From Candidatus Margulisbacteria bacterium GWF2_35_9 (GTDB lineage: Bacteria > Margulisbacteria > Riflemargulisbacteria > GWF2-35-9): a stretch of 64,000 bases of DNA. The position numbers and the translations under genes are program-made. Below the pieces are notes generated by a model, which was not told the origin of the DNA, ran no database searches, and worked only from the letters and a program-made list of their open reading frames with translations. The DNA lies in the NCBI GenBank assembly GCA_001783275.1, contig MFRH01000061.1, positions 11,524-75,523 on the forward strand, in the 5' to 3' direction. Shown one piece after another: positions 1 to 64,000 of the stretch (its first letter is position 1; the number at the start of each line of letters is the position of its first letter).

Positions 1-2
1 AC

Positions 3-1529
3 GTTGCGGTTGCAATGGGTGGGGGTGCATATTACATCAATATGCCTAAGATGACAAAGATCAACCTTACAGGTAAACTTAACGATTGGGTTTCGGCAAA
101 GGATGTTATCCTTGAGGTGCTTAGAATTATGAGCGTCAAAGGTGGTATAAATAAGATTGTCGAATACGGTGGAGAGGGGATAAAATCTCTTTCCGTTCCC
201 GAAAGAGCAACCATAACAAATATGGGTGCGGAGCTTGGTGCTTCGACTTCGATTTTTCCATCTGATGAGATAACAAGAGAATTTCTAAAAGCACAGGGTA
301 GAGAAAAAGACTTTGTACCACTCACCTCGGACGAAGATGCTGTTTATGATGAAATAATCGATATCGATTTAAGTACACTCAAGCCGATGGTTGCTTGTCC
401 GCACAGTCCCGATAACGTAAAGTCGGCTGCCGAAATTGGTAAAATTAAGATAGATCAAGTTTGTATAGGTTCCTGCACAAACTCTTCTTACGTTGATTTG
501 ATGAAGGTTGCTTATATTTTAAAAGGAAAAACTGTTGCAGAGAATGTAAGTCTTTCGGTAGCACCAGGCTCCAAGCAGGTATATAATATGCTTGCCTCAA
601 ACGGTGCACTATCGGATATTATAGCTAGCGGAGCAAGAATACTTGAATGTGCCTGCGGACCTTGTATAGGTATGGGACAGTCACCGAACAGTGCTGGAAT
701 CAGCTTGCGTACCTTTAACCGCAACTTCGAGGGAAGAAGCGGAACAAAGGATGCAGGAGTTTATCTTGTTTCTCCCGAGCTTGCCGCATATTCAGCCATT
801 ACAGGTTTTCTTTCCGACCCGACAGAATTCGGAACAGAGCCTGATATATGTTTACCAAAAGAATTCCTTATTAACGATAATATGATAGCTGCACCTGCTT
901 CACCCGAAGAAGCTGACAACGTGGAAGTGGTAAGAGGTCCGAATATAAAACCTTTTCCGAACAGTATTCCGCTTGAGGAGAGTATTGACGCAGAGTGTAT
1001 TTTAAAGGTTGACGACAATATTACAACTGACCATATAATGCCTGCCGGCTCAAAGATTCTGCCATACCGTTCAAATATTCCATTCCTTTCAAAATATTGC
1101 TTTGCTGTATGTGATGAGAAATTCGCAGAGCGTGCCAAAGAAAAGAACGGCGGTATTGTAATCGGTGGTGCAAACTACGGTCAGGGTAGCTCAAGAGAAC
1201 ACGCTGCACTTGTTCCGCTTTATCTCGGTGTCAAGGCGGTTGTTGCAAAGAGCTTTGCTAGAATTCATGCAGCGAATCTTATAAATGCTGGAATTATTCC
1301 ACTCACTTTTACGGATGAGAGCGATTATGACAGTATTTCGCAGGGTGACAACCTTAGTCTTTCAGATATTAAGAATGATATATTAAACAGTGATATAACA
1401 GTTCTTACCGATAAAACAATAGGAAAGAAGTTTACACTTAACATCAACCTTTCAAAAAGACAGCGTGAAATTCTTGTCGCTGGAGGTTTGTTGAATTATA
1501 CCAAGAAGGAGTCGAAATTTGAAAGATAA
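3..1529 (+). CDS. aconitate hydratase, C-terminal ~500 aa (5' end lies outside the window)
   Basis: Open frame from the window edge. Motifs CIGSCTNSSY, CACGPCIGMGQ and NRNFEGRSG are typical of aconitase family Fe-S cluster ligands and the substrate site. Confidence 0.8.
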   Translation, partial: VAVAMGGGAYYINMPKMTKINLTGKLNDWVSAKDVILEVLRIMSVKGGINKIVEYGGEGIKSLSVPERATITNMGAELGASTSIFPSDEITREFLKAQGREKDFVPLTSDEDAVYDEIIDIDLSTLKPMVACPHSPDNVKSAAEIGKIKIDQVCIGSCTNSSYVDLMKVAYILKGKTVAENVSLSVAPGSKQVYNMLASNGALSDIIASGARILECACGPCIGMGQSPNSAGISLRTFNRNFEGRSGTKDAGVYLVSPELAAYSAITGFLSDPTEFGTEPDICLPKEFLINDNMIAAPASPEEADNVEVVRGPNIKPFPNSIPLEESIDAECILKVDDNITTDHIMPAGSKILPYRSNIPFLSKYCFAVCDEKFAERAKEKNGGIVIGGANYGQGSSREHAALVPLYLGVKAVVAKSFARIHAANLINAGIIPLTFTDESDYDSISQGDNLSLSDIKNDILNSDITVLTDKTIGKKFTLNINLSKRQREILVAGGLLNYTKKESKFER

Positions 1530-1629
1530 ATCTTTCAAACACGGTTTTGTGCCTTTAATGCAAGAGGTGCATTAATCCGGTTATCGCCGGAACGGCACAA
1601 TTCCCGCTTTCGGCGGTAAACCGCCGAGG
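1521..1629 (+). promoter_or_regulatory. family-1 conserved structured element, copy 1; four hairpins, the last overlapping the icd Shine-Dalgarno
   Basis: Hairpins gaaagat/atctttc, ttaatgca/tgcattaa, ggaa/ttcc and cggcgg/ccgccg, plus ttgtgcc...ggcacaa long-range pairing. Same architecture as 7836-7962(-) with compensatory base changes. Confidence 0.4.
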
Positions 1630-1647
1630 AAAGAAAGGGTTTTAATA

Positions 1648-2844
1648 ATGACTAAAATAAATATGACCACACCGCTTGTCGAGATGGACGGCGATGAGAT
1701 GACAAGAGTAATATGGCAGGAGATAAAGAACATTCTTATTCTGCCGTATGTGGACTTAAAGTCGGAATATTACGACCTCGGTCTTATAAAGCGTAATAAA
1801 ACAGACGATCAGATTACAATAGATTCCGCAAACGCAACAAAAAGGCTTGGTGTTGCTGTAAAATGCGCAACCATCACACCAAATACAGACAGAGTTAAGG
1901 AATATAATCTTAAGCAGATGTGGAAAAGCCCAAATGGAACAATCCGTGCAATCCTTGACGGAACAGTTTTCCGCACACCTATTGTTGTAAAAGGTATTAC
2001 ACCTTATGTACCTGCCTGGAAAGCACCGATATCGATTGCAAGACACGCATATGGTGATGTTTACAAGGGCGTTGAGGTCAGAGTGCCGGACGGTGCAAAA
2101 GCCGAGATTCTTGTTACCGACAAGGATGGAAACCAGACTAAAACGCTTATTCACGATTTTAAAACAGCAGGTATTGTACAAGGAACACATAATATTGACA
2201 AGAGTATAGAGAGCTTTGCCCGTTCTTGTTTTAACTTTGCACTTGACCTTAAGCAGGATATATGGTTTGCTACAAAGGATACCATTTCCAAGGTGTACGA
2301 TCACCGCTTTAAAGATATTTTTGCAGATATATATGAAGCCGAATATAAAGAGAACTTTAAAAAAACCGGTATTGAATATTTCTATACCCTTATTGACGAT
2401 GTAGTAGCCAGAGTAATGCGTTCTGAAGGCGGATTTATCTGGGCTTGCAAGAATTACGACGGCGATGTTATGTCCGATATGGTTGCAACCGCATTCGGTT
2501 CGCTCGGACTTATGACCAGCGTATTGGTTTCACCCGAGGGAATTTACGAGTATGAGGCAGCACACGGAACTGTTACCCGTCATTATTATAAACACCTGAA
2601 GGGTGAACAGACCTCAACAAACTCGGTAGCGACAATTTTTGCATGGACAGGAGCTCTCCGCAAGAGAGGTGAGCTTGACGGATTGAACGACTTGGTAGAT
2701 TTTGCCAACAGGCTTGAAAAAGTATGTATAAGTACCATTGAAGAAGGCGTTATGACAAACGATATGTTTATATTGTCTGACCTACCGTATAAAAAGTCGG
2801 TTAACACGATTGAGTTTTTAACAGAGATTGCTGCTAGAATATAA
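1648..2844 (+). CDS. icd: NADP-dependent isocitrate dehydrogenase (eukaryotic/IDH1-like type, 398 aa)
   Basis: Full-length similarity to monomeric-subunit-type IDH by recollection (MTKI...[12 protein letters not shown]...). SD-like aggaaag upstream. A terminator follows. Confidence 0.85.
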
Positions 2845-2852
2845 ATATTAAA

Positions 2853-2888
2853 AAGTACCCAGGAATAATTTGGGTACTTATATTTTTA
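2853..2888 (+). terminator. rho-independent terminator after icd
   Basis: aagtacccagg-aataatt-tgggtactt hairpin followed by a T-run. Confidence 0.6.
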
Positions 2889-2986
2889 TATTGAATATAA
2901 TATACTATTGTGCTATTATTTAGTTAAAGATTTTTATTTGATTTTTATAGGTATATGTCGATATATTTTTTGGAGGTGTAGTTGGA

Positions 2987-4591
2987 ATGAAAAAGAGAAT
3001 TTTGTTATTTTTACTTTTATTTTGTCTGATCTTTTCGGCGATGTCAGTTGGAATATCAGCACTAAGTCCTATTACGGCAGAAGGTAGTATTGCTGTTCCG
3101 ATTGATGGATTTGATACATATTACGGAAGCACTGCTGATGTTTATAATGAATCATATTATAACCAATTAAATGCAGAGCAGAAAAATGCTTATAATGTTC
3201 TGATAGGACTGCCAAAGAGTGATACTACGGTCACAATCGATTTAATTACTCCGATAACTTTTACAAGTCAAACAAATAGTCCAACCAGTACCGAAACTTA
3301 TGAAATGATGAACAAGGTTACGAATATAATACAACCGGCACTTAACGCTTTTTTAAAAGACTACCCGATTATTTTCTGGCTTAATTTAAGCGGTGGAGCA
3401 GGTTCAACAACATATTCAGTAAACTATTCGGGAAGCTTTTATTCAGGTAAATGGCACTGGGAAGTCACACAAATTTTATTTTACGCAGCGGTAGCTGATA
3501 AATACACACCAAATACTTCAACTTTTGTAAATTCTGTTACTAATGAAGTTGCTTCTTTTGAAACCAATTCGACATCAAGGTATGATATTTTAAAAGATAT
3601 ACATGATTATCTGTGCAGCACTGTAGTTTATGATTTAAACGCTGTATATGCACATGAGCCATATGGTGCGTTAGTGACAGGAAGAGCAGTCTGCGAAGGA
3701 TATGCCGAAGCATTCAAACTTTTATGTGACAGATTTAATGTTCCCTGTACATTAATAATTGGTGATGGAGTTACAAGTTCCAAAACTGAAGCACATATGT
3801 GGAACTATGTACAGATGGAAAACGGCAAGTGGTATGGTATAGATGTAACATGGGATGATCAAAGCATTATTCGATATGACTATTTCCTTGCAGGTGCCGA
3901 TACTGTTGCAACTTACTTTGGTACAAAGACCTTTTCACAGTCACATATTGAAGATGGTACTTTCTCATCAGGTTCATCAATGGAATTTGTATATCCTGTT
4001 TTAAATAGCACTAAATATGAGCAGCCGATTGTTGACCCTTGCGAAAACGGACATACGCCCGGAGAATGGGAAGTTACACTTGAACCGACTTATACCGAGG
4101 ATGGTCTTAAGGTAAAAAAATGTACTGTATGCGGGGAGGTACTAGAAAGCGAAGTTATACCCAAGCTTGTTTTACCTAGTGGTGACGCAGAACTTGTTAC
4201 AGGCAGTGAACTAATAATTAACAGTGGTTTGTTACTAGGACTTTCGGATAAAGTAACTTTATTATCTCTTACAAGTGAATTTGACGGTGATATTTCAGTA
4301 AAATCCTCGACAGGAAAAATACTGGAGGATGATGACACTGTTGGAACCGGTGCTGTCGTTGACGTTGGTTCTATTACCTATACTATAGTTATTTTAGGTG
4401 ACGTTGATGGTAGCGGCACAATTTCTTCCAAAGATTACCTGATGATAAAGAGAGCATTCCTAGGCACTCTTGCACTTACTGAAACACAGCTTAAAGCTGC
4501 TTGTATCGGTGGAGCGAATAAACCGACATCCTTGGATTATCTTAAAATCAAACGTCATTTCTTAGGTACTTATAATATTTATACGACGTAA
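2987..4591 (+). CDS. secreted transglutaminase-like (Cys protease fold) protein with two C-terminal dockerin-type repeats
   Basis: N-terminal signal peptide. CEGYAEAFKLLC...HMWNYV...GIDVTWDD matches a transglutaminase-like Cys-His-Asp core. GDVDGSGTISSKDYLMIKRAFLGT and a second DYLKIKRHFLGT repeat are dockerin-like. GGAGGTG SD. Confidence 0.6.
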   Translation: MKKRILLFLLLFCLIFSAMSVGISALSPITAEGSIAVPIDGFDTYYGSTADVYNESYYNQLNAEQKNAYNVLIGLPKSDTTVTIDLITPITFTSQTNSPTSTETYEMMNKVTNIIQPALNAFLKDYPIIFWLNLSGGAGSTTYSVNYSGSFYSGKWHWEVTQILFYAAVADKYTPNTSTFVNSVTNEVASFETNSTSRYDILKDIHDYLCSTVVYDLNAVYAHEPYGALVTGRAVCEGYAEAFKLLCDRFNVPCTLIIGDGVTSSKTEAHMWNYVQMENGKWYGIDVTWDDQSIIRYDYFLAGADTVATYFGTKTFSQSHIEDGTFSSGSSMEFVYPVLNSTKYEQPIVDPCENGHTPGEWEVTLEPTYTEDGLKVKKCTVCGEVLESEVIPKLVLPSGDAELVTGSELIINSGLLLGLSDKVTLLSLTSEFDGDISVKSSTGKILEDDDTVGTGAVVDVGSITYTIVILGDVDGSGTISSKDYLMIKRAFLGTLALTETQLKAACIGGANKPTSLDYLKIKRHFLGTYNIYTT

Positions 4592-4607
4592 TAAATTATA
4601 ATATATA

Positions 4608-4647
4608 ATCGGGAGCTGTTTATTTACAAAGCTCCCGATCTTTTTTT
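4608..4647. terminator. bidirectional terminator between convergent genes
   Basis: atcgggagct...agctcccgat hairpin followed by a T-run. Confidence 0.6.
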
Positions 4648-6028
4648 ATTCATTTCTTCGCTCAACAGGCTTTATCCATTTCATTTTTACAAAAAACCTA
4701 ATACACAAAAAGGCTTTTACAATATCCTCGCTGAACAGCATTAGTATATAAACCAAAATAAAATCAAGTTTGAATATAACACCGCAAAGAAAAGTTATCG
4801 GTAATCCGATCAACCAAAGGCAGATAAGGTCGTAATACATTCCTGTTTTTGTATCACCGCCTGCACGGAATATTCCGACTATGCAGATATAGGGTATGTT
4901 TCTTAAACCAACCTGTAAACCGAAAACCAATAAAAGTGAATAAGCTAAATTATGTACTGCTTCGCTTGTAGAGAAAAAGCTTAGAATATTACCTCTTAAT
5001 AAAATGACCAAACCACCTGCAACCAAGCCTAAAAATGGCACGAGAATTATAAAACGCTTTGCATATTCCTTAGCTTCATATATTTTATTCAGACCTATAT
5101 ATTTACCTATCAATACTGCACACGCGTTACAAAGACCTATAAATAATACAAAGACAAGACTTTCGACTGTTTTGGAAATAGTCAGCGCAGCGTAATTTTC
5201 CATACGTCCGTAAATCGCATTGTACATTGTCATTCCTAATGCCCAAAACATTTCGTTTAAAAATACAGGTAAGGCTATTAAATAATAACCTTTTAAGCTA
5301 ATCCAGTTAAACGAGAAAATTTCTTTAATGGGTGAAATTAAAATCGATTTTTTAAAATATGAAAACAAGAGTATCAATATTGGATTTAAAAAAGCTGCTG
5401 CGACTGTTGCTATTGCAGCACCCTTTACACCCATTTGCGGAAAGCCAAGCTTACCGAAAATAAACACATAGTTTAAGAAGACATTTGTAATTACAGCAAA
5501 AATGTTGGTAAACAGGGGAATCCAAACTCTTTCGGTTGCTCTTAGAACATAAGAAAATCCCATGATAAACGAGCTTCCCAGATAGGAGAAAGAAACATAT
5601 TTCAGATATTTTGCACCTATTTCAATAACAGCTTTATCATCGGTATAAAAGCTCATACACATTCTTGGAGCGAAAAAAGATAGCGTAAAAAACAATAAAC
5701 CTACCGTAATGCAGTTTGTCATTATAATTCCATAGGTACGCTTAATACCTGAGATATTTCCTGCACCCCAGTATTGTGAAATGAATACCATTCCACCTGA
5801 GCAGATACCGAACAGAAAAATGTTCTGTAAAAAGGATATCTGACCGGCTAAACCTATAGCGGCGATTGTATCATCGCCCAGACTGCCTATCATAAGTAAA
5901 TCTACAAAAGAAAAAGAGCTGGATATTAAGTTTTGAAATGCTATCGGAAGAGCCATAAGAAGTGTAGATTTCCAGAACAGCTTGTCCGAAAGCATATTTT
6001 TTAAAAACATATAATTCACCTTATACAA
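4646..6028 (-). CDS. MATE family efflux transporter (460 aa, 12 predicted TM)
   Basis: Hydrophobic 12-TM pattern. N-terminal region is typical of MATE/NorM proteins. Confidence 0.8.
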   Translation of the reverse strand: MYKVNYMFLKNMLSDKLFWKSTLLMALPIAFQNLISSSFSFVDLLMIGSLGDDTIAAIGLAGQISFLQNIFLFGICSGGMVFISQYWGAGNISGIKRTYGIIMTNCITVGLLFFTLSFFAPRMCMSFYTDDKAVIEIGAKYLKYVSFSYLGSSFIMGFSYVLRATERVWIPLFTNIFAVITNVFLNYVFIFGKLGFPQMGVKGAAIATVAAAFLNPILILLFSYFKKSILISPIKEIFSFNWISLKGYYLIALPVFLNEMFWALGMTMYNAIYGRMENYAALTISKTVESLVFVLFIGLCNACAVLIGKYIGLNKIYEAKEYAKRFIILVPFLGLVAGGLVILLRGNILSFFSTSEAVHNLAYSLLLVFGLQVGLRNIPYICIVGIFRAGGDTKTGMYYDLICLWLIGLPITFLCGVIFKLDFILVYILMLFSEDIVKAFLCIRFFVKMKWIKPVERRNE

Positions 6029-6090
6029 AAATCGGCAACAGGGAAAAGAAAACCCCTTGCTGCCGAAAACATTTTTAGGGCTTGAATTCT

Positions 6091-7449
6091 TTAATTTTTC
6101 AATGATTGAATAGGAGCAGGAATACGTCCGCCTCTGTTAATGAATTTAGACGGAGAATAATTATTTATTTTCATAATCGGAGCTTCACCCCAAAGTCCGC
6201 CGTAGCAAATCATATCGCCCACCTTTTTGCCGACAGCAGGGATAACTCTTACCGCGGTTGTCTTGAAATTAACAACTCCGATTGCGATTTCATCGGCAAT
6301 CATAGCGGAAATTACGTCAGCCTCGGTATCACCGGGAACGGCTATCATATCCAGACCGACAGAGCATACCGCGGTCATCGCCTCCAGCTTTTCAAGAGTA
6401 AGGCAGCCTTTGTTGACAGCGTTTATCATACCTTCGTCTTCGGAAACAGGTATAAATGCACCCGACAAACCACCAACATGAGAGGATGCCATTACACCGC
6501 CTTTTTTAACCGCATCGTTAAGTAGAGCAAGTGCGGCGGTTGTTCCGTAAGCACCGCAGCATTCAAGTCCCATCTCTTCAAGAATTCGGGCAACCGAATC
6601 ACCGATTGCAGGGGTAGGTGCAAGTGACAAGTCGACAATGCCAAAAGGAACTCCAAGCCGTTTACTTGCTTCTCTGGCGACAAGCTGTCCGACACGGGTT
6701 ATCTTAAAAGCAGTTTTTTTAATTATTTCGGAAATTTCTGCAAGATCGGCATCCTTGTATTTAGCTATTGCACTTCTAACCACACCGGGACCGGAAACAC
6801 CCACGTTTATAACACATTCGCCCTCTCCAACACCATGAAAAGCACCGGCCATAAAAGGATTATCATCAGGTGCGTTTGCAAAAACAACCAGCTTCGCACA
6901 GCCGAAGGAATCGTTATCGGCGGTAAGTAAAGCTGCTTTTTTTATTATATGTCCCATTTTTTTCACAGCATCCATGTTAATGCCTGCTTTTGTGGTAGCC
7001 ACATTAACAGAGGAACAGACCATTTTTGTTTCGGCAAGTGCTTCCGGAATAGATTCGATAAGTGCGTCTTCGGCAGGAGTAGAGCCTTTTTGTACAAGTG
7101 CGGAAAAACCGCCGATAAAGTTTACACCAGTATCGGCAGCAGCTCTGTCAAGCGTTTTTGCCGACAGAACAAAATCGTCATATTTAAGGTTACCGCCAAC
7201 AAGCGATATCGGTGTAACCGAGATACGCTTGTTTATTATAGGAATACCGTATTGCTTTTCAATCTCTTCACCGACTTTGACAAGATTTTCTGCTTTTCTT
7301 GTGATCTTGTCGTAAATGCGGTCACTAAAAGTCTTTCCGCTTGCAGAAGCACAGTCAAGCAGTGAAATGCCCATAGTTATGGTTCGTATATCAAGATGAT
7401 CGGTTTGAATCATCTCAATTGTTTCAAGTATATCATTAGTATTTAACAT
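6091..7449 (-). CDS. UPF0210 (DUF711) family protein
   Basis: Family recognition of the [33 protein letters not shown]-terminus. The ATG at 7449 is preferred because GGAGG sits 7 nt upstream; the ORF-track start at 7461 is GTG without an SD. Confidence 0.8.
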
Positions 7450-7553
7450 ATTAACCTCCACGCCCTGCCGGGCACTAATAGTAATGTAAAATTCGTGGAG
7501 GAACGCGCCAACGTACCCCTATTTATTACATTTCTCACGCTAATATAATCCTT
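7450..7553 (-). promoter_or_regulatory. family-2 conserved 5' leader element, copy A (between the ACT gene and the UPF0210 gene)
   Basis: About 70 nt near-identical to 28065-28166(-): tagcgtga.aaatg ... ccacgaatttt.cattactatt.gtgcc.ggcaggg.gtg.agg, ending at the SD. Confidence 0.35.
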
Positions 7554-7823
7554 TTATATCCTATGCATGGAATTGAATATATCCTCGTGCATGGTGTGAA
7601 TCTTTAGATTGTTTGCACTTCCAAGTGTATCAAGCTTGTCGGTAAAAGCACCAAACTCAAGACTGAGTGTGCTTACATCAACAAGCATCATCATGGCAAA
7701 GTAATCCTGTAAAACAGTCTGAGAAATATCCAGTATATTTGCTTCGTACTGAGAACAAAAGGTAGAAACTTTAGCTATGATGCCTACATTATCCTTGCCC
7801 GTTACGGTTATAACAGCTTTCAT
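7554..7823 (-). CDS. ACT domain protein, UPF0237 family (89 aa)
   Basis: MKAVITVTGKDNVGIIAKVS... is a typical UPF0237 N-terminus. The start at 7823 has a GAGGAAAGGAA SD. The ORF-track start at 7850 lies inside the conserved upstream hairpin. Confidence 0.8.
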   Translation of the reverse strand: MKAVITVTGKDNVGIIAKVSTFCSQYEANILDISQTVLQDYFAMMMLVDVSTLSLEFGAFTDKLDTLGSANNLKIHTMHEDIFNSMHRI

Positions 7824-7835
7824 GATTTTATACAT

Positions 7836-7962
7836 TCCTTTCCTCGGCATTTATGCCGACAGTGGGAATTGTGCCGTTCCGGCGATAGCCGGATTACTGC
7901 ACCTCTTTGTAGTAAAGGCACAAAACCGTGTTTGAAAATTTATTTTCAAACTATCCATCCTT
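7836..7962 (-). promoter_or_regulatory. family-1 conserved structured element, copy 2 (5' of the ACT/UPF0210 operon)
   Basis: Reverse complement aligns with 1521-1629. The hairpins are kept by compensatory changes (ttgaaaat/attttcaa, ttactaca/tgcagtaa, cggca/tgccg). The last hairpin overlaps the SD. Confidence 0.4.
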
Positions 7963-8080
7963 AATTTGTTGTAATTCGTATTATTTTACTATACACTAAA
8001 ATCAATATGTTTGCAAGTGGAATAAACAGCAAAAAACGGCAGCTAATCGCTGTCGTTTTTGTGAATTATAAGGATTTTAT

Positions 8081-8656
8081 CTATTTAACCGCTTTTTTTA
8101 TAATTGGAATAATAAGTATAGCCAATACTCCGCCAATCATAGCTGTAACTAGCTGCGGCCAACTAAAAGCCAAGGATATTGCTGTTACTTTTGCTTCAGG
8201 AAGATTAAGAAGCGTCGGAATAGCAAACTTTACGATTGTTAAATAAAGTGTCAAAAACTTGAGCAAAGCACCTAATACTAGAGCAATAGAAAACCTAACA
8301 TATTTGTTGGTTTCAGGAAACAATTTGTTTGCTATAATAAACCAGATAAGAACAATTACAATGTTACCGAGTGCTATAAAAGGTACAATCTGGAATAAGG
8401 GTGTGCCGATACCGAATAAAAAAGCCATAAAAGGTGATATTAATGCAACCGTTAAACCCGAATATAAACCACTGACTGTGGCAGCGATTATAAGTACCAA
8501 ATTAACTGCTGAACCTACAACAAATTGATTTCCCGTGAGCGAATTTAAAACCCATTGAAAGGCAACAAGTAACGCAATGAGTATCGCTGTTCTTGTTATC
8601 CAAAGTAAAGTTTTTTTTGTATCCATAAAATGTTTTCCTCCTACTTGATTTTTCAA
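8081..8656 (-). CDS. small polytopic membrane protein, probably an ECF transporter S component
   Basis: About 190 aa with 5-6 TM helices, the size and architecture of ECF S components. Substrate unknown. Confidence 0.45.
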   Translation of the reverse strand: MKNQVGGKHFMDTKKTLLWITRTAILIALLVAFQWVLNSLTGNQFVVGSAVNLVLIIAATVSGLYSGLTVALISPFMAFLFGIGTPLFQIVPFIALGNIVIVLIWFIIANKLFPETNKYVRFSIALVLGALLKFLTLYLTIVKFAIPTLLNLPEAKVTAISLAFSWPQLVTAMIGGVLAILIIPIIKKAVK

Positions 8657-8683
8657 TAATATTATAGTATATTATTTTCGGGA

Positions 8684-9370
8684 GTGATGTTGCACATGCA
8701 ACAAATTGAAAAAATTTCTGACATTTCTTTATTTAATGGATTTTCAAAGGATGAACTGCAAGAACTTTTGCGGTTGATTAAAGCTGAAATAAAAATCAAT
8801 GATGCGGAAAGCATTATAATGCATGAGGGTGACCGTAATCATTGTGTGTTTATAATACTATCCGGTCAAGCAATTGCTGTAAAATATGATTTGTTAGGTA
8901 AGGTAGTTATCTATACCAAACTTACACATGGATGTATTTTTGGTGATATACTTGCGGTTTCAGCAGAAAAGGAAAGTCCTGTTACAGTAAAAGTGACCGA
9001 GAAAACAGAAATACTAAAATTTCGTTTTGACGATTTAGTCGAAGCCAACGGAAATTGTGCTGAATTGCGGGTAAGAATGCTGAAGAATCTGACGGCCGAA
9101 CTGGCTCAAAAGTTTTTCGATCTGCAGGACAGGGTAAACTGCTTGATTTCGTCAACTCTTAGGGAAAAAATACTTACATTTTTAAACAACGAGGTCAAGA
9201 ACCAAAAAGGTATTAATTTTAATATAACAATGAATCGAGAACGACTTGCGGCTTATTTGAATACAGACCGAAGTGCACTTTCCCGAGAACTTTCCAAATT
9301 AAAAAAAGAAGGCATAATAGATTTTTATAAAAACAGCTTTAAAATAATAAAGAAAGAAGAGCGTCAATAG
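8684..9370 (+). CDS. Crp/Fnr family transcriptional regulator
   Basis: cNMP-binding-like N-terminus. C-terminal HTH RERLAAYLNTDRSALSRELSKLKKEGII. Confidence 0.8.
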   Translation: MMLHMQQIEKISDISLFNGFSKDELQELLRLIKAEIKINDAESIIMHEGDRNHCVFIILSGQAIAVKYDLLGKVVIYTKLTHGCIFGDILAVSAEKESPVTVKVTEKTEILKFRFDDLVEANGNCAELRVRMLKNLTAELAQKFFDLQDRVNCLISSTLREKILTFLNNEVKNQKGINFNITMNRERLAAYLNTDRSALSRELSKLKKEGIIDFYKNSFKIIKKEERQ

Positions 9371-9371
9371 T

Positions 9372-10538
9372 ATGATAATAAGAGAACTTAGAAATAACGA
9401 AAAATATAAAAGAGATATGCTGTTTTCTGTTTCATTCGGGATGAAAGCTGATATTGAAAAATCAAAAACTGAAGAAATGAATTTAATTGATGAGGTTTTT
9501 ATCGGTGCGTTTTGCGATGACGATGAAACACTTATGGCTCAGGTTGCGGTTATTACATATAAGAGCATGTACTACGGAAATATTATGACAGCTTCAGGAA
9601 TTGCGGGTGTGTCTACTCTTCCAGAATACAGACGCTTAGGCTGTATTAGAGAAATATTCAAGTATATATTCGACAGCGATAAAATGCAAAAGTGGGATAC
9701 AAGCTTATTATATCCGTTTTCTTTCAGATATTATCGTAAATTCGGTTTCGAGAGGATTTTGCAGCATAAAACAATAAAAGTTCCTTTTTCTGCGTTAGCG
9801 GTAATTCCCAGAAACGACAAGGGTGTTTTGTATCAAAGCAAAGACCAGCTGCCAGAGTTGCTTGAGCTATATAATAACTTCGGAAAAAAGTTTAACGCTT
9901 TCTTTTACAGAGAGGGCGGAAAATATTTCAACGAAACACCTTTTAAATCTGGAAAATATACATATATATGGTATGACGGAGGTAAACCCAGAGCATATGC
10001 TACAGGAATAGTCGAGGGTAGAACTCTAAATGTCTCTGAGCTTGTATGGTTAGACAAAGAAGCATTAATCGGAATTATCGGATTTTTGCGTATGTTTGAG
10101 GGGCAGCTTGATGATATTTTCTTTTCAACTCTTGACAAAAACAATCCGCTTGACCTCTTAATTGACTGTGACAGAAGCACATCTTTCGGTATGTATGACG
10201 GAGCAATGGGAAGGGCAGTTGATATTAAAAAGTGCCTTTCACTTTATCCGTTTCCAGGTGAAGAGGGTAGTGTTGTGATCGAGGTAACAGAAGATTTTAT
10301 AAAAGAAAACAACGGTTTTTATCATGTTAAATTTGGAAACGGTGTGGTAAAAGTCTCTCATAAAAAGACAGGAAAACCTGATATCTCAATATCAATATGC
10401 TCACTTTCTCGTCTTCTTTTCGGAGAAACAGAGCAAAAAAGTATAGAATATCTGCCTGAAACAGTTATACACACAGATAAGGAAAAAATAAAAAACATAT
10501 TTAAACCTACCGACGTAAATCTTTTCGAGCGTTTTTAA
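9372..10538 (+). CDS. GNAT family N-acetyltransferase, Eis-like architecture (GNAT + SCP2-like C-terminus)
   Basis: Size (388 aa) and motifs resemble Eis/UPF0256. The 1-nt gap to the upstream regulator gene suggests an operon. Confidence 0.55.
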   Translation: MIIRELRNNEKYKRDMLFSVSFGMKADIEKSKTEEMNLIDEVFIGAFCDDDETLMAQVAVITYKSMYYGNIMTASGIAGVSTLPEYRRLGCIREIFKYIFDSDKMQKWDTSLLYPFSFRYYRKFGFERILQHKTIKVPFSALAVIPRNDKGVLYQSKDQLPELLELYNNFGKKFNAFFYREGGKYFNETPFKSGKYTYIWYDGGKPRAYATGIVEGRTLNVSELVWLDKEALIGIIGFLRMFEGQLDDIFFSTLDKNNPLDLLIDCDRSTSFGMYDGAMGRAVDIKKCLSLYPFPGEEGSVVIEVTEDFIKENNGFYHVKFGNGVVKVSHKKTGKPDISISICSLSRLLFGETEQKSIEYLPETVIHTDKEKIKNIFKPTDVNLFERF

Positions 10539-10748
10539 ACAATAGCTTAATATATTCTTAAAATAATCTAAAACAAACTGTATATTGACTTTTTATAGGT
10601 CATGTGGTACACTTAACCAAACATAAATGCAATTTTTTGTTACTTTTAACATCAGATTTTTGTTATAGCCATTGCACCGACGGCAAAAGGGCATCGTATT
10701 ATATATGATTATCAGTGGTTAATATTGTCGGGGAAACGGATCTTTTAA

Positions 10749-12011
10749 ATGGAAATAATTCAACCGATAGAAAAAAGTATAGCGTTTATTTTTGCGATAT
10801 GCTATTTATATCAATTTTTCTATACTTTTTACATGTTGTTTTCTAACGAAAAACTACGTACTGTCGAGAACTTTAAAATGAATAAGTTTGGCATTATTAT
10901 TGCCGCAAGAAACGAACAAAATGTTATCGGTCATTTAATTGATTCATTACATAATCAGACATATCCAAAGGAACTTTTAAAAATTTTTATTATCGCAGAC
11001 AACTGTACCGACAATACCGCACAGGTATGTGCGGAAAAGGGTGCAATAGTTTACGAACGTTTTAATGATAAGCTTGTAGGCAAAGGTTATGCTCTTGATT
11101 ATCTTTTTAAGGACCTTATTGAAAAAAATGATGATTGTGACGGCTATATTATTTTCGATGCCGACAACCTTGTTGAAAAAAATTATATTGTTGAGATGAA
11201 CAAGACCTTTAACCTCGGTTATAAAGCTATAACCAGTTACCGCAACTCGAAAAATTACGGAACCAACTGGGTATCGGCAGGCTATTCACTCTGGTTTTTA
11301 CGCGAGTCAAAATATTTGAATAATGCTCGTATGCGTCTTAATACAAGCTGTGCCATTTCGGGGACAGGCTTTTGCCTTAACAAACAGACTGTTTTGGATA
11401 ACGAAGGCTGGCCGTTCCATCTTCTTACAGAAGATATTGAATTTTCAATAGATACGGTTGTAAAAGGCGGTAAGATTGGTTATTGTGCCGATGCTTGTGT
11501 TTTTGACGAGCAGCCAATTACTTTTGCACAATCATGGAAACAACGTTTGCGTTGGTCAAAGGGATTTTATCAAGTGCTTGGAAAATACGGTACATCACTG
11601 GTGAAAAATATTTTCAGTCGTCATTTTTCCTTCTCCTCTTTTGATATGCTGATGACAATTTTTCCTGCTATATTCCTGACTGTATTAAGCATTTTATTGA
11701 ATTTTACAAAAATTATTTACGGTGCTATTAATAAAGATGAGTCGACAATGTTTGTTGATGGTATCACCTCATTGGGACAATTTATCGCTCTAGGTTATCT
11801 TTTGCTGTTCTTTGTGGGCTTTATAACAACAATTACCGAATGGAGAGAGATAAATACCTCAACCTTTAAAAAGCTTATTTATATGTTTACCTTCCCGTTT
11901 TTTATACTTACATACATACCGATTTCAATAACTGCTATTTTCAAAAAGGTCGAGTGGGTTCCGATCGAACATACTATAGTAACCACGATTGACCAATTTC
12001 AGGAAAAATAA
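10749..12011 (+). CDS. family 2 glycosyltransferase, membrane-embedded (processive synthase-like)
   Basis: IIAARNE...DADN and QxxRW-like (QRLRWSKG) motifs with flanking TM helices. Confidence 0.75.
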   Translation: MEIIQPIEKSIAFIFAICYLYQFFYTFYMLFSNEKLRTVENFKMNKFGIIIAARNEQNVIGHLIDSLHNQTYPKELLKIFIIADNCTDNTAQVCAEKGAIVYERFNDKLVGKGYALDYLFKDLIEKNDDCDGYIIFDADNLVEKNYIVEMNKTFNLGYKAITSYRNSKNYGTNWVSAGYSLWFLRESKYLNNARMRLNTSCAISGTGFCLNKQTVLDNEGWPFHLLTEDIEFSIDTVVKGGKIGYCADACVFDEQPITFAQSWKQRLRWSKGFYQVLGKYGTSLVKNIFSRHFSFSSFDMLMTIFPAIFLTVLSILLNFTKIIYGAINKDESTMFVDGITSLGQFIALGYLLLFFVGFITTITEWREINTSTFKKLIYMFTFPFFILTYIPISITAIFKKVEWVPIEHTIVTTIDQFQEK

Positions 12012-12034
12012 GATTAATAAAAAACACATAAAGA

Positions 12035-12080
12035 AGAGCATATACAAATCCAAAATGGTTTTTGTATATGCTCTTTTTAT
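12035..12080. terminator. bidirectional terminator
   Basis: agagcatatacaaa...tttgtatatgctct hairpin followed by a T-run, between convergent genes. Confidence 0.5.
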
Positions 12081-12210
12081 ACTAATTAAAATTAGAAACA
12101 ATGATAAATTCGAGGAAAAGTCTCTATTAAGCGGCAATTTTGCTGCATTAATTATATATAGGACATTTTTGAAGAATTTTTCTTACTGTTTCTTAAGAGA
12201 ATTAGTATTA

Positions 12211-12786
12211 TTATTTCTTTTTCATTATACCAGAATAATTATATATATAGTCGTCGCACATTTTACGCATTTCTGGCATATAGTCTTTGCTGGTAATATC
12301 ATAAACACCAACAACACAAAACCCGGCCAATTTTGCGGTTTTTGCGCTCTGGGGCATGTCCTCAAAAACAACAACATCCTGGGCTTTGCATCCTAAACGC
12401 TCGGTAGCTATATAATAAATATCCGGACTGGATTTGGGAACACCTATTTCCTCGCAGTCTATGTAAAATTCATACATACTGTCAAAACCGAACTTTTTAA
12501 GCATTGGTTCTGCGATTTTAAAAGGTGTATTGGTCGCAATGCAAAAAGGTATTTTTGCTTCCTTAAGCTGCATGCATAATTCCAGTGCATACGGTTTTGG
12601 AATTATACTTTCGGTATATTTCTGCTTAATTATTTTATTGCGTTCTTCAGACGAAGAAATAGCCCACAGTTCTTTTGAATACCAAAATTCCATAGAGTCG
12701 ACGAGTGTGCCGTCCATATCAAAAATAATTGCTTTTTTATCTGCAAGATATTGTTTTGTATCGTTAAAAACATCGAAAAAATTCAT
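12211..12786 (-). CDS. HAD family hydrolase (beta-phosphoglucomutase-like phosphatase)
   Basis: FDMDGTLVDS motif I plus later HAD motifs. Confidence 0.8.
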   Translation of the reverse strand: MNFFDVFNDTKQYLADKKAIIFDMDGTLVDSMEFWYSKELWAISSSEERNKIIKQKYTESIIPKPYALELCMQLKEAKIPFCIATNTPFKIAEPMLKKFGFDSMYEFYIDCEEIGVPKSSPDIYYIATERLGCKAQDVVVFEDMPQSAKTAKLAGFCVVGVYDITSKDYMPEMRKMCDDYIYNYSGIMKKK

Positions 12787-12942
12787 TGAATTTCCTTTCT
12801 AAACCTGAGTTTAATACATATCAGTGAGTTTTTTATTTATTAGATTTTACATTAAAATATAAGAAAAATCAATAAGTGTAGAAAATAAAACTAATTTCGT
12901 ATTGAAAAAATAATTAATGTATGCAAAAATACAATTATTCTC

Positions 12943-12971
12943 TTGAAAATAATGTAAATTAATGATATAAT
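12943..12971 (+). promoter_or_regulatory. sigma-A type promoter for asnS
   Basis: TTGAAA-17 nt-TATAAT. Confidence 0.4.
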
Positions 12972-13018
12972 GTTATCTTGTATAATAATACACACAAACT
13001 GAGAAGGGCTAGATAATT

Positions 13019-14425
13019 ATGTCAATAAAAAGAGAACTAACAAGCATCAGGGAATTATATTCTGATTTGAAAAACTATGATGGTAAAGAGATTAAGGTGG
13101 GCGGTTGGGTCCGTTCAATAAGAAGCTCTAACATTTTTGGTTTTATCGAGCTTAATGACGGAACTTACTTCAAGAATGTACAAATTGTTTTTGAGGAACA
13201 AAATATAGATAATTACAATTTAATCACAAAGCAAAATACAGGTGCGTCGCTTTCTATAACCGGAACTTTTGTATTGACACCAGAGGCTAAACAGCCTTTT
13301 GAAATAAAAGCAACGGCAATTGAGGTATGCGGTACTTCAACACCGGATTATCCTCTTCAGCCAAAAAAACATTCGCTTGAATTTTTGCGTTCTATAGCAC
13401 ATCTTCGTCCGAGAGCGAATACTTTCAATGCTGTTTTCAGAGTGCGTTCATGTGCCGCCCAGGCGATACACCGCTTTTTTGCAGAAAAGGGTTTTGTTTA
13501 TGTAAACACACCGATCGTAACTGCCAGCGACTGCGAGGGTGCAGGCGAGATGTTCAAGGTAACTACCCTTGATATAGGTAATCCGCCCAAGACAAAGGAT
13601 GGTCAGGTTGATTATTCTAAGGATTTTTTTGCGGCAGCAGCAAACCTTACCGTTTCCGGACAGCTTGAGGCGGAATGTTTTGCTACAGCTTTTTCGAACG
13701 TTTACACCTTTGGACCTACCTTCCGTGCAGAAAATTCCAATACCTCACGACATGCAGCAGAATTCTGGATGATTGAGCCAGAGATAGCTTTTGCTGATCT
13801 TGAGGATGATATGATGTTGGCAGAAGAAATGACTAAATATACGATAAGTTATGTTTTGGAAACCTGCCCTGCAGAGATAGAATTCTTCAATAAATTTATT
13901 GATAATACACTTGCAAATCGTTTAAATGAATTAGTAAACAGCGATTTTGGCAGAGTAACCTATACAGAGGCTATCCGTCTTTTAAAAGAAAGCGGTCAGC
14001 AGTTTGAGTATCCTGTTGAATGGGGCTGTGATCTGCAGACAGAACATGAGCGTTATATAACCGAGAAGCTTTTCGGAAAGCCTGTTTTTGTAACCGATTA
14101 TCCTAAAGAGATAAAAGCGTTTTATATGCGTATGAACGAAGACGGAAAAACAGTTGCGGCAACGGATATGCTTGTTCCGGGAATCGGAGAACTAATCGGT
14201 GGCTCACAACGCGAAGAGAGACTTGAGGTTCTTGAAAAAAGGCTGGATGAGCTTGGACTTAACAAAGAAGATTATTGGTGGTATCTGGAGCTGCGTAAAT
14301 ACGGCAGCGTAAAGCACGCAGGCTATGGACTTGGTTTTGAACGTCTTATTATGTACATTACCGGAATGACAAACATCCGTGATGTAGAGGCGTTCCCGAG
14401 AACTGTAGGCAGTGCGGAATTTTAA
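13019..14425 (+). CDS. asnS: asparagine--tRNA ligase
   Basis: Class II aaRS motifs ([21 protein letters not shown]) and a 468-aa AsnRS-like length. Confidence 0.9.
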
Positions 14426-14454
14426 TTAAAAAAATTAAAAATACAGGAGATTTT

Positions 14455-15705
14455 ATGAAGAATTTTAATCAGATTGTAGCGGAATACAACGAATTTAAGG
14501 CAAGGGGATTAAAGCTCGATATGTCGAGAGGAAAACCTGCCGCTGACCAGCTTAACACGGTTGAAAAATTATTGAATGTTGTTACAAAAAACAGCGAATG
14601 CTTTTCAGAAAACGGTACCGATTGCCGTAATTACGGTGTGCTTGACGGTATAAGTGAGATGAAACGTCTTTTTGCCGTTATACTCGGAGTAGAGGAAAAT
14701 GAAGTTTTGATAGGCGGAAACTCCAGCCTTAATCTTATGTTCGACGCTGTTTCACGTGCAGTGACACACGGTACCGAGGATGGTTGTAAACCCTGGTCAA
14801 AATACGAAAAGATATCCTTCCTTTGCCCTGTTCCTGGCTATGACAGACATTTTGCAATAACCGAATACTTTGGAATAAATATGATAAATGTTCCGATGAA
14901 TCCTGACGGACCGGACATGGATATGGTTGAAAAGCTGGTAAGTGAAGATGAAACTATAAAAGGCTGCTGGTGTGTTCCAAAATATTCTAATCCTACCGGA
15001 TATACTTTTTCCGATGAGGTTGTAACACGTTTTGCAAAGTTAAAGCCAAAAGCAAAGGATTTCAGAGTATTTTGGGATAATGCTTATGTTGTGCATGATT
15101 TGAAAGAAACACCAGATAAACTAAAAGAAATATTATCGGAAGCTAAAAAATACGGCAACGAAGACTTGTTTTATGAATTCGCTTCCACTTCAAAAATAAC
15201 CTATCCGGGTGCAGGTGTTGCCTGTATGGCTGCCTCTCGTAAAAATCTGGATAGAGTTATAAATTCTATGAAGTATCAGACAATCGGTCATGATAAAATT
15301 AATCAGTTAAGACATGCTAAGATTTTTAAGACCTACACTGATATTGAAGAACAGATGGCTATGCATATGGAGCTTATCCGCCCGAAATTTGAGATAATAT
15401 ATAAAATATTTGAGCAGGAGCTAGCAGAATACAGCGATATCAGCTGGACAAAACCCAATGGCGGATATTTCTTCAGCTTATTTCTTCCGAAAAACACCGC
15501 TAAAAGAGTGGTTCAGCTTGCTAAAGAAGCAGGGCTTGTAGTTACTCCTGCCGGAGCAACTCACCCTTACGGAAAAGACCCTGAGGATTCTATTATTCGC
15601 ATAGCACCGACTTTCCCAACAATTGTTGAACTTGAAACAGCTGCACCTCTTTTATGTTGCTGTATTAAATTTGCAATAGTTGAAAATATTACAAACAAAT
15701 CATAG
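14455..15705 (+). CDS. PLP-dependent aminotransferase, class I/II fold (aspartate-aminotransferase-like)
   Basis: Fold-level family resemblance over 416 aa. Substrate not assignable. Confidence 0.7.
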   Translation: MKNFNQIVAEYNEFKARGLKLDMSRGKPAADQLNTVEKLLNVVTKNSECFSENGTDCRNYGVLDGISEMKRLFAVILGVEENEVLIGGNSSLNLMFDAVSRAVTHGTEDGCKPWSKYEKISFLCPVPGYDRHFAITEYFGINMINVPMNPDGPDMDMVEKLVSEDETIKGCWCVPKYSNPTGYTFSDEVVTRFAKLKPKAKDFRVFWDNAYVVHDLKETPDKLKEILSEAKKYGNEDLFYEFASTSKITYPGAGVACMAASRKNLDRVINSMKYQTIGHDKINQLRHAKIFKTYTDIEEQMAMHMELIRPKFEIIYKIFEQELAEYSDISWTKPNGGYFFSLFLPKNTAKRVVQLAKEAGLVVTPAGATHPYGKDPEDSIIRIAPTFPTIVELETAAPLLCCCIKFAIVENITNKS

Positions 15706-15771
15706 AAAACCTTGCATTTAATTAGAAATTATGGTATAGTTTATATAATAAAAGATAGAAAGTGGATTAAT

Positions 15772-17286
15772 ATGCTATTTAAAAAGTCAATAATATTCCT
15801 TCTGGCTGTTTTATTGTTTTTGGTGTCTTTTCTTGTCTCCTGCGATGGCAATCCGAGTAATAAAAATACAGTAAGTGATTCATCGAATTTAATAAACAGT
15901 GGAGATGCAGGCTTTCCATACGACGATAATTTTGATGGACAAACAATAAGAATATTCTGCGTTAACACCGCAAGACATGTATATGGAGAATTACAGTTTG
16001 TACCTAATGAAGAAGCAACCACCAGCAGTGTGAGTGAAGCGGTTAAGATCAGAAATGATTATATTGAGGAGCATTACGGCCTTAATATTGAGGTTACGTC
16101 AGCTGCCTACCCTTCGGAGGAAGTGAAAGAATTGATTACCGCAGGTGCATGTGATTATGATATAGTTGTTGATTCTGTTGACAAGATGGTTACCAGCGTT
16201 ACCGATAATTACTATTGGTCACTTGATAATATTATTGATCTTGATAATCCGTGGTGGGATCAAAGTTCGATAAACAGCCTTACTCTTAATGACAAGCATT
16301 ACTTTGTTGCGGGTGACGCACTTATTACTGATGACGACAATATTTATCTCACTTTATTCAACAAGAAAATTTATAACGAAAACTCCGAATTACAAAACAA
16401 ATACGGTAATATTTATGACCTGGTTCGTGACGGTAAATTTACCTATGATGTTTTTCTTGAAATGAGCAAGTTAGTTTCGCACACTGACCAAAACGGACAA
16501 TGGGGCTTTTATGCTACATACGGTAACCTATCTCACTCTTACGGTTCTACAATAATGGTAAACGGTGCAGGTGTTGCACTCGCTGAAAAGATGGACGACG
16601 GAAGTGTCAAATTAAATCCCGGCACTGAAAATGCAGTCAATGTATTTGACAAAGTATATGAGATAATGTCTGATAAGACAGTTACTCAACGTGCCGAATT
16701 AATAATTGGTCAGGGAAGCGCAACAAGCAAATATGGCTTTACAGAGCTTCAGGCAATGTTTGAGGCAGGCAGAGGTTTGTTTTACAACACAACCAGTTCA
16801 TCGATAACAAGACTGAAAAATTCTCCCGCTATATTGGATTTCCAATTCGGGGTTCTTCCGATTCCGAAATTTAATGAGGAACAGGATAAGTATTATTGTT
16901 CGGTTAACAGATATCAATCATCTGTAATCGGTATTCCGACTACAAACATAGATAATAAAGAAGCGACAGCATTTTTGCTCGAAGCACTGGGATATTTCAG
17001 CGATGATGTAACAGAAGCTTATTTCGAAACAACTCTTAAGCTACAAGCAATTGAAGACGACGAAGATGCAAAAATGCTGGATTTAATCTACAATAATCGC
17101 TTTTATGATATTGGTGCAATATACAACTGGGGATCCTCTGTTAATCCGTCCCTGGTAGGGTTATACAGTTCGGTCATTGGAGACGATTCTACAAACACAT
17201 TAACTTCAAAGTGGGAATCAATCAAGGATGCAGTGGAAACTGATATGCTAAACACTATTGATGAATATAAGAATAATCTTACGTAA
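15772..17286 (+). CDS. secreted lipoprotein, solute-binding-protein-like
   Basis: Signal peptide plus lipobox LVSC. Start chosen at the Met preceding the signal peptide. Confidence 0.45.
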   Translation: MLFKKSIIFLLAVLLFLVSFLVSCDGNPSNKNTVSDSSNLINSGDAGFPYDDNFDGQTIRIFCVNTARHVYGELQFVPNEEATTSSVSEAVKIRNDYIEEHYGLNIEVTSAAYPSEEVKELITAGACDYDIVVDSVDKMVTSVTDNYYWSLDNIIDLDNPWWDQSSINSLTLNDKHYFVAGDALITDDDNIYLTLFNKKIYNENSELQNKYGNIYDLVRDGKFTYDVFLEMSKLVSHTDQNGQWGFYATYGNLSHSYGSTIMVNGAGVALAEKMDDGSVKLNPGTENAVNVFDKVYEIMSDKTVTQRAELIIGQGSATSKYGFTELQAMFEAGRGLFYNTTSSSITRLKNSPAILDFQFGVLPIPKFNEEQDKYYCSVNRYQSSVIGIPTTNIDNKEATAFLLEALGYFSDDVTEAYFETTLKLQAIEDDEDAKMLDLIYNNRFYDIGAIYNWGSSVNPSLVGLYSSVIGDDSTNTLTSKWESIKDAVETDMLNTIDEYKNNLT

Positions 17287-17302
17287 TAAGTGGGAGAATT
17301 AA

Positions 17303-19687
17303 ATGAAATTAAAAAAGAATATCTGCTTTATCTTGTTGTTTATTTTAATTGCGTCACCGTTATTAGCAATTAATGCTTCAGCAAGTGATACTAACCTGGC
17401 ACTTAATAAAACATATACATTTGAGTTTGACAGCCCAATCGAAAACGCATTTCCTTTAAAAGTTAATAAAGACGAAAGCATGAAGTTAACTGACGGAAAA
17501 AAAGCCCAAGCCGATACCAGTGATTCAAATTGGCTGAAATTTTACAGAGGTACAAAAATAACTCTTACACTTGATTTAGGTGAAGTTTACTCAGTTAAGA
17601 GTGTTAATCTGGGCCAACTGAACTTAAGTGCAGCCGGAATTTTTAGTACAAGGTATTTATATACTGCTGTATCCGAAGACGGTGAAAATTTCGGTACAGT
17701 CGGTTCTGTTATTGACGAGAAAACTATAACAAATACCGCAACCATAAAAGTAAATAGTAATATAACTTTTGACAGCTATTTCAAAGCACGTTATGTACGC
17801 TTTATATTCTCCAGTGACGTAAACACATGGTGTGACGAAATAGAGGTTTTCGGATCAACCGATGCAAGCCTTGGTGTTTCTGCTGCTATTGATGAAACAC
17901 CAAAAAATATTGATGCTTATCCCAACGATGTTGATGGCCTTAGAAATATAGTTCTAATGTACAGTAATAAGTATTATAAAGGTAATGTATCTGATGTTGG
18001 AATGAATACATTTGATGAAATATTGCCTTACTTTGCTTATGTTGATAAAAGCAAGAAAGTTATTGATACAATGTTTGATGGTATGTTATTCCTTCCGCTA
18101 ACACCTACGACTACACAAAGCACAGGTGAAGAGGAGTACGCATTTACTAAGAAAACAGGCTGGGAAATGTATCTTGAAAGCGTTATAGGACTCGGTGATA
18201 CAAATTATAACATTGCAGCTTTGAATGATATTGTCGGAGAGTATAAAACACAGTTGAATTTAGATGATGATTATAAATATCCGGTTTATATCTCTGTTCC
18301 ATATATAGAAAAGTCTACAATAGTATTTGGTAAAATTGATGGAAAATTAATAGATGCATCAACATTCGAAAACAGAGTAAAAATTGTTGAATGGTTTATT
18401 GATTATGTAATTTCTTCATTTAATAAAGCAGGATTCGAGAATATACAGCTTAACGGTATGTACTGGCAGCATGAGGTTGTTCCTTATAGTGTTTCCGAAT
18501 ATGAGGATGATTTAATAAAAGCATATAACGCTTATGTTCATGAAAAAGAATATTCATCTATCTGGATTCCTTATTATTGCGCACCGGGTTATGAAACATG
18601 GAAGGAACTTGGTTTCGACGCAGCAGTAGTACAGAATGCCTATTCATTTATCGAATACGAGGAAGGCAGTGAAACCGGACCGAAAAAACCCGGCACCGTA
18701 GACGATTCACTGATGCAAGCAAAAAAATACGGGATCGGAATGGAAATAGAATTAAGTGGGTACTTAAGAGACGGTAACGCAGAAGCGTATAACAGGCTCT
18801 ATAAAATTATACATTCTGCTTATACAGAGGGTTTGATGGAAAACGGTCTTGTTATGTATTATCAGGGCGGTGGTCCGGGTATATTATACAATTGTGCTTA
18901 TTCAAATAATTCTTCCGCCAGAAAAGCATATGATCTAATATATGATTATATAAAAAAGTCTTTTAGAACATATACTCCTGCTGTTGAGGAAAATCAATTC
19001 ATCATCGTCGAAAAGGATTCCAGTGCTAACGGAACTGTAAAAGTTGTTGACGAAGATACTTCAAAGAATCTTTTAAAAGTTGAAGTAATTACTGAACCTA
19101 AAAATACAAAAGTCACCTTTAGCGGTCAATTTTATTCTGTTGTTCCAAACGAAGGTTTCGTAGGACAGGATAGCTTCTCAATTAAGTTTAATGACGGTTA
19201 TAACATTTCTGAAGAAGCTACAATTAAAATTTATGTATCCGAAGAATTACTCAATATAAGATCAACTAATGGTACTTTAAAAGACAATACTGCGAATATA
19301 TATAATAAAGCAGGAAAACAAACCGAAACAGACAGTACGGCATTTGAAGTTGTTGTTGGTGCTGACGGGAAAATAATAAGTGTCGGCGGAAATAACAATA
19401 CTGTACCGGACGGTGGCTATATAATAGCTGCAAAAGGTGATGCTCAGACATATCTTAAAAACGCAGAAGTAAATATTGAAGTTTTATACGATAAGATTAC
19501 AGATTCAATTGTTTTTATCGGTTTTGAAGGAAGTGTGAATGTTGAATCAGAACCTTCTGAAAGTGAACCTATTGTTCAGGAAGACAGCGGCATCATAATT
19601 TGGATTATAATTGGTGCTTGTGTACTTATAGTTATAGTCATTGGAGCATTTATTATAAAAAAATCAAAAAATACAAAAGGAGAATAG
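17303..19687 (+). CDS. large surface protein with discoidin-like N-terminal domain and C-terminal TM anchor
   Basis: Signal peptide. Jelly-roll-like N-terminal region. C-terminal hydrophobic anchor followed by KKSKNTKGE. Confidence 0.45.
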   Translation: MKLKKNICFILLFILIASPLLAINASASDTNLALNKTYTFEFDSPIENAFPLKVNKDESMKLTDGKKAQADTSDSNWLKFYRGTKITLTLDLGEVYSVKSVNLGQLNLSAAGIFSTRYLYTAVSEDGENFGTVGSVIDEKTITNTATIKVNSNITFDSYFKARYVRFIFSSDVNTWCDEIEVFGSTDASLGVSAAIDETPKNIDAYPNDVDGLRNIVLMYSNKYYKGNVSDVGMNTFDEILPYFAYVDKSKKVIDTMFDGMLFLPLTPTTTQSTGEEEYAFTKKTGWEMYLESVIGLGDTNYNIAALNDIVGEYKTQLNLDDDYKYPVYISVPYIEKSTIVFGKIDGKLIDASTFENRVKIVEWFIDYVISSFNKAGFENIQLNGMYWQHEVVPYSVSEYEDDLIKAYNAYVHEKEYSSIWIPYYCAPGYETWKELGFDAAVVQNAYSFIEYEEGSETGPKKPGTVDDSLMQAKKYGIGMEIELSGYLRDGNAEAYNRLYKIIHSAYTEGLMENGLVMYYQGGGPGILYNCAYSNNSSARKAYDLIYDYIKKSFRTYTPAVEENQFIIVEKDSSANGTVKVVDEDTSKNLLKVEVITEPKNTKVTFSGQFYSVVPNEGFVGQDSFSIKFNDGYNISEEATIKIYVSEELLNIRSTNGTLKDNTANIYNKAGKQTETDSTAFEVVVGADGKIISVGGNNNTVPDGGYIIAAKGDAQTYLKNAEVNIEVLYDKITDSIVFIGFEGSVNVESEPSESEPIVQEDSGIIIWIIIGACVLIVIVIGAFIIKKSKNTKGE

Positions 19688-19692
19688 TAAGT

Positions 19693-21015
19693 ATGAAGAG
19701 ACTTCTAGTTTTATTATTAGCAATGGGCTTAATTTTCACCTTTGCAGCATGTGGTGAGGATGAAACCTCAAAAGAAGAATCTGCTACATCAAGTACTAGC
19801 AGTGTAGCAGGAAATGATGACGAAAGCAGTGAAGCAGAAGCATCGGAAGCAACATCCGAAGAAGCATCAGAAGACAATACCTCTGAGGTTACGTCGGATG
19901 ATGTTTCAGACGAAACACCAAGTGAAGTAACTTTCACAAACAAGTTTGTTTCTTGGGGTGAAGCAATTGGTGTTGCTGCGAGAGGAACCGACTCAACATC
20001 GATTCGTTTTACAAAAGTTAACGAAGCGCCAGTTGCAGGTGATGTTGTTTTATTCACAAACGATTATGGCTCCACAATATCAGCTGGTTCAGAGACCTAT
20101 GCTGATTATGCAGTTTTAGTATGCACTTATGACAAAACTGTTTTCGGTTATAAAAAAACCAGCCTTAAGCAGGTAGGAGAAGATTCAGCAAAAGCTTCTA
20201 CAAGAATTCCCACAGACGGATTTGTAGTTGCAATTTCTAAGGATCAAGCAACAGAGCTTGGCCATTTGAGCAATATAAAAGATGCAGACAAATTCTTTGT
20301 ACATGGTATTCAAATCGGTGACTTAAGTGTATCCCTTAAAAAAGCTACAAAAGCTCCAAAAATTGATGGTAATATATCAAAAACGGAATACGGCACATCA
20401 AAATGGGTTGTAAACGAAAACAATAAGCTCTGGGATTATTCGCAGTTTAAAGGTCAATACTATGCAACCGCAGAGGTATTTGCTACATATGATAATGATA
20501 ATCTTTACCTTGGAGTTGTAGTTGACTCTCCATACCATCACTGCCCGCTTACACAAACGAATGCAGGCTCAATGTGGCAGTACGAGTGTATCCAGGTTAA
20601 TGTATCCTCTGTTGATCCATCTGGCGATTATATGTCTGAGCATTTTGATCATGCTATTGATCCGAAAGCTTCTCAGGAAGGTGTTGTTCGTCAATACGGA
20701 TTTGCAGCTAATGAAGAGAATGAAACTCTGTCTGTTGTTTGGATGGGTGTTGATACAACCTTTACAGGTGAAGCTTTCTGCAAGCGTGACGATACCAAAG
20801 AAATGACTTATTATGAAGTAGCAATTCCGTGGGCTGAACTCGGCTCAGATGCTATGCCATTTGACGTTACAAAAGCTGATACAGTTGGTTTCTCAATTTC
20901 CATCAACTCTTCCAATGAAGATGATGCTACATGGAAAAATATTATGATGCGTGATGGCGGCGGTATTATAGGACGTAACGATTTTTCCAAGATAGCAATT
21001 GCTTCTCTTGATTAA
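19693..21015 (+). CDS. lipoprotein with Ser/Glu-rich linker and CBM9/DOMON-like domain
   Basis: MKRLLVLLLAMGLIFTFAAC lipobox with SD AAAGGAG. The ORF-track start at 19600 overlaps the upstream gene and lacks an SD. Confidence 0.45.
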   Translation: MKRLLVLLLAMGLIFTFAACGEDETSKEESATSSTSSVAGNDDESSEAEASEATSEEASEDNTSEVTSDDVSDETPSEVTFTNKFVSWGEAIGVAARGTDSTSIRFTKVNEAPVAGDVVLFTNDYGSTISAGSETYADYAVLVCTYDKTVFGYKKTSLKQVGEDSAKASTRIPTDGFVVAISKDQATELGHLSNIKDADKFFVHGIQIGDLSVSLKKATKAPKIDGNISKTEYGTSKWVVNENNKLWDYSQFKGQYYATAEVFATYDNDNLYLGVVVDSPYHHCPLTQTNAGSMWQYECIQVNVSSVDPSGDYMSEHFDHAIDPKASQEGVVRQYGFAANEENETLSVVWMGVDTTFTGEAFCKRDDTKEMTYYEVAIPWAELGSDAMPFDVTKADTVGFSISINSSNEDDATWKNIMMRDGGGIIGRNDFSKIAIASLD

Positions 21016-21069
21016 TACTAATTATCCAAAGAAACATTAAAAAAATTCTTCAAAAAAGTCCTATATTTA

Positions 21070-21097
21070 AATTAATCCGGCGATTTTGCCGGATTAA
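21070..21097 (+). terminator. perfect 11-bp palindromic hairpin (attaatccggc/gccggattaat)
   Basis: Seen directly. No clear T-run, so terminator function is uncertain. Confidence 0.35.
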
Positions 21098-21180
21098 TAG
21101 AAACTTTTTCTCGAATTTATCACTGTTTCTAAAAATAATTAGTATAAGAAATAATATAAATAAACAGGAGTTAATTTTAA

Positions 21181-22041
21181 ATGAAAATCGGTGTTAGTAT
21201 ATACAGTTTTCACGGTTATGCAAGTCAGGATAATCTTGGAGTTAAAGGCTGTATTGATAAAGCAAAAGAAATCGGATGCGAGGGTGTTGACCTTATAGAG
21301 AGACCTGCTTTTGATACTCATGAGCAGTATTTGGCTTACGCAAAGGATATCGGCGAACATTGTAAAAAGGTAGGCATTGATGCTGTTTGTTATTGCATTG
21401 GTGCAGATTTTCTTAACAGAAATCTTGAAGAAGAAATCGAAAGAGTTAAGAAGAATGTTGACATAGCGGCTGCTTACGGCTGTAAATTCATGCGTCACGA
21501 TGCAACTCCCGGTTATCCAAGCAGTGTAAAAACAGGCAGAAGCTTTGATGTAGTTCTTCCGATTTTAGCTAAGGCATATAGAGAAGTAACCGAATACGCT
21601 GAAAAAAAAGGTATTAAGACCTGTATTGAGAATCATGGTTTCTTCGCTCAGGATCCTGACCGTATTGAGAAGCTTATTAACGCTGTCGGACATCCTAATT
21701 TCGGAGCGTTGGTTGATATAGGCAACTTTGCTTGCGCCGATGTTGATAACGGTTACGCTGTCGGAATTGTCGCACCCTATGCGTTCCATTCACACGCCAA
21801 GGATTTCCATATAAAGGACGGAAACGGTGATTTCCCGGGTGAAGGCTTTTTCCAGACCAGAGCCGGAAATTATCTTCGCGGTTCAATAATCGGTCACGGT
21901 GACGTACCTGTTCGCAAGTGTATTGCTGCTCTTAAGAGAGCAGGATACGACGGATATATGATGATAGAGTTTGAGGGTATGGAAGATCCGATCAAAGGAA
22001 TTACGGTCGGTTATAACAACCTTAAGCGTTTTATCGGATAA
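21181..22041 (+). CDS. sugar phosphate isomerase/epimerase (xylose isomerase-like TIM barrel)
   Basis: Family-level similarity over 286 aa. A terminator hairpin gggcggagt...actccgccc follows. Confidence 0.75.
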   Translation: MKIGVSIYSFHGYASQDNLGVKGCIDKAKEIGCEGVDLIERPAFDTHEQYLAYAKDIGEHCKKVGIDAVCYCIGADFLNRNLEEEIERVKKNVDIAAAYGCKFMRHDATPGYPSSVKTGRSFDVVLPILAKAYREVTEYAEKKGIKTCIENHGFFAQDPDRIEKLINAVGHPNFGALVDIGNFACADVDNGYAVGIVAPYAFHSHAKDFHIKDGNGDFPGEGFFQTRAGNYLRGSIIGHGDVPVRKCIAALKRAGYDGYMMIEFEGMEDPIKGITVGYNNLKRFIG

Positions 22042-22099
22042 ATTGTTCGAGTGGGCGGAGTACGATAAGTGCACTCCGCCCTTTCATTAAGGAAAATAT

Positions 22100-22744
22100 A
22101 TGGAAAATAATGTTAACGATTATAAAAAAAGAAAGCTAAAAAAAATATTAAAAATATCAGCTATAATATTAATAGCTTTTATCGTTCTTATTCTTGCTTT
22201 TTATGCAATCTACGAAATGCTAAAAAAGCCGATAGATACTGTTGGTGATAATTCCGATGATATAAGCTTTTTTGATGCTGATTATAACGAGGATATTTTC
22301 CAAAACGAGCTTTATTTAAGAAAAAATAGAAATATATTTTACTATGAATATGGAACAGGGGAGCCATTGTCAGAAGATAATCTTGATGACTTTTCTGCAA
22401 GTGCAAAATTCTTTTATAATTATTTTTCTATCGTTACAAATGGTGATTATAATGAATATAAGACCCTGTTCACAAAAGATTTTTTTAAAAATTACAAAAT
22501 TCCCGATAAATTTACAATGCAAAAAATATATAATATTGAAGTAAACCTGTATGACAGAAAAACTATAAACGTGAACGAAAAGGTTGAATTATATATTGTA
22601 AAATATAAGATAATGGAAAACAACGGAACATTTCGTCGTGATGTAGGTAGTAATATTATAAAACCGCTTGTATTTGAATTATATACAACCGATCAGGGTG
22701 TTTTAATAAATGGTATTGATTTCAAGACAAATATCTATGATTAA
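22100..22744 (+). CDS. hypothetical membrane-anchored protein
   Basis: Single N-terminal TM helix. No recognisable domain. Confidence 0.4.
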   Translation: MENNVNDYKKRKLKKILKISAIILIAFIVLILAFYAIYEMLKKPIDTVGDNSDDISFFDADYNEDIFQNELYLRKNRNIFYYEYGTGEPLSEDNLDDFSASAKFFYNYFSIVTNGDYNEYKTLFTKDFFKNYKIPDKFTMQKIYNIEVNLYDRKTINVNEKVELYIVKYKIMENNGTFRRDVGSNIIKPLVFELYTTDQGVLINGIDFKTNIYD

Positions 22745-22824
22745 ATTTTAAAAAAGCATACAGTTCCAAAACTTCGTAACTCGAAGCAGAAAGCTCGATA
22801 TCGATGGAAGGATAGAATACAATT

Positions 22825-23526
22825 ATGAAGGTAGTATTTACTATTAATACAGATACTGATCTCAATGAAATAATCAATAAAGTAAAAAAATTTTCCAAAA
22901 AGGTTGCTAAAGAAGTATCCGAGGACGTTGCGAGTATTCGTGAACGTGATCCCGCAGCACGTAGTAATGCGGAGGTATTACTTTTGTATCCGGGTCTTCA
23001 TGCGGTTATTTCTCACAGAATTGCACATTTTCTTTACCATAAGGGGCATTATTTTATAGCAAGAACCGTAAGTCAGGCAGCTCGCAGCTTGACAGGTATT
23101 GAAATTCACCCTGCAGCAAAAATCGGTAAAGCTTTGTTTATTGATCACGGTAGTGCCGTTGTAATTGGTGAAACTGCTGAAATAGGGGATAATTGTACAA
23201 TATATCAATCAGTTACTCTTGGCGGAACAGGCAAGCATACAGGCAAAAGGCATCCAACAATCGGTAATAATGTTATGATTGGTGCAGGTGCAAAAGTGTT
23301 GGGACCGATTGTTGTAGGAAATAATTCGAAAATTGCAGCAGGTGCTGTTGTTTTAAAAGATATTCCGGAGAATTCAACAGCAGTAGGAATTCCTGCGAAA
23401 GTAATAAAACTGGATAACACTCGTATTGAAAACAATCTAGATCAAGTAAATATACCCGACCCTGTTGCACAGGAATTGTGCATATTAAAACAGAAAATTG
23501 CGGAATTGGAAGCGAAAATCAAATGA
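22825..23526 (+). CDS. cysE: serine O-acetyltransferase
   Basis: SAT N-terminal domain plus left-handed beta-helix hexapeptide repeats. Confidence 0.85.
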
Positions 23527-24569
23527 GATATAAAGCGAAGATAAATGCCGCCATTATTGTAGTGGCGGCTTTAATTATAATAACATCATGTTTATTTTTT
23601 TATGATAAATATACATCAGATACAGTTTCAGATTCTTTGGAATATTCATCAATAACGGATTCTGATGCAAGTAAAAGTATATCAGCAGATATATCAATGG
23701 ATATAAGCTCAATTGATGAAGTAATATCCGATATCGAGAATAGCGAACAGACATCAGCAATTGAAGTAGTTTTACACTATTCTGAGCAATTGGATCTGCA
23801 ACTTGATGCCTCTTATGCTATTGCTGCCTACACAGATGGCAGTATTATCTACAGCAAAAATGCTCTTACACGTTGTTACCCTGCATCATTAACAAAGCTG
23901 CTTACTGTAAGCACTGCAATAAGATACATAAAAAACGATTACATATTTAAAGTAGGTGACGAGCTGGATTATATTTTGGAAGGCTCATCGGTAGCCGGTT
24001 TAGAAAAAGGTGACAAAATAGATTTTCTTACACTGGTTGATGCTTTATTAGTTCCGTCGGGTAATGATGCAGCATATGTTATGGCAGTGGGTATAGGCAG
24101 ATTATATTCAGAAAACCCTAACATGCCTGTTAATGAAGCGTTATCGGTTTTTTTAACTTTGATGAATCAAACCGCTGATGATTTAGGTTGTACTGATTCG
24201 AATTTTGCTAACCCAGACGGTTATCATAATGCGAGTCACCATACAACAGCAGCGGATATATTAAAAATAGCTATACATACAAATAGTCTTGATATAGTTA
24301 AAAATTCAATAAACAAGAGCAAGGCAAGGGGAGTTTATAGCAATAAGGATGTTACCTGGATAAACACAAATTTATTGTTAAAGCAAGAAGACAGTCATTA
24401 TTATCAGTATGCCACAGGAATGAAAACAGGTGCGACTCCCGAAGCAGGTAAATGTCTTGCGGCGATTGCATACAAAAACGGTAAGGAAGTAATTACGATA
24501 ATATTAGATGCTTCTTCTGATGAAGCCAGATATAAAGATGCACTAACAGTTTTTAACGCAACACTGTGA
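23522..24569 (+). CDS. D-alanyl-D-alanine carboxypeptidase (S11, PBP5-like)
   Basis: SLTK (SxxK) motif, SGN and KTG-like motifs. Start ATG overlaps the cysE stop (ATGA). Confidence 0.8.
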
Positions 24570-24589
24570 TAAATAATTCGAAAGATTAA

Positions 24590-24630
24590 TCTTTCAAATA
24601 CGGTTTTATACCGTTCCGGCACAATTCCCG
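24590..24630 (+). repeat. degenerate partial copy of the family-1 element
   Basis: Keeps gaaagatt/aatctttc-aaatacggtttt and ccggcacaattcccg; the internal hairpins are missing. Confidence 0.3.
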
Positions 24631-24643
24631 ATATCATAAATAT

Positions 24644-24671
24644 GAGCGTGCCTGCATATGCAAACACGCTC
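24644..24671. terminator. bidirectional terminator
   Basis: gagcgtg...cacgctc hairpin between convergent genes. Confidence 0.5.
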
Positions 24672-24685
24672 AGTTTATTAATTAA

Positions 24686-25567
24686 TTAAACTTTTCTCTT
24701 CTTTATAACTATCATAGTAACAACCGCACCAATAACAACCAGACCAATTATTATTCCTATGGTCACCCATGGGAAATCATCATCAACATCTTTTATATCT
24801 GATTCATCGGTTTTGTCAGCTTCTGATACAACAGAGACTTCGTCTTCGCTTTCGGCAGGATCAGAAATTACATCACTTTCTACAATAGAGGAAGTATCTT
24901 CAATTTCTGATAATTCACTTACTGCTTCAGAGATTTCTTCACTATTATCTTCTCCGATATAATCAATTGCCATTCCTGCAGACAGCTCGGTAAAACCAAA
25001 CCATTCATTTGCAACGCTAGTAACAGGATAAGAACCAAAAGCCATTGATACCATTATTTCTTTAGCATCTACTGTCTCCCCCAGTGAAATGTTTTCATCA
25101 AATATACCTGAAGTTCCTGAAGACGCCTTACCTTCTATTTCAAAGGTACCAATTTCGGCAAATCCGTCACCGTCGATTGAATAAGAAATAGTTACTTCCC
25201 CATCCTTCGGTGTATCAATTATCGCATCAAAGTAATGATAGAATGTAATATTTACCGTATTAACCTTCTTCTGAGAACCAAGATCGATAATAAGATTGCA
25301 AGTTGGGAAATCATTTGAAGTATAAGCTTTTTTATTTTGGATTAAGACAATACCTTCCATGCTAAAATTATTTTTACCTTCTGCATCCCACACCTTGTCC
25401 CCATCTGTGAGCTTAGTCATGTCTGCACCTGTTCTGACGACGACATCACCATTACCAGGCTCTAAACTGACGCTTTGTGCAACCGGATCGGCGGAAACTG
25501 TTAAGGCAGGGGAAAATAACGTTAATACCAACAATGCAAAAACTAGGATACTGGTAAACTTTTTCAT
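24686..25567 (-). CDS. hypothetical secreted acidic protein with C-terminal TM anchor
   Basis: Signal peptide. Acidic Ser/Glu/Asp stretch. C-terminal TM followed by KKRKV. Confidence 0.45.
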   Translation of the reverse strand: MKKFTSILVFALLVLTLFSPALTVSADPVAQSVSLEPGNGDVVVRTGADMTKLTDGDKVWDAEGKNNFSMEGIVLIQNKKAYTSNDFPTCNLIIDLGSQKKVNTVNITFYHYFDAIIDTPKDGEVTISYSIDGDGFAEIGTFEIEGKASSGTSGIFDENISLGETVDAKEIMVSMAFGSYPVTSVANEWFGFTELSAGMAIDYIGEDNSEEISEAVSELSEIEDTSSIVESDVISDPAESEDEVSVVSEADKTDESDIKDVDDDFPWVTIGIIIGLVVIGAVVTMIVIKKRKV

Positions 25568-25732
25568 TTTAATAAACCTCCAAAATATATAGTATTTGTT
25601 TAATTTTAAATTAGCATGTTATAATGTTTTTGTCAATAGTATTTTAAAAGTGATATTGAATTTATTGAAAAATAAGCTTCTTTAGTATTGACAAAACCAA
25701 TCTTGTATGCTATTATTTTAAATGTTGCAAAT

Positions 25733-25809
25733 GCGCTGTTAGCTCAGCTGGATAGAGTACCTGGCTACGAACCAGATGGTCGGGGGTTCGAATCCCTCAC
25801 AGCGCGCCA
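25733..25809 (+). tRNA. tRNA-Arg (anticodon ACG)
   Basis: Cloverleaf with 7-bp acceptor stem gcgctgt/acagcgc, anticodon loop cuACGaa, T-loop ggttcgaatcc and encoded CCA. TTGACA-17-TATTAT promoter upstream. Confidence 0.9.
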
Positions 25810-25919
25810 TAATTTTCCTTAGAAGCTTAATGCTTTTAAGGATTTTTTCATTTCCATTTTAGTATGCTGAATAAAATTAATAATATGCGGGAAATATATT
25901 CATAAAAGGAGGTTATGAT

Positions 25920-26249
25920 ATGATTGAAAGTAGATATCAAAAATGTATAGATGCGTGCAATAGATGTGCACAAACCTGTTATGAGTGTATGACAATGTGT
26001 CTTAACGAGCCGGATGTGAAGGCTCGAAAAACATGCATAAATATGTTAATGGAATGTGCATCTATATGCAAGGAATCTGCAGCGTTTATGAGTATGGATG
26101 CAATGCATGCTATTGATTTATGCAGATTATGTGCTGTTATATGCGAGAAATGTGCGCAGGAATGCATGAACTTCAAGGATGATCATTGTCAGAATTGTGC
26201 CAACGAATGTAATGCTTGTGCAAATGAATGTAATGCGATGGTTAGATAA
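25920..26249 (+). CDS. Cys-rich four-helix-bundle protein (DUF326, Csp3-like copper storage family)
   Basis: About 18 Cys in repeated CxxxC spacing over 109 aa, as in the Csp1/Csp3-YhjQ family. Terminator at 26267-26290. Confidence 0.65.
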   Translation: MIESRYQKCIDACNRCAQTCYECMTMCLNEPDVKARKTCINMLMECASICKESAAFMSMDAMHAIDLCRLCAVICEKCAQECMNFKDDHCQNCANECNACANECNAMVR

Positions 26250-26310
26250 ATTCTGATAAATTTTATGGCGAATGGAAAAATCCATTCGCCGTAAGATATT
26301 TTATACAAAT

Positions 26311-27465
26311 TTAATTAAGATATTTTAAAAAATCTTGATTCGACATCGGAGATGTTACCATGTATCTGGGTATCTCATAAAGATTTTCACCAATTACAAC
26401 ATCTCTTCCTACTATAGTAAAAGCAGCCTTCAAGCCTGCAGCTTTTACAGCTTTTATTACGTCAGCATCAAAATCTCCGTAAGGGTATGCAAAGTATTTG
26501 GATGGATATGCGTTCTGACTTTGCATAAGGTCATTATAAACATAGCTATATGACTGTTGGGAAAGGTGCTCATGGTTTAAATAGGTGTGACATTCCTGAG
26601 TAAATACATCAGAATTGTTTGTTAAGTCTTGTTCAGTTAAGTGTTGAAGAGAATCAAAATTATAATGTAATTCAAAATTTCCGAAAAAGGGTTGAATTAC
26701 AGAGAAGATTGTTGCCTGATATCCGAATTCTCTTAGTATAGGTGCTGCGTATTCTGTATTGGATTTGTATCCATCATCAAAGTTTAAAACAACACTTTTT
26801 TCAGGAATTGTTCGCTCACCTTTTATATATGCAATAAGCTCGTCGGTAGAAATTATCGTATATCCCGAATCTCTGATCAACTCCATATGTTTACGGAATT
26901 CTGTTGTAGAAATGGTAATTTCGTTGTTTTTCCATTTGTCAGATGCTTTATCAATATCTGGTAGTATATGATGATAAAGCAATACTGGAACACTTTTAGC
27001 ATTTTCTTTCGAACCTATAGTGTATGTACCCAAAACCTGACGTTTAACAGTAAGATAATCTAATGAATTTATTGCTCCATCTTCATCTGTGTCAGCAGCC
27101 AGCTTATATACACCATTAAGAGTATAAGTCCCTAAAAAAGCACGCTTTATCATTAAGTAGTCAAATGCTGAAACGTTTGCATCACCGTTTACATCCGCAA
27201 GCACAACAGCTTTATATGTACCGTCATTACAAAAAACATCGTAGCCGGTTCCGATTTTAACATTATCTAGAAGAACTGCGATACCGTCGGAAACACTTTT
27301 AACACTCTTTAAAAGACTTTTTAATTCCGCTACCGTTGTTTCTGGTGGGATACTTCGCATATTGTTAACGTCTGTATAAACAGCAGAAACATTTAAGCTT
27401 AGTGATAATAATATTGTAAAGCATAATAGATAAGAAATAAACCTTTTCATAATTTTACACCCCAA
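26311..27465 (-). CDS. secreted polysaccharide deacetylase (CE4/NodB) with dockerin module
   Basis: Signal peptide. Dockerin repeats DVNGDANVSAFDYLMIKRAFLGT and DTDEDGAINSLDYLTVKRQVLGT. NodB motifs including NFDDGY. Confidence 0.75.
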   Translation of the reverse strand: MGCKIMKRFISYLLCFTILLSLSLNVSAVYTDVNNMRSIPPETTVAELKSLLKSVKSVSDGIAVLLDNVKIGTGYDVFCNDGTYKAVVLADVNGDANVSAFDYLMIKRAFLGTYTLNGVYKLAADTDEDGAINSLDYLTVKRQVLGTYTIGSKENAKSVPVLLYHHILPDIDKASDKWKNNEITISTTEFRKHMELIRDSGYTIISTDELIAYIKGERTIPEKSVVLNFDDGYKSNTEYAAPILREFGYQATIFSVIQPFFGNFELHYNFDSLQHLTEQDLTNNSDVFTQECHTYLNHEHLSQQSYSYVYNDLMQSQNAYPSKYFAYPYGDFDADVIKAVKAAGLKAAFTIVGRDVVIGENLYEIPRYMVTSPMSNQDFLKYLN

Positions 27466-27467
27466 TT

Positions 27468-28064
27468 TTATCCGATAACTAATTCACCAAAAAATACAGG
27501 TTGATGAAAATCAGCATTTTCTGTATTAATCGGTGACCACATTCCATAATGTGGAATTTCTGTTTCGTCACCACATTTATAAAAATTACCGTAAAAAACA
27601 TCGCCTTTATTAAAATCACATTTACCAAATAAAGCATTTACCTGATCAAATGAGAAAAAGGTTTCGACTGTCCAGAATTCTTCCTGCTTTGTAGATTTTA
27701 CTTCGGGTAAGGCTGTTTTTTCATGAATATTTGTTTTGTTTTTACGGTCACTTCGTACCGATGCCAAAAACGCTCCGTTAGAATTCATTTCGAAATTCAA
27801 GTACAACGGACTTTCTTTGTTGAAACGTACAAAAAATTCAAGACAGCTGTCCTTATAAACAGGTTGTCCATATTCGGTGTAAATAGCTTTCGGATTTTTT
27901 TCGTAAGCAGTTAATTTTAAAGCAAAGCCTTTGTCTTTAATTAAAATTAACTGTCCAAAAGCTTTTGGCTCATATCCCTTAAGCCATTTATAACAATTTA
28001 TTTCCGCTTTAGGAACATCCGAAAAGTCAATTTTATCTTTAGTCAAAACATTATATACTAACAT
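27468..28064 (-). CDS. hypothetical cytoplasmic protein, CBM9-like/DOMON-like fold
   Basis: Weak family resemblance only. Preceded by the family-2 leader copy B. Confidence 0.35.
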   Translation of the reverse strand: MLVYNVLTKDKIDFSDVPKAEINCYKWLKGYEPKAFGQLILIKDKGFALKLTAYEKNPKAIYTEYGQPVYKDSCLEFFVRFNKESPLYLNFEMNSNGAFLASVRSDRKNKTNIHEKTALPEVKSTKQEEFWTVETFFSFDQVNALFGKCDFNKGDVFYGNFYKCGDETEIPHYGMWSPINTENADFHQPVFFGELVIG

Positions 28065-28166
28065 AAAAAACCTTCACTCCCTGCCAGGCACAAATAGTAA
28101 TGAAAAATTCGTGGAAGTACGTGCTTATGTATTTCTTTTTCTTGCATTTTTCACGCTACCTCCTAA
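28065..28166 (-). promoter_or_regulatory. family-2 conserved 5' leader element, copy B
   Basis: Aligns with 7450-7553(-). Contains an SD-led 31-codon uORF ending in overlap with the downstream start. Confidence 0.35.
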
Positions 28167-28291
28167 AATTCTATAAATATATAATACTACTATATTAATT
28201 TAATGTCAACTTATAAAAAAATAACTATTGTTAAAAAATTTATATAGGTGTATAATATAAAAGTAGCAGAAAAATTATAGGAGGAATAAAT

Positions 28292-29272
28292 TTGGAAGAA
28301 ATTCCAGTTGTTATCAATTCTTTTCTTGCATATAAAGAGACGATACAGAGTTGTTCTCCGTTAACTGTTAAAGAATACTACAACGACCTTCGTACCTTTT
28401 TTCGCTATATAATTGCAAGGCGTACAAAACAAGACCTCTCGGAGCTGGAAAAAGTAGATATATCGTCTGTTAACCTAGAACTGGCAGGTTCAATAACGAC
28501 TGATGAAATTTATTCTTTCTTACTTTTTATGTCCAAAGAAAAAATGAATAACTCTTCTGCTTTAGCAAGAAAGTTATCGGCAATCAAGGCTTTTTTTAAA
28601 TACCATACACAAAAATCAAAAAAGTTGGTAGATAATCCGGCAAAAGATATTGATAGCCCTTCTATTAAAAAAACACTGCCAAAATATCTTTCGCTTGACG
28701 AAAGTTTACGGCTCTTAGACAGTGTAGAAAGCGACAGCAAGACACATGAGCGTGATTATTGTATTATAACCCTTTTTTTAAATTGCGGAATGCGGCTTTC
28801 CGAACTTGTAGGTATCAGCCTAAATGATATCAGTGACGATATGACAAAGCTTGTTGTAACAGGCAAGGGAAGCAAGATGCGTACAATTTACCTAAACACA
28901 GCATGCAGGGAAGCGCTTGAAGCATATCTTAAGGTGCGGGAAAGAAAGGCAATGGAAAAGGGAAGATCCATTATAGATAAAAATGCTTTGTTTTTGAGCG
29001 GATTGAACCGTAGAATATCCAACAAGACAGTACAATGGCTGATTAAAAAGCAACTTGCCGAGAGCGGGCTTGAAGGAAAGGGTTATTCTGTACATAAGCT
29101 GCGGCATACAGCAGCAACACTGATGTATAACAGTGGAAACGTTGATGTTCGTGTTTTAAAGGATATACTTGGACATGAGCAGTTGAATACAACACAAATA
29201 TATACTCATGTCTCGGATAAAAAGCTTGAAGAAGCTATGGAAGCTAATCCGCTTTCTAAGAAAAAAACCTAA
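28292..29272 (+). CDS. tyrosine site-specific recombinase, XerC/XerD-like
   Basis: C-terminal catalytic motifs HKLRHTAAT...LGHEQLNTTQIYTHV. TTG start with GGAGG SD. Confidence 0.8.
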   Translation: MEEIPVVINSFLAYKETIQSCSPLTVKEYYNDLRTFFRYIIARRTKQDLSELEKVDISSVNLELAGSITTDEIYSFLLFMSKEKMNNSSALARKLSAIKAFFKYHTQKSKKLVDNPAKDIDSPSIKKTLPKYLSLDESLRLLDSVESDSKTHERDYCIITLFLNCGMRLSELVGISLNDISDDMTKLVVTGKGSKMRTIYLNTACREALEAYLKVRERKAMEKGRSIIDKNALFLSGLNRRISNKTVQWLIKKQLAESGLEGKGYSVHKLRHTAATLMYNSGNVDVRVLKDILGHEQLNTTQIYTHVSDKKLEEAMEANPLSKKKT

Positions 29273-29305
29273 TTATCAACACTGGAAGGAAGTCAAAAGA
29301 CAAGA

Positions 29306-30037
29306 ATGTTAGAAAAAGCATATCGAATCAACAGCTATGATGTCAGCCCAAATGGTTTGGTTAAAGTAAGTGCATTACAAAAATATATGCAGCAGTTAGC
29401 AAGAGAAGATTGCAACAGTTATGGAGCTACATATACTAATATGCGTGAGAACAATATGGTTTTTGTGATTACAAAAATTGGTTTGGAAATTACAGGTGAA
29501 ATACGTTCTGAGGATATAATAACTATAAGAACTTTCAACAATCAAATACTCGGTGTTCATTTCATCCGCGAATATGAGATTTTTAAAAACGATGAAAAAA
29601 CAGCAGCAGCTTCTACTTATTGGGTGTTGATTAACTATGATAAACGTAATGTAATTCGTCCGAAAAATTTCATATATCCAATAAAATCATATAATAAACA
29701 AATTGACAGTATTGAAATACCAAGAAAAATTTTTAACGAAAACGGTAGCGAATATAATGCAGGGAAAAGAAAGGTAGTTTTTTCCGATCTTGACGAGAAT
29801 AATCACCTTAACAACTGTGTGTATTCAGATATTGCACTCGATTATTCACCAATTGACCTTAATAAGTATTCAATAAATAAAACGCTAATTAATTTTGTAA
29901 ATGAAGCAAGGTTGAATGATGAATTGAATATATCGGTTATAAAGGGTGAAAACTCATATTGCCTAAATGTATACAACGATACGGCAGACAGACCATGTTT
30001 TGAAGCTGAGTTGTTTTTTACTCAAAATAAATTATAG
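29306..30037 (+). CDS. acyl-ACP thioesterase family protein
   Basis: 243 aa, hotdog-tandem FatA/B-like pattern. Confidence 0.65.
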   Translation: MLEKAYRINSYDVSPNGLVKVSALQKYMQQLAREDCNSYGATYTNMRENNMVFVITKIGLEITGEIRSEDIITIRTFNNQILGVHFIREYEIFKNDEKTAAASTYWVLINYDKRNVIRPKNFIYPIKSYNKQIDSIEIPRKIFNENGSEYNAGKRKVVFSDLDENNHLNNCVYSDIALDYSPIDLNKYSINKTLINFVNEARLNDELNISVIKGENSYCLNVYNDTADRPCFEAELFFTQNKL

Positions 30038-30123
30038 AAAATAAATAAATTAAACCATTAATTTCTATTGAAAAAGAATCAGCATTAATATATAATATTT
30101 AGTGCAAAGCAGGTGATTATAAT

Positions 30124-30588
30124 TTGTCAGAAAAAATGAAAAAGATTATTGCTCAGAACCGAAAAGCTTATCACGAATATTTTATAGAGGATACATTTGA
30201 AACCGGAATAGAGCTTAGTGGTACAGAAGTGAAATCGCTTCGGAACGGACAGGTAAACCTCAAGGATTCATATTGCCAAGTTAAAGACGGTCGGTTGATT
30301 GCATACGGAATACATATCAGCCCGTATGAAAAGGGTAATATTTTCAATACTTTACCAACGAGAGAACGCATTTTACTTATGCATAAGCGAGAGATTTTAA
30401 AGCTCTTCGGACTTGTCGGACAAAAAGGTTATTCGCTGATACCGATTTCACTTTATTTTTCAGGCAAATGGGTTAAGATGGAGCTTGGTCTTTGCAAGGG
30501 TAAAAAGTTATACGACAAGCGAGAAACCGAAGCTAAAAAGACAATGGCACGCGATGCTGAAAGATATATGGCAGACCGCAGAGATTAA
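30124..30588 (+). CDS. smpB: SsrA-binding protein
   Basis: [34 protein letters not shown] N-terminus is characteristic. Adjacent to ssrA. Confidence 0.9.
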   Translation: [154 protein letters not shown]

Positions 30589-30677
30589 AAGGTGAAACCT
30601 AAAAAATAAACACCTGGCAATAAGCAAAATAAACAATATTATTATTAATTTAGTTGACATAATAAGGAGTAAAATTT

Positions 30678-31247
30678 GTGCCTTCAGTGATGATTCATCT
30701 GTTGACAGCATACAAATTATTTGCTGACACAGATCCGCTTTTTTACATAGGAGCAATTGTGCCCGATGCTGTTGCTACCAGAGAAGAAAAAGATATTACA
30801 CATTTTCGTACAATACAAAACCGTGAAAATGAATTGATAAATCTAGCCAAAAGTTCAAAAAAATCTTTTGATGAAGGTATACTTCTGCATCTGTATTTAG
30901 ATTGGTTATGGGATGAAAGAACATTTTGTACATATGCCGAAACTCACAAGGAAGAGAATTGGTTTTATTCGTACAGACGTGAGATAGCTTTGGCAAGCGC
31001 ATTCATCTATCATAATGAAAGGTGGAGTGAGGATGTATGGCAAAAGATGCTTTCCTGCCCAAAAGATACATACGGAACAACACCCGGAGTTAGCGATGGG
31101 GAAGTGGCAGAGTTTTTAAATAGAAATTATATATGGCATAAAGATAATAATATAGGTCCTTCTGTTGTATATCCTCCTGAATTCGTAGAGGAATTTACAA
31201 ATAATGCAACAGAAAAATTTATGGTTTGGCGAAGCAGTATAAATTAA
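30678..31247 (+). CDS. hypothetical protein (His-rich, possible metal-dependent hydrolase)
   Basis: GTG start with AAGGAG SD. No confident family. Confidence 0.35.
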   Translation: MPSVMIHLLTAYKLFADTDPLFYIGAIVPDAVATREEKDITHFRTIQNRENELINLAKSSKKSFDEGILLHLYLDWLWDERTFCTYAETHKEENWFYSYRREIALASAFIYHNERWSEDVWQKMLSCPKDTYGTTPGVSDGEVAEFLNRNYIWHKDNNIGPSVVYPPEFVEEFTNNATEKFMVWRSSIN

Positions 31248-31272
31248 GCAAATTAGAGAAAAATTATATAAT

Positions 31273-31622
31273 ATGGGGGCGTAAAGGTTTCGACGGGGAT
31301 TTTGAACCGATATAAGCGAGCAGAAGAACGTGTCTTCTTTAAAAAACGTAAATTAAATTTAAACGCTAACAAAAACGTTAAAGTTGCTGCCTAACTAGGC
31401 AGCCGTCGGGCCTGGAAGGACTACGAGCCAGGTTTTGGCGTCACTTAGTAGTGAACGTGAGCGGGCTTAAGCTTTGCTGCCTGCCATGAACTTATGAAGC
31501 TACCAAACAAGTCAGCCTGCTCTTTGGCGGTCATGCAAGGGAATCTAAACAAAGAGCTACGCTCGTAGAAAGTGCCGGCAAAAGGTTTTCGGACAGGGGT
31601 TCGATTCCCCTCGCCTCCACCA
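31273..31622 (+). ncRNA. ssrA: tmRNA (transfer-messenger RNA)
   Basis: 5' GGGGGCGUAAAGGUUUCGACGGGG. tag ORF ...A-N-K-N-V-K-V-A-A-stop. 3' ...GGACAGGGGUUCGAUUCCCCUCGCCUCCACCA forming a tRNA-Ala-like end. Intrinsic terminator at 31629-31670. Confidence 0.9.
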
Positions 31623-31689
31623 GGGTTTCCCACACAAGGGTCGTTTGAATCTTGTGTGGGATTTCTTTTTGACAATAAAAAAATCGGGA

Positions 31690-32185
31690 GCAAATTGAGA
31701 AAAATCTCAACATGCTCCCGATATACTACTACTTTATTTAGGTAAAGATTTATAAGCTGTCTTTTTTCCTCTAGTTCACCGCTGAGAAAAAGCTCTCTTG
31801 CTTTCATATAAGCTGTGCGGATTTGCTCCTCTGTTATGGAGTATTTTGAATCATAGTAACTTTCTTCTTGAGCCAGAATTTCTTCTAACTTTGATTTTTC
31901 TATCTCAAGGTCATTGAGAGCTGATAAGAGTGAAGTACTACCAGTAGAAGCAATAGCCGATATAAGGTTGCTTATTTTACCTTGTATTTCCTTAATATTC
32001 TTTGCTATTTTCTGAACTTTGATATTCGCTTTTAATTTAGATTCCTTGTTATATTCGGAAAACTGTTTGTAGAGATTAGGAATACGCTCATCATCAAATA
32101 TGATTTTAGCAAGCTCGTTAATTACAAAGTCTTCGATGTACTCGCGTCGAATCTCTTTGTTTGAACAAGTACCCCCTGACTTGTT
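31690..32185 (-). pseudogene. C-terminal fragment of a large serine recombinase (coiled-coil / C-terminal region only; catalytic N-terminus absent)
   Basis: Frame translates ...NKEIRREYIEDFVINELAKIIFDDERIPNLYKQFSEY...RQLINLYLNKVVVYREHVEIF. No start codon. The frame runs through its own terminator hairpin (31690-31730) into ssrA. Confidence 0.5.
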
Positions 32186-33575
32186 TTACGGTACAACAAT
32201 TCCTACCTGTCTTTTAGTTATTAACAAAAATAAGCCGGACAAGCTAAAAAACAAGGTTCTTATTATCAATGCTGATGCAGAGTATGGTGAGGGAAAAAAC
32301 CAAAACTTCCTCCGCCCTGAGGATATTGAAAAAATCGTATGGGTTTTCGATAATATACAAGAAATCGATAACTATTCTAAAATCATACCGATAGATGATA
32401 TTATCGATGAAAAAGGTCATGACGGCAATTTGAATATCAGACGTTATGTAGACAACACACCTCCACAAGAGCCACACGATGTGAAGGCACACATTTACGG
32501 TGGTGTACCCAATAAAGAAATTACCGCCCTTAACGGGCTAATAACAAAATATGCCATCGCCGAGAACGATTTGTTCGATAATAGAGGCGACGGCTATTCG
32601 CTGTTTAAAAATGAATGCAATGATAAAGCAAAGATAAAAGCTTATATATCGGAACATTCCGGTGTTGCAACCGCAAACAATAATATGCGTAGTGCATTTG
32701 AGTTCTTTTGGGAAAATGCAGGCGCCGCCGTTGCCGACGTTGGTGATGAAGGAGGCATCTCTGAATTCACAAGAAAATACACTGAATTTTTAGCTGAATC
32801 ATTAGAGCCAGTGGGTATTCTTGACCACTTTCAATGCATCGGTGTTTTTGCCAACTGGTGGGATCACAGCTACACTGTGCGTGAGTACACCGAAATCGAG
32901 CAAGCCGCCAATGGTAAAGAAACCAAGGTGTCTGTAAAAGAAGTTATTAAAATTAAAAACGTGTTTAAAACCATTGGTGCAGAAGGGTTTGTATCTGCCC
33001 TTGTAAGTGATGAAAAGATAGCGTTAGAACACTTTACCGATGAACTTTCCGCTTTGAAATCTCTTGAGGATGAAGCAGAATCCGCACTGGCTGATTTGCA
33101 AGCCTATGTTTCTTCTGTGGATATGGGTATTGATCAGGAAGAGGAAGAAACCGAAGAAGGCGAAGAAGCAGAGGCGAAAGAACCTACTGTAAAAGAGGTT
33201 GAGGACTACCTGAAAAAACTCAGTACTGCCGAAGCAAAAGCACAGCTAAAAGAAATTGATAAACTTAAAAAAGAGAAAAATCGCTTAAATCGTGAACTTA
33301 AAAAGAAAACTGCCGAGTTGCAGGAGAAGATCAATGCAATTCGTGAAAAGCTAACAGCCGAACAATGTGAAACACTCGTTATGCAACTGTTGCATGAGGG
33401 TTTTGTTGTCGAACTCGAAAAATACCTCACTACCGAAGTTGCAAAAACCGTAAAAGCTGTTTGTAAGTTGTGGGATAAATATTTCGTTTCTGCCAACCAA
33501 ATGCTTAATGAGCGTAAAAAAGCCGAAGATAAACTGAATGGCTTTTTAGAAAGGCTGGGATATATTAATGGGTGA
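32172..33575 (+). pseudogene. hsdM: type I restriction-modification methyltransferase subunit, 5'-truncated (lacks AdoMet-binding and NPPF catalytic motifs)
   Basis: Homology starts at LFYGTTIPTCLLVINKNKP, the region that lies C-terminal to the catalytic domain in HsdM. The upstream 'MILASSLITKSS...' is out of context and overlaps the recombinase fragment. Confidence 0.55.
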
Positions 33576-34677
33576 ATTGGCGAAATTAACTGATATTGCA
33601 AATATTCTTACTGGTAGTAGCAACGTTCAAGATGCTAATGAAACTGGTAAGTATCCTTTGTTTGACCGTTCTGATGTGGCTAAATTAAGTACGCGGTATT
33701 TATTTGATTGTGAAGCTATAATTGTTCCAGGTGAAGGCTCTGAATTTATACCAAAATATTACAATGGGAAGTTCGACCTTCATCAACGTGCATATGCAGT
33801 CATTCCTTACTCAGGGTATAACGCAATTTTTTTATATTATATTATTCAAAATAATACATACCAATTAGTAAAATATTCAGTTGGAACTACTGTAAAATCT
33901 TTGCGCCATAATTCGTTTGAACATATTGTAGTTCCTTTGTTTTCAGAAAAACAACAAGCAAAGATTGCAGAAATACTTACAACAGTTGACGATGCCATTG
34001 TAAAAACCAAAGCCTTAATTGATAAGTACAGTAACATCAAGATTGGCATGATGCAGGATTTTTTCGACAACAGAGTGACAACACAAAAGCTTGTTGATTT
34101 TTGTGATTCAGTAAGAGATGGTACACACGATTCTCCAAAACCAACAGGGAGTAGTGGTAAATATTTAATTACATCTAAACATTTAGGAAACCAAAATTTA
34201 GACTTTTCATGTGCATATAAAATCTCTTTTGAAGATTACGAACAAATTATACGTCGTAGCAAAGTAGATAAATGGGATATTCTATTTAGTATGATTGGAA
34301 CTATCGGAAGTATTTATCAAGAAACAAATGATAATCCCGATTACGCCGTAAAAAATGTAGGTTTATTTAAAATGGGCGGAAACGCACAAAAAAGTCAATG
34401 GTTAAAATATTACTTACAGAGTAATTTATGCAAAAAATATTTATCGCTTAGTTTGAGAGGCTCTACTCAAAAATACGTTTCACTTGATGTTTTGCGTAAA
34501 ATGCCAATTTACGTACCTTCATCAGATGAGCAACAAGACATTATTAATCAACTTGAAGCAGTAGATATTAAGATAACTACAGAAACTAATTATCTTTCAA
34601 AATTACAAGACATTAAACAAGGTTTAATGCAAGACCTACTAAAACCAGACGGTGTAAGCGTTGACGCTTTATTATAA
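33568..34677 (+). CDS. hsdS: type I restriction-modification specificity subunit
   Basis: Two TRD-like halves and conserved HsdS spacer motifs. Overlaps the hsdM end. Confidence 0.7.
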   Translation: MGELAKLTDIANILTGSSNVQDANETGKYPLFDRSDVAKLSTRYLFDCEAIIVPGEGSEFIPKYYNGKFDLHQRAYAVIPYSGYNAIFLYYIIQNNTYQLVKYSVGTTVKSLRHNSFEHIVVPLFSEKQQAKIAEILTTVDDAIVKTKALIDKYSNIKIGMMQDFFDNRVTTQKLVDFCDSVRDGTHDSPKPTGSSGKYLITSKHLGNQNLDFSCAYKISFEDYEQIIRRSKVDKWDILFSMIGTIGSIYQETNDNPDYAVKNVGLFKMGGNAQKSQWLKYYLQSNLCKKYLSLSLRGSTQKYVSLDVLRKMPIYVPSSDEQQDIINQLEAVDIKITTETNYLSKLQDIKQGLMQDLLKPDGVSVDALL

Positions 34678-34689
34678 GGAGGGGTTTAA

Positions 34690-37600
34690 ATGTCAGGAAG
34701 ACCATCAGAACTAAAATATGTTGAAGGGCCTTTGCTCTGTCAGCTCGAGGCACTGGGCTGGTCCGTTTTGCAACTTGATGACAGTGATAAACACAACCCT
34801 GCAAAAAGCTATCGCAAATCTCTTGCCGAGGTTGTAATTATTGTAAAACTTAAAGAGGCACTTGCAAGACTCAATCCATGGCTAACTGATATTCAGGTTG
34901 AGGACCTTAGCGTACAAATGCAAAATTACCCCTTTCAAATGGATAAGCTGCTCGAAAACAACATGGAGGTTTTCGAGAGAATAACCGTTGGTTTATCTGC
35001 CGACAACGAGGAAACCGGAGAACCAAACTGTCCTGTAAGAGTGATTGATTGGTCGGATGTAGATAATTTCAATAAAGAAACATCACAAAACGACTATCTT
35101 GCTATCAGCCAGTACAAGGTTCGTATCCCCGGTAAAGAAGAACATATCATTCCTGATGTTGTGCTTTTTGTAAATGGGTTACCCCTTGTTGTTATTGAGT
35201 GCAAAGCACCGGATATTGCAGAGCCTATTGCAGAAGGTATAGAGCAATTATGCCGTTATCAAAACAAAAGAGAAGACGACAGCAGCGAAGGTGTGCCGGA
35301 ACTGTTTTATTATAATCAGATTTTAATCAGTACCAGCTTTCACGCTGCTCGATATACAAGCATCACCGGTGAACCATGCCATTTTATTGAATGGAAAGAC
35401 CCGTATCCCTATAAACTATCCGATATTAGAAAAAGTGGCGCACCGTCAAGCCAAGAGGTTTTGGTTGCCGGTATGCTTTCACCTGCTCATCTTTTGGATA
35501 TCATTCAAAGCTACACTGTATACATTGAAGATGATGAAGGACGCACAAAGAAAATTGTACCACGCTATATGCAATATCGCGGAGCAAGGAAGATTGTCGA
35601 TCGTCTCAGAAAAGATAAAGCCGGTGGTACGCTGTGGCATACACAAGGCAGCGGTAAATCTCTGACGATGATGTTTGTCGTTCGAAAGATGTTTAATTCA
35701 GACGATTTGAACAGCTATAAAATCGTTCTGCTTATTGACCGCAAAGACCTGCAAACACAGCTTTTTAAAACAACAAAAGCAATAAAATTTACTGTCAACG
35801 AAGCTGGCAGTATTGAAGGACTCAAAGGTCTTATTCGTAATACTGCAAGTGATGTTACGGTTGCTATGGTGCATAAATTCGGTGAGCGTGACGAGAAGGT
35901 CGGCAAATTTCCGGTGCTGAATAATTCTGAAAAAATTCTTGTTATGATTGATGAGGCTCACAGAAGTGAGTATTCTGAACTTGCTGCAAATATGTGGCGT
36001 AGTATGCCTAATTCGGTTAAGGTTGCATTTACCGGCACTCCTATTACGAAAACAACAGAGACCTTTGGTGGTTATATAGACGCATACACCATGCGTCAAG
36101 CTGTCGATGATGAAGTTGTTGTTGAGATAAAATATGAAGGCCGCGCCGCTGATAGTGAGATAACTGACCACGATGCGATGAATCGTCAATTTGTCGATGT
36201 GTTTGGTTTTATGGAAACGGAAGAGCAACAGGAAATCATGGGCAAATATACTGCTAAAGGGTATCTTGAAGCAAAAGAAATTATTCATGCCAAAGCATCC
36301 GACATGCTTAATCATTACATAAATACAATTATCGGCAATGGTTATAAAGCACAGGTTGTTGGTGTTAGCAAAGAAGCGGCTCATAGATATAAAGTTGCAA
36401 TAGATGAATTGCTGCCTATTAAGATTGCAAAACTTGAAAAGAGCAACCCTTTAAATGTAAATATTGAAAAATTGAAACTATTAAAAACCGCTTGCATTAT
36501 TTCAATGGAGCAAAATGCCGACCCACATTTAAAGCAGTACGGTGATCAAGCACAAAATGCACTCATTATCGATGGTTTCAAAGCGGCATTTGGCGAAAAA
36601 GGAAAAGAAGGCGGAGATGGAAATTATGGCATTTTAATTGTCACAGCTATGCTTTTAACAGGATTTGATGCCCCTATCGAACAAGTAATGTACCTTGATA
36701 AGGTACTTAAGAATCATACCCTTCTTCAAGCAATTGCCAGAGTAAACCGTACTTGTGGTTCAGATAAAAAGTGTGGATATGTTGTGGATTATGTTGGTGT
36801 TACAAACCATCTACGTGAAGCTTTGGCTGATTATGCAGAAGCTGATATTGATGAAACTGTTGCAGCTATGAAGAATCCATCACAGGATATAGATGCTTTA
36901 AACAGCGCTTACAATAACATTTTACAATTTATTTATGATAAGGTTGGTGTTAATTCAGTTGATGATGCAGCAACTATTATCGAAGAATTAGGTGCAGATG
37001 ACGATTTGAGAGATGAGTTTAACGCTTTATTTGGGGTGCTTTCAAGATTGTTTGACCGAGTGTTACCGAATCCTGCAGCTTTAGAGTACACCGATGTTTT
37101 TAAGCGTTTAGCGTTCATCCGTGAATCAGTAGCAAAACTGACTCGTGACCCAAGATTGTCAATGAAAGATGCCAGTAAAAAGGTACGATCAATTATTGAA
37201 GAATACCTTGATGTTAATGGGGTTACTATTGAAATCGCACCCGTTTCGTTGCTTTTAAACGACTTTTTAAAAGACACGAAAAAGAAAACAAAAAGCAATC
37301 GTGCAGTTTGCGATGAAATCAAGTACGCTGTAAGAGAGTTTATCAATGTAAATACGCCAAAGGACCCTGAGCTTTACACTCGATTAAGCGAGAAGTTGGA
37401 AGCGATTTTAGAAGAGTTTAAGAACAATTGGCAAGAACTAAGAGAGGCGTTAGAAAACTTCCGAGAAGACATTATTGAAGGCCGTAAGCGTGAAAAGACC
37501 TATGGGTACGAGCCTGAACATGAAATGCCGTTTTTTGCGCGTCTAAAGCAGAAACTCTATGGAAATGTAGATTATACTGATTTAGAAGAGGAAAACTTTA

Positions 37601-37833
37601 ATTCCTTAAAAGATTTGACCAACAATGTGCTTGAACGATTGAAAAGTGATACACAAACAGTTAATTTTTGGAGTAATACTTCGATGCAAGACGAACTTAG
37701 GACCTTCCTTGTAAATAGGTTAATTGCACCCGAAATTAAGCGGTGTGTTCCTGAAGTGTTTAAGAGGCGGCAAGAAATTGCTCAGGATTTACTTGAACTT
37801 GCTTATAGACATTTTGGGAGTGATAACAAATGA
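34690..37833 (+). CDS. hsdR: type I restriction enzyme R subunit (1047 aa)
   Basis: N-terminal PD-(D/E)xK (VLFVNGLPLVVIECK), DEAH-box helicase motifs (GTLWHTQGSGKS, MIDEAHRS) and helicase C domain. AAGGAGGGG SD. Confidence 0.9.
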   Translation: MSGRPSELKYVEGPLLCQLEALGWSVLQLDDSDKHNPAKSYRKSLAEVVIIVKLKEALARLNPWLTDIQVEDLSVQMQNYPFQMDKLLENNMEVFERITVGLSADNEETGEPNCPVRVIDWSDVDNFNKETSQNDYLAISQYKVRIPGKEEHIIPDVVLFVNGLPLVVIECKAPDIAEPIAEGIEQLCRYQNKREDDSSEGVPELFYYNQILISTSFHAARYTSITGEPCHFIEWKDPYPYKLSDIRKSGAPSSQEVLVAGMLSPAHLLDIIQSYTVYIEDDEGRTKKIVPRYMQYRGARKIVDRLRKDKAGGTLWHTQGSGKSLTMMFVVRKMFNSDDLNSYKIVLLIDRKDLQTQLFKTTKAIKFTVNEAGSIEGLKGLIRNTASDVTVAMVHKFGERDEKVGKFPVLNNSEKILVMIDEAHRSEYSELAANMWRSMPNSVKVAFTGTPITKTTETFGGYIDAYTMRQAVDDEVVVEIKYEGRAADSEITDHDAMNRQFVDVFGFMETEEQQEIMGKYTAKGYLEAKEIIHAKASDMLNHYINTIIGNGYKAQVVGVSKEAAHRYKVAIDELLPIKIAKLEKSNPLNVNIEKLKLLKTACIISMEQNADPHLKQYGDQAQNALIIDGFKAAFGEKGKEGGDGNYGILIVTAMLLTGFDAPIEQVMYLDKVLKNHTLLQAIARVNRTCGSDKKCGYVVDYVGVTNHLREALADYAEADIDETVAAMKNPSQDIDALNSAYNNILQFIYDKVGVNSVDDAATIIEELGADDDLRDEFNALFGVLSRLFDRVLPNPAALEYTDVFKRLAFIRESVAKLTRDPRLSMKDASKKVRSIIEEYLDVNGVTIEIAPVSLLLNDFLKDTKKKTKSNRAVCDEIKYAVREFINVNTPKDPELYTRLSEKLEAILEEFKNNWQELREALENFREDIIEGRKREKTYGYEPEHEMPFFARLKQKLYGNVDYTDLEEENFNSLKDLTNNVLERLKSDTQTVNFWSNTSMQDELRTFLVNRLIAPEIKRCVPEVFKRRQEIAQDLLELAYRHFGSDNK

Positions 37834-38489
37834 TTGCTGATTATACTGTAGTACGTTCAAGTCGCAAAACAATAGCTTTAGTAATTGATAGCGAAGCGAA
37901 TCTTATAGTACGAGCACCTAACAATATTAAAGATAGTGAAATAGCGGATTTTGTCAAAAAGAAAAGGCATTGGATTAATGATAAACAATACCAAGTATCT
38001 ACATTTGCAGAAAAGCACAGTCGTGTTATCTTTGAAACTGGCGAAAATTTTCTATACCTCGGAGATGAGTATACAATTTTGCGCTCTAAAGAAAGTAAGA
38101 TATGTTTTTCCGGCACAAATATTTTAATACCAGAAAATTTCAACTTAAGTGATGTGTTAAGTTGGCTAAAAGAAGTTGCAAGTAACATCATAAACGAGCG
38201 AGTTTCACGATATTCTTCATTGATGGGTGTTACATATTCATCCATAAAACTATCTAAGGCAAAGGCTCGTTGGGGTTCCTGCAGTTCAAAGGATAGTTTG
38301 AATTTTGCATGGAGATTAATAATGTGTCCCATTTCAGTTATTGATTATGTTGTAGTACATGAATTAAGTCACATTACCTACAAAAACCACAGTGCTTCTT
38401 TTTGGTCAAGAGTTAAAACAGTGTTGCCAAACTACAAAGAACAGCAAGACTGGCTTAAATTAAACCGAAAACTTATGGAAATAATTTAG
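37830..38489 (+). CDS. YgjP-like metal-dependent hydrolase (DUF45/M48-like, HExxH)
   Basis: VVVHELSHI zinc-binding motif. 4-nt overlap with hsdR. Confidence 0.7.
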   Translation: MIADYTVVRSSRKTIALVIDSEANLIVRAPNNIKDSEIADFVKKKRHWINDKQYQVSTFAEKHSRVIFETGENFLYLGDEYTILRSKESKICFSGTNILIPENFNLSDVLSWLKEVASNIINERVSRYSSLMGVTYSSIKLSKAKARWGSCSSKDSLNFAWRLIMCPISVIDYVVVHELSHITYKNHSASFWSRVKTVLPNYKEQQDWLKLNRKLMEII

Positions 38490-38541
38490 AGGAATGTAAG
38501 ATATTCAAAAATTTATATAATTCATCATGTACACTGAATAA

Positions 38542-39906
38542 ATGGAGGCAATAGCTATGTTTAATAATAATAGACATTTAAATATTTTCGAGCATTATTC
38601 TCAAGCAAATGCTCTACCAATTGAAAATAATGTTTCGCGTGGTCTTGCAATTGTGATGAGTGAAAACCCATTACTATTAGATCGCTTTATTGACTATTTA
38701 AATTCAAAGTGTGGCACAGGAATTGAAGTACAGAAGCATAGCAAAGCCGAAGATGTTGACATTGGGATACAACAAAGCATAACAAAAATTATTGATGCAT
38801 ATCCGAGTCCAAAGTTAATTGTTGGCATGACTCTTACTACAGAAAAACACGTTGAGTGGTCAGAAGACACTACTAAACCCGGTGAAACGCTGATTACAGA
38901 TATTGTAATCAAATACAAGGATACTTTTATTGTTATTGAAGTAAAACGAAATTCTGCTGATGCCAGAACACAGGTTCAAACCCAAGTAGAGAGTTTGGTT
39001 AATGAAATACAAAAACGTAACGAGTCAATACCTTCGGTAGATTATATCAATGGAAATTGGGAAGACATAATTGAGATAATTCAACAAGTACATAGCATTA
39101 CTGGGAGAAGTGAAAACAGCATTCTAAGTCACTACTTAAAACACTTAGAGCATCGATACGGACAGTGGTTTCCTGTTTCTCTTCTTTCTGAAATAAATAT
39201 TTCCATAGATAATCAAATACTAATTGAAAAAAGGCTAATAAAAATTATTCAAAATTGTTGTAAAAACGAAGATGACGAAAAGAAATATACAGGCAGATAT
39301 ATCATACCTCTTGATTATAGCTTCCTATCAGAGGCACAAGTAGATATAGATTATGATAAAAAGTGTTTAATGGTTACTGTTTGGCCTGGTGACACGAAAT
39401 GGCAAGGTTATAATTTATACAAGACAACGAAGCATGATTTAAACTGGATAAATGACAATGAAATAATTGTTGATGATACAAAACTTGAACTTATCGTAGA
39501 ACCATATCTTCGATTTGCACATTTTCAATCAACAATATTTGCACCTTATATAAAGAAAACATATTATAATCAGCACTTTGGCTCGAGCAAAGAAAAGTGT
39601 TTAGAACTTTGGAATGACATAACAAAAGAATGGAAACGGGCTTCATGGGATGAGCTGAAAAATAAATTACTAAATAAATATAGCGGGCTTGTTGATAAGG
39701 AAGAATTCAATGAAGGTTTTATAAGCAAGTTTGAAAATTCAAACCGTGGCTATGTTCATGTGTCATTTGGTTATGAAGTAACTGCATACATACCTGAAAA
39801 AGTGTTTAAACAACTGGAGCGAAAAGGAAACTCAGAAAAGCAGAACGATAAATTAGCAAAATTTGTTAACCATGTTATCGATGCAATAATATCTAAAATT
39901 GTATAA
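38542..39906 (+). CDS. hypothetical protein with PD-(D/E)xK nuclease-like core
   Basis: ITDIVIKYKDTFIVIEVKR has D...E-x-K spacing. Located in the RM island. Confidence 0.35.
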   Translation: MEAIAMFNNNRHLNIFEHYSQANALPIENNVSRGLAIVMSENPLLLDRFIDYLNSKCGTGIEVQKHSKAEDVDIGIQQSITKIIDAYPSPKLIVGMTLTTEKHVEWSEDTTKPGETLITDIVIKYKDTFIVIEVKRNSADARTQVQTQVESLVNEIQKRNESIPSVDYINGNWEDIIEIIQQVHSITGRSENSILSHYLKHLEHRYGQWFPVSLLSEINISIDNQILIEKRLIKIIQNCCKNEDDEKKYTGRYIIPLDYSFLSEAQVDIDYDKKCLMVTVWPGDTKWQGYNLYKTTKHDLNWINDNEIIVDDTKLELIVEPYLRFAHFQSTIFAPYIKKTYYNQHFGSSKEKCLELWNDITKEWKRASWDELKNKLLNKYSGLVDKEEFNEGFISKFENSNRGYVHVSFGYEVTAYIPEKVFKQLERKGNSEKQNDKLAKFVNHVIDAIISKIV

Positions 39907-39956
39907 GTGTAAATTTGAAGAGTGTTTAACACTATACCAAGCGAAGGGGGTATTTA

Positions 39957-40322
39957 ATGGAAAACGCATTATGGAATGGTAAATTATATCATGCAACAGA
40001 AATTGCTAACAATTATTCTCTTGAAAAAGAAATAAGAAAAGCAAGTGGACGAAAAGAATTATACTGTCCTGATCCTGAATGCGACCATAAAATTCTTCGC
40101 TATTGCCACGGTGAAATTAAAGAAGCATTTTTTGCACATCTTAATAACGAAAGTTGTGATTATGCTAATTTTGACAAAGAAAATACAAAAACAATGCGGA
40201 CAGTACGGCGACTTATTTATGATAAATTTAAGAGTAAGGGATATAATGTACAACCAGAACGGATGACGATTATTAAAAAATCTTGTTCCCATCAATATAA
40301 ACCTATCGTTCCAGACGTATAG
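39957..40322 (+). CDS. CoiA N-terminal-like Cys/His protein (121 aa)
   Basis: LYCPDPECDHKILRYCHGEIKEAFFAHLNNESC resembles the CoiA N-terminal zinc-finger-like region. The nuclease body is absent. Confidence 0.35.
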   Translation: MENALWNGKLYHATEIANNYSLEKEIRKASGRKELYCPDPECDHKILRYCHGEIKEAFFAHLNNESCDYANFDKENTKTMRTVRRLIYDKFKSKGYNVQPERMTIIKKSCSHQYKPIVPDV

Positions 40323-40711
40323 ATGATACAAATCAAAGTTTTACCTTATTCCATCATATAAATTTAATAAAAATAAAGCCAGGCACCCTACATTAATTTT
40401 GATCCAACCTTGTCAACTTGACAGGGAGTGCATCATTCTGTAGAGTGCCTGTTAGTTTTACATTTGATTCTTTCACTTCCACCATGAATATATTCGTAGT
40501 TTTATACTTGCAGCTGACTGTGTAGTTGATGATTTATTCAATAATCCACCGAATCAGCTAAGCTTGTAAAATATCCATCATATTCTGTTATAATTTTGTA
40601 TTATTATATTGTAAGTTTCACCATTTTATGGTAAAATATGTATAAATATGTCTATTTTGTTTTTCTTGTTATAAGTTATAAGTTTTGTTGTAATAAAGAA
40701 AGGTAATATTA

Positions 40712-42517
40712 ATGAAACGAATATTGACAGCATACAAAGACTTACTTGGAATAATATTCGGTAAAGCCCCGATAATGGTTATCGTCACTTTTTTATTAGC
40801 AATTATCACCGGATTATTAACTCCCTTAGGAGTTTATGTTAATCAGCATGTTTTTGACGGTGGATTGGCGGTAGCACAGGGTGTAATGACTTTTACGAGT
40901 TATTCTTTTTATCTTGTGTTGTTTGTAATAATTGCACTTTTGCCTACAATAATAAGCGGCATTGTATGGAATTATGTTCAGCCCCGTTCTATATTGATTT
41001 TAAGAACATCATATAAAGAACGTATGCTTAAGAAGCTTAAAACAATGAAGTACGAGCACTTTGAGAGTGAAAAGTCCGCAGAAATAATAGATAAAGCATA
41101 TAACAGAGCGGAAAGTTCGGCTAGACACCTGTGGCCTATGTATGTTAATTACTGGATAATATCTGTTATCTCCGGTATTGGCTCGCTTGCCTATATTGTA
41201 AGTATACGGTGGTGGCTTTTACTTACAGTTTTAATTCCTTTTATACTCGAAACATATATCTCATCAAAAACAAATTATAACATTTATTCCGAACTAGAAA
41301 CATATTGGGAAAAGGAAAGAAAGTACAGCACTCTCGGATGGTATTTAAGGTCAAGGGATTTTTCTAAAGAAATAAAAGCGTTTGGTAATTCAGACTATTT
41401 AATTGATACATATAAAAATAGGTTGAATGAGCGAAACAAGGATTATGAACGCTATTATTTTAAGAATCTGCGAAAGATATTGTTAGGAGAAAACATTACA
41501 AGAATTGCATCCATTGTAAATGTAATTATTTTACTTATATTATTTGTATACGGGAAGATGTCGGTGGGACTTTTTATTGCTATGACACGCTTGATGTTCG
41601 GCGGAGTATACGAGAGTTTAGGAGGATGTGCGTTTATATTCAAATGGGCACCATATCACATAAACTCATTCGATTATTATGACAAATTCTTTAACTTGTC
41701 CGACGAATCGGAGGGAACGGAGAAGGATCTACCAGAATCATTTGACATTGAGTTCCGTGATGTGTGGTTCCGATATCCGGGAACCGAAAAGGATATATTG
41801 AAAGGTTTGACTTTTAAGATAAAGAACGGAGAAAAAGCTTCAATTGTTGGAGAAAACGGTGAGGGCAAGTCAACCCTTATAAAATTATTACTAGGGATTT
41901 TCACTCCTGATAAAGGTGAAATATTAATCGGCGGAAAGAAACTGTACGACTATCCTTTAAGTGTTAGGACAAAAATATTCGGACCGGTATTTCAAGACTT
42001 TTCCAGATACAGTATAACATTGAAAGAAAATATCGGTATCGGCGAAATCGATGAGATTGACAACGACAAAAAAATAATAATGGCGGCTAAAAAAGGTAAG
42101 GCAGATGAGTTTGCGGAGAAGTTTGAGAAAGGTTATGATACGCTGCTTGGCAGAGACTTTGATGGTGGCGTTGATGTATCTGGAGGGCAATGGCAGAGAA
42201 TAGCGATCTCCCGTGCGTTCATGGGTAATAAGCCAATATTGTTGCTGGATGAACCAACTTCCCAACTGGATCCGTTGGCGGAAGCTAATTTATATAACGA
42301 GTTTGCAGAAATAGCGGAGAACAAAACTGCGATTTTTATAACTCACAGATTAGGTTCAACAATGATCACTGACAGGATTTTCGTAATAAGCGACGGTAAA
42401 ATCATGGAATCTGGAACACACGAGGAACTGATGCGGTCAGAAGGTATTTATTCAAATATGTTCAACGCGCAGAAACAGTGGTATAAAAAGGAAGCGGAGG
42501 TCGTCGTAAATGCCTAA
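40712..42517 (+). CDS. ABC transporter permease/ATP-binding protein (exporter half-transporter)
   Basis: 6-TM TMD plus NBD: GENGEGKST, VSGGQWQRIAISRA, LLLDEPTSQLD, ITHRL. Confidence 0.85.
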   Translation: MKRILTAYKDLLGIIFGKAPIMVIVTFLLAIITGLLTPLGVYVNQHVFDGGLAVAQGVMTFTSYSFYLVLFVIIALLPTIISGIVWNYVQPRSILILRTSYKERMLKKLKTMKYEHFESEKSAEIIDKAYNRAESSARHLWPMYVNYWIISVISGIGSLAYIVSIRWWLLLTVLIPFILETYISSKTNYNIYSELETYWEKERKYSTLGWYLRSRDFSKEIKAFGNSDYLIDTYKNRLNERNKDYERYYFKNLRKILLGENITRIASIVNVIILLILFVYGKMSVGLFIAMTRLMFGGVYESLGGCAFIFKWAPYHINSFDYYDKFFNLSDESEGTEKDLPESFDIEFRDVWFRYPGTEKDILKGLTFKIKNGEKASIVGENGEGKSTLIKLLLGIFTPDKGEILIGGKKLYDYPLSVRTKIFGPVFQDFSRYSITLKENIGIGEIDEIDNDKKIIMAAKKGKADEFAEKFEKGYDTLLGRDFDGGVDVSGGQWQRIAISRAFMGNKPILLLDEPTSQLDPLAEANLYNEFAEIAENKTAIFITHRLGSTMITDRIFVISDGKIMESGTHEELMRSEGIYSNMFNAQKQWYKKEAEVVVNA

Positions 42518-44414
42518 GAAAATTAAAGACAAACTAGAAGAAAAAATACCTGTATACGAAATAAAATACGAGGACAACACCACAGACTTTGAAAAAGATA
42601 TACTAAAAGAAAATCCACCCAAGCTGTCATATTTGACAAAGCTATTTAGATATGTTTTCTCATCTGCGAAATTAATGTGCGGTATTTTTTTAGGTCTAGC
42701 GATAATATTAAGTATATTACAACCGGTAACGGCATTTATCTGGGGAAGATATATCGACACCGCAAACGGTTATTCTGGTAAAATAGAGATTTCATCACTT
42801 CAATTAATTTCACTTATCAGCCTTGCGGTGATATATTTGGTTATTGGTTTTATCATTAATCTTTTAAATCGTTATCTTTATGGAGGAGAAGATATTGAGC
42901 GAATAAGTAAAGTTCAGGATCATCGCTTACAGGAAAAATTTCAAGCGAAGTTATTCAAAAAAATATCGATGTTGTACCCCGATTATATGGAAGTACCGAA
43001 AATCAACGATATTATAAATCGCAGTTTTGATTCAATGGGTGGTGAATGGAGTTCTCTTCAAAGAGGAGTTATTATCGAAGGGTATATTATTATTGCGAAA
43101 ATTATCTCTGTTATAATGGTTGCCGCTTCTTTGTATATTTTTAATCCGATATTATGCTATATAGTGCTGGTAGCACCGATACCAACTCTTTACACAACTT
43201 ATGTAGGAAACAAATTAAAATTTAAGTTTTCGCGTGATAACGGGAAGATCCTGCGTGAAGCTGATTATTATCAACGAGTGCTGCTTGGCAGTTCAGCAAA
43301 AGAAGTAAAAGCATTGAATCTATTTGATTTCTTTTTTACAAAGTGGAAAGTATTAGCGGATGATTATGTGGTGAAAGAAAAGAAAAACCAGCAGAATGTG
43401 TTTTTTCTCGGAATGGCAAGCGGCTTTGTATCAAATATTGCAAGTATTACAGCGAACGTTTTCGCGATTATTCTAATGACGCAGGGTAAACTATCGGTCG
43501 GTGCACTGGGTGCGGTCTTGTCATTGAATGGAACTCTCTTGAACAGCACATCCCAATTATTCAACTCAGTCGCAAACTTTGTATCTAAGAAAAACGAATC
43601 GGCACAGTTTTTCGAGCTTATAGATTTAAAAGAACAGATGTTAAAAGATGTTATGAAAAAAGAAACACCGACCATCGTGAATACATTGGAAGCTATGAAT
43701 ATATGTTACCGTTATCCTCTGACTGATGAATACAGAATAAGAAACGTAAATTTTACAATAAATAAAGGTGAAAAAGTTGCGTTTGTCGGTGAAAATGGTG
43801 CAGGTAAAACAACGTTCATAAAATTATTAATAGGAATGCTTGAACCGTCAAGCGGAGAAGTCCTGATAAATGGAATTGATGTGAAATATATTAATTTTTC
43901 AGAAAAATATGATTCTTTATCATATGTTTTTCAGGAACCAGCCAGATTTAACACATTTACAATCGGTGACAATGTTTTTTTCGGCGAAGTGAAGAGAGAA
44001 CGAAACGAAAGTCAGATAGACAAAGCCCTTAAATTTTCCGGTTTTGAAGGAGCAGAAAAAGATACGTTACTTGGTAAAGATATTGGTGGAACTGATTTAT
44101 CCGGTGGCCAGTGGCAGAAAATTGCTATCGCTCGTGCTTATTACAGAGACCGTGATTTTATTGTTCTTGATGAACCTACCAGTAATTTAGACCCGTTTGC
44201 CGAATCCGAAATTTTCAGAAAATACATAGCAATGACAGAAGGAAAGACTGTCATCATGGTTACACACAGAATAAGTGTCGCTTCACTTGCCGATAGAGTC
44301 GTTGTTTTCAAAGACGGTGAAATTGTTGAAGACGGCTCTCATGAAAAGTTATTATCAAATAATGGTGAATATACAAGGTTATATTCAACACAGGCAAAAT
44401 GGTATGACAGATAA
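42510..44414 (+). CDS. ABC transporter permease/ATP-binding protein (second half-transporter, heterodimer partner)
   Basis: GENGAGKTT, LSGGQWQKIAIARA, VLDEPTSNLD, VTHRI. 8-nt overlap with the upstream gene. Confidence 0.85.
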   Translation: MPKKIKDKLEEKIPVYEIKYEDNTTDFEKDILKENPPKLSYLTKLFRYVFSSAKLMCGIFLGLAIILSILQPVTAFIWGRYIDTANGYSGKIEISSLQLISLISLAVIYLVIGFIINLLNRYLYGGEDIERISKVQDHRLQEKFQAKLFKKISMLYPDYMEVPKINDIINRSFDSMGGEWSSLQRGVIIEGYIIIAKIISVIMVAASLYIFNPILCYIVLVAPIPTLYTTYVGNKLKFKFSRDNGKILREADYYQRVLLGSSAKEVKALNLFDFFFTKWKVLADDYVVKEKKNQQNVFFLGMASGFVSNIASITANVFAIILMTQGKLSVGALGAVLSLNGTLLNSTSQLFNSVANFVSKKNESAQFFELIDLKEQMLKDVMKKETPTIVNTLEAMNICYRYPLTDEYRIRNVNFTINKGEKVAFVGENGAGKTTFIKLLIGMLEPSSGEVLINGIDVKYINFSEKYDSLSYVFQEPARFNTFTIGDNVFFGEVKRERNESQIDKALKFSGFEGAEKDTLLGKDIGGTDLSGGQWQKIAIARAYYRDRDFIVLDEPTSNLDPFAESEIFRKYIAMTEGKTVIMVTHRISVASLADRVVVFKDGEIVEDGSHEKLLSNNGEYTRLYSTQAKWYDR

Positions 44415-44597
44415 GATGCTTATACTTGACTTAATAAACGTATGGTTATAAAATTAATGTTATATTTGTCATAGTGATGAATGCGATAAATATCTGAATT
44501 GAGTATCTTTTTAATGAATTTTCTTAATTTTTAATGGGAGGTATGTTATTATTGATAAAATAATTCATATATAATTTTTAAAATTTTATAAACTAAA

Positions 44598-44626
44598 GAA
44601 AACCCCATAGAGATTTTGTGGGGTTT
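44598..44626. terminator. bidirectional terminator
   Basis: aaaaccccat-agagattttg-tggggtttt. Confidence 0.6.
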
Positions 44627-44661
44627 TCCTTAGGGAGTTATAATGAAAAGTAGATAGTAAA

Positions 44662-46323
44662 TCAATTTTTAATAAATCTAACCATTCCGAATGTTGTGGG
44701 ATTATAATAGTCATACGTAGGATTAGACCAACATAAGACTGCATCAAGATCGGAATCATTCGTATCAACATTATTTAACACGAAATCCATACCGAGGTAA
44801 TTCAAGTTGGAGTAATTTATACCAAGTTTTTCCCATGATAATTGTAATGAAATCAAGTATCCCGATTCTGTTATTTTAAATGAAGCATCCTGCTCGTTTA
44901 GTGGAAAAGGTGTGTAAGCTCTTGTGTCTTGCCATTCTCCAATATACATAGAATCTATTCCATATTCACCTTTATCATTTATATATGGTGAAACAAATAT
45001 ACCGGTTGTAATTCCACTTTTATCAGTATCGAAATTTGGATTATATATAATTATATTAATACTTTCTGTCCACTTGTTTTCTCTTCCGGCTCCGCCCACC
45101 ATGACAATAGGATCATTAATATCAAACTCTATATATAACTTCTGTTCATCATATCGCATTGCTATTTTGCCATTATAATCATTTTTAGGTGTCAAAGCAC
45201 TTCTGCATATTGTACCAAAACGTTTTTTGGTTAAAGAATTTGATTTTTCGTCCATTAATATTTTAAAATTGCCTTTACTGTACTCACATAAATATTGCGA
45301 ATTATTCTCTAAACATTTCTTTATTACTTCTTTATTAATATCACTTAAATTTTTAGAACATAGATCCTTGCAGGAATATATTGTTCTAATATTTCTGTAA
45401 ATTTGGTCTTTCCAAAAGTTACAATCGTATTTTTGAATAACTTCCAATATTTCATCATTCAAAGGAGTAATACCTAATAACTCTTTTGACATTTTATTCG
45501 CGAACAGAATATCTTCAGAAAATCCATATAATTCTATTCGTTCATATAATATATCTTCATTTATATCTTCACGATATTTCTCTAAAATTAGTAATCCATC
45601 AACCAATGTCTTAAGATTATATTCAATAAAAGATTGTTTACTGTAATACCAATTAGATCCAATGCTGTCGAAAGTATGTCTTGCTGCGTGTTGTAACGCA
45701 AAAATGAATCTATCATATACATCACAAACATATATAGTTTTATTGTCTAACAAGAAAGGCTTTTTATGTAAAAAAACAGTTTCAATAAAATTATTACCGG
45801 TGCTTGTTTGAATAGAAAACCAACTTGCACTAACTGCCACATGCAGCTCTAAGTATATGTTCAATATTTTATCTTTTTTTAGGAATTTATCAATATGATG
45901 ATGACTCTTGTAACTTAAGTCTTTTTTAATAAGTTCAGGAGTTATTTCTTTTTCTCCATATTTATATTCTAATGATTTACAAGCATTACTAAATCTGACT
46001 ACATCACATGGCCGAATAAGTATATCAATATCATTTGACGGACGTTCATTCGGATTGGAATAAAGGTCGTAAGCTTCAGCAATACCTTTAAATAAAATAA
46101 TCTCTATATCCAGTGATTCGGCAATCTTGAAGAGCCTCTTTATTTCTTCTTTTATTTCAATCTGCCTATGTTTTTGTATTAATTTGGAGGTTGAGTTTTC
46201 ATTATTACTTTCTTTAGTTAAGAAATATTGAAGCCCAAAGAAAGTAGAATCTTTTTCAAGGTTTTCATCTTTAATATTTTGCTTGATTACTTTATTAATT
46301 TGGTCTAGAGTACCGTTAATCAT
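44662..46323 (-). CDS. nucleotidyltransferase-family protein (PF14907-like N-terminal half) with C-terminal beta-rich domain
   Basis: ILFKGIAEAYDLYSNPNERPSNDIDILIRP fits the 'uncharacterised nucleotidyltransferase' signature found in lasso/HPr-rel-A systems. Confidence 0.55.
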   Translation of the reverse strand: MINGTLDQINKVIKQNIKDENLEKDSTFFGLQYFLTKESNNENSTSKLIQKHRQIEIKEEIKRLFKIAESLDIEIILFKGIAEAYDLYSNPNERPSNDIDILIRPCDVVRFSNACKSLEYKYGEKEITPELIKKDLSYKSHHHIDKFLKKDKILNIYLELHVAVSASWFSIQTSTGNNFIETVFLHKKPFLLDNKTIYVCDVYDRFIFALQHAARHTFDSIGSNWYYSKQSFIEYNLKTLVDGLLILEKYREDINEDILYERIELYGFSEDILFANKMSKELLGITPLNDEILEVIQKYDCNFWKDQIYRNIRTIYSCKDLCSKNLSDINKEVIKKCLENNSQYLCEYSKGNFKILMDEKSNSLTKKRFGTICRSALTPKNDYNGKIAMRYDEQKLYIEFDINDPIVMVGGAGRENKWTESINIIIYNPNFDTDKSGITTGIFVSPYINDKGEYGIDSMYIGEWQDTRAYTPFPLNEQDASFKITESGYLISLQLSWEKLGINYSNLNYLGMDFVLNNVDTNDSDLDAVLCWSNPTYDYYNPTTFGMVRFIKN

Positions 46324-47353
46324 ATACTTCTACCTTCTTTAATTGATTTTTCAAATCATATCCTATGAATTGTAACTTTCTGAATTCACAATCGCCATCA
46401 TTACCAAGCGGGTCATTTGATATAAAATATGCAACCGCCATACAGCCTTTTTTACAATGACTTCTGATTATGCATTTCGAACAACCATAATCGATATTTT
46501 TTCTTTCGAGATTTATTGCTGCAATCTTCAACAAGTTTGATTCGAATTCATCTAATGAAAAATTAAATATATTACCTATACTATATTTACTATCATATAA
46601 TAGCTGACATGGTAAAATTGAACCATCGACTTTTATAGATATTTGCATTTCAGACTCAGTATCGTCAAGAGGACAATTTGAAGTACACAAGGGAGGAAAA
46701 ACTTTTAGTTTATACTCCTTATTTAATTTATCAATTAATTTAATAACAGATAGTTTTTGTGTTGCTGTTAAGCATTTTTGTTCCCAATCTTTTTCACCGT
46801 TTCCGGCACGGCTAATAAAAGCATAACTAGGTTTTATTCCTTTATTTAAAGAAAAAAGATAAAAGTTTTCTACATCTGATATATTAAGCTGTGAAATAAC
46901 CATCTTTAGGGTCATTTTTTTCTTATGTTTTCTTAACTCATCTATTAATTTAACTGTTTTACCGAAATTATTAGTTCCTCTTGTTTTTTTATTTATTTCT
47001 TCACATGAACCGTCAAGGCTTATCTGAAACGATAAATTATCAGTATTTATATATGTATTGATAATATTTTCATTAAAGATAGTCCCGTTTGTTATAATAC
47101 AAAATCTTAAGCTTGGATATTTCTCAGTTAATAAAGCAATCTTATCAATTTCGCTGTGAAGAAAAGGTTCGCCACCAGAAAAAACTATTTCGGTACAACC
47201 CAATTCTAACAATCTATTTATTATTAGATCAAATTGACCATATGATATTTCTTTTCTTATGTTGTTTAGCCCTGATCGGTTATAACAAGTATTACAGTTA
47301 AGATTGCATATATTTATTATTTCGATATAAGCTGAGTTAATTTTGATATTCAT
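46316..47353 (-). CDS. radical SAM peptide maturase with SPASM domain
   Basis: CNLNCNTC (CxxxCxxC). C-terminal Cys-rich CSKCIIRSHCKKGC auxiliary-cluster motif. Confidence 0.85.
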   Translation of the reverse strand: MNIKINSAYIEIINICNLNCNTCYNRSGLNNIRKEISYGQFDLIINRLLELGCTEIVFSGGEPFLHSEIDKIALLTEKYPSLRFCIITNGTIFNENIINTYINTDNLSFQISLDGSCEEINKKTRGTNNFGKTVKLIDELRKHKKKMTLKMVISQLNISDVENFYLFSLNKGIKPSYAFISRAGNGEKDWEQKCLTATQKLSVIKLIDKLNKEYKLKVFPPLCTSNCPLDDTESEMQISIKVDGSILPCQLLYDSKYSIGNIFNFSLDEFESNLLKIAAINLERKNIDYGCSKCIIRSHCKKGCMAVAYFISNDPLGNDGDCEFRKLQFIGYDLKNQLKKVEVYD

Positions 47354-47613
47354 GATTCAATAACTATCTTTTTTTCGATGAGTGAGTTAATGAAATCAGT
47401 CACATCATCTGATATTTCATTTGAAGTTATATCGTATAATTGTTTAAGATTCTTTATTATATCTTCCTTTTCGTTTATACCATCAATTTGCTTTAAAATA
47501 TCAGCTCCGCTTGCTTCAATAATATGTGTGTTTCCGGTATCGGGATCAAAAATAGCATAATTATCATTGTCGATTTCAATAAAATCAAACTTGTTATTCT
47601 TTACTAAACTCAT
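47350..47613 (-). CDS. PqqD family peptide chaperone (RiPP recognition element)
   Basis: 87 aa, PqqD-like three-strand/three-helix pattern. Overlaps both neighbouring genes. Confidence 0.65.
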   Translation of the reverse strand: MSLVKNNKFDFIEIDNDNYAIFDPDTGNTHIIEASGADILKQIDGINEKEDIIKNLKQLYDITSNEISDDVTDFINSLIEKKIVIES

Positions 47614-48055
47614 TATTTGTCGTCTCCTTTAAATATTTTTGTTTATATTTTTTATAAATATTACTTTCTATTGTTTTAAAATAATCATAGTCATTTCTGA
47701 CAAACTCTTTATTAACCTCTAAAGACATATTTATAAAATCAATATCAACACTAGGAATATCAAGCACTTTTCCTATAATGTCATTTTTACCTACTTCCTC
47801 TAACCTATAACAATTATCACCTTTACAGTAATATTTACCGTCTTTTATTTCAAGGATTCTATGTATTAACAAACCTTCATCGTTATACTTAAAAACAATC
47901 ACCGAACCTACTTCATATTCTTTCGCTTTCTTTATTAATACTTTATCTCCGTCCTTTAATACAGGAAACATACTGTTTCCGACTACTGTTATTTGAAACG
48001 AGTTTTGGGACTCTGTTTTATGCTTTAAAATGCTGAACATTATTTTGTTATTCAT
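47594..48055 (-). CDS. S24/S26 family (signal-peptidase-I/LexA-like) serine peptidase
   Basis: VVGNSMFPVLKDGDKVLIKK resembles the GDSMxPTL catalytic-Ser box. Confidence 0.5.
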   Translation of the reverse strand: MNNKIMFSILKHKTESQNSFQITVVGNSMFPVLKDGDKVLIKKAKEYEVGSVIVFKYNDEGLLIHRILEIKDGKYYCKGDNCYRLEEVGKNDIIGKVLDIPSVDIDFINMSLEVNKEFVRNDYDYFKTIESNIYKKYKQKYLKETTNNEFSKE

Positions 48056-48860
48056 AAGATAATTCCTTTATATAATCCAAAACAAAATTCATATCTGAAT
48101 ACCTTAGTATCTTACATTTTGATGATAACTTACTCAAAAATGATATATATTTTGAACTTACTTTATATGTTGTTGCGGCATTCTTCATAAGTAGCACTAA
48201 AGCTTTTGATGTAGGTATATCAACGACTTCATTTTTTTCATCAGTCCGTTCAATAAAAAAAATGTATCCTAGTTTCATTACATCAGGTGATAAGTTATCT
48301 GGATTAAAAATAAATCTCTGTATGGTAGGTGTATTTATAATTGTGGATATTGGAGGTTCAGTATCGTATTCTTTAAGTACCTGCATCCCTCCTGCTCTTA
48401 AATGAATAGGCACTTGGTAAGGATAAAAATCGAAGTTCTTCATATCTATATATGTACAATCATCTGTTGCATAATTTAAACCTTTTAAAGTAAGAAAAGC
48501 TGTAAGCGTAGTTTTACCTGAACTTGTAGAAGCAGCAAATAAATATGAATGATTATTATAATAAACACATCCTGAGTGTAGAGCAAAAATGTTTTCATTT
48601 ATAGATGCGTTTTCAAAAATGATATTTACTATTTCCTGTAGAGGATTATTTGTTTGTTTCTTTTTATCGTAATAAACAACATAATATTTATCATCATTAT
48701 ATTTTTCGACATTGATTTCAAAACAAGAAACATCATCCTGTATATCTGTATAAGTATATTTACCGTACAAATTGCCAATCATACTGTGAATTTCAATGCA
48801 ATTTGTATTTATCTTTATATATTTATATGAACATGGTTTCAGTAAATAAATACTTAACAT
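48048..48860 (-). CDS. HprK-related kinase (HPr kinase C-terminal-domain-like P-loop protein)
   Basis: HSGCVYYNNHSYLFAASTSSGKTTLTAFLTLKGLNYATDD parallels the HprK [25 protein letters not shown] segment. Confidence 0.6.
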   Translation of the reverse strand: MLSIYLLKPCSYKYIKINTNCIEIHSMIGNLYGKYTYTDIQDDVSCFEINVEKYNDDKYYVVYYDKKKQTNNPLQEIVNIIFENASINENIFALHSGCVYYNNHSYLFAASTSSGKTTLTAFLTLKGLNYATDDCTYIDMKNFDFYPYQVPIHLRAGGMQVLKEYDTEPPISTIINTPTIQRFIFNPDNLSPDVMKLGYIFFIERTDEKNEVVDIPTSKALVLLMKNAATTYKVSSKYISFLSKLSSKCKILRYSDMNFVLDYIKELSYE

Positions 48861-48987
48861 CTTCTACACCTTATGACATTATTTTTAAATTAAATGGATT
48901 ATAACACATATTTTTTTCAATTGCAATAGGATATTGAAATTAAACTTGCAAAAATCGACATTTTTAACAAAATAATGCATCAATGTA

Positions 48988-49015
48988 TTGACAATTTTAA
49001 ATTTTTAGATATAAT
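48988..49015 (+). promoter_or_regulatory. consensus sigma-A promoter
   Basis: TTGACA-16 nt-TATAAT. Lies inside the ORF-track ORF 48975.., which argues for the later start at 49053. Confidence 0.5.
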
Positions 49016-49052
49016 AAAATTATATAATAATAAAAAGGGGTGTATTAATGTT

Positions 49053-50081
49053 ATGAAATATATAAAAACACCTGGTGAAATATATGACTTATTTAAGCTA
49101 TTTATATACAATTTTAACAAAGAAGATTATGATAAAAAAATACTTAATGGTAATTCAAGAGAATTTGAGTTATTATGGAAAACGGTATTAAATGGTTCGC
49201 AAATAAACGATAAATTATATATGTTTTTTTATAAATTAAATAATAAATCAACTTTTATGACAGAGCATTTTTTTACTTCATTTTATAATGATTTTACTGA
49301 TCCAGATTTTTTTACAAATATGTGCGAAAGAATTCGTTCCATGGATTTATTTGTCGAAATATTAAAATACTATTTAGATAAAGATTCCTTTGAAATTCGA
49401 GATGTTTATTCTGCTGATTATATTTATGAATTGTCATTAAAAATTGATATACCCGATAGAATTAGACTTCAAATATTACATTTTAATTATAACAGGAATC
49501 AATATTCAGATATTTTAATTAATGAGTTAAAAGAAAAACATGAGCTTATAAAAAATTATTATTCCGAAAATTCTAATAAGATAGATGAAATTAAAAATTC
49601 AATGTTAAATGATCTAATACAATTGAATTTATGCAAGGAAATTGATTTAAGTTCAGAATATATGAATACTTATTATTATTCTGTTTCATTACTTCAAGAT
49701 AAATTCTATGCTTTTTTAAATAATCAAAATAAAGACTTTATTGTAATAGGTTACGATTCGATTAATAACTTAGATTATATTAACAAATTCAAAAATAATG
49801 TTAACATAAGTAAAGTTTCGAAAGCTCTTTCTGATGAATTTCGTATAATTATGTTAAATTTTATAAAAGAAATAGGCGAAATTACTACCTCTGATATTGC
49901 AAGAGAATTTAATATGGGACTTACAGCAATGTATTACCATTTAAGCATGCTTTATGAAGCTAAAATCTTAAGTACACGCAATGAAGGAAGGACGGTGTTT
50001 TACAAAATTAATAGTGAATTTCTAGAAATCTACTCGGAGTTTATTAAACGGTTCGCCTTGGAAGGAGGTGTAAATTTATGA
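49053..50081 (+). CDS. hypothetical protein with C-terminal ArsR-type winged-HTH
   Basis: ITTSDIAREFNMGLTAMYYHLSMLYEAKILSTRNEGRTVFYKI. Start at the in-frame ATG downstream of the promoter. Confidence 0.5.
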   Translation: MKYIKTPGEIYDLFKLFIYNFNKEDYDKKILNGNSREFELLWKTVLNGSQINDKLYMFFYKLNNKSTFMTEHFFTSFYNDFTDPDFFTNMCERIRSMDLFVEILKYYLDKDSFEIRDVYSADYIYELSLKIDIPDRIRLQILHFNYNRNQYSDILINELKEKHELIKNYYSENSNKIDEIKNSMLNDLIQLNLCKEIDLSSEYMNTYYYSVSLLQDKFYAFLNNQNKDFIVIGYDSINNLDYINKFKNNVNISKVSKALSDEFRIIMLNFIKEIGEITTSDIAREFNMGLTAMYYHLSMLYEAKILSTRNEGRTVFYKINSEFLEIYSEFIKRFALEGGVNL

Positions 50082-50200
50082 AAAAATGGTCTAAACCTAC
50101 CGTTATAACAATAAGCGAAAAAGAATTACAGGAAATAATATTAGTTCAAGCATGTTCTGGATATAAATGCGTATTGTTTTATGGACAAATTGAATTTTAA
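50078..50200 (+). CDS. candidate 40-aa RiPP precursor peptide MKKWSKPTVITISEKELQEIILVQACSGYKCVLFYGQIEF
   Basis: GGAAGGAGGTG SD 7 nt upstream. ATG overlaps the upstream stop (ATGA). Charged leader and Cys/Tyr/Gly-rich C-terminus. A strong terminator follows. Below the ORF-track size cutoff. Confidence 0.4.
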   Translation: MKKWSKPTVITISEKELQEIILVQACSGYKCVLFYGQIEF

Positions 50201-50235
50201 CATATTATTATGTTAAGTGAGATTGATATTAATAA

Positions 50236-50290
50236 CTGCACCTAATTATTTATGTAGTGTAAACATAAGTAATTAAGGTGCAGTTTTTTG
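50236..50290 (+). terminator. strong rho-independent terminator
   Basis: ctgcacct...aggtgcag stem with a structured internal loop, followed by TTTTTT. Confidence 0.6.
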
Positions 50291-50538
50291 TGTAAAATTT
50301 TATATCGAATTTTGGATTATATTAATTAAAATTGATGAATTCAATAGATTATTTAAGTCGAATAAAGTAGAATAATGAAATAGAGTTATTAAATATAGAC
50401 AAAATAATAATAAAATGTTTGGTAATATTTATATTAAACTAATTGTTGTAATTCAAATATAAATAGAGTATAATATAAAAAGATTTAAACCAACAACATG
50501 AATATAAATTAATAAATGCAAATTGGAGGTATTAGTAA

Positions 50539-50960
50539 TGTTAGCGAATAATAAAACTAAAATTTTATCAAACGGAAAAATGTTATTAAGACCATTTAAT
50601 ATGAATGATGTAGGTGATATGTATTGTAACTGGTCAAATGAAATGGGCCATGTATTTTTTCCTAAATATTCACTTCATATGAACTGGGAAATAACATTTG
50701 AAAGAATTAGGAATATAATCGATTCATATTTGTCAGAAGATACATATATATGGGCAATTGAATATAGTAATGGAGTTATTGGCTATATCGAAGTTGTTAA
50801 TATATATAATAATGATTCATCATGCTGTATTTATTACTATTTATGTTCTAAAGTTAATGATAAGATTTTTATAAATGAAGCTATAAGTTTAGTAGATAAT
50901 TATTTGCAAAATTCTATTGGTATAAATAATATTAAATACAAAGACATACTTAATACTTAA
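50539..50960 (+). CDS. GNAT family N-acetyltransferase (RimJ/RimL-like)
   Basis: LLRPFNMNDVGDMYCNWSNE-type N-terminus. Start chosen at the ATG with GGAGG SD. Confidence 0.55.
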
Positions 50961-51123
50961 ATTATATAAAGAATTAATTATTAGAAGAAAGTTTTGAAAG
51001 AAAAAGTATGCTTCCAAAAAAATATTCGAATATAACCTCATATACAAGAATAGCACAATTATTTTTATTTTGATAGTTTTAACAAATTTAATTATATAAT
51101 TATTAAAACATATAATTTAGTAA

Positions 51124-54100
51124 ATGTATTGGAAAGGTAAAATAATGAAAAATATATTACCAATCAATTTAAATCCAAAAATCACATCAGAATGTTGGAC
51201 ATATTTAAGATCAGCTATAATAGATGCATATCCACATCTAATTAATTGGTATGTTAATCATCTTGACATTTTATATATCAATGATAATTTTGATGTTAAT
51301 TATGGTGAATATGGAGATAAGTATCAAGTTTTACAACATTATGAATCTGTATTAAATTCTTATACCAGAAATATACTTGATTTAACATATGATAATATAA
51401 TAGATTTTATTATAGAACAAATTAATAATGATAAATATATAATGATTGATTGTGATTTATCAAAATCAATAAATATAAATATTGGGCAGATATTAATTTA
51501 TGGATATGATATGGAAGAACAGATTTTTTATATAGCAGGAATTGGAACTGGATGCTCAACATATCTAATGAAAGTTATAGCCGAAGCATTTCTTGTACGT
51601 AAAGTTATAGATCTTAAAGAGTTAGAAAAAACTATATTTAATAGACAAGTAATTTATCCGATATCTATATTTGAAGTACGCAAGGATTGTAATATTGAGC
51701 CAGATCTTAATTTATTTCTAAATCATTTAAAAAGACAATTATCTCGGATAAAATATGATAAGAATTGTGAAAACTTCAATTCATCTTTTAGGGAAGGGAT
51801 TTGTTCGGTTTATGACGGATTCTTAGAAATGCTTGTTAAAATTAAAAATGGCACTTTTGATGTTACAACAATGATTCATAGTTTTCCGTATAATTTTAAT
51901 AAACTTATTGAATTTCATAATGTATTTAAGTGGCGCTTGGAATATTTAAATAATCTATATTCGTTAAATATAAATAATAATGTATATTCCAAACTAGATT
52001 TAACAATTAAAGAACTCGAAATATGTAAAAGTTTAGCATCTAAATATTTAGAAACAAGAAATAATAATAATATTGATAAAATACAAAATTATTTAATAAG
52101 TATATTACTAAAAGAAGAAAATCTTATATCAAACTTAATACAAAAGATATCAAAAAATATTTTATATGGATTTGAATCTTATTTTTATAATAATTATGAA
52201 ATGAAAATAAATAAAAAAATAAAGAAAATTATCCAATGTCCCATATTATTATATCATCATTTTGTGAATGAAGAAACAGCTAATATGGAAAATAGAACAA
52301 CTGCTATGAAATTCGAAGAAGATATTAGTATACTTATTGAACATGGCTATAAATCTATATCACTTGAAGATTTTTATAAATACGAAATAGGTGTAAAAGA
52401 ATTACCCGAAAAACCATTTATTATTACGATAGATGATGGATATCTTAGTAACTATGAAATAGCTTTTCCGATTTTAAAAAAATATAATGTTTATGCTGAA
52501 ATATTTATTGTTACGGATTTTATCGGTTTAAATACTCATCCGGATTTCCCGAACCTTATACCTCATTTTAGTAATGGACAAGCTATAGAAATGGAACAAA
52601 GCGGATTAATTAAAATACATTCACATGGAAAATGGCATAAACCAAATGCTTATATGAGTTATGAAGAATTTTCAATAAACATCAATGATTCTACGCAATC
52701 AATAAATAATATTAAATTAGATAAGAACTTTGTCTGTTATGCTTATCCTGAAGGAATTTTTAATGATTATACTATAGATATGATTAATAAGGAAGGTTAC
52801 AAATATCAATTAATAAATAAAAATGATTTAACAATTAGTAATTTAAATAAAGGATGTTTAGGAAGGATTTGTGTTAATCATAAATCAGATGTTTATTCAT
52901 TAATAAAAGATTACAATGTTTATATAAACAATTTTATAAATAAATTATATAAATCAGAAACTCTTATTTTAAGCAATGATATATTAAGTAAATACAAAAA
53001 CTTAAGTACTATATTAGATGAATGTCAATTTAAGTATAAAAACAAATATGATTATAATATAAAGTCCATTAAATATGATGGAATAGATATTACATGCAAT
53101 GAAGATGAATTAATAATATATAGTTGTAAAAAAGCGTTAAAGGAAACGCAGTCGGATAATTATGAAATTATTATAGATAAAGATAATAAAATAATAGGCG
53201 ATAACATAAGTGGAGATACTGTTATTCCCCAGGGGGGATATGTTTTATCAAGTAATGGAAGAGCATGCAAAACTTTAAAGTCAATGTATATACCAAATGC
53301 TGATGTATTTATTTGTAAAAGTGAAAATAAAATATTAATTTTAGAAACACCGAAACTAAGAATACATAACACTTTTTTGTCATTTGAAAATATTAAAGAT
53401 AAGTTTGAAATATCTAAGAATAAATATTTTTATTTTAATTATCAAGAAATACAGAATAAAATAGATGAATTACAAATAATAGTAAATGACTGTAAATCAT
53501 CATTAGAAATTAATGAAAACGAAACATCGTTGCAATTATCCAAAGTAATTAATGATCAAATTAAAAACATTGAATATATGCTTATTCCTAATAAAGTTAT
53601 AGAAAACCGTGCTGTATGGTATAGAAGCAATGAAAAAAGTGATATTGCAGTAAGAAAAGTAATTGAAAAAGTATCATCATTAAATATTAATTGTATATAT
53701 TTGGAAACATGGTATGATGGTAAGTTTATAGGATATTCAGATAATCCCCTTATTGAGCATCAAGAGTGGCATAATAGTAATTTTGATGCACTTGAAGCAT
53801 TTTGTCGAATAGGACATGAATATAATATAGAAATTCATGCCTGGGTAGAAAATTTTTTTATAGGCACAGTTGAATCTGCTCTAGTTAATAAAAACAATTT
53901 AATTAATAAGATGGAGGATAGATACCTTTTAGATAAAAATAATAATTATTACAATCAAACTGTATATGGTAAATACGTTTTTCTGAATCCATATGATAAT
54001 TACTGTAGAGATTTTTTATTAGATTTATATAAAGAAATATTATTAAAATATAGTGTTGATGGAATACACCTTGATTATATTCGCTTTCCTGATTTAAATT

Positions 54101-54999
54101 ATGGAAAATATGATTATGGTTATAATAAAGATATAATCCGTGGTTTCCAATATAAATATAATACATATGTTGATGTGCGTTCTCTAAATGAATCTGATGA
54201 GATGCATAAAGAATGGTGCAAATTCAGAGAAGATATAATTAATAGTTTTGTTGAAGAAGTACACAATTTAGTTAAAAGAGTAAATCATAATAAATGGATT
54301 TCATGCGCATGTTATTCTAACGTTGATATTGCACCAAAAACTATTTTTCAAAATTTGTCTGAATGGGTTAAGAATGGTTGGATTGATGAAGCTTTTTCGA
54401 TGTCCTATGCCGAAAATTGTTCATATGTTGAAAAAAGTGCAGATTCGTTTATAAAAATATGTAAAGATAATGTATTTTATTCAATAGGATTAAAAGCATT
54501 TGACGATATTCCTGAATTGGATGTATTAAATCAAATAAAAACTTCTAGAAATAAAAATACAAACGGAATATCTTTATTTGCTTTAAATTATATAGATAAT
54601 TATGAACATATATTAAAAAAAGGAGTATTCAAACAAAAATCTGTTCAAGCATATAAAACAGATAAAATAATTACTGTGGGTATAAATGATATTTTAATAA
54701 AGATATCGAATGCTAATTCATACTTAAATTTATCAGGCACTAATTGTTTAGAAAATATCAGAAATCATTGTTTAGCGTTAATAACTAAAACGGAAATGTT
54801 GGATTTTTCTAAATTCAATAATGATGATAAAGTTACTTATGTTAATGATTGTATTAACGATATTAAATTAATTATCGAAACAATAGATGCATATACAATA
54901 AATAAAACTCTAGAAATATCTTTGAAAGAAGACTTTCTAATTTTGCTTAGCTTATTAAATAAAAATAAGAACAGATTAGTATCAAATATGTCGAAATAA
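51124..54999 (+). CDS. 1291-aa multidomain protein: unknown N-terminal domain + CE4 polysaccharide deacetylase + GHL10/DUF187 glycosyl-hydrolase-like domain
   Basis: PILLYHHF...ITIDDGY (NodB). CIYLETWYDG...IHAWVENFF...DGIHLDYIRFPD (DUF187/GHL10). No signal peptide. Extremely AT-rich. Confidence 0.55.
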   Translation: MYWKGKIMKNILPINLNPKITSECWTYLRSAIIDAYPHLINWYVNHLDILYINDNFDVNYGEYGDKYQVLQHYESVLNSYTRNILDLTYDNIIDFIIEQINNDKYIMIDCDLSKSININIGQILIYGYDMEEQIFYIAGIGTGCSTYLMKVIAEAFLVRKVIDLKELEKTIFNRQVIYPISIFEVRKDCNIEPDLNLFLNHLKRQLSRIKYDKNCENFNSSFREGICSVYDGFLEMLVKIKNGTFDVTTMIHSFPYNFNKLIEFHNVFKWRLEYLNNLYSLNINNNVYSKLDLTIKELEICKSLASKYLETRNNNNIDKIQNYLISILLKEENLISNLIQKISKNILYGFESYFYNNYEMKINKKIKKIIQCPILLYHHFVNEETANMENRTTAMKFEEDISILIEHGYKSISLEDFYKYEIGVKELPEKPFIITIDDGYLSNYEIAFPILKKYNVYAEIFIVTDFIGLNTHPDFPNLIPHFSNGQAIEMEQSGLIKIHSHGKWHKPNAYMSYEEFSININDSTQSINNIKLDKNFVCYAYPEGIFNDYTIDMINKEGYKYQLINKNDLTISNLNKGCLGRICVNHKSDVYSLIKDYNVYINNFINKLYKSETLILSNDILSKYKNLSTILDECQFKYKNKYDYNIKSIKYDGIDITCNEDELIIYSCKKALKETQSDNYEIIIDKDNKIIGDNISGDTVIPQGGYVLSSNGRACKTLKSMYIPNADVFICKSENKILILETPKLRIHNTFLSFENIKDKFEISKNKYFYFNYQEIQNKIDELQIIVNDCKSSLEINENETSLQLSKVINDQIKNIEYMLIPNKVIENRAVWYRSNEKSDIAVRKVIEKVSSLNINCIYLETWYDGKFIGYSDNPLIEHQEWHNSNFDALEAFCRIGHEYNIEIHAWVENFFIGTVESALVNKNNLINKMEDRYLLDKNNNYYNQTVYGKYVFLNPYDNYCRDFLLDLYKEILLKYSVDGIHLDYIRFPDLNYGKYDYGYNKDIIRGFQYKYNTYVDVRSLNESDEMHKEWCKFREDIINSFVEEVHNLVKRVNHNKWISCACYSNVDIAPKTIFQNLSEWVKNGWIDEAFSMSYAENCSYVEKSADSFIKICKDNVFYSIGLKAFDDIPELDVLNQIKTSRNKNTNGISLFALNYIDNYEHILKKGVFKQKSVQAYKTDKIITVGINDILIKISNANSYLNLSGTNCLENIRNHCLALITKTEMLDFSKFNNDDKVTYVNDCINDIKLIIETIDAYTINKTLEISLKEDFLILLSLLNKNKNRLVSNMSK

Positions 55000-55016
55000 A
55001 TATTTATTTGTAATAA

Positions 55017-56972
<1,956 letters not shown>

Positions 56973-57335
56973 TGTATAATAAGTCAGATAAAACACTATA
57001 TAAAATGTGCAATGATAATAAATGTATTGAAGCATCAAGCTGGTTTTTAGGGAAGATCGCATTTTATTTAAAAGAACCTCATAGCAATAAAAATATAAGC
57101 GTTGATAAACATGGATGTACTAATAGAAGTTTCGATTGAAATGATGAAGAAAAATATAATCCCTATCATATAAGTAGTAAATTTCTTCGATTTATTAGAT
57201 AATATGTATATCTCGTTTTAATAAGATCAAGTGTTTTTTTGTACTGATCATTACCCACATTATTGATATTAATCTCTAGTTGTAAAAGGATCTTACAAAA
57301 TATTAAATATCGACGCTAAGGTTAGGTGATGAGAT

Positions 57336-58130
57336 ATGGTTGAACATGAGATGATGGTTAAGACAATCTGTTTTAAAACTTTAAGAGAATTGTTTGGATT
57401 AGATAATGATTTTAATATAATTGCGGGACCATGCGCTATCGAAAGTAAAGAGCAAATGGAATCAGTTGCAAAAATTCTAAAAAAGAATGCGGTTGTTTTT
57501 TTAAGAGGTGGAGCTTATAAACCTAGAACCTCACCCTATGATTTTCAAGGGTTAGGGTTGGATGGCTTAAAGATTCTTGATGATGTTAGAAAGTGTTATA
57601 ATTTACTCACAGTAACAGAGATCTTAGATCCTAGAGATGTTGAACTTGGAATGCGATACACGGATATCATTCAAATTGGTTCAAGAAATATGCAGAATTA
57701 TTCTTTATTGAAGGAGGTGGGAAAATCAAATCATCCAGTATTGTTGAAGAGAGGTATGATGGCAACACTACAAGAATTTTTATATGCAGCGGAATATTTA
57801 GCATATGAGGGCAATGAAAGAATTATCTTATGTGAAAGAGGAATTCGGACATTTGAAAATGGAATAAGAAATATGTTGGATATAGCTGGTATTGCTACAA
57901 TAAAAAATGAAACATCGCTCTCTGTTATTGCCGATTTAAGTCATTCATTGGGGCGAAAAGATATTATCAAATTAGTTGCAAAATGTTTGGTGCCATTATG
58001 TAATGGTATTATGGTCGAAATTCATCCAGATCCGAAAAATGCATTAAGCGATTCACAACAACAATTAAATTTCGATGAATTTACGGATGTAGTAAATGTC
58101 ATTCAAATGGTTTTAGATAGAAATAAATGA
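57336..58130 (+). CDS. 3-deoxy-7-phosphoheptulonate (DAHP) synthase, short unextended class I-beta form (264 aa)
   Basis: IIAGPCAIES...FLRGGAYKPRTSPYDFQG...KRG. 16-nt gap to the next gene and a shared operon structure. Confidence 0.75.
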   Translation: MVEHEMMVKTICFKTLRELFGLDNDFNIIAGPCAIESKEQMESVAKILKKNAVVFLRGGAYKPRTSPYDFQGLGLDGLKILDDVRKCYNLLTVTEILDPRDVELGMRYTDIIQIGSRNMQNYSLLKEVGKSNHPVLLKRGMMATLQEFLYAAEYLAYEGNERIILCERGIRTFENGIRNMLDIAGIATIKNETSLSVIADLSHSLGRKDIIKLVAKCLVPLCNGIMVEIHPDPKNALSDSQQQLNFDEFTDVVNVIQMVLDRNK

Positions 58131-58146
58131 TAAAGGAGTAATTACA

Positions 58147-59067
58147 TTGTATAATTTTTCAAGTAAACCTTTTATTCTCTGCAAATTAACAAACGCTTGT
58201 AACCAAAAATGTATTCATTGCTATACGGACGCTTGCGCAGGCGGAATTACTCAGTTGAAATCTGAACAAGTTATCGACTTACTAGAGGATATTGAAAAAA
58301 TTAATAAGGATTCTGTTGTCAGCTTTATTGGAGGAGAAGCAACGGTTTGGAAGGATTTTTTTGAGGTGATATCTATTCCCAAATATAAAAGTTCTTTATA
58401 TCTCAAAGTAAATACAAACGGCACGGCATTGAAAGAACAGTCATATGATAAATTTGCTGACTCGTCACTATTTGAAACAAGAATTAGTTTGGATTATTAT
58501 TACAATTCAAAGCATGATTATTTTCGTGGGAATGGGACATTTGACAAGGCTGTCAATACTATAAAAGAATTAAAAAAAAGGGGATTAACCGTAACAACAG
58601 GAACTGTAATTAGCCGATTAAACTTTAAAGAAATAAATGAAATAATACAATATTTCCTCAAGCTTGGAATAGAAGTAATGCATTTCTTTCCTTTTTTGCC
58701 ACAGGGCCGTGGAAAAGAATTTATAGAGTTTACACTAAGCGATGATGAAAACACATGGGTTAAAAACGAGATAAAAAAATATCAGAAAAAGCCAGTATGT
58801 ACAGTACCTTGTGATACAGGGACATGTTATTTTAGCGTCACTTTTGATGGAAAGTGTTATTTACATTTCCCGGATAATTCAGAAGAAAAGAAAATTATCG
58901 GTTCCCTGAATGAGAAAAGGTTTTTAGACATTTACCAAGAGGTTTATTCACCCAACGATTATAATATAGTGGATTGCAGTCAATGTGCCTATTATAAAGA
59001 TCCGATCATGTGCAAAAATATGCATACATTTTGTATCGCTGATTTGGACCTTAGAGAGGGATATTAA
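58147..59067 (+). CDS. radical SAM/SPASM domain protein 1
   Basis: CNQKCIHC cluster motif plus C-terminal Cys-rich SPASM. TTG start with AAAGGAG SD. Confidence 0.8.
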   Translation: MYNFSSKPFILCKLTNACNQKCIHCYTDACAGGITQLKSEQVIDLLEDIEKINKDSVVSFIGGEATVWKDFFEVISIPKYKSSLYLKVNTNGTALKEQSYDKFADSSLFETRISLDYYYNSKHDYFRGNGTFDKAVNTIKELKKRGLTVTTGTVISRLNFKEINEIIQYFLKLGIEVMHFFPFLPQGRGKEFIEFTLSDDENTWVKNEIKKYQKKPVCTVPCDTGTCYFSVTFDGKCYLHFPDNSEEKKIIGSLNEKRFLDIYQEVYSPNDYNIVDCSQCAYYKDPIMCKNMHTFCIADLDLREGY

Positions 59068-59957
59068 TGCGTTGTTTTTTATCTTTAACCAATAGGTGCA
59101 ATAAACAATGCGAATATTGTTATTATCATGTAGGAGTTTTAGAAGCATCCAATTGTGAGCCATCACTTGATGAGATTAAAAAATGCTTGGATTTTTTACA
59201 TAAAATGAAATGCGATAGCGTTTCACTGACTGGCGGTGAGCCATTAGTTAGGAAGGACATAGTAGATATTATTAGTTATTCCCATAAAAAAGAGTTAAAG
59301 ATTACTCTCGTTACCAATGGAATGGCACTTGCACAATTTCTTAGTGATAAAGATATGCTTAATCAGATATCTTGTTTCGCTATTTCTTTGCATATCGATC
59401 AACATACTGATATTAATTCCTATTTTCAATATATGAACTCATTAATTAAAGAACTAAAAAAATTTCCGGGTCGTATACGATTAAATTTTACGCTCACAGG
59501 ATTCAACTATCATTATTTTGAGAAATGTATAGATTTTTGTGATAATTTAAACGTTAACTTTAATGTACAACCGGTTGTTCTAGATGAAAATCGAACCGGT
59601 AATAGTGTTCATTCCTTGAAAAACATTAAAAATGAAGAGTTGGAATATTTACAAATGTTGATATTGAAATGGGGAAAAAGCAGTAGTAATGAAAACTATT
59701 CAAAAAAACTTATAACTTATTTGGCAGGGCAACCGATTCAATATGATAAATGTCTGGCAGGAGTTAATTTTTTTGTTATACATCAGGATCTTACGTTACT
59801 ACCTTGTTTTTATAGGCAAGATGCTTCGGTTGGAAGCCTGTTAGACAAAAACTCCAATATTAATATCATTGATTTGTCAAAGAGGTTTAATAATGTATGT
59901 AAAAACTGTCAAGGCCCCCATTGTATAACCCTATGTGAGTTCGGAAAATATTTATAA
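59067..59957 (+). CDS. radical SAM/SPASM domain protein 2
   Basis: CNKQCEYC. C-terminal CKNCQGPHC. taATG overlap with the upstream gene. Confidence 0.8.
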   Translation: MRCFLSLTNRCNKQCEYCYYHVGVLEASNCEPSLDEIKKCLDFLHKMKCDSVSLTGGEPLVRKDIVDIISYSHKKELKITLVTNGMALAQFLSDKDMLNQISCFAISLHIDQHTDINSYFQYMNSLIKELKKFPGRIRLNFTLTGFNYHYFEKCIDFCDNLNVNFNVQPVVLDENRTGNSVHSLKNIKNEELEYLQMLILKWGKSSSNENYSKKLITYLAGQPIQYDKCLAGVNFFVIHQDLTLLPCFYRQDASVGSLLDKNSNINIIDLSKRFNNVCKNCQGPHCITLCEFGKYL

Positions 59958-59993
59958 TTCTTACATTTTACAAGGAAGGATGATGAAACTATT

Positions 59994-60923
59994 ATGACTA
60001 TGCCATTCGTTCAGTTTTATACGACACAAAAGTGCAATATGAGGTGCAACCATTGTTATTTGGCCAGTTTAAGATCAAAAGGTGTTATCAGTTATAAAAA
60101 TGAATTAACGTTACAAGAGACAATTGATGCTTTCCAAAAGTTAAGAAATATGGGGTTTTCAATGGTGAGTTTCGGGGGAGCTGAGCCAACTGAAAAGGAA
60201 GAATTTGGCGAAATTGCATTATCTTTGCATAATCAAGGGTATACTTTGAAAATTCATACAAATGGAACAAACATAAATGATGAGTCTGCTTTAATATACA
60301 AACAGTGTGAATTTTTTGAAGTGCGTATTAGTTTAGATGGTTCGAATGAAGAAGTAAACGATTTCATTCGGGGAGATTCTACATATAAGAAAATAATAAA
60401 AGGGATAAAAAAAGGCATTGAATATGGATTACCTATTACTATAGCTGTCACAATCAGCAAATATAATGTTGACGACTTGCCTAATATTATCGATTTAGCA
60501 AAAGAACTTGATGTTAAAGCAGTGCATTCCTATTTGTTGATTGATAAAGGACGGGGCATAGACTTAACTGACTATTTGCCGGATGATAACGATAAGAGGA
60601 AAGCTAAAAAGATTTTTCAGGATAAAGCCAATCAATATCATGGTATTGCTAAGATAGCTAATGATAATTTACCCTGTGCTGCTGGTGCGTGCTATCTGGA
60701 ATTAAAGCAGGATGGCAGTATAAATCTTTATGAAGATTCCCATGCTTACTTCAGTGTGGGAGTTTCAACAATTGGCAATATTTTTGATCAAGACATTGAA
60801 ACAAAAATAAAAGACGCACTGGTAAACAAAAAGATACCAGATTGTAATAATTGTAAATATTATGGAAACTCCTTATGCCCTGAATTGGATAATTATTGTT
60901 TTGCAGATATTAAATTTTTTTGA
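59994..60923 (+). CDS. radical SAM/SPASM domain protein 3
   Basis: CNMRCNHC. C-terminal CNNCKYYGNSLC. Confidence 0.8.
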   Translation: MTMPFVQFYTTQKCNMRCNHCYLASLRSKGVISYKNELTLQETIDAFQKLRNMGFSMVSFGGAEPTEKEEFGEIALSLHNQGYTLKIHTNGTNINDESALIYKQCEFFEVRISLDGSNEEVNDFIRGDSTYKKIIKGIKKGIEYGLPITIAVTISKYNVDDLPNIIDLAKELDVKAVHSYLLIDKGRGIDLTDYLPDDNDKRKAKKIFQDKANQYHGIAKIANDNLPCAAGACYLELKQDGSINLYEDSHAYFSVGVSTIGNIFDQDIETKIKDALVNKKIPDCNNCKYYGNSLCPELDNYCFADIKFF

Positions 60924-60934
60924 GGAGATATTAA

Positions 60935-61942
60935 ATGTGTTCTTCTAATACGTTAAATAGATTATATTTGTCGATTACCGATGACTGCAACTTATCTTGT
61001 AAACATTGCTTTCGTGGAAGTAATCACAACGATCAAAAGGATCTAAAAACAGATGAGATCAAGAAGATTATTGGAAACGTACGGGATAGCGTCCTCTCAA
61101 AGCAAATAAGTCTGACGGGTGGAGAACCGTTTATGCGAGATGATATTATTGAAATATTAGAATATGCTTATTCGTGTAATGTAAATGTTGACCTTAGTAC
61201 TAACGGTTTACTACTTAATAATGATATTTTAGAAAAACTTGTAAAATTTGACAATATCTTTTATATGCAGATAAGTGTGGATGGTATCACAAAACCAAGT
61301 TATGAATTTATCCGTGGAGCGAATACATACGAACGTTTGATAAAAGTTTTAAGTGAACTTCATTCTTCGGAGTTTCTCAAACAAATCGATCTTATGATGA
61401 TTTTTCTTGTTACTCCTCAAAACATACCTGAGATTGTAAATATACCTGAGTTTGCTAATCAATATGGTTTCGATAAAGTAGTATTAGGAGAAATACTTCC
61501 ATTTGGAAACGGCAATGAGAATTATCAGCAATTGGATATATCACCATATATGGAAACTATCTACGAAAATATCAGGATTGCTAGGGAAAAAAGTAAAATA
61601 CCGATTTTAGATCAATTTCATTTTAGCTTTTTATATACAGGCGAAAATGAAATAACTCCCTGTACTGCAAAACAAGGAAAAATAATGGTTATTGAGCCAA
61701 ATGGAAACATTTTAGCTTGCCCTTATGAACCTAAGCTTTCGTTTGGAAATATCAGAGATTACGATTTTGATATTCGTTCTGCATATCAAGATATTCGAAA
61801 AAAATCTGTTACATATTTTCAAGTCGTTCCGTCATCTTCTAATAAATGTATTTATTATAACGAATGTCAGGGAGGTTGTCCGATACTGGCTATAAAAAAT
61901 AAAGGAGAATGTGATTCAAGATGCAAAAAAATGAAAGCTTAA
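60935..61942 (+). CDS. radical SAM/SPASM domain protein 4
   Basis: CNLSCKHC. C-terminal CQGGCPILA. Confidence 0.8.
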   Translation: MCSSNTLNRLYLSITDDCNLSCKHCFRGSNHNDQKDLKTDEIKKIIGNVRDSVLSKQISLTGGEPFMRDDIIEILEYAYSCNVNVDLSTNGLLLNNDILEKLVKFDNIFYMQISVDGITKPSYEFIRGANTYERLIKVLSELHSSEFLKQIDLMMIFLVTPQNIPEIVNIPEFANQYGFDKVVLGEILPFGNGNENYQQLDISPYMETIYENIRIAREKSKIPILDQFHFSFLYTGENEITPCTAKQGKIMVIEPNGNILACPYEPKLSFGNIRDYDFDIRSAYQDIRKKSVTYFQVVPSSSNKCIYYNECQGGCPILAIKNKGECDSRCKKMKA

Positions 61943-62190
61943 GGTTAAATCCAAATATAACGATTCTTGACAGAAAAAAAAGAATTGATATTGCTGTTAA
62001 AGGAGGAGAAAGTATTACATTAAACAATATAGCTGCAGAAAGTTTTCGATATATTCAAGCAGGGAAAGGACCCGATGAAATAGTTAAGATTATTTTAAAT
62101 GAGTACGATGTCGATCGACAAATAGTTGAAGAAGATACCGATGAATTAATTGATATGCTAAAAAAATATGGAGTTATTATAGATGAATAA
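61921..62190 (+). CDS. PqqD family protein (RRE-like)
   Basis: LNNIAAESFRYIQAGKGPDEIVKIILNEYDVDRQIVEEDTDELIDMLKKYGVI is a typical PqqD pattern. Overlaps both neighbours. Confidence 0.65.
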   Translation: MQKNESLRLNPNITILDRKKRIDIAVKGGESITLNNIAAESFRYIQAGKGPDEIVKIILNEYDVDRQIVEEDTDELIDMLKKYGVIIDE

Positions 62191-62902
62191 AAAAATTAAA
62201 CTGGCGGAATGGAATTCCATCATGTATCAAGATGAGAAAAATATAGAATCTGTTTTTCTTCCGGTGGGTTCATTTGAACAACATGGTCCGCATGGACCAT
62301 ATGGAACAGATTCATATATTGCAGAATACATAACACGTCTTTTATCAGAGAAGACGGGCATTCCTCACCTGCCATGTGTAAATTTTGGATGCAGCGATAT
62401 ACATAAAGAGTATAGAGGAACAATCTCCATCAATAAAAATTCTTATATTTCTTTTCTATCAGATATTTTCGCTTCCCTTTTAGACGGTAATTATAAAAAT
62501 ATTTTTGTTGTAAATGGGCATGGTGGTAATATTCAATGCTTAAATAGTTTAGCTGACCGTTTTAAGAATAAACTGAAAATTATAATAATTAATTGGTGGA
62601 TTATAGGAAGAGAATTTGAAGATTTTAAATATGAAGAGAGGCATCATGCTGGAGCAGAAGAGATGTCAGTTTTAATGAGCTTATCGGAAAAGGTCGTTTA
62701 TAAGGAAAATTTAGTTGATACCCCCGTTTCAGATTATAATCCATATCAAGTATCAAAAATATCTCAATTAACAACAACTGGTAGCATTGGCACTACAACT
62801 ACAGCTTCTGCTATTCGAGGCTCTGATTATCTGTTTAAATTGTTAGAAAAAATTATAGGGAAATATAATTTGGGGGTTCATAATGCAAATATATCCTGTT
62901 GA
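62183..62902 (+). CDS. creatininase-family amidohydrolase (MftE-like peptidase candidate)
   Basis: EQHGPHGPYGTDS, GHGGN and HAGAEE motifs of PF02633. Confidence 0.75.
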   Translation: MNKKIKLAEWNSIMYQDEKNIESVFLPVGSFEQHGPHGPYGTDSYIAEYITRLLSEKTGIPHLPCVNFGCSDIHKEYRGTISINKNSYISFLSDIFASLLDGNYKNIFVVNGHGGNIQCLNSLADRFKNKLKIIIINWWIIGREFEDFKYEERHHAGAEEMSVLMSLSEKVVYKENLVDTPVSDYNPYQVSKISQLTTTGSIGTTTTASAIRGSDYLFKLLEKIIGKYNLGVHNANISC

Positions 62903-64000
62903 ATCGGTTGATCAAAATAATGATACCATTGCTGCTATCTCAACTCCATCTGGTATTGGTGGAATTGGAATAATCCGTATATCGGGTAATAAATCATATA
63001 GCATTTTGAATAAGATATTCGTTAATAATAAGAAAGAACATATATACATAGATAATGAAAGAATGGTTTTTCATGGCTGGATTATCGATACGAATAGTGA
63101 ATTTATAGATGAAGTTCTGTGCTTCTATATGAAAGCACCAAGAAGCTATACGGGAGAAGATATGGTTGAGATCCAATGTCATGGTGGCAATATCTCTTGT
63201 AAGCAGATCCTAAGTATCACAATTCAACAAGGTTGCAGACTTGCAGAAAAAGGTGAGTTTATTTATCGTGCTTACCAAAACAAGAAGGTGACATTGGATA
63301 AAGTAGAAGCTACTTTACAATTAATTAACGCTGATAACAATATTGAATATTTTTCAGCGGTTGATGTAATGTCTGGAAAATATGCGAAATTCATTGAAAA
63401 TATATTTATAAATGTAGCTGACTATACCATGAATATTCGATTATATCCTGATAATTTTTTGGAAAAAAATAATATAATTCAGATGATTATTAACGAAATT
63501 AATATGGAACTAAAAAAATATGACGATATTTGTTATTTAAGAAATGGATATACAATACCTATTGTTGGAAAAACAAATGTTGGAAAATCCCAATTATTTA
63601 ATTTGTTGATTGGAGAAGAAAAAGCAATTGTGTGTGATGAATCGGGCACAACGCGGGATCCTGTTGAGACAAAAATTTATGATTTAAACTATAACATTCA
63701 ATATAAATTAATTGATACGGCCGGAATAACACAATCGGTGTCAAAGGCAGAGAAGTTGGCAATAAAGAAAACAAAAGAATTAATTCGTAATTCACCAATG
63801 GTCATTTTTTTGACAAATCATTTGGAGCTAGACAACATTGAAAAGGATATTATTAAGTTGTCTCAAAATCATATGGGAGTATCGTTTAAAAAAGAAGTAG
63901 CGGAGAAGCATGTATATCAATTTGTTTCAAAAAATAATTTAAATACTATTGAATATCTTAAAAATAAAATTGCTCTAATTATCGAGCAACAAATGAATTC
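62882..64000 (+). CDS. MnmE/TrmE-like GTPase, partial (runs off the window; not in the ORF track because no stop lies in the window)
   Basis: Read directly: MQIYPVESVDQNNDTIAAISTPSGIGGIGIIRISG...EDMVEIQCHGG...GKTNVGKSQLFNLL...TTRD. GGGGG SD. 21-nt overlap with the creatininase-family gene. Confidence 0.65.

Follow-up and report, generated by a model that had tools for sequence, protein, structure and literature searches.

A structured repeat at translation-initiation regions in the genomes of a few uncultured Clostridia

The stretch of DNA analyzed here (the window, 64,000 nt) begins with the genes for aconitase and icd on the forward strand and carries, some 6 kb further on, an ACT/DUF711 operon on the opposite strand. 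A full copy of the same repeat, called Family-1, lies in front of icd and in front of the ACT gene, and each copy is co-oriented with its gene (Table 1). Copy 1 is intercistronic, and the stop codon TAA of aconitase (1527-1529) lies in the loop of its first hairpin. A third, internally deleted copy comes after the stop codon of an ORF (23478..24569); downstream of it there is only a terminator hairpin and no gene. This decayed copy has lost P2/P3 and P4/SD but still has an intact P0 and, at its 3′ end, TCATAAAT followed by ATG. The two full copies and the degenerate copy of the preliminary description were found in place, the true limits being slightly wider. The 17-mer AAACACGGTTTTGTGCC occurs three times in the window at up to 3 mismatches as compared with 0.15 expected occurrences, and CGGCACAATTCCC is found exactly three times.

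Table 1. Family-1 and Family-2 copies in the window with their parts and flanking signals, and element-free sites in related contigs
Feature	Position	Strand	Remark
Family-1 copy 1	1518-1647	+	between aconitase (15..1529) and icd (ATG at 1648); covariance model 140.1 bits
Copy 1 P0	1518-1527/1530-1539	+	
Copy 1 P1	1547-1553/1594-1600	+	
Copy 1 P2	1555-1562/1568-1575	+	
Copy 1 P3	1576-1581/1586-1591	+	
Copy 1 conserved UUCCC	1601-1605	+	
Copy 1 P4	1610-1617/1620-1627	+	
Copy 1 element-borne SD region	1626-1639	+	
Native icd SD AAGGAG	1506..1511	+	within the aconitase coding end
Family-1 copy 2	7950-7824	-	5′ UTR of the ACT/DUF711 operon; covariance model 129 bits
ACT gene start	ATG 7823..7821	-	89 aa; true start set by 89-aa homologues
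Copy 2 P0	7951-7942/7939-7930	-	
Copy 2 P4	7859-7853/7850-7844	-	
Copy 2 element SD GAGGAAAGGAAUG	7845-7833	-	
Native ACT SD AAGGA	7958..7962	-	now 8 nt 5′ of the copy 2 TTG
Native sigma-70-like promoter TTGCAA-17-TATAGT	7988..8016	-	5′ of copy 2; kept in element-free relatives
Decayed Family-1 copy	24577-24641	+	covariance model 46.3 bits, E = 1.7e-07
Family-2 copy	7453..7541	-	between ACT stop plus native SD (aaaggattatat) and DUF711 ATG (7449)
Second Family-2 copy	28069..28157	-	native AGGAGG immediately 5′; before ORF 27468..28064(-)
Empty icd site	L038		aaaggagacagaTGATGgct
Empty icd site	L039		aaagggggtttaatcaATGgca
Empty ACT site	L001		aaggatggataatATG; no element
Empty site for Family-2 at DUF711	L039		ataaaggtgttaaattATG

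The Family-1 fold consists of a 5′ hairpin (P0), a three-way junction (P1, P2 and P3) and a 3′ hairpin (P4) which abuts the SD. Both full window copies fold far better than shuffled sequences (z = -5.9 and -5.1). The compensatory base changes previously noted between them hold for P0, P4 and one position of P2, but P2 of copy 2 (TTACTACA/TGCAGTAA) carries one uncompensated A.C mismatch. Across 63 distinct members of the family 95.2% of the pairing cells are complementary, compared with 81.2% in shuffles and at most 55.5% in slid controls, and 247 double-change cells are observed versus 83 in shuffles. Hardly any variation is seen in P1 (UUGUGCC/GGCACAA) or in the sequences flanking it (ACGGUUUUGUGCC ... 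CGGCACAAUUCCC), which therefore give little evidence for or against pairing at this place. Locus-specific compensatory variants are seen in P3, P4 is absent from the HGW-21 subfamily, and a variant subfamily has AAUCGUC in place of UUCCC together with an extra hairpin. For the conserved UUCC two mutually exclusive pairings are predicted, either with ACGG (an extension of P1, GG-CC) or with the GGAAU in the SD tail. The probability that the element SD is unpaired is about 0.47 in the predicted ensembles, and the SD may thus be about half-sequestered, by P4 or by the AUUCC-GGAAU pairing.

The family was surveyed with a strict pattern scan and a covariance model over fetched loci from MAGs and metagenomes. 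The strict pattern matched 33 times, in 32 loci belonging to 4 MAGs, the metagenomes added 29 further true loci, and the covariance model found 81 matches, of which 63 are distinct. The hosts are a few uncultured Clostridia (MAGs): Family-1 is present in at least four MAGs plus the metagenomes, with roughly 20-30 copies per genome in the DNA fetched, and HGW-21 alone has at least 19 copies, none of them at icd. All these data come from MAGs and metagenomes and at least one contig, L016, appears to be chimeric, across the repeat. Family-1 has no match among viral contigs or in phage and plasmid records. The unit is AT-rich and about 120-130 nt long. Copies at different loci are never more than 94% identical (median 67%). 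Tandem arrays with a period of about 121 are found, as are 5′-truncated and internally deleted relics; one relic (L036) occupies a site at which the orthologous locus (L015) carries a full copy. The roughly 40 downstream genes are functionally unrelated. They include SRAP, UppS, FlhB, FlbD, RNase III, CoaE, a TrpG/PabA-type GATase, an AccB-like protein, UxaC, a UvrD-like protein, POR gamma, MFS, an alpha-amylase, an AMP-ligase, a GltB-like protein, an anti-sigma kinase-like protein, icd and ACT, and the roles represented (flagellar export, RNase III, CoA, cell wall, TCA, DNA repair, transport and others) have no common theme.

The copies share their position relative to the gene. About 80% of them end 0-15 nt 5′ of a real start codon and are co-oriented with the gene, and the Pfam domains of the downstream proteins start at residues 1-5. 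In 43 of the 54 evaluable copies an ORF 60 codons long or longer opens 10-46 nt past the core, as compared with 22.7% of random positions, and the same frame is closed upstream in 40 of these 54 copies as compared with 7.8% of random positions. At the 5′ end of the element (AGYNTGAAARAT) an SD-like 4-mer is found at -20..-4 of the element TTG in 39 of 60 copies versus 21% at random. This native SD is typically located 5-9 nt 5′ of the first TTG of the element, where the native ATG would be; the native icd SD, for example, is now 7 nt 5′ of the TTG of copy 1 (1519-1521) and not of the icd ATG. The element ends with its own SD (GGAAAGGA) in the 3′ tail, for which the consensus is GGAAAGGAATGGTCATAnnn followed by the native ATG, the substitute SD being about 10-13 nt 5′ of this ATG. 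Most copies have in addition an in-frame ATG within the GGAATGG of the tail, and two of the three frames of the element open with TGA or TAA. The earlier view that the element lands just 3′ of genes has to be revised accordingly: its place is immediately 5′ of the start codon, in the SD-to-ATG spacer, co-oriented and with its own SD.

The element contains neither promoter nor terminator, and no sense-strand sigma-70-like site was found within either window copy. Copies sit inside operons or 3′ of native promoters. Copy 2 is located in a transcribed leader, since the native promoter lies upstream of it and is conserved in relatives without the element. Reading the core GGCAC-N-GC as a sigma-54 promoter was rejected because the copies vary between A and G at the -12 GC. 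There is no conserved ORF starting from the element TTG, and the frame-0 stops are scattered between codon 3 and positions past codon 45. On account of this scatter, both a conserved leader peptide and a coupled ORF of the MIRU type at this TTG were rejected.

We compared the acn-icd and ACT loci with the orthologous loci in eight related contigs, which are without the element, have the native SD-spacer-ATG intact and show no relic. The ACT site is empty in L001, L002, L003-5 and L039 and the icd site in L038, L039 and L040, and the covariance model gave 0 matches in L001-L005 and L038-L040. In the species of the window no strain polymorphism is seen at the icd site; all five contigs carry the copy and look alike. 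Because no recent transposition was caught and there are no near-identical copies across loci, we infer mobility only from presence and absence between species.

A second repeat, Family-2, occupies the same spacer. It is unrelated in sequence to Family-1 and poorly structured, and its placement between SD and ATG is the same. The copy in front of DUF711 has at its end an SD of its own, GTGGAGGTT, for which a CCTCCAC inside the copy is a possible pairing partner; the second window copy has the SD GTGAAGGTT, followed by TTTT and the ATG of the downstream ORF. The 5′ termini of Family-1 and Family-2 are alike (AGTTTGAAAGAT versus AGCGTGAAAAAT). The two families are nested reciprocally: in L036 Family-1 is followed by Family-2 and the ATG, and in L078 the Family-2 SD is followed by Family-1. 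The tandem arrays, the truncated copies, the deletion relics and the nesting with Family-2 make the SD-to-ATG spacer a shared insertion niche.

We conclude that Family-1 is probably a lineage-restricted, non-autonomous interspersed repeat which occupies translation-initiation regions. The element would spread by insertion at, or a few nucleotides before, start codons without leaving a target-site duplication. Insertion would place the TTG of the element at the position of the native ATG, and the tail, ending at the native ATG, would bring the substitute SD, on which translation would then depend. Such an insertion is presumably tolerated because the displaced ribosome-binding site is replaced and because two of the frames open with a stop codon, by which an upstream ORF running into the element would be closed. 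The adjacency to start codons could partly reflect selection on survivors and not only targeting. A more speculative idea, which we regard as doubtful, is that two or more unrelated families actively home to the SD-to-start spacer and that the core of Family-1 is the working module of this process, either as a structure which is recognised by, or guides, a machinery for insertion at start sites, or as a mobile, sensor-like translational switch (a "portable riboswitch") by which dozens of unrelated genes would come under one signal.

The element had been viewed either as a translational riboswitch or protein-binding leader of particular genes, or as a dispersed structured repeat. With 33 strict matches in 4 MAGs and 63 distinct covariance-model matches the second reading is the right one. 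A gene-specific riboswitch or leader fails, because the element is missing at the orthologous icd and ACT loci and precedes about 40 unrelated genes. Nor does the element match a known Rfam family, as had been expected: Rfam 15 gave no match at the gathering threshold, neither for the window nor for 19 loci, and with E values up to 10 both window copies returned noise only. Hammerhead and other small ribozymes as well as tRNA mimicry were rejected (junction strands too short, no T-loop/CCA register, no Rfam match).

A broader regulatory function could be envisaged, in which the element is a cis-regulatory RNA, i.e., a riboswitch or the site of a global RNA-binding protein, whose junction gates the SD, and the copies make up a large translational regulon, perhaps built by spread. 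The near-invariant core flanked by covarying stems, the SD always directly 3′ of the fold, the predicted bistable pairing of the UUCC with the SD about half unpaired, and the compensatory variants of P3 would also fit such a host-level function, and the REP2 repeats of Neisseria do confer coordinated regulation (PMC3184786). However, the orthologous loci of close relatives lack the element, the downstream genes are without a functional theme, and derivatives without P2/P3 or without the whole junction persist before genes (L065 6767-6895, L064 9272-9365). Mismatches of the G.U type are not favoured over A.C (33 and 35, i.e., equally common), the variant subfamily swaps the UUCCC, the poorly structured Family-2 occupies the same niche, and there is no Rfam match. 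We therefore consider a regulon of this kind unlikely. Since G.U and A.C are equally frequent and junction-less copies still precede genes, selection on the fold probably serves mainly the propagation of the element itself, or its recognition by a trans-acting factor, and to a lesser degree a function at the individual loci.

The interspersed repeat might also be a miniature derivative of a known transposon, either of the IS200/IS605 type (ssDNA, Y1 HUH transposase) or a TIR MITE mobilized by a DDE transposase from another place in the genome. The hairpins close to the two ends (P0 and P4), the missing target-site duplication and the strict strand polarity are in line with this origin, and one machinery could recognise the like 5′ termini of Family-1 and Family-2. 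Against it, terminal inverted repeats are absent, all inverted repeats being internal stems, and the hairpins P0 and P4 are unlike in sequence, the HGW-21 subfamily even being without P4. The nucleotides directly preceding the element contain no fixed target of 4-5 nt, and the polarity tracks the gene and not the replication strand. Furthermore, neither a longer element bounded by these ends nor a repeated ORF was found in about 0.6 Mb of loci, comparing all loci with each other by BLAST revealed no autonomous partner (transposase, recombinase or reverse transcriptase) and no other multi-copy sequence, and the phage, plasmid and viral collections have no match. This makes descent from these transposon classes quite improbable. 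An integron attC or cassette site was rejected as well, as the copies are single and beside housekeeping genes on many contigs and the alignment has no GTTRRRY core site.

Target-site duplications were not found, the similarity of the two flanks of a copy (5.6) being close to that across copies (5.3). An apparent 17-nt duplication in L022 and an SD-like flank in L026 are 3′ fragments of an older copy just upstream. In L043 the 13-nt sequence AGGAAGGTTGATA is present on both sides of the copy, which is probably due to local conversion or recombination within SD homology.

That Family-1 is not mobile at all, and is an ancestral leader before many genes lost by deletion in the examined relatives, is very improbable. 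Relics and internally deleted copies exist (window 24577-24641; L036), but at the eight empty sites the SD-spacer-ATG is normal and nothing of the element is left, the filled sites retain the native SD as an extra, displaced copy, tandem arrays and reciprocal nesting with Family-2 are seen, and the genes at which the element is located differ between species, as in HGW-21.

The closest known kinds of repeat are the mycobacterial MIRUs and Neisseria REP2. MIRUs contain a short internal ORF which is translationally coupled at a spacing of -4 nt and preserves expression (Supply et al. 1997, summarised in PMC12548453). The ends of this ORF overlap the stop and the start codon on either side. Both MIRUs and Family-1 are short interspersed or tandem repeats, apparently mobile, which lie at start codons, co-oriented and often intercistronic (43/54 here). 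Family-1, however, is without a conserved ORF or coupling, has its own SD and a covarying junction, which set it apart by description, and its hosts, Clostridia MAGs, belong to another phylum than mycobacteria. Neisseria REP2 (CREN), which consists of two stem–loops, and a Borrelia plasmid IR carry a promoter (Delihas 2011, PMC3184786). These repeats resemble Family-1 in being 120-150 bp long, without terminal inverted repeats, immediately 5′ of ORFs and present in tens of copies per genome, and both have internal stem–loops and a ribosome-binding site, to which REP2 adds an ATG. Family-1, in contrast, has no promoter and sits inside operons or after native promoters, and unlike REP2, to which it has no sequence similarity, it forms four hairpins, of which three meet in a junction, and has an invariant core.

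The assignment to REP- or MITE-like repeats in the preliminary description could not be upheld, as terminal inverted repeats and target-site duplications are both absent. REP/BIME, ERIC, BOX/RUP, Correia and MITE-like elements share with Family-1 that they are multi-copy, transcribed, intergenic and hairpin-forming. They are, however, mostly located 3′ of genes or not placed with respect to starts, and MITEs have TIR and/or target-site duplications. REP/BIME are GC-rich palindromes of 20-40 nt associated with RAYT, whereas Family-1 is about 125 nt long and AT-rich, with a three-way junction, and is found 5′ of genes. With translational riboswitches Family-1 has in common a structured domain with an invariant core directly 5′ of the SD, and an alternative helix which is predicted here to be able to sequester the SD; it differs by the lack of a gene association and of conservation at orthologous loci, with dozens of copies in front of unrelated genes. 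New in Family-1 are its own SD in place of a coupled ORF and the conserved, covarying three-way-junction fold.

Elements of this kind mimic riboswitch candidates in comparative screens, and they shift annotated starts, as the in-frame ATGs of the tail add false N-termini of 4-9 aa, e.g., a 98-aa ORF for the 89-aa ACT protein. Such repeats can also cause chimeric MAG contigs. Repeats at start codons which spare the gene are already known from MIRUs and REP2, and Family-1 is an independent case in Clostridia. Its spare SD, its covarying fold and its nesting with Family-2 suggest that small selfish elements repeatedly find a safe harbour in the SD-to-ATG spacer, or actually target it.

The repeat element, here called Family-1, is a real feature of the window. 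The preliminary description had placed related copies at 1521-1629(+) and 7836-7962(-) and a degenerate third copy at 24590-24630(+); the kinship of the first two is clear (84.5% identity), and the third is indeed a shortened relative of both. Within the window the 17-mer AAACACGGTTTTGTGCC occurs three times at up to 3 mismatches, where 0.15 occurrences are expected, and CGGCACAATTCCC is found exactly three times. The window together with 8 kb upstream, an unbiased sample of about 70 kb, contains two full copies and one relic. The fold of the full copies is well separated from dinucleotide shuffles (z = -5.9 and -5.1) and consists of a 5' hairpin (P0), a three-way junction with the arms P2 and P3 which is closed by P1 (UUGUGCC/GGCACAA), and a 3' hairpin (P4) which runs into a purine-rich SD. 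The compensatory base pairs quoted previously hold for P0, P4 and one position of P2, but P2 of copy 2 also has one uncompensated A.C. As had been expected, an Rfam 15 scan gave no family match, be it for the whole window at the gathering score, for each window copy at E up to 10 or for 19 further loci with about 25 copies at the gathering score.

Features of the window, and further Family-2 copies in fetched loci
Feature	Location	Strand	Remarks
Aconitase gene	15-1529		upstream of Family-1 copy 1
Family-1 copy 1	1518-1647	+	
icd (NADP-type isocitrate dehydrogenase, 398 aa)	ATG at 1648		downstream of copy 1
ORF, transglutaminase-core protein with type I dockerin domain	2987-4591	+	
Family-2 copy, 89 nt	7541-7453	-	native SD upstream; DUF711 ATG at 7449 downstream
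ACT-domain gene, then DUF711	ACT ATG at 7823		downstream of copy 2; ATG directly 3' of the element
Family-1 copy 2	7950-7824	-	
Family-1 relic	24577-24641	+	
tRNA gene	25733-25806	+	unrelated to Family-1
Family-2 copy, 89 nt	28157-28069	-	native SD upstream; start codon of ORF 27468-28064 downstream
tmRNA gene	31275-31622	+	167 bits; unrelated to Family-1
Region of low G+C	44001-56000		G+C 0.235-0.29 (about 0.35-0.39 elsewhere); local GC skew reversal at 44-48 kb; may be a horizontally acquired island
Family-2 copies	L036 639-727; L020 5350-5438; L078 6043-6151		HMM
Family-2 copies	L064 525-633; L035 2041-2118; L056 6165-6271		HMM

We compared the window with ACT loci of relatives, fetched via proteins 80-89% identical to the ACT protein of the window. 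The locus of the closest relative, L001, is syntenic and shares its ECF-transporter gene, its terminator and its promoter with the window. It reads aaggatggataatATGaaagc without the element, whereas the window reads aaggatggatag[TTTGAAAAT...125 nt...TATAAAATC]ATGaaagc. The ACT loci L002, L003-L005 and L039 likewise have no Family-1. At the icd site aconitase and icd overlap in HGW-Firmicutes-21 (L038, aaaggagacagaTGATGgct), the fully syntenic L039 reads aaagggggtttaatcaATGgca, and L040 has an unrelated 86-nt spacer. The covariance model of Family-1 gave no match in any of these ACT and icd loci (L001-L005, L038-L040). Since the element is missing at the sites of the relatives, a leader or riboswitch conserved for the regulation of icd or ACT/DUF711, which had been one of the two initial proposals, is excluded. 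At both window copies the native SD, the original ribosome-binding site of the gene, is still present 7-8 nt upstream of the first TTG of the element, and this distance is exactly the SD-to-ATG spacing of the empty sites. The simplest reading of these sequences is an insertion at the junction of spacer and ATG. The ACT-DUF711 spacer of L001 (2771-2888) measures 118 nt versus 28 nt in L039. Within it lies TCTGAAAAT...ATTGTGCC...GACACAATT, which may be a decayed Family-1-like copy at a further start codon and scores below the threshold of the model.

A promoter-like TTGCAA-17-TATAGT, conserved in relatives, lies upstream of copy 2, and there are no promoter- or terminator-like sites on the sense strand within either window copy; the element therefore belongs to the mRNA. 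The ACT ORF was listed with 98 aa and has 93 aa in one database entry, but its homologues have 89 aa, so that the ATG directly after copy 2 is the true start and the 98-aa ORF opening inside the element is not the real gene. At many loci (in the window, 7554-7850(-)) the tail of the element holds an in-frame ATG (GGAATGGTCATAAATATG) which leads ORF callers to lengthen the proteins by 4-9 residues (MVINM..., MPRKGMYKIM...). Two of the three frames of Family-1 open with TGA or TAA, and no reading frame is conserved from its TTG. In the icd copy such a stop terminates aconitase, which ends in FER before the stop as opposed to GV or GDR in relatives.

An IUPAC pattern built on the two Family-1 cores was run against 185,579 species-representative genomes and matched 33 times, in 32 loci which all belong to four MAGs: Clostridiales UBA12491 (17 loci), HGW-Firmicutes-21 (13), GWF2_38_85 (1) and an Oscillospiraceae MAG (1). 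With a slightly looser pattern 38 loci were found in JGI metagenomes; nine are chance matches rejected by the covariance model, and the remainder comes from the same or further hosts (e.g., L044, L045, L046, and L062). The model, built from 32 copies, yielded 81 hits including divergent subfamilies and copies missed by the pattern, and the 63 distinct ones bear out the other initial proposal, a dispersed structured repeat. In the DNA fetched, roughly 30 copies belong to the UBA12491 population and about 19 to HGW-21. Viral contigs, phage records and plasmids gave no Family-1. As to the host of the window, the dockerin ORF points to a cellulosome-bearing member of the Clostridia.

The placement of the copies is precise. 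In 43 of the 54 evaluable copies an ORF of 60 or more codons opens 10-46 nt after the conserved core (22.7% at random positions of the same DNA), and in 40 of the 54 the same frame is closed just upstream (7.8% at random positions); most copies without start-codon adjacency either belong to a tandem array, as an upstream unit, or are followed by another partial copy. In the downstream proteins Pfam domains begin at residues 1-5, and the ATG after the element is thus the true N-terminus. These proteins are functionally unrelated: SRAP peptidase, UppS, FlhB, FlbD, RNase III, CoaE, class-I glutamine amidotransferase, biotin-carrier protein, UxaC, UvrD-like helicase, POR gamma subunit, MFS transporter, alpha-amylase, AMP-ligase, GltB-like protein, anti-sigma-type kinase, EngB-like GTPase, M16 peptidase, icd, and ACT. 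The conserved 3' tail, GGAAAGGAATGGTCATA followed by about 3 variable nt and ATG, brings its own SD about 10 nt before the ATG, GAAAGGA, which matches the Firmicutes anti-SD over 7 nt. An SD-like 4-mer is present at -20..-4 of the TTG in 39 of 60 copies, compared with 21% of random windows. The two window copies lie on opposite strands, 6 kb apart, each co-oriented with its own gene, so the polarity goes with the gene rather than with replication.

A repeat search of the window revealed a second family, Family-2, unrelated in sequence to Family-1 and occupying the same position. Each window copy has at its end an SD of its own (GTGGAGGTT or GTGAAGGTT), which is followed by 3-7 nt and the start codon, and an internal CCTCCAC can pair with this SD. 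The DUF711 site is empty in L039. The Family-2 fold is not significant (z between -0.1 and -1.6). With an HMM six more copies were detected in the fetched loci. In L036 Family-2 is located within the SD-to-ATG spacer supplied by a Family-1 copy, and in L078 the SD of Family-2 is followed by a Family-1 copy; this reciprocal nesting argues that the SD-to-ATG position itself serves as a target or safe harbour. The 5' 12-mers of both families are alike (AGTTTGAAAGAT in Family-1, AGCGTGAAAAAT in Family-2; e.g., window 7952-7941(-) and 7541-7530(-)): at the displaced start-codon position stands NTG and then A, so that one frame meets TGA at once. A single machinery may recognise both ends, or the two may have come to imitate a gene start (ATGAAA) by convergence.

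Decay products and rearranged copies occur. In HGW-21 some copies follow one another head to tail, repeating about every 121 nt (L006, L013, L037, L010); in L022 and L026 a full copy is directly preceded by the 3' remnant of an older one; and P2/P3 or more are lost in the third window copy, L065 6767-6895 and L064 9272-9365. Only one site allows the comparison of two element-bearing species: HGW-21 has a full copy (L015 6226-6342), and UBA12491 keeps at the orthologous L036 1657-1673 only ATGAAAAATACGGAGCGATAT, 21 nt, which looks like a relic and gives the gene a second possible start ATG further upstream. The identity between copies at different loci does not exceed 94% (median 67%), and no very recent burst is visible. 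Target-site duplications were not found, the likeness of a copy's own two flanks being 5.6 versus 5.3 between different copies; the sole copy with a direct duplication on both sides (13 nt, AGGAAGGTTGATA) is L043 4512-4680(-). There the usual tail of the element has given way to the native SD and spacer of hypC, which suggests that the right junction can form within SD homology. In the UBA12491 MAG, L016 6323-6458 joins a hypF/hypC left flank (as in L043 4512-4649) to an amidotransferase right flank (as in L051 2091-2227) with the switch point inside the repeat, in P3; either the assembly went wrong across the repeat, or copies have recombined. Family-1 has no terminal inverted repeats, and no repeated ORF accompanies it in about 0.6 Mb. 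On the loci fetched, it is unlikely to be an IS200/IS605 derivative.

The Family-1 fold is well supported by covariation. In the 63 distinct copies 95.2% of the cells pair (81.2% in shuffles), with 247 double-change cells (83 in shuffles) and a covariation score of 0.384 versus 0.150, although these counts overstate independent events because the copies are paralogues; all slid controls stay at or below 55.5% paired. The covarying stems are P0, P2, P3 and P4, with several wholly different yet complementary versions of P2 and P3 inside one genome; P1 and its flanks are nearly unvarying, which is partly imposed by the search pattern. If purifying selection acted on an RNA locus by locus, G.U would be expected to dominate, but G.U (33 cells) is not commoner than A.C (35 cells). 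This equality fits neutral decay of single copies with structural selection on propagating copies, and is compatible with RNA or single-stranded DNA as the folded species. It is also conceivable that the fold acts as a switch, as the conserved UUCC has two exclusive predicted pairings, one with the GG of ACGG, extending P1, and one with GGAAU of the SD tail, enclosing P4 (predicted unpaired probability of the element SD about 0.47). However, the covariation gives no support to a switch, and it is contradicted by subfamilies lacking UUCCC and by junction-less copies which still precede genes.

Riboswitch, MITE, REP/BIME and attC site failed in their defining tests. Neisseria REP2 and Borrelia IR are 120-150-bp repeats directly upstream of genes with stem-loops, RBS, ATG and promoter (PMC3184786). 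Family-1 works similarly to these and to MIRU, the mycobacterial start-codon repeat (Supply et al. 1997, as summarised in PMC12548453), but belongs to neither group, since it lacks a coupled ORF and a promoter and differs in host and sequence; its own features are its SD and the conserved three-way junction. To sum up, Family-1 is no icd or ACT/DUF711 riboswitch but a start-codon-associated, SD-carrying interspersed repeat. We infer that its copies originated by insertion, that the spacer was targeted as opposed to pure survivorship, and that the fold has a role. Family-1 bears the signs of a decaying, once-mobile family.

Follow-up and report, generated by a model that had tools for sequence, protein, structure and literature searches.

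Gene content of the locus

At the centre of the locus, within the 64,000-nucleotide stretch of DNA that was analysed (the window), lie five minus-strand open reading frames which overlap one another successively by 8, 20, 4 and 8 nt, the overlap of 4 nt being that between the PqqD and radical SAM genes, and which together occupy positions 44662 to 48860, as the original prediction had proposed (Table 1). That prediction had read them as genes for an HprK-related kinase, an S24/S26-type peptidase, a PqqD protein, a radical SAM-SPASM (rSAM/SPASM) enzyme and a PF14907-type nucleotidyltransferase (NT), and all five assignments are correct as judged by Pfam and NCBIfam profile matches, none of which place the genes in unrelated families. 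Each of the five enzymes has its catalytic signatures intact, and they are co-inherited. The description of the operon as an AT-rich island is also accurate: the GC content is 0.26-0.29 in the five genes, compared with 0.36 and 0.315 in the flanks, and in the adjacent 49-55 kb it is 0.22-0.24. The cluster thus sits within a low-GC block.

Table 1. Features of the locus, in order of position in the window.
Feature	Position	Strand	Length	Details
Two half-transporter ABC exporter genes	40712..44414	+	601 + 634 aa	ABC_tran + ABC_membrane in both
GC-rich hairpin AAAACCCCA...TGGGGTTTT	44596..44632			between converging NT and ABC genes; located by eye
PF14907 NT fused to CBM9-like beta-sandwich	44662..46323	-	553 aa	last operon gene
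Radical SAM/SPASM peptide maturase	46316..47353	-	345 aa	Radical_SAM 9e-22, SPASM 4.7e-05
PqqD-family RiPP recognition element (RRE)	47350..47613	-	87 aa	PF05402 1.4e-12
Soluble Ser/His signal-peptidase-like S24/S26 peptidase	47594..48055	-	153 aa	proposed leader peptidase
HprK/PEPCK-fold P-loop kinase-like protein	48048..48860	-	270 aa	operon gene 1
Divergent promoter region	48861..49052			consensus matches only
Divergent regulator	49053..50081	+		~270-aa N-terminal domain of no assigned family, C-terminal ArsR/SmtB-type wHTH
Precursor peptide	50078..50200	+	40 aa	leader MKKWSKPTVITISEKELQEIILVQA, core CSGYKCVLFYGQIEF
Intrinsic terminator of regulator-precursor transcript	50235..50289	+		22-bp stem, then U6
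GNAT acetyltransferase	50523..50960	+	145 aa	3' of precursor; Acetyltransf_3 1.1e-08
1291-aa protein	51124..54999	+	1291 aa	Polysacc_deac_1 3.1e-17, GHL10 2.9e-19

Several neighbouring genes can be assigned to the cluster with varying confidence. The ABC exporter pair does converge on the operon in the ORF and Pfam map, as had been stated, and ABC pairs lie within the cluster in 13 of the 27 related loci considered below. Since the window pair is only 27-31% identical to these and has a host-like GC content (0.35-0.37), its membership, as judged from sequence, is rated as plausible. The hairpin between the converging genes is probably a bidirectional terminator, going by its sequence; the automatic terminator scan did not call it. 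The GNAT gene, the GC content of which (0.237) is that of the island, is a possible tailoring or immunity gene of uncertain membership; one related locus (L007) carries a non-homologous GNAT at the equivalent position. The N-terminal ~340 residues of the 1291-aa protein belong to a family without a Pfam entry which recurs in related clusters (9/27 loci).

Enzymes of the operon

The kinase-like protein has no match in a Pfam profile search. It matches the HprK_rel_A model TIGR04352 (1.3e-10) with 40.9 bits, which is far under the cut-off of 200, and the same model is matched by all 32 members of its family; at 50% identity the kinase-like family forms about 217 clusters. The ScmC model is matched by 18 of the 32; the window protein itself has no match to it at E < 0.01, and homologues give weak matches to PF27840. 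In its full-length fold the protein is a better match to PEPCK than to HprK/P and, given this and the low HprK_rel_A score, its substrate could be something other than the precursor peptide.

The peptidase matches Peptidase_S24 (1.1e-10) and Peptidase_S26 (2.9e-06) in Pfam, and it exceeds the cut-off of the archaeal/ER-type signal peptidase I model TIGR02228 (59.1 bits versus 51.85). Its G26-x-S28-M29-x-P31, H65-R66 and G79-D80 motifs are invariant in 42 of 42 sequences, N81 is present in 40, and His65 is aligned with the catalytic Lys of SpsB. It has no membrane anchor, its highest 19-residue hydropathy being just 0.94. In the majority of relatives the S24 peptidase is fused to the PqqD domain, and in one locus (L011) it is fused to the NT; these fusions link the parts of the cluster functionally. 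The PqqD protein has weak, sub-cut-off matches to the PqqD, ScmD, WgkC, lasso PqqD and HPr-rel-A PqqD models.

For the rSAM/SPASM enzyme the top NCBIfam matches are ScmE (111.8 bits), the sactipeptide maturase StsB (101), MftC (92.7) and PapB (79.6), all far under the family cut-offs, and the closest solved structure is SkfB (PDB 6efn, 2.5e-11). The cysteines C16/C20/C23, C223, C227, C249, C291, C294, C300, C304 and C322 are kept in 38-41 of 41 sequences. The protein begins right at CX3CX2C (residues 16-23) without an N-terminal RRE, and a separate RRE is therefore needed.

The NT matches NTP_transf_5 (1.6e-19) and CBM9_1 (3.1e-07). Structure comparison places its fold nearest to MenT toxins, TglT and the antibiotic-inactivating enzymes ANT(2'') and LnuA, using a model of moderate confidence (pLDDT 74). 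An acyl carrier protein (ACP) and an FkbH-like/HAD module accompany the cluster in 22 of 27 related loci and are missing from the window, so a glyceryl-type unit may feature in the usual partner chemistry of the NT, and the version in the window may operate in another way.

Precursor peptide, regulator and expression signals

A predicted bicistronic transcript from the divergent promoter region encodes the regulator and the 40-residue precursor. The predicted plus-strand promoter is a perfect TTGACA-16-TATAAT (48988-49015), and the minus-strand promoter is predicted as TTGCAA-17-TATAAT with an extended TG (48926->48898). The true start of the regulator is likely, from its sequence context, to be 49053 and not 48975: the N-termini of its homologues align to Met27 of the long ORF, and a GGGG Shine-Dalgarno sequence lies 5' of the ATG at 49053. 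The regulator matches HTH_20 and HTH_5 as well as NF033788 (1.7e-13) and an SdpR-family model (3.8e-12), and the structures of HlyU and CadC match its residues 257-360. The start of the precursor gene overlaps the regulator stop codon (ATGA), with a GGAGG sequence 9 nt 5' of its ATG, and the transcript is closed by a terminator with a dG of -28.1 kcal/mol (z = -7.2 compared with 200 shuffles).

The small ORF that had been put forward as the candidate precursor proves to belong to a conserved family of peptides, which validates it. The 33 unique peptides gathered by its HMM share a fixed frame, W-x-x-P-x17-Ala-x-Ser, in which P1 is Ala, P2' is Ser and P3 is A, V, L, I, G or T without exception; every core also contains at least one Cys, located 1-8 residues downstream of the Ser. 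The window leader carries the family-wide W-x-K-P...E-L-x-x-x-I motif and the invariant Ala-x-Ser junction, and the closest relative of the window precursor (locus L059) reads ...ILASA|CSVYICVFSKTLSIET. Small residues at P3 and P1 agree with the (-3, -1) rule of signal peptidase I, although the invariant Ala-x-Ser could instead be what the rSAM enzyme or the kinase recognises. The C-terminal residue of the core is Arg in 26 of the 33 peptides, preceded by Phe in 15, while the window core ends in E-F.

Conservation across related loci

The co-occurrence of the genes was evaluated in 27 non-redundant loci whose flanks were long enough, mostly from gut and rumen Clostridia. In this gene-neighbourhood comparison each core gene is found in 24-26 of the loci (S24 peptidase 26, PqqD 25, rSAM 26, NT 25 with a 26th farther off, regulator 26, precursor 24), so the conserved arrangement is far beyond chance. 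The window apparently comes from a Candidatus Margulisbacteria MAG and not from a clostridium; the relatives are found chiefly in Clostridia. One locus, L059, has an architecture identical to that of the window and shares the NT-CBM9 fusion. A cluster for a small, ribosomally made and enzyme-modified peptide is thereby confirmed as real and conserved, and the conserved neighbourhood does not put the genes in a non-peptide pathway.

The CBM9-like domain on the NT and the neighbouring polysaccharide deacetylase/GHL10 protein might be taken to indicate a carbohydrate or sugar-nucleotide pathway of the cell envelope, beside which the small ORF would be fortuitous. This is strongly disfavoured. Most relatives lack the CBM9 fusion as well as the deacetylase/GHL10 domains, both of which are peculiarities of the window lineage, whereas the small ORF keeps its motif frame across the loci that carry it and has its own Shine-Dalgarno sequence and terminator. 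The core components also include an rSAM/SPASM enzyme of the kind seen in peptide maturation, together with a PqqD RRE.

The combination of kinase, PqqD and PF14907 proteins, which is typical of phosphorylating Firmicutes lasso clusters, would also be expected if the locus were a degenerate or split lasso-peptide cluster with its cyclase and B2 protease elsewhere, but the chance of this is close to nil. Both genes had been described as absent, and an examination of ORFs and Pfam matches from 38.5 to 55 kb found no Asn-synthetase-like or transglutaminase-like gene; none occurs in some 50 related loci either. The cores, the shortest of which have just 9 residues, show no conservation of an acceptor Asp/Glu at position 7-9, and an rSAM enzyme and a Ser/His peptidase are present instead, each in 26 of the 27 loci.

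Proposed pathway

The reading that we favour, with a probability of roughly 0.7, is that the window locus is a RiPP biosynthetic gene cluster of an uncharacterised family which operates as follows. The discrete PqqD RRE would bind the leader and present the core to the RRE-less rSAM/SPASM enzyme, which would install a crosslink within the peptide, most probably a thioether derived from Cys; a thioether is preferred because Cys is the sole universally conserved radical-reactive residue of the core and because StsB, SkfB and PapB make thioethers. The HprK-fold protein would phosphorylate a hydroxyl, for which the obvious candidate, by analogy with the action of PadeK and PsmK on lasso peptides, is the invariant Ser at core position 2, and the NT would add a further nucleotidyl or glycosyl group to that Ser or phospho-Ser, the CBM9-like domain hinting at a carbohydrate ligand. 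There is a precedent for an HprK-family kinase and a PF14907-type enzyme acting together on a RiPP Ser (PMC6993621, PMC12639078): PsmK phosphorylates Ser, and PsmN is required for the addition of hexose to phosphorylated pseudomycoidin (PMC6993621). The soluble peptidase would cut off the leader after the (A/V)-x-A site, and an ABC pair would carry the 15-residue product CSGYKCVLFYGQIEF out of the cell. That the precursor is tightly coupled to its own regulator suggests that production is autoregulated, whether of a signal or of an antimicrobial. In this scheme we infer the type of crosslink and the substrates of the kinase-like protein and the NT.

The same cluster could form its ring in another way, in which the kinase-like protein generates a phospho-Ser that is converted to dehydroalanine, Cys adds to give a lanthionine-type ring, and the rSAM enzyme makes a different modification, for example on the C-terminal aromatic-Arg pair of the major precursor subtype. 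A phospho-Ser intermediate is the established chemistry of lanthipeptide synthetases, and this proposal follows the logic of classes III and IV. It accounts for the two invariant core features, the P2' Ser and the downstream Cys, and a simple Cys thioether leaves the frequent C-terminal Arg and Phe unexplained. It is nevertheless unlikely: profile searches detected no lyase or cyclase domain in any conserved gene, the E-F ending of the window core means that the C-terminal motif is not universal, and among characterised rSAM enzymes the nearest relatives form thioethers and act on Cys.

Somewhat less likely still is the possibility that the kinase-like protein and the NT leave the precursor unmodified and serve in self-protection or regulation, or use a small-molecule co-substrate. 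They might, for instance, confer immunity by attaching a nucleotidyl or phosphoryl group to the mature product or to a cellular target, in the way that ANT and Lnu enzymes inactivate antibiotics. This would fit the structural neighbours of the NT, namely the MenT toxins, TglT and the antibiotic-inactivating ANT(2'') and LnuA, and the resemblance of the kinase-like fold to the metabolite kinase PEPCK, and the link of both enzymes to the precursor is indirect. Against this, the two genes lie in the maturase operon, where their translation is coupled, and they are co-inherited in 25-26 of 27 loci; L011 has a fusion of the NT with the leader peptidase, and for the homologous pair PsmK/PsmN it is the peptide itself that is modified (PMC6993621).

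Comparison with known systems

The product had been predicted to fall outside any described class. This stands insofar as no described product of the family was found in the literature searched; the kinase-like, PqqD and rSAM/SPASM combination is not wholly unprecedented in silico, since the triad ScmC/ScmD/ScmE is already catalogued in the SynChlorMet (SCM) cassette, for which a search of the literature likewise found no product or function. That cassette contains an HprK-like ScmC (TIGR04249/PF27840), a PqqD-family ScmD (TIGR04248) and the rSAM/SPASM proteins ScmE and ScmF (TIGR04250/TIGR04251), and ScmE is the best NCBIfam match of the window rSAM enzyme and ScmD the second-best of its PqqD protein. 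The scores are far under the cut-offs, however (111.8 versus 400 for rSAM, 33.3 versus 100 for PqqD), the window has a single rSAM enzyme in place of the ScmE and ScmF pair, and neither the S24/S26 peptidase nor the PF14907 NT nor the ArsR-like regulator-precursor bicistron is a part named in the SCM model descriptions.

The sacti- and ranthipeptide maturases StsB, SkfB, AlbA and PapB share with the window enzyme a full SPASM domain, with CX3CX2C and 8 further Cys, as well as dependence on a PqqD-like RRE and short Cys-containing cores, which are here predicted. The window enzyme differs in scoring far under every family cut-off and in lacking an N-terminal RRE, and the cores of its family are very short, with one or two Cys only. 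To our knowledge, described sacti- and ranthipeptide clusters feature neither a kinase-like protein nor an NT nor a signal-peptidase-like protease. The peptidase resembles the ER/archaeal signal peptidases I (SipW, Sec11; TIGR02228) in its GxSMxP Ser motif, its GDN motif and the replacement of the bacterial catalytic Lys by His, but it is unanchored and is fused to or adjoins an RRE, and its substrate leader is charged and amphipathic and is not a Sec signal peptide. A precedent for the trimming of a short N-terminal propeptide by an S26-type enzyme is found in the Ni-SOD maturation protease (TIGR02754).

The association of the kinase, PqqD and nucleotidyltransferase genes with the HPr-rel-A neighbourhood and with phosphorylating Firmicutes lasso clusters, which the original prediction had invoked, is real in both cases, as seen in the NCBIfam model descriptions and in PsmK/PsmN (PMC6993621). 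HPr-rel-A systems (TIGR04352; TIGR04353, PqqD_rel_X) pair an HprK-related kinase with a PqqD-family peptide chaperone, and the window PqqD protein matches TIGR04353; since both scores are under the curated cut-offs (40.9 versus 200 for the kinase, 23.7 versus 35 for PqqD), the window family is not the HPr-rel-A family, and it has an rSAM/SPASM and a signal-peptidase-like enzyme as core components. In the phosphorylated lasso peptides (paeninodin with PadeK, pseudomycoidin with PsmK/PsmN), an HprK-superfamily kinase and a nucleotidyltransferase-family enzyme likewise adjoin a PqqD-type RRE and an ABC exporter, and ANT(2''), a structural match of the window NT, was the template on which PsmN was modelled. 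The window differs in having neither a lasso cyclase nor a B2 transglutaminase protease: its scaffold-forming enzyme is an rSAM/SPASM protein and its protease a Ser/His S24/S26 enzyme, its candidate Ser lies at core position 2 instead of at the C-terminus, and its NT is fused to a CBM9-like domain.

Architecture and genomic setting

The gene cluster described here is real and conserved and is of the radical SAM (rSAM) RiPP kind, with a chemistry that is entirely predicted. What is new in it is a conserved seven-part system consisting of a regulator, a precursor, a kinase-like protein, an RRE, a signal-peptidase (SPase)-like peptidase, an rSAM enzyme and a PF14907 protein, together with a defined precursor family and an RRE-fused, soluble signal-peptidase-like leader protease whose role is proposed. 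The five reading frames of the operon were found at exactly the coordinates of the original prediction, and consecutive frames overlap by 8, 20, 4 and 8 nt in the order from the kinase-like gene (K) to the nucleotidyltransferase gene (NT). Four of the five identities that had been assigned to them (S24/S26, PqqD, Radical_SAM with SPASM, and PF14907) score above curated thresholds in profile searches; the fifth, that of K, is considered with the maturation enzymes. An exact-sequence look-up of the window rSAM protein returned nothing on record.

The GC content is 26-29% in the operon and 22-24% in the adjoining 49-55 kb, compared with about 36% in one flank and 31.5% in the other, and this low GC content suggests that the cluster was acquired horizontally. 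The cluster is set in a variable stretch with a tmRNA gene on one side and groEL on the other; a complete type I restriction-modification system follows directly on the tmRNA gene, and the entire stretch from 31.6 to 55 kb, up to groEL, has the appearance of a variable region. An island integrated at the tmRNA gene was considered and rejected, since no stretch of 12 nt or more from the tmRNA 3' end recurs, as an att site would, elsewhere within the window.

Features of the window and of related loci in other genomes (designated L), with their coordinates
Sequence	Feature	Coordinates	Strand	Remarks
Window	tmRNA gene	31275-31622		
Window	hsdM	32100-33575		type I restriction-modification system
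Window	hsdS	33568-34677		type I restriction-modification system
Window	hsdR	34690-37833		type I restriction-modification system
Window	YgjP-like metallopeptidase	37830-38489		after restriction-modification genes
Window	two ORFs	38542-40322		between restriction-modification system and ABC pair; 454 aa, no Pfam match; 121 aa, weak CoiA_N match
Window	NT	44662-46323	minus	PF14907 NTP_transf_5; additional CBM9-like C-terminal domain
Window	rSAM	46316-47353	minus	PF04055 and PF13186, both over cut-off
Window	PqqD	47350-47613	minus	PF05402, 1.4e-12
Window	S24 peptidase	47594-48055	minus	Peptidase_S24/S26; TIGR02228, 59.1 bits (cut-off 51.85)
Window	K	48048-48860	minus	TIGR04352 match; 32-homologue alignment
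Window	sigma-70 consensus	48988-49015		perfect TTGACA-16-TATAAT
Window	ArsR-like regulator	49053-50081	plus	longest ORF starts at 48975
Window	precursor	50078-50200	plus	
Window	1291-aa protein	51124-54999		
Window	groEL	55332-56972		
L001	ACP and FkbH-like/HAD	5243-7068		beside PF14907 gene
L003	ACP and FkbH-like/HAD	10531-12421		beside PF14907 gene
L005	ACP and FkbH-like/HAD	11202-12386		beside PF14907 gene
L007	second maturase set	3478-7842		directly downstream of precursor
L011	S24-type peptidase and PF14907 fusion	8435-9940		501 aa
L060	NT-CBM9 protein and neighbours	3487-7127		54% identical NT-CBM9 protein

Conservation in related loci

Related loci were collected by looking up the contigs that encode homologues and by scanning one genome per species. 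About 50 were obtained, nearly all of them from gut, rumen or groundwater Clostridia (Oscillospirales), and two are present in Fumia xinanensis NSJ-33, the one cultured carrier among them, for which the core RSWGCSSNQSR is predicted. The components were counted by HMM-based annotation of the 27 non-redundant loci with adequate flanks.

Occurrence of components in the 27 annotated loci
Component	Loci	Remarks
S24 peptidase	26/27	
PqqD	25/27	
rSAM	26/27	
PF14907 NT	25/27	a 26th further off
Divergent ArsR-like regulator	26/27	
Small ORF adjoining regulator	24/27	
ACP and FkbH-like/HAD module	22/27	absent from window
DUF6514 and XRE pair	14/27	
ABC half-transporter pair	13/27	
Protein of about 335 aa without Pfam match	9/27	

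The accessory protein of about 335 aa, for which a sequence search against the PDB gave nothing significant, is homologous to the N-terminal 340 or so residues of the 1291-aa protein of the window, in which this domain is joined to a polysaccharide deacetylase domain and a GHL10 glycosyl-hydrolase-like domain; the 1291-aa protein may serve in immunity or tailoring, or may be a target. The ACP and FkbH-like/HAD module stands beside the PF14907 gene, where it takes up two genes or is fused into one protein of about 394 aa, and it suggests a glyceryl-ACP-type building block in the relatives that carry it; it is lacking in the window and in L059, the nearest relative, both of which possess a long NT-CBM9 fusion instead.

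Some loci depart from the common arrangement. L007 carries a second maturase set, in which a GNAT protein and PqqD are accompanied by a pair of rSAM/SPASM enzymes, an HprK-like protein of 320 aa and a signal-peptidase-like protein; this set is similar in its two-rSAM layout to the SynChlorMet (SCM) cassette, but all of its scores fall under the curated cut-offs, and its assignment as a bona fide SCM cassette was rejected. A few loci, namely L017, L023 and L035, belong to bins that carry the labels Opitutales, Paludibacteraceae and Legionellaceae and have clusters typical of the Clostridia versions, the precursor of L017 being identical to that of L007; these labels could reflect mis-binning or recent transfer.

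Precursor family and regulator

The small gene that the original prediction had proposed as the precursor is now backed by a family: a search with an HMM built from four loci collected 33 unique peptides, all of which have a W-x-x-P motif followed, after exactly 17 residues, by Ala-x-Ser (33/33). The leader consensus is M-K-x-W-K-K-P-x3-T-L-x-A-x-E-L-x2-H-I-K-A-A-A, and the cores are hypervariable, 9-28 aa in length, with one or two Cys in every peptide. The family thus has the form expected of RiPP precursors, a short peptide whose leader is conserved and whose core varies, and it adjoins the cluster in 24 of the 27 loci. Two subtypes can be distinguished. The major subtype, AA|[RWK..]-S-x1-4-C-x3-6-[FY]-R, occurs with a fused S24-PqqD protein, and the minor subtype, A|C-S-x-aromatic-x1-5-C..., with split S24 and PqqD genes; the precursors of the window (CSGYKCVLFYGQIEF) and of L059 (CSVYICVFSKTLSIET) belong to the latter.

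The A|C-S junction of the minor subtype might be taken for a lipobox, which would place the peptides in a lipoprotein pathway like that of the MNIO-based DAG-RiPP system, where a Sec/lipoprotein signal peptide has a lipobox before Cys+1 (PMC13056109). This reading was rejected because the leader, charged and without a hydrophobic h-region, does not qualify as a signal peptide, because Cys+1 is confined to the minor subtype, and because the DAG-RiPP system is built around an MNIO, for which the cluster has no gene.

The precursor gene overlaps the stop codon of the regulator gene, lies 9 nt downstream of a GGAGG Shine-Dalgarno site, and is followed by a 22-bp hairpin and U6 (-28.1 kcal/mol, z = -7.2). 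This terminator, which has a 7-nt loop and a long imperfect stem, was spotted by eye and confirmed by folding; an automatic terminator scan called none. The regulator almost certainly begins at 49053 rather than at 48975: it is with the Met at 49053 that homologues line up, its ATG follows a GGGG Shine-Dalgarno site, and the perfect sigma-70 consensus lies within the longest reading frame.

Proposed maturation pathway

The S24 enzyme appears to be SPase-like in its working without being a secretory signal peptidase. Its motifs G-x-S-M-x-P, H-R and G-D-N are kept in 40-42 of 42 sequences, with S28, H65 and D80 invariant (42/42), and the His occupies the position of the catalytic Lys in bacterial SPases, as in the Ser/His type of the ER and archaea. 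The members of TIGR02228 are membrane-anchored and act on Sec signal peptides, but this protein contains no hydrophobic segment that could serve as a membrane anchor (maximum KD19 0.94), and the leader is charged. At the proposed junction P1 is Ala in 33/33 peptides and P3 is A/V/L/I/G/T in 33/33, a pattern that agrees with the (-3, -1) rule for signal peptidase I. A single polypeptide of about 240 aa combines peptidase and PqqD in most loci. On account of the fit to this rule and the fusion to an RRE, the soluble S24 enzyme is proposed as the leader peptidase, which would cut after the Ala, residue 25 of the window precursor.

The rSAM enzyme begins directly at its CX3CX2C motif and so has no RRE of its own; the PqqD protein is the predicted leader-recognition element of the cluster. 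C16, C20 and C23 are present in 41/41 sequences, and eight further Cys, including CX2CX5CX3C at 291-304, in 38-41 of the 41, which makes the SPASM set full. Its best characterised relatives are the thioether formers StsB, SkfB and PapB, and all family scores lie far under the cut-offs (StsB 101 against 625 bits, PapB 79.6 against 340, SkfB 53.8 against 300, AlbA 49.6 against 850). Since Cys is the only universal radical-reactive residue of the cores, a Cys-derived thioether is favoured, with moderate confidence, as the modification that the enzyme would install on the core.

The claim that K is an HprK-related kinase proved fair at the superfamily level. The protein shares 100% identity with a hypothetical protein from Candidatus Margulisbacteria bacterium GWF2_35_9. 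It has no match in the Pfam copy searched and gives a TIGR04352 score (1.3e-10, 40.9 bits) far under the cut-off of 200; a search of its profile against the PDB by sequence gave nothing meaningful, and it was placed by fold search only, with the fold of HprK/PEPCK-like P-loop kinases and, after the Walker-A P-loop, an acidic DD motif. What justifies the name is an alignment of 32 homologues, in which the HprK-like core (ALHGAAV, the P-loop TTSGKTTLT, and TDD) is invariant and which match HprK_rel_A in 32 cases, ScmC in 18, HprK_rel_B in 12 and genuine HPr(Ser) kinase in 3. An exhaustive profile search (E <= 1e-30) delimits the family proper to 217 clusters at 50% identity, in a wider superfamily of about 13,600 such clusters. 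By analogy with PadeK and PsmK, the kinases that modify a Ser of lasso peptides (PMC6993621; PMC12639078), K would phosphorylate a peptide Ser, for which the invariant Ser in the second position of the core is the natural candidate.

The assignment of NT to PF14907 is based on a Pfam score over the cut-off and a retained Pol-beta-type G...D-x-D metal site; a sequence search of its profile against the PDB gave nothing significant. In lasso peptide biosynthesis, the phosphorylated peptide receives its hexose only in the presence of PsmN, an uncharacterised nucleotidyltransferase-family enzyme (PMC6993621; PMC12639078). The NT-CBM9 fusion is common to only three database proteins, one of which is in L059, whose contig has exactly the gene order of the window. 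By BLAST, the CBM9-like domain of the window shows no homology to the extended C-termini of the other long NT proteins; those of L031 and L053 are homologous to each other. In L060 an NT-CBM9 protein stands beside a different, 448-aa rSAM enzyme, a PqqD protein and a small ORF with a similar leader (MKKYTKPTLIACTDTELQEIIFAGASCPNCYQCGTFNSGNC), in a group flanked by IS110 and Mutator-type transposases. Distinct rSAM systems appear to have both the NT-CBM9 module and leaders of this type in common. The fusion in L011 of an S24-type peptidase to a PF14907 nucleotidyltransferase is a further link between cluster components.

The converging ABC pair is a plausible candidate exporter, but its GC content is host-like and its identity to the transporters inside the clusters of relatives is only 27-31%.

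Implications

Candidate new RiPP families turn up regularly. That the present cluster belongs to a new class, widespread in gut and rumen Oscillospirales, is given a probability of about 0.4; in such a class the leader would be removed at A-x-A by an RRE-linked SPase-like enzyme, and the core of 9-28 residues would carry an rSAM crosslink together with a phospho-, nucleotidyl- or glycosyl-Ser produced by the HprK-fold kinase and the PF14907 enzyme. Translational coupling of the precursor to a dedicated regulator, which has a sensor-like domain of about 270 aa, suggests that the product may act as an autoinducing signal and not as an antibiotic.

If the predicted chemistry is correct, the class would join radical-SAM crosslinking with phosphorylation-based decoration, and RiPP phosphorylation is known so far in only a handful of other pathways, including those of lasso peptides (2025 survey, PMC12639078). 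It would also provide the first functions for HprK-related kinases of the ScmC/HPr-rel-A type, for PF14907 nucleotidyltransferases, and for soluble ER-type signal-peptidase homologues fused to RREs. With some 217 clusters at 50% identity, a concentration in gut and rumen Clostridia and one cultured isolate (F. xinanensis), the family is experimentally tractable, its conserved precursor frame offers a ready substrate set for tests, and it may be relevant to microbiome signalling or competition.

Comparison with known systems

In the literature searched, which mostly excluded subscription-journal papers, no publication on this architecture or its product was found, and the only match for PF14907 was a phosphonate paper. 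The interpretation advanced in the original prediction holds up overall, but an rSAM/SPASM enzyme beside this kinase family had already been catalogued in silico as the SCM cassette. This is the closest catalogued system, in which HprK-like and PqqD proteins are paired and rSAM/SPASM enzymes are present; it has two rSAM enzymes (ScmE and ScmF), whereas the window has one, and the window proteins score 111.8 against a cut-off of 400 for ScmE and 33.3 against 100 for ScmD, with no ScmC match for K at E < 0.01 (18 of its 32 relatives match ScmC weakly, the best at 5.1e-07). Next closest is HPr-rel-A, in which an HprK-like protein is likewise paired with a PqqD protein; here the scores are 40.9 against 200 for TIGR04352 and 23.7 against 35 for TIGR04353 (PqqD_rel_X). 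Scores so far under the curated cut-offs indicate that the window cluster is neither of these systems.

The window rSAM enzyme passes no sactipeptide or ranthipeptide maturase model. Lasso clusters are defined by an Asn-synthetase-like macrolactam synthetase (C) and a transglutaminase-like protease (B2), both of which the original prediction had described as absent; neither domain was found in the ORFs between 38.5 and 55 kb or among the conserved genes of related loci, and the window cluster is therefore not a lasso cluster. In function the RRE-linked S24 peptidase would correspond to the B1-B2 pair of lasso clusters, to which it is evolutionarily unrelated.

Follow-up and report, generated by a model that had tools for sequence, protein, structure and literature searches.

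A conserved 40-residue peptide encoded directly after a winged-helix regulator gene, a probable RiPP precursor for a neighboring radical SAM operon in a Margulisbacteria genome

Between two clusters of radical SAM (rSAM) genes in a 64,000-nt stretch of contig MFRH01000061.1 from Candidatus Margulisbacteria bacterium GWF2_35_9 (the window), a 40-codon open reading frame (ORF) begins at the very end of a gene for a winged-helix (wHTH) protein (Table 1). Is this ORF a gene, and which enzymes, if any, act on its product? The window is rich in short ORFs, with 112 of at least 30 aa within 20 kb, and against this chance background a length of 40 codons is not significant. The case for a real gene is made by conservation and not by length. 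Compared with relative L002 (93% identity), the window sequence had nine synonymous and three nonsynonymous codon changes, the differences being distributed 0/3/10 over the codon positions, and in relative L001 a 3-nt indel within the peptide core was in frame. The synonymous-biased divergence, the in-frame indel, the strong Shine-Dalgarno sequence, and the retention of the peptide across loci whose rSAM homologues are just 37 to 53% identical effectively refute the view that a chance ORF lies in the 3′ untranslated region of the wHTH gene. The 40-aa ORF is a conserved gene under coding selection. The first-pass annotation, made from the sequence without database searches, had named absence of the small ORF from homologous loci as grounds for abandoning its proposal; the ORF is kept at those loci.

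Table 1. Features of the peptide gene, its transcription unit, and the flanking enzyme clusters in the window
Feature	Positions	Strand	Remarks
ABC exporter half-transporter pair, probable product exporter	40712-44414	+	
NTP_transf_5 nucleotidyltransferase and CBM9-like domain fusion, putative tailoring enzyme	44662-46323	-	
Radical SAM/SPASM peptide maturase	46316-47353	-	Pfam Radical_SAM, Fer4_12, SPASM
PqqD-family peptide-recognition protein (RRE)	47350-47613	-	Pfam PqqD 48.1 bits, cutoff 23.4
Soluble S24/S26 (archaeal/ER-type signal peptidase I-like) peptidase, putative leader peptidase	47594-48055	-	
HprK-related/ScmC-like P-loop protein, putative peptide Ser kinase	48048-48860	-	First gene of conserved operon
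Putative promoter of wHTH-peptide bicistron	48988-49015	+	TTGACA (48988-48993), 16 nt, TATAAT (49010-49015); sigma-70-type consensus
Two-domain regulator, 342 aa	49053-50081	+	Helical N-terminal domain, residues ~1-235; C-terminal ArsR-type winged helix
Shine-Dalgarno AAGGAGG of peptide gene	50062-50068	+	Within end of wHTH gene, 9 nt before ATG
Precursor peptide gene, 40 aa	50078-50200	+	Codon-change bias, in-frame indel, family of 27, synteny 36/39
Predicted leader, residues 1-25	50078-50152	+	Boundary predicted
Predicted core, residues 26-40, CSGYKCVLFYGQIEF	50153-50197	+	Boundary predicted
Intrinsic terminator, 21-pair hairpin and T6	50235-50289	+	Hairpin 50235-50284; T6 50284-50289, first T paired
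Second cluster: four rSAM enzymes, PqqD, MftE-like creatininase, DAHP synthase	57336-62902		

The peptide gene appears to be co-transcribed with the wHTH regulator and is probably also translationally coupled to it; its ATG overlaps the stop codon of the regulator gene in the sequence ATGA. The promoter-like sequence ahead of this pair is the sole 12/12 match in the 46- to 52-kb region, and the window has no other perfect TTGACA-N16-18-TATAAT, for which shuffled sequences led to an expectation of 0.12; this sequence is predicted to function as the promoter of the bicistron. A direct repeat, ATYGACAWTTTTAA, occurs at 48954 and 48987 and overlaps the −35 element. Downstream, the terminator hairpin has a predicted stability of −29.3 kcal/mol (z = −5.7), equaled by none of 200 shuffles, and it is also kept in relatives L001 and L002; a simple scan overlooked it because of its long AT-rich stem. 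An Rfam scan of 48800 to 50600 returned spurious hairpin matches only. The first-pass annotation had described this arrangement of consensus promoter, overlapping ORF with a strong Shine-Dalgarno sequence, and strong terminator; each of these elements was confirmed at its given place, and the translation it quoted is exact. Its description of the ORF as unannotated holds in part. The exact 40-aa peptide has been called on three contigs by the JGI/IMG, ENA, and Logan gene callers; all left it nameless, and NCBI is absent from the sources listed for it.

As previously proposed, the upstream gene encodes a 342-aa protein with a C-terminal ArsR-like wHTH; an ArsR/SdpR-type HTH covers residues 253 to 325, with the fold of an ArsR-type wHTH. 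Translation was placed at 49053 rather than at the start of a longer ORF at 48975 because the homologues begin MKY or MEY. A word-indexed search with the wHTH protein returned five proteins. Six contigs carrying the wHTH gene (L016 to L021) end ∼52 nt past it and are uninformative on the peptide. In L022/L023, where the wHTH homologue shares 48% identity, an ATGA-overlapping ORF beginning MKKWTTPKV follows.

With the 40-aa peptide as query, a word-indexed protein search retrieved two near-identical relatives only, so more distant family members were reached via neighboring genes. Small ORFs matching a peptide HMM were identified at ∼45 related loci, giving 27 distinct sequences. Their alignment yielded the leader consensus MKxWxKPxxxTxxxxELxxxIxxxA, also given as MKxWxKPxxxTxxxxELxxxIxAAAxS, in which the motif W4-x-K-P7-x-[IV]-x-T-[IL]...E-L...I can be recognized. 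A25, S27, and C31 were each conserved in at least 90% of the aligned peptides, the Ser being invariant and the Cys near-invariant, while the remainder of the core was hypervariable. In the aligned sequences, small residues precede the candidate cleavage site, with Ala (Gly in one peptide) at −1 and A, V, S, I, L, or T at −3. The C terminus of most relatives reads ...C-x3-[D/E]-[F/Y]-R; the window peptide is atypical, with two Cys residues and without the terminal Arg. Its subfamily carries the motif C-S-G-aromatic and the main subfamily S-G-x-C-aromatic, and in one relative the core appears to be just CSGW. The Cys/Tyr/Gly/Phe-rich tail that had first drawn attention is present in the window peptide, but its Tyr/Gly/Phe part is specific to this member; what the family conserves is the leader, one Ser, and one Cys. 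Individual variants occur on up to 167 contigs, many from human gut metagenomes, with a 36-aa variant ending ...AAARSGICHFGDFR accounting for the maximum. No further family member was found within the window. Comparison of the peptides with NCBIfam and Pfam gave no meaningful family match, and the literature search, whose coverage excluded subscription-only papers, located no paper describing the cluster. The family is widespread and, within the reach of these searches, undescribed.

The genomic setting of the family is constant. A homologous wHTH gene is followed at once by the peptide gene, which overlaps it or is within 7 nt of it, in 36 of 39 loci; in the other three the peptide gene is found elsewhere inside the cluster, detached from the regulator. 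The conserved operon order is HprK-like, S24, PqqD, rSAM, (ACP-FkbH), NTP_transf_5. Related loci often also carry ACP-FkbH and ABC exporter genes, and the S24/S26 enzyme is often fused to PqqD; the window cluster is without the ACP-FkbH genes that most relatives have. PqqD and rSAM-SPASM proteins are encoded in the window and in every related locus for which sufficient sequence is available. The peptide gene is 1.2 kb from the divergent operon, with equivalent adjacency in ∼45 loci. Carriers include dozens of gut and environmental bacteria, and the supporting loci come without exception from metagenomic contigs or metagenome-assembled genomes. When GTDB genomes were scanned with the rSAM protein, the matches had at most 28% identity and no syntenic locus was among them; seed patterns taken from the exact peptide were too strict.

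In the HprK-like protein of the adjacent operon, which has no sequence match in the PDB, the GKTT P-loop, H95, D134, and R155 are conserved in 40 to 44 of 44 homologues. The S24/S26 peptidase scored 59.1 bits against TIGR02228 (cutoff, 51.85) and also matched Pfam Peptidase_S24; its catalytic motifs GxS28MxP, H65-R66, and K78-G-D-N are conserved in 48 to 51 of 53 homologues. More than 334 homologues of the rSAM protein share 44 to 53% identity with it. Its best NCBIfam matches, ScmE (111.8 bits; cutoff, 400), StsB (101; cutoff, 625), and MftC (92.7; cutoff, 265), and those to PapB (79.6; cutoff, 340), SkfB (53.8; cutoff, 300), and AlbA (49.6; cutoff, 850) are far below every curated cutoff, so that the reaction type is not assignable by homology; among solved structures, that of SkfB, which forms thioethers, comes closest to the rSAM profile. 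The NTP_transf_5 motif KG...R-x-S-x-D-x-D is present in 29/29 homologues, and this gene is the last conserved operon gene elsewhere. Homologous ABC pairs come immediately after the rSAM gene in L035, L043, L047, L055, L057, L058, and L062; membership of the window pair in the cluster is less certain because its GC content is host-like.

The arrangement has the general features of a RiPP precursor locus, namely an ORF adjoining maturase genes, a conserved leader with a hypervariable core, and an RRE/PqqD protein together with a modifying enzyme. Since the peptide gene adjoins the same operon in related loci, its product is taken to be the substrate of cluster 44662-48860. Overall, with a probability of roughly 85%, the 40-aa ORF is the precursor gene for a RiPP produced by the divergent operon 48860-44662. 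The earlier proposal of a RiPP precursor tied to the rSAM/PqqD cluster is upheld by the conservation of the small ORF beside homologous clusters.

In the pathway proposed here, the 48988 promoter would drive the wHTH-peptide bicistron, with transcription ending at the hairpin terminator. The PqqD recognition protein would bind the leader motif and present the core to the rSAM-SPASM enzyme, which would join the conserved Cys in a cross-link, a thioether being the most plausible type. The invariant Ser27 may be tailored by the HprK-like P-loop protein and the NTP_transf_5 enzyme, by analogy with some lasso peptides in which a kinase/nucleotidyltransferase pair phosphorylates and then glycosylates Ser (PMC8498205). 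Removal of the N-terminal leader is most likely the task of the S24/S26 enzyme, which would cut after the small-x-small sequence V23-Q-A25 (VQA|CS) and free the core; this role is suggested by the fusion of the enzyme to PqqD in many loci, its conserved Ser/His motifs, and the small residues at −1 and −3. C-terminal processing by a creatininase or S26 peptidase had been envisaged instead, and such trimming now appears unlikely. The ABC pair would export the product, and the wHTH protein would regulate the locus.

The near-constant pairing of regulator and peptide genes, often overlapping, could also indicate that the peptide, in modified or unmodified form, acts chiefly as a pheromone detected by the wHTH protein encoded upstream, like Rgg/SHP or ComR/ComS. 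The enzyme operon would then be both maturation machinery and target, an idea that builds on the main explanation and is compatible with it. The helical N-terminal domain of ∼235 residues, which has no assigned fold, could bind a ligand, ABC exporters are conserved in the cluster, and the direct repeat overlaps the −35 element. However, an importer or receptor gene is not evident, the order of N-terminal sensor and C-terminal ArsR wHTH is unlike that of known peptide-sensing regulators, and some wHTH homologues (L015 and L024) have neither peptide nor cluster, which together make a mainly signaling role unlikely. The same tight translational coupling would suit an unmodified small protein partnering the wHTH protein as an anti-repressor or in a toxin/antitoxin-like manner, its linkage to the rSAM operon being merely regulatory. 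This is improbable given the hallmarks of a modified precursor, which are the conserved leader with its hypervariable core, the conserved Cys and Ser, and the invariable presence of PqqD, rSAM, and PqqD-fused peptidase; in the three loci where the peptide gene has left the regulator, it is still inside the enzyme operon.

It had also been suggested that the peptide may serve both rSAM clusters, and a position between the two, an aromatic-rich C terminus, and the failure of a search of the window to find another precursor-like ORF near the second cluster would fit a mycofactocin-like substrate of that cluster, instead of or besides the first. This is very improbable. Homologues of the DAHP synthase, PqqD, and creatininase of the second cluster were found in 0 of ∼80 loci with the peptide family or the rSAM protein, the cluster is 8 kb away past a GNAT gene, a 1,291-aa gene, and groES/groEL, the peptide transcript stops at a strong terminator, and the peptide matches no NCBIfam family, the mycofactocin precursor included.

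Assignment of the peptide to the adjacent operon would supply the missing substrate for an rSAM enzyme family that numbers hundreds of proteins. Peptides modified by radical SAM enzymes are rapidly gaining importance as sources of new chemistry, antibiotics, and microbial signals, and their precursors are often overlooked because they are tiny. The precursor family, the likely cleavage site, and the conserved Ser and Cys make the pathway testable by heterologous expression, and the fixed regulator-precursor gene pair provides a simple handle for genome mining. Taken together, the features could define a new RiPP class, a reading offered tentatively and with well below even odds. The rSAM enzyme would form an undescribed cross-link on a very small motif, C-S-G-aromatic or S-G-x-C-aromatic; phosphorylation and further decoration of the invariant Ser would be the work of the HprK-like and NTP_transf_5 enzymes, joined in most clusters by ACP-FkbH; the leader would be removed in the cytoplasm by a signal-peptidase-like enzyme that a PqqD domain recruits; and the product would signal back to its own wHTH protein, both in gut Clostridia and in the present Margulisbacteria genome.

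Four known systems are comparable. Mycofactocin (MftA/MftB/MftC/MftE) shares a short peptide, a PqqD-like chaperone, and an rSAM-SPASM enzyme, but the creatininase of the window belongs to the separate, non-co-conserved cluster. There is no match to its precursor, the MftC score is below cutoff, and the MftE-like creatininase reached 95.4 against 172. Mycofactocin-like processing by the creatininase was rejected, the marker genes of the second cluster being absent from related loci. In SynChlorMet (ScmC/ScmD/ScmE/ScmF), ScmE is the best NCBIfam match of the window rSAM protein and ScmD is matched by its PqqD protein; both fall short of the cutoffs (33.3 against 100 for ScmD). The ScmC family PF27840 (Pfam) gave weak matches in homologues of the first operon gene and none in the window protein. 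The present cluster has one rSAM gene rather than two, and additionally a peptidase, an NTP_transf_5 enzyme, and a wHTH regulator.

Sactipeptide and ranthipeptide systems (SkfA-SkfB, PapA-PapB, SCIFF) likewise use an rSAM-SPASM enzyme acting via a recognition domain on a Cys-containing core, and the C-x3-D/E of many family members resembles the PapB substrate motif. The present family differs in its usually single conserved Cys and stand-alone PqqD, and sacti- and ranthipeptide systems do not feature a kinase, a nucleotidyltransferase, ACP-FkbH, or a precursor coupled to a wHTH gene; the StsB, PapB, SkfB, and AlbA scores place the window enzyme outside the curated synthases of these groups. 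The combination of an rSAM enzyme, a PqqD-fused signal-peptidase-like peptidase, an HPr-kinase-like protein, and a nucleotidyltransferase, with or without FkbH, is undescribed for an rSAM peptide in the literature covered.

The phosphorylated and phosphoglycosylated lasso peptides (paeninodin, pseudomycoidin; HPr-rel-A) have in common with the present family a PqqD-type protein, an HPr-kinase-like protein, an NTP_transf_5-type enzyme, an ABC exporter, and a protease fused to or beside the recognition domain. The aromatic-x-x-P-x-[ILV] of the leader also resembles the motif by which lasso leaders are recognized. In the L026 fusion, the PqqD part scores above the TIGR04353 cutoff (38.5; cutoff, 35) and is the sole HPr-rel-A pass; in the window, the kinase scored 40.9 bits against 200 (TIGR04352) and the PqqD protein 23.7 against 35. 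Neither a lasso cyclase (Asn-synthetase-like) nor a transglutaminase-type B2 protease was found in the window cluster or annotated related loci, and a lasso peptide identity was rejected on their absence. In the present family these two enzymes are replaced by the rSAM-SPASM and S24/S26 enzymes, and the conserved Ser lies near the start of the core, whereas that of the lasso systems lies at the C terminus.

The small ORF is very probably (probability about 0.85) the precursor gene of a ribosomal, post-translationally modified peptide (RiPP) matured by the adjacent radical-SAM (rSAM)/PqqD cluster. This was the main reading of the first-pass annotation, and the conservation of the peptide family beside that cluster bears it out. 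The promoter, wHTH gene, small ORF and terminator that it had described were all recovered in place (see table). A perfect TTGACA-N16-18-TATAAT promoter occurs once in the 64-kb window, upstream of the wHTH-peptide pair, compared with 0.12 in dinucleotide shuffles. Gene callers start the wHTH gene at an earlier ATG (48975) inside this promoter (P0003, 368 aa); the downstream start is supported because homologues begin with MKY or MEY. An Rfam scan around the wHTH-peptide region returned no relevant match.

Features of the wHTH-peptide region, the divergent operon and the second rSAM cluster
Feature	Position	Strand	Remarks
rSAM-SPASM gene	46316-47353	-	divergent operon (first cluster)
Promoter	TTGACA 48988-48993, 16-nt spacer, TATAAT 49010-49015	+	sole 12/12 promoter match in 46-52 kb
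wHTH gene	ATG 49053 to 50081	+	342 aa; ArsR/SmtB and SdpR models match C-terminal ~75 residues
Small ORF	50078-50200	+	40 codons; ATGA overlap with wHTH stop; AAGGAGG 9 nt upstream
Terminator	hairpin 50235-50284, plus T6 run	+	21 pairs; -29.3 kcal/mol, z = -5.7 vs shuffles
Second cluster	57336-62902		DAHP-synthase-like gene, four rSAM genes, PqqD, MftE-like creatininase
Second-cluster rSAM genes	58147-61942		four consecutive genes
Second-cluster PqqD	61921-62190		
Second-cluster MftE/creatininase-like gene	62183-62902		
MnmE-like GTPase gene	after 62902		extends past window end (64000)

The AlphaFold model of the wHTH protein (pLDDT 92.9) has a helical domain at the N terminus, together with a small beta unit and a winged helix of the ArsR type. 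The family of this protein comprised 163 representatives at E ≤ 1e-10, almost all full length. A direct repeat (ATCGACATTTTTAA and ATTGACAATTTTAA, 33 nt apart) was present at 48954-49000. A possible operator is the second copy, which overlaps the -35 element; such repeats are weak evidence in AT-rich DNA. The wHTH homologue P0006 was found on six contigs (L016-L021) from different sequencing runs, each stopping 52 to 55 nt past its stop codon, and these shared ends, where the peptide gene is expected, suggest repeat or strain-variable sequence.

Translation of the small ORF gives MKKWSKPTVITISEKELQEIILVQACSGYKCVLFYGQIEF. Short ORFs are abundant in the window (a 20-kb stretch contains 112 with 30 aa or more), so its status as a gene rests on conservation. 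Two close relatives were identified on metagenomic contigs, with 93% (P0001) and 85% (P0002) identity. Compared with contig L002, 12 codons differ (9 synonymous, 3 nonsynonymous), with 0, 3 and 10 nucleotide differences at codon positions 1, 2 and 3, respectively. The version on contig L001 carries an in-frame 3-nt indel within the C-terminal part (KCAPVFYLQIEF). On both contigs the two genes still overlap at ATGA and the hairpin terminator is present. The exact window peptide had been called, without a name, by the IMG, ENA and Logan pipelines; NCBI was not in its source list.

The rSAM-SPASM protein of the divergent operon matches a protein of the metagenome-assembled genome Candidatus Margulisbacteria bacterium GWF2_35_9 at 100% identity, and more than 334 homologues were found at 44 to 53% identity, chiefly in Clostridia genomes and gut metagenomes. 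The contexts of three of these, together with 79 metagenomic loci found via the rSAM family alignment, revealed one conserved cluster encoding an HprK-related/ScmC-like P-loop protein, an S24/S26 peptidase, PqqD, the rSAM-SPASM enzyme and an NTP_transf_5 protein, usually with ACP-FkbH and often with a pair of ABC exporters. In many loci the peptidase and PqqD are a single fused protein. A wHTH gene of 340 to 360 aa accompanies the operon, mostly in divergent orientation. A profile built from five peptides was used to retrieve small ORFs, and the conservation beside homologous rSAM/PqqD loci that the first-pass annotation had set as its check was obtained in about 45 loci. Where a wHTH gene beside the operon had downstream sequence, the peptide gene lay directly 3′ of it, overlapping or at most 7 nt away, in 36 of 39 cases; in the other three it was elsewhere in the cluster. 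On a short ENA contig, a wHTH homologue of 48% identity overlaps (ATGA) an ORF starting MKKWTTPKV before the contig ends.

Most clusters carry an ACP and an FkbH-domain protein between the rSAM and NTP_transf_5 genes (e.g., L026 11008-12219 and L029 11035-12925), unlike the window cluster. FkbH-domain proteins load a glyceryl unit, which suggests an additional glycerate-derived decoration in most family members. GC content is 0.235 to 0.29 at 44000-56000 vs 0.35 to 0.39 in the flanks; this block holds the rSAM operon, wHTH, peptide, GNAT and 1,291-aa genes and ends at groES/groEL. The GC drop, with mostly Clostridia relatives vs a host annotated as Margulisbacteria, suggests horizontal acquisition. 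The 1,291-aa protein (51124-54999) has polysaccharide deacetylase and GHL10 domains, and parts of it have homologues directly downstream of NTP_transf_5 in four related loci (L086, L048, L060 and L097). A CBM9-like domain is also present on the window NTP_transf_5 protein, and together these hint at a carbohydrate link for the first cluster.

The retrieved peptides comprised 27 distinct sequences, with the consensus MKxWxKPxxxTxxxxELxxxIxAAAxSxxxCxxxxxR. The sequences agree well over residues 1 to 25 and are hypervariable beyond, with Ala25, Ser27 and Cys31 (window numbering) conserved at ≥90%. Most members end in AAARSGxC[W/F/H]xGD[F/Y]R. The window peptide falls in a smaller "A-C-S" subgroup (VQA-CSGYKC, INA-CSDWTPC, SGA-CSGFC, and SSA-CSGW followed by a stop). 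Pfam and NCBIfam scans of the family peptides gave no match, and no description of the peptide or cluster, literal core sequences included, was found in openly available full-text literature. The peptide very probably belongs to a widespread, unnamed RiPP family.

The SSACSGW ending occurs on a single contig (L025 14330-14422), whose rSAM is the closest to that of the window among the retrieved contexts (53% identity); its predicted core would be merely four residues, CSGW. In a Pseudoruminococcus-like contig (L028 4735-7272, minus strand), an IS1595-family transposase (5727-7043) is inserted in the precursor gene, separating a 5′ part (MKTWKKFKIITLSPSQLSAYIK) from a 3′ remnant (DYIKAAARSGQCWGGDFR). 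Second precursor-like peptides (60 to 83 aa), whose leader is related (PEIIVINANQLSEYIKVSAKS) and whose cores are rich in Cys positions (multi-Cys), are encoded beside a different rSAM-SPASM gene (L026/L027 2736-2918, minus strand; also L106 and L034 2361-2612). In L026/L027 a small PqqD-sized gene lies beside that rSAM gene, and two MutS_V-domain genes are nearby. Judging from these sequences, at least two maturase families seem to share the leader type.

Across loci, the peptide family co-occurs with the operon equivalent to 44662-48860. The suggestion that the peptide may also serve the second, putative peptide-modification cluster was unsupported: its marker genes had no homologue in any locus related to the first cluster beyond generic rSAM cross-matches, and the strong terminator and the GNAT, 1,291-aa and groES/groEL genes intervene. 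No precursor-like ORF for the second cluster was found within the window.

Leader, recognition protein, rSAM, peptidase and exporter follow standard RiPP logic, and gene organization, conservation pattern and enzyme families are established by these comparisons. PqqD probably recognizes the leader through W-x-K-P-x-[IV]-x-T-[IL], a motif similar to the aromatic-x-x-P-x-L motif that PqqD-like B1 proteins bind in the leaders of lasso peptides. The conserved Cys is the probable site at which the rSAM-SPASM enzyme would then modify the core. The reaction of this enzyme could not be assigned because every curated rSAM family was missed by a wide margin. The closest solved structure to the family profile was thioether-forming SkfB (84.6 bits), followed by anSME, PqqE and 5wgg (presumably CteB), and many family cores contain C-x3-D/E, a PapB-type motif. 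The S24/S26 enzyme is the candidate for leader removal: its score against the archaeal/ER-type signal peptidase I model is 59.1 bits (cutoff, 51.85), motifs GxS28MxP, H65-R66 and K78-G-D-N are kept in 48 to 51 of 53 homologues, and it has no obvious membrane anchor. A small-x-small pattern (AAA, VQA, INA, SGA and ASA), the classic signal-peptidase site, precedes the conserved [C/R]-S. In the window peptide, the predicted cut therefore falls behind Ala25 and would leave a core of 15 residues, CSGYKCVLFYGQIEF. The GKTT P-loop of the HprK-like protein and the R-x-S-x-D-x-D motif of NTP_transf_5 are conserved. In some lasso-peptide clusters, a kinase/nucleotidyltransferase pair first adds a phosphate to Ser and next a sugar to this phosphate (PMC8498205). 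Comparable tailoring here may act on the invariant Ser27, the obvious candidate target. The product would be exported by the ABC pair and the locus regulated by the wHTH protein. Thioether formation, Ser phosphorylation and cleavage after Ala25 are each put tentatively, with much less confidence than the precursor assignment, from clearly below even to about an even chance.

Three features are apparently undescribed: this set of enzymes, the fusion of PqqD to a putative leader peptidase of signal-peptidase type, and the constant pairing of regulator and precursor genes. Mycofactocin was excluded for the window peptide, with MftC under cutoff, no MftA match and a creatininase that is not co-conserved. 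The nearest NCBIfam families (ScmE, ScmD and, through weak matches, ScmC) belong to the poorly understood SynChlorMet cassette, all under cutoff. The cluster qualifies neither as a sacti-/ranthipeptide system nor as a kinase-tailored lasso system: no curated rSAM family cutoff was reached, lasso cyclase and B2 protease are lacking, and the window kinase scored 40.9 against a cutoff of 200. By analogy, the cluster would work like a hybrid of rSAM thioether peptides (sacti-/ranthipeptides) and kinase/nucleotidyltransferase-tailored lasso peptides.

Follow-up and report, generated by a model that had tools for sequence, protein, structure and literature searches.

What is made by an operon that sets four tandem radical SAM (rSAM) enzymes beside a PqqD-family protein, a creatininase homologue, a DAHP synthase and an MnmE-like GTPase, and where is its substrate encoded? 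The locus was followed beyond the window (the whole 64 000-nt stretch of DNA analysed) and compared with related loci.

Extent of the operon and its peptide gene

Positions 57336-64000 of the window are identical to 5154-11818 of L001, which is the same contig, extended. They are filled by eight co-directional ORFs on the + strand (Table 1), tightly coupled with successive spacings of +16, -1, +36, +11, -22, -8 and -20 nt; coordinates and spacings agree with the eight translationally coupled genes described in an earlier note. The MnmE-like GTPase does not bracket the operon, as had been supposed. The operon runs about 3.2 kb beyond the window end on the same contig, where a HemB/ALAD-like barrel, a Cys-rich 119-aa protein, a P-loop HprK-like protein, an SDR and a 21-aa peptide are encoded in that order. 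In all, the operon has 12 genes, the first eight of them in the window, plus a precursor-peptide gene. A second contig, L003, carries the same 12 genes in the same order with overlapping starts and stops and 63-78% protein identity. It is flanked by agr genes on one side and a transposase on the other, in place of groEL. Because the order is kept within entirely different flanks, the arrangement is not due to chance. The groES/groEL genes (55017-56972) and a 55-aa upstream ORF (56972-57139) were rejected as operon members because they are absent from L003. The agr genes that adjoin the cluster there form a quorum-sensing locus.

Table 1. Features of the operon (window coordinates, unless L001 is given)
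Feature	Position	Strand	Product	Evidence and remarks
DAHP synthase	57336..58130	+	264 aa; type I-beta, bare catalytic barrel	PF00793 DAHP_synth_1 E 1e-71; first gene of the operon
rSAM1	58147..59067	+	306 aa; core subfamily 1	PF04055 E 3e-21; TTG start
rSAM2	59067..59957	+	296 aa; core subfamily 2	PF04055 E 1e-13; Fer4_12
rSAM3	59994..60923	+	309 aa; core subfamily 3	PF04055 E 1e-24
rSAM4	60935..61942	+	335 aa; seven-Cys SPASM-like C-terminus	PF04055 E 1e-22
PqqD-family protein, discrete	61921..62190	+	89 aa	PF05402 43.7 bits (cutoff 23.4); 22-nt overlap with rSAM4
Creatininase-family metallohydrolase	62183..62902	+	239 aa	PF02633 E 5e-45; 8-nt overlap with PqqD
Divergent MnmE paralogue	62883..64000 (full gene: L001 10701-12017)	+	N-terminal 372 of 438 residues; window end cuts the rest	TrmE_N E 5e-40, MMR_HSR1, MnmE_helical
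Peptide gene	L001 14995-15060		21 codons, MKKKYMRPRIRVINKCKSIMI	52 nt 3' of the operon's last gene; about 3.2 kb beyond the window

The suggestion that the substrate might lie beyond the window proved right: extension of the contig past 64000 led to the 21-codon gene. The other suggestion, a 50078 peptide acting in trans, was discarded, that peptide being unrelated and not needed. The peptide occurs in eight diverged loci, which are all the related loci long enough to hold it. It has 20-22 residues, almost no leader region and, in L001, a net charge of +8 with no acidic residue. Its C-terminal 11 residues, RV[IV]NKCKS[IV]MI, are nearly invariant (11-13 consecutive conserved residues across the eight loci), while the enzymes share just 31-58% identity. 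The five loci inspected all have a strong Shine-Dalgarno sequence of the AGGAGGTG type 6-9 nt upstream of the gene. Of the 12 nucleotide differences between L001 and L003, 10 fall at third positions and are synonymous, two fall at first positions and turn I into V, and conservation ends at the stop codon. Across lineages, synonymous variation is seen in nine of the 11 C-terminal codons, and the only replacements are I/V. The gene follows the SDR gene in L001, precedes rSAM1 in L005, L011 and L013, and follows the creatininase gene in L012, L015 and L017. Judged from this evidence, it is a real gene under selection that travels with the cluster.

Radical SAM enzymes, PqqD and the creatininase homologue

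All four rSAM ORFs match PF04055 (Radical_SAM) and have an intact Cx3Cx2C motif, with no N-terminal extension before it in any of them. They form four clean orthologous groups with 21-35% identity between groups and are four old, distinct, non-redundant subfamilies. Orthologues of rSAM1 in seven other loci share 34-76% identity; Cx3Cx2C, C222, C277, C280, C289 and C296 are invariant (eight orthologues), and the nearest solved structure is SkfB (59 bits). For rSAM2 (31-63% identity; absent only from the gut-type locus L005), the orthologue alignment gave Cx3Cx2C, C103, C229, C247, C281 and C286 as invariant, and for rSAM3 (45-78%) Cx3Cx2C, C228, C284, C287, C295 and C302. The best-conserved enzyme of the family is rSAM4 (53-75%), with C243, C262, C305, C311, C315, C326 and C330 invariant. 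Among NCBIfam models it scores highest with the mycofactocin maturase TIGR03962 (127 bits, residues 13-315; cutoff of 265 not reached), and by this similarity rSAM4 is classed as the MftC-like member of the four.

The four had been called SPASM maturases. That all four are radical SAM proteins stands, but only rSAM4 has a Pfam SPASM match, and a subthreshold one (20.6 bits, slightly under the cutoff of 21.5). No Pfam SPASM match was found in rSAM1-3, yet their C-terminal Cys clusters are conserved, with four or five invariant Cys each. 'SPASM/twitch-like' is a fair term for the four; 'SPASM' alone would say too much for all of them. As to whether they could be anaerobic sulfatase maturases, a question also raised in the earlier note, the best models were MftC, NirJ/Ahb and peptide maturases, with anSME far lower (68 bits). 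The nearest solved relatives are SkfB and CteB, both sactipeptide-type enzymes. For rSAM1 and rSAM3 the best models were NirJ2, AhbD and AhbC of the heme pathway, at 100-114 bits, 4-6-fold under the family cutoffs.

The PqqD-family protein is present in all complete loci (38-65% identity) and is probably a peptide-binding RRE. The creatininase homologue, a candidate MftE-like peptidase, has MftE (TIGR03964) as its best NCBIfam match (95 bits; cutoff of 172 not reached). Its EQHGPHG, GTD, NGHGGN and HAGxxE motifs are invariant in three orthologues, and a profile search gave just five close clusters before scores fell from 252 to 184 bits. The order rSAM4-PqqD-creatininase is unchanged in every locus, which upholds the proposal that the trio follows MftB/MftC/MftE logic. 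Functional analogies are nevertheless loose, because no rSAM, creatininase or MnmE score reaches the equivalog cutoff of the family concerned.

HemB-like enzyme, accessory genes and distribution

Of the core enzymes, the HemB-like protein is the most distinctive; it is encoded outside the window and was hence invisible to the earlier note. It matches Pfam ALAD (E 4e-9) and scores 31 bits with the HemB equivalog model (cutoff 297). Like porphobilinogen synthase (HemB/ALAD), it has a TIM-barrel fold, an SDM motif and both catalytic lysines: K133 and K178 align with residues in the AAKF and IIVKP motifs of yeast ALAD that, according to the ALAD literature, are its Schiff-base lysines, K210 and K263. 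The ALAD zinc site, Cys-x-Cys-x7-Cys, has its counterpart in the motif DLCICxxxxDGHC and is present in most members. The Cys triad is missing from the fusion protein of L012, so the chemistry may differ from that of HemB. An AF2 model (pTM 0.77) has eight beta/alpha units, and its top 47 Foldseek matches in the PDB were all porphobilinogen synthase (query-normalised TM-score 0.65-0.75). Unlike that enzyme, the protein has 245 residues instead of about 325, lacks the N-terminal arm and about 100 residues, and shares 13-19% identity with solved HemB structures. It is also encoded in a peptide-modification cluster, often as a fusion with a Cys-rich domain (L012, L013, L015 and L017).

The DAHP synthase scores as a genuine I-beta DAHPS, above the equivalog cutoff (TIGR01361, 320 bits; cutoff 268). 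Its nearest solved structures are I-beta DAHPS (244-270 bits), including the 262-aa unregulated Pyrococcus furiosus enzyme 1zco. In L003 the orthologue has 72% identity, and its gene shares 8 nt with rSAM1. The MnmE-like gene lies inside the operon, between the creatininase and HemB-like genes. Its product has the three-domain architecture of MnmE (TrmE), with an N-terminal folate-binding-type domain, the G1-G3 motifs (P-loop, GTTRD, DTAG) and a C-terminal CxGK motif with the catalytic Cys (FCVGK here). It differs from MnmE in falling below the TIGR00450 equivalog cutoff (238 bits; 252.6), in a G4 motif changed from NKxD to FKKE/FKKD, in deletions that shorten the helical domain, and in its place in an rSAM/PqqD operon with no mnmG adjacent. 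Ordinary MnmE is 32-37% identical over the full length; a search of 5.8 billion proteins gave one close relative, P0002 (73%), making two such proteins in all. The DAHP synthase, MnmE-like and HprK-like genes are found with the operon in this lineage and L003 alone (63-78% identity, different flanks), and the first two are absent from six more distant loci. All three are lineage-specific accessories, neither defining parts nor housekeeping neighbours; the DAHP synthase and MnmE-like genes do not merely abut the cluster, because both move with it into a different context.

The conserved core comprises the peptide, the four rSAM subfamilies, the rSAM4-PqqD-creatininase trio and the HemB-like enzyme. 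The operon appears to belong to a very rare, undescribed RiPP-type gene-cluster family, with no match in curated families, the literature or reference genomes. The clusters are patchily distributed and lie near mobile elements. Their carbonyl- and amine-handling enzymes vary: an SDR in this locus, and in others an aldehyde dehydrogenase, an aldo-keto reductase, a class-III aminotransferase (HemL-like, in one locus) or BtrH-like acyltransferases. In L005, rSAM2, the Cys-rich protein and the SDR are missing and rSAM3 is frameshifted; either some core parts are dispensable or this copy is decaying. No exporter, immunity or leader-peptidase/ABC gene was found among the called genes of the eight loci, and HemC, HemD and other tetrapyrrole genes were found in none.

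Proposed pathway and its alternatives

The operon probably makes a metabolite from the peptide by means of the rSAMs, PqqD, the MftE-like hydrolase and the HemB-like enzyme, each step being read from family membership. The acidic PqqD protein would bind the peptide by its basic N-terminal half (MKKKYxRP/F-R) and present the C-terminal core to the enzymes. The four rSAMs, each with auxiliary Fe-S Cys motifs, would act on it in succession by radical reactions, giving cross-links, oxidations or, by rSAM4, an MftC-type C-terminal oxidative decarboxylation. The creatininase-family hydrolase would free the modified C-terminal piece and expose a primary amine. The HemB-like enzyme, with its lysines and usual zinc triad, and its Cys-rich partner domain could then condense the amino and carbonyl functions of the fragment to an N-heterocycle (Knorr-type chemistry). 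Tailoring would follow by the variable carbonyl- and amine-handling enzymes. In this lineage, further building blocks may be supplied or added by the unregulated DAHP synthase, the MnmE paralogue (folate-binding N-domain, GTPase, catalytic Cys) and the P-loop kinase-like protein. The patchy distribution and the nearness of the clusters to mobile elements make a specialised small metabolite a likelier product than a universal cofactor. The RiPP/cofactor-type logic first proposed for the operon is supported by the peptide gene, the fixed trio and the model scores.

Mycofactocin biosynthesis (MftA, MftB, MftC, MftD, MftE, MftF) likewise starts from a short ribosomal peptide and uses a discrete chaperone of the PqqD family, an rSAM enzyme whose C-terminus is of the SPASM type and a hydrolase of the creatininase family; it supplies the best models of rSAM4 and the hydrolase. 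MftE is the sole creatininase homologue mentioned in a 2023 review of RiPP proteases (PMC10885120). However, the present peptide ends in KS[IV]MI instead of GVY, both scores stay well below cutoff (127 for 265; 95 for 172 bits), three rSAM subfamilies are added, a HemB-like enzyme takes the place of MftD (FMN oxidase), MftF is absent at this locus, no nicotinoprotein partner genes are nearby and the distribution is extremely rare and patchy. With PQQ (PqqA, PqqD, PqqE, PqqB, PqqC) the operon shares a 20-24-residue precursor with hardly any leader and a separate PqqD working with an rSAM-SPASM enzyme; it differs in having no PqqB, PqqC or Glu-x3-Tyr motif, and the PqqE model gave just 45-70 bits on the rSAMs (cutoff 381). 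The multi-rSAM, RRE-dependent RiPP cassettes of NCBIfam (GeoRSP, SynChlorMet ScmE/ScmF, ACGX, sactipeptide and ranthipeptide maturases) also set tandem SPASM-type rSAM genes beside one of the PqqD family and have a short peptide that contains Cys. Cross-matches were weak (60-90 bits, no model reaching its cutoff), and none of these cassettes has a creatininase-family, HemB-like, MnmE-like or DAHPS gene.

The product could instead be the whole 20-22-residue cationic peptide, multiply cross-linked: a RiPP with an antimicrobial or signalling role. The creatininase homologue would then trim a few N-terminal residues or have another role, and the HemB-like enzyme, SDR and others would decorate the intact peptide. 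The 11-13 consecutive conserved residues exceed what excision of a two- or three-residue cofactor needs, which favours a larger final product. The +8 charge without acidic residues, four rSAMs suited to multiple cross-links with SkfB and CteB as nearest solved relatives, the agr locus beside the cluster in L003 and the patchy distribution near mobile elements are also consistent with it. We nevertheless consider it unlikely, given the lack of exporter, immunity and leader-peptidase/ABC genes in the eight loci, the near absence of a leader and accessory enzymes of small-molecule types (aldehyde dehydrogenase, aminotransferase, aldo-keto reductase, DAHPS). The trio also mirrors MftC/MftB/MftE, which release a small C-terminal fragment (PMC10885120).

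That the product does not derive from a peptide, being pyrrole/tetrapyrrole-related or shikimate-derived and the small ORF a regulatory or unrelated micro-protein, is improbable. The NirJ2/AhbD/AhbC matches of rSAM1 and rSAM3, the HemB-like core enzyme, the HemL-like aminotransferase and a DAHPS beside the cluster in two non-orthologous forms would fit, but those matches are far below cutoff and the remaining tetrapyrrole genes are in no locus. Moreover, a discrete PqqD protein is conserved across complete loci, and this protein is not known to have a role in the absence of a peptide. No other element of the cluster is as conserved as the small ORF, which moves with the cluster; its 3' position here is a misfit for a leader or attenuator peptide. 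Still less credible is the absence of any single system, with a small RiPP cassette abutting a housekeeping DAHP synthase and mnmE. The DAHPS score, the MnmE motifs retained and the absence of both genes from the six distant loci point that way, whereas the MnmE-like gene is internal to the operon, diverged in sequence, degenerate in G4 and apart from mnmG, and L003 keeps gene order and overlapping start and stop codons between its agr genes and transposase.

Operon extent and its conserved counterpart

ORF listing and translation confirmed the eight co-directional + strand genes described in the earlier note. They are separated by +16, -1, +36, +11, -22, -8 and -20 nt, and groES/groEL and a 55-aa ORF lie directly upstream. 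Promoter, terminator and Rfam scans of the surroundings gave nothing above background, and a riboswitch was absent. In NCBI the operon proteins are entered as hypothetical, under 'Candidatus Margulisbacteria bacterium GWF2_35_9', on the contig with locus tags A2Y40_06575-06585. An exact match to the creatininase-family protein showed that this DNA is also present on an ENA contig of 79 kb (L001) and on a Logan contig (L002). The DAHP synthase (DAHPS) and the MnmE-like gene had been described as bracketing the operon. DAHPS is indeed its first gene, but the operon continues on L001 past the MnmE-like gene and the end of the window, and several genes of the stretch from MnmE-like to the short-chain dehydrogenase (SDR) overlap their neighbours.

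A sister locus (L003) carries the 12 genes from DAHPS to the SDR in the same order as L001, with protein identities of 63-78%. Its flanks are unlike those of L001: upstream lie divergent agrB/agrD/histidine-kinase/LytTR genes, and downstream unrelated genes and a transposase. Since the 12 genes are kept amid different flanks, groES/groEL and the 55-aa ORF were placed outside the system. DAHPS and the MnmE-like protein belong to it in this lineage because both are within the conserved set, so they are unlikely to be housekeeping genes merely abutting the cluster. The parts list comprises 12 enzymes and a 21-aa substrate, spans about 10 kb and is open to synthesis and heterologous expression.

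Features of the operon, its relatives and their surroundings (positions refer to the window unless a contig is named; model cutoffs in brackets)
Feature	Position	Size, sequence or content	Model match
Operon, + strand	57336-64000; identical to L001 5154-11818	eight genes in window	
DAHPS, first gene		bare type I-beta	TIGR01361, 320.1 bits (267.75)
Four radical-SAM proteins (rSAM1-4)		296-335 aa, each with Cx3Cx2C	
PqqD protein		89 aa	PF05402, 43.7 bits (23.4)
Creatininase-family protein		239 aa	best NCBIfam model MftE TIGR03964, 95.4 bits (172)
MnmE-like GTPase	L001 10701-12017	438 aa, ends FCVGK; first 372 residues in window (Pfam/NCBIfam)	TIGR00450, 238.1 bits (252.6)
ALAD/HemB-like protein	L001 12034-12771	245 aa	Pfam ALAD, E 4e-9
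Cys-rich protein	L001 12786-13145	119 aa	no family
P-loop protein	L001 13142-14203	353 aa	HprK-related kinase B TIGR04355, 38 bits
FabG-like SDR	L001 14181-14942		adh_short, E 3e-31; FabG-type NCBIfam matches all under cutoffs
Peptide, L001	L001 14995-15060 (would be window ~67177-67242)	MKKKYMRPRIRVINKCKSIMI	
Peptide, L003		MKKKYMRPRVRVVNKCKSIMI	
Peptide, L005		MKKYTKFRVRVINKCKSIMI	
Peptide, L011		MKTYVKFRVRVINKCKSVMI	
Peptide, L013		MKTYRKFRVRVINKCKSVMI	
Peptide, L012		MKKKYFKFSIRVINKCKSIMI	
Peptide, L015		MKKRYVKFAIRVVNKCKSVMI	
Peptide, L017		MKKKKYFRFSIRVINKCKSVMI	
Inverted repeats around peptide	L001 14947-14964 / 15090-15107		
Inverted repeats around peptide	L003 14291-14308 / 14513-14530		
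Inverted repeats around peptide	L005 10746-10772 / 10904-10930		
Inverted repeats around peptide	L013 6441-6454 / 6597-6610		
NTP_transf_5 nucleotidyltransferase	L001 15382-16422		
Related locus L005		human gut, 13 contigs: Aldedh, HemB-like, peptide, rSAM1, rSAM3 (frameshifted), rSAM4, PqqD, creatininase, type I-alpha DAHPS-aroA-aroC-aroK	
Related locus L011		Logan: HemB-like, Cys-rich, SDR, peptide, rSAM1-4, PqqD, creatininase, then BtrH-like, ACP, adenylation genes	
Related loci L012, L015, L017		ENA/Logan: HemB-like::Cys-rich fusion, rSAM3, rSAM4, PqqD, creatininase, peptide, rSAM1, rSAM2	
Related locus L013		Logan: ileS, fusion protein, peptide, rSAM1-4, then contig end	
rSAM3 split	L005 12050-12120	70 aa + 260 aa	
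agr-type quorum-sensing genes	L003 1002-3936 (minus) and 110-940	divergent agrB/agrD (46 aa)/histidine-kinase/LytTR; FGE-sulfatase-family gene just beyond	
Transposase	L003 17826-18521		
Genes after L011 core	L011 10569-20511	two BtrH_N-type proteins, free-standing carrier protein, two adenylation enzymes, GT2 glycosyltransferase, acyltransferase	
Type-2 ileS (with DUF5915)	L012 3561-6674; L013 2101-5208		
Type-2 ileS (with DUF5915), with leuS nearby	L005 19032-20756 and 5232-7658		
55-aa ORF after groEL	56972-57139		
RiPP-like island	44662-50200	NTP_transf_5+CBM9, rSAM-SPASM, S24/S26-like peptidase, 270-aa P-loop HprK-like, 368-aa HTH protein, 40-aa ORF MKKWSKPTVITISEKELQEIILVQACSGYKCVLFYGQIEF, GNAT	
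ABC exporters	40712-44414		
tmRNA gene	31275-31622		167 bits
tRNA gene	25733-25806		

The peptide gene

A peptide gene under selective constraint closes the operon. The ORF of 21 codons lies just 3′ of the SDR gene in L001 and L003, downstream of a Shine-Dalgarno sequence (GGGGGTG or GGAGGTG), and an ORF of 20-22 aa with a strong Shine-Dalgarno sequence was found in each of the eight loci that are long enough for the gene. The L001 and L003 copies differ at 12 nt; ten of these differences are synonymous third-position changes and two are first-position changes giving Ile-to-Val, and the similarity collapses immediately 3′ of the stop codon. Over the eight loci the final 11 residues, RV[IV]NKCKS[IV]MI, differ only by Ile/Val, with synonymous variation at nine of the 11 codons. 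The peptide C-terminus is thus near-invariant, whereas the enzymes share only 31-58% identity from one lineage to another. The gene was left unannotated by all three gene callers and exemplifies an overlooked precursor, being 21 codons long and at an operon's far end.

The earlier note had proposed a precursor acting in trans (the ORF at 50078) or lying past the window. The latter proved correct, and the gene had escaped that reading because it lies beyond the window, which contains zero copies of the conserved peptide in its 64 kb. The 40-aa ORF at 50078 was discarded as a candidate because its product bears no relation to the conserved peptide; it is part of a distinct RiPP-like island of low GC (0.23-0.28) that is likewise unrelated to the operon peptide. 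The 55-aa ORF after groEL was also rejected, having no counterpart; the L003 region upstream of DAHPS is not conserved.

In four lineages, long-range inverted repeats (14-27 nt, 85-94% complementary) flank the entire peptide ORF. Their sequences are lineage-specific, and the other lineages have plain hairpins 3′ of the ORF. These repeats may fold into a structure that stabilises the precursor mRNA or takes part in its processing. On L001 the peptide gene is followed by an NTP_transf_5 nucleotidyltransferase gene, absent from this place in L003; its product is 21% identical over 179 residues (E 0.001) to the island paralogue.

Enzymes of the cluster

SPASM proteins are marked by Cx3Cx2C and a seven-Cys C-terminal motif binding two auxiliary clusters. 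The full SPASM-like Cys set was found only in rSAM4, with seven invariant C-terminal Cys (Pfam SPASM 20.6 bits, under the cutoff of 21.5); rSAM1, rSAM2 and rSAM3 have 5, 4-5 and 5, and lack a SPASM match. The four proteins form clean orthologous groups (21-35% identity between groups), one of each occurring in every lineage except the human-gut one (L005). An N-terminal RRE is absent from all four, which fits the presence of a discrete PqqD protein. The closest solved structures are SkfB, GDGT/macrocyclic-archaeol synthase (7tol), CteB, MoaA and SuiB, at 30-60 bits. The earlier note had named clustering with anaerobic sulfatase maturases as evidence against its reading; their model TIGR03942 appears among the best 25 models of rSAM4 only, at 68 bits (cutoff 349), ranked far below MftC. 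The creatininase homologue retains the metal-site motifs of its family.

The HemB-like protein is a barrel of HemB ancestry with its catalytic lysines retained. K133 and K178 align with the two Schiff-base lysines of yeast ALAD, numbered K210 and K263 in the literature on the yeast enzyme, and the motif DLCICxxxxDGHC aligns with the ALAD zinc Cys triad; the L012 fusion protein is without this triad. The AF2 model (pLDDT 74, pTM 0.77) forms a full barrel of eight strands, and porphobilinogen synthases account for every one of its first 47 matches in the PDB. The HemB equivalog NF006762 gave 30.9 bits against a cutoff of 297, and the protein has 245 aa vs about 325 aa at full length. As the fold and both lysines are conserved, the protein was considered HemB-derived and not HemB. 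Such a component is absent from curated RiPP family models and from the literature searched.

The Cys-rich domain has five invariant Cys (CPGxxCxH ... NxCxxxC ... DLxIxCT); relatives were undetectable and a PDB sequence search was insignificant, as was that with the HprK-like protein. From its Cx4C...Cx3C spacing, we would guess at a thioredoxin-like 2Fe-2S protein. The HemB-like and Cys-rich proteins are fused in four lineages, which argues that they act together.

DAHPS is a catalytic barrel of canonical I-beta type, with the KPRTS motif present as GAYKPRTSPYDFQG. Solved I-beta structures match it at 244-270 bits, and it is like the unregulated 262-aa P. furiosus enzyme. The DAHPS beside the human-gut cluster was rejected as an orthologue: this type I-alpha (aroFGH) enzyme shares only 23-27% identity with the one in the window, and its gene is the first of an aroA-aroC-aroK operon. 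This recurrence could point to an actual connection with shikimate metabolism, or be a coincidence. Among 5.8 billion clustered proteins, the MnmE-like protein has one close relative (P0002 on L003, 73%), and its full-length identity to ordinary MnmE is 32-37%. At full length it scores under the MnmE equivalog cutoff. It retains the N-terminal domain, G1-G3 and the C-terminal FCxGK; G4 NKxD is changed to FKKE/FKKD and the helical domain has deletions. An mnmG gene is absent from the locus.

Related loci and proposed pathway

Six further lineages were reached with the HemB-like protein, a creatininase profile and a HMMER scan with the HemB-like profile (1.84 billion representatives, only 12 proteins at E <= 1e-10). 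Every relative was recovered from ENA/Logan assemblies, and neither the HemB-like profile nor two back-translated peptide patterns matched anything in 185,579 reference genomes or the JGI metagenome set. The cluster family is very rare. It has a conserved core in which the order of the rSAM4-PqqD-creatininase trio is fixed across clusters.

The cluster encodes a precursor in or beside it, an RRE (PF05402) and four rSAMs with predicted peptide-modifying roles, and we rate it as an rSAM/RRE-dependent pathway to a peptide-derived metabolite. From family knowledge, the basic N-terminal half of the peptide would be bound by PqqD and the invariant core modified by the rSAMs. The creatininase homologue would then cleave the peptide after the example of MftE, which cleaves following MftC action (PMC10885120). 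The HemB-like enzyme would catalyse a condensation through a Schiff base, acting on an amino-carbonyl intermediate. That an intermediate carries an amine or a carbonyl is supported by the variable accessory enzymes, which are all of amine or carbonyl types: SDR, aldehyde dehydrogenase, aldo-keto reductase (extra gene in L015), BtrH-like N-acyltransferases and a class-III aminotransferase (extra gene in L017, between the peptide gene and rSAM1; best models GntE and HemL, about 122 bits). The main rival explanation takes the cationic peptide, cross-linked and left whole, to be the end product. A non-peptide product or a chance juxtaposition of the genes is unlikely.

The proposed peptide-derived pathway would work like those of mycofactocin and PQQ, but its proteins fall short in every equivalog test for both. 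MftC TIGR03962 (cutoff 265) is the best model for rSAM4, yet at 127.4 bits, and the creatininase homologue does not reach the MftE cutoff. MftA ends in Gly-Val-Tyr and the cluster peptide in N-K-C-K-S-[IV]-M-I. The 12-gene sets of L001 and L003 include neither MftD (FMN-dependent oxidase) nor MftF (glycosyltransferase). For PQQ, the best rSAM scored 70.5 bits with PqqE TIGR02109 (cutoff 381), and PqqB and PqqC are absent. Curated NCBIfam models gave zero matches to the peptide, the Cys-rich protein and the fusion protein. In the literature searched, neither a creatininase + PqqD + rSAM set outside mycofactocin nor the peptide motif was found. To our knowledge, the cluster has parts not known from any described RiPP or cofactor pathway, and peptide-derived small molecules made with rSAM, RRE and hydrolase are few, the known ones being PQQ and mycofactocin. 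Each of these two brought new enzymology and a new metabolite. The present cluster combines an almost frozen precursor, four radical enzymes and a HemB-like enzyme, with an MnmE paralogue in this lineage.

A more specific chemistry can be imagined, though we think it improbable. The HemB-descended enzyme would build a pyrrole-type heterocycle from amino-carbonyls generated by the rSAMs and the MftE-like protein at the peptide C-terminus; in the Margulisbacteria-type variant, the MnmE paralogue would use folate for aminomethyl chemistry on a substrate other than tRNA, or load the new amine onto tRNA. If true, either role would be the first to take the MnmE family beyond the MnmEG tRNA pathway.

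The human-gut lineage lacks rSAM2, the Cys-rich protein and the SDR, and its peptide gene is intact; its cluster may have been reduced or be in decay. Its rSAM3 is split by a 1-nt insertion in the conserved GGAEP motif (GGA C GGA GCC), identically in all five covering contigs (L005, L006-L009), from different samples. The genes after the L011 core, a cluster with an IS66 transposase upstream, suggest that its peptide-derived product is acylated via a carrier-protein pathway. The ileS gene is directly upstream and co-directional in L012 and L013, and a few genes downstream of the cluster in L005. The final residue of the peptide is Ile. This linkage could be inherited synteny, or a hint of an isoleucyl-tRNA synthetase target with ileS as self-resistance.
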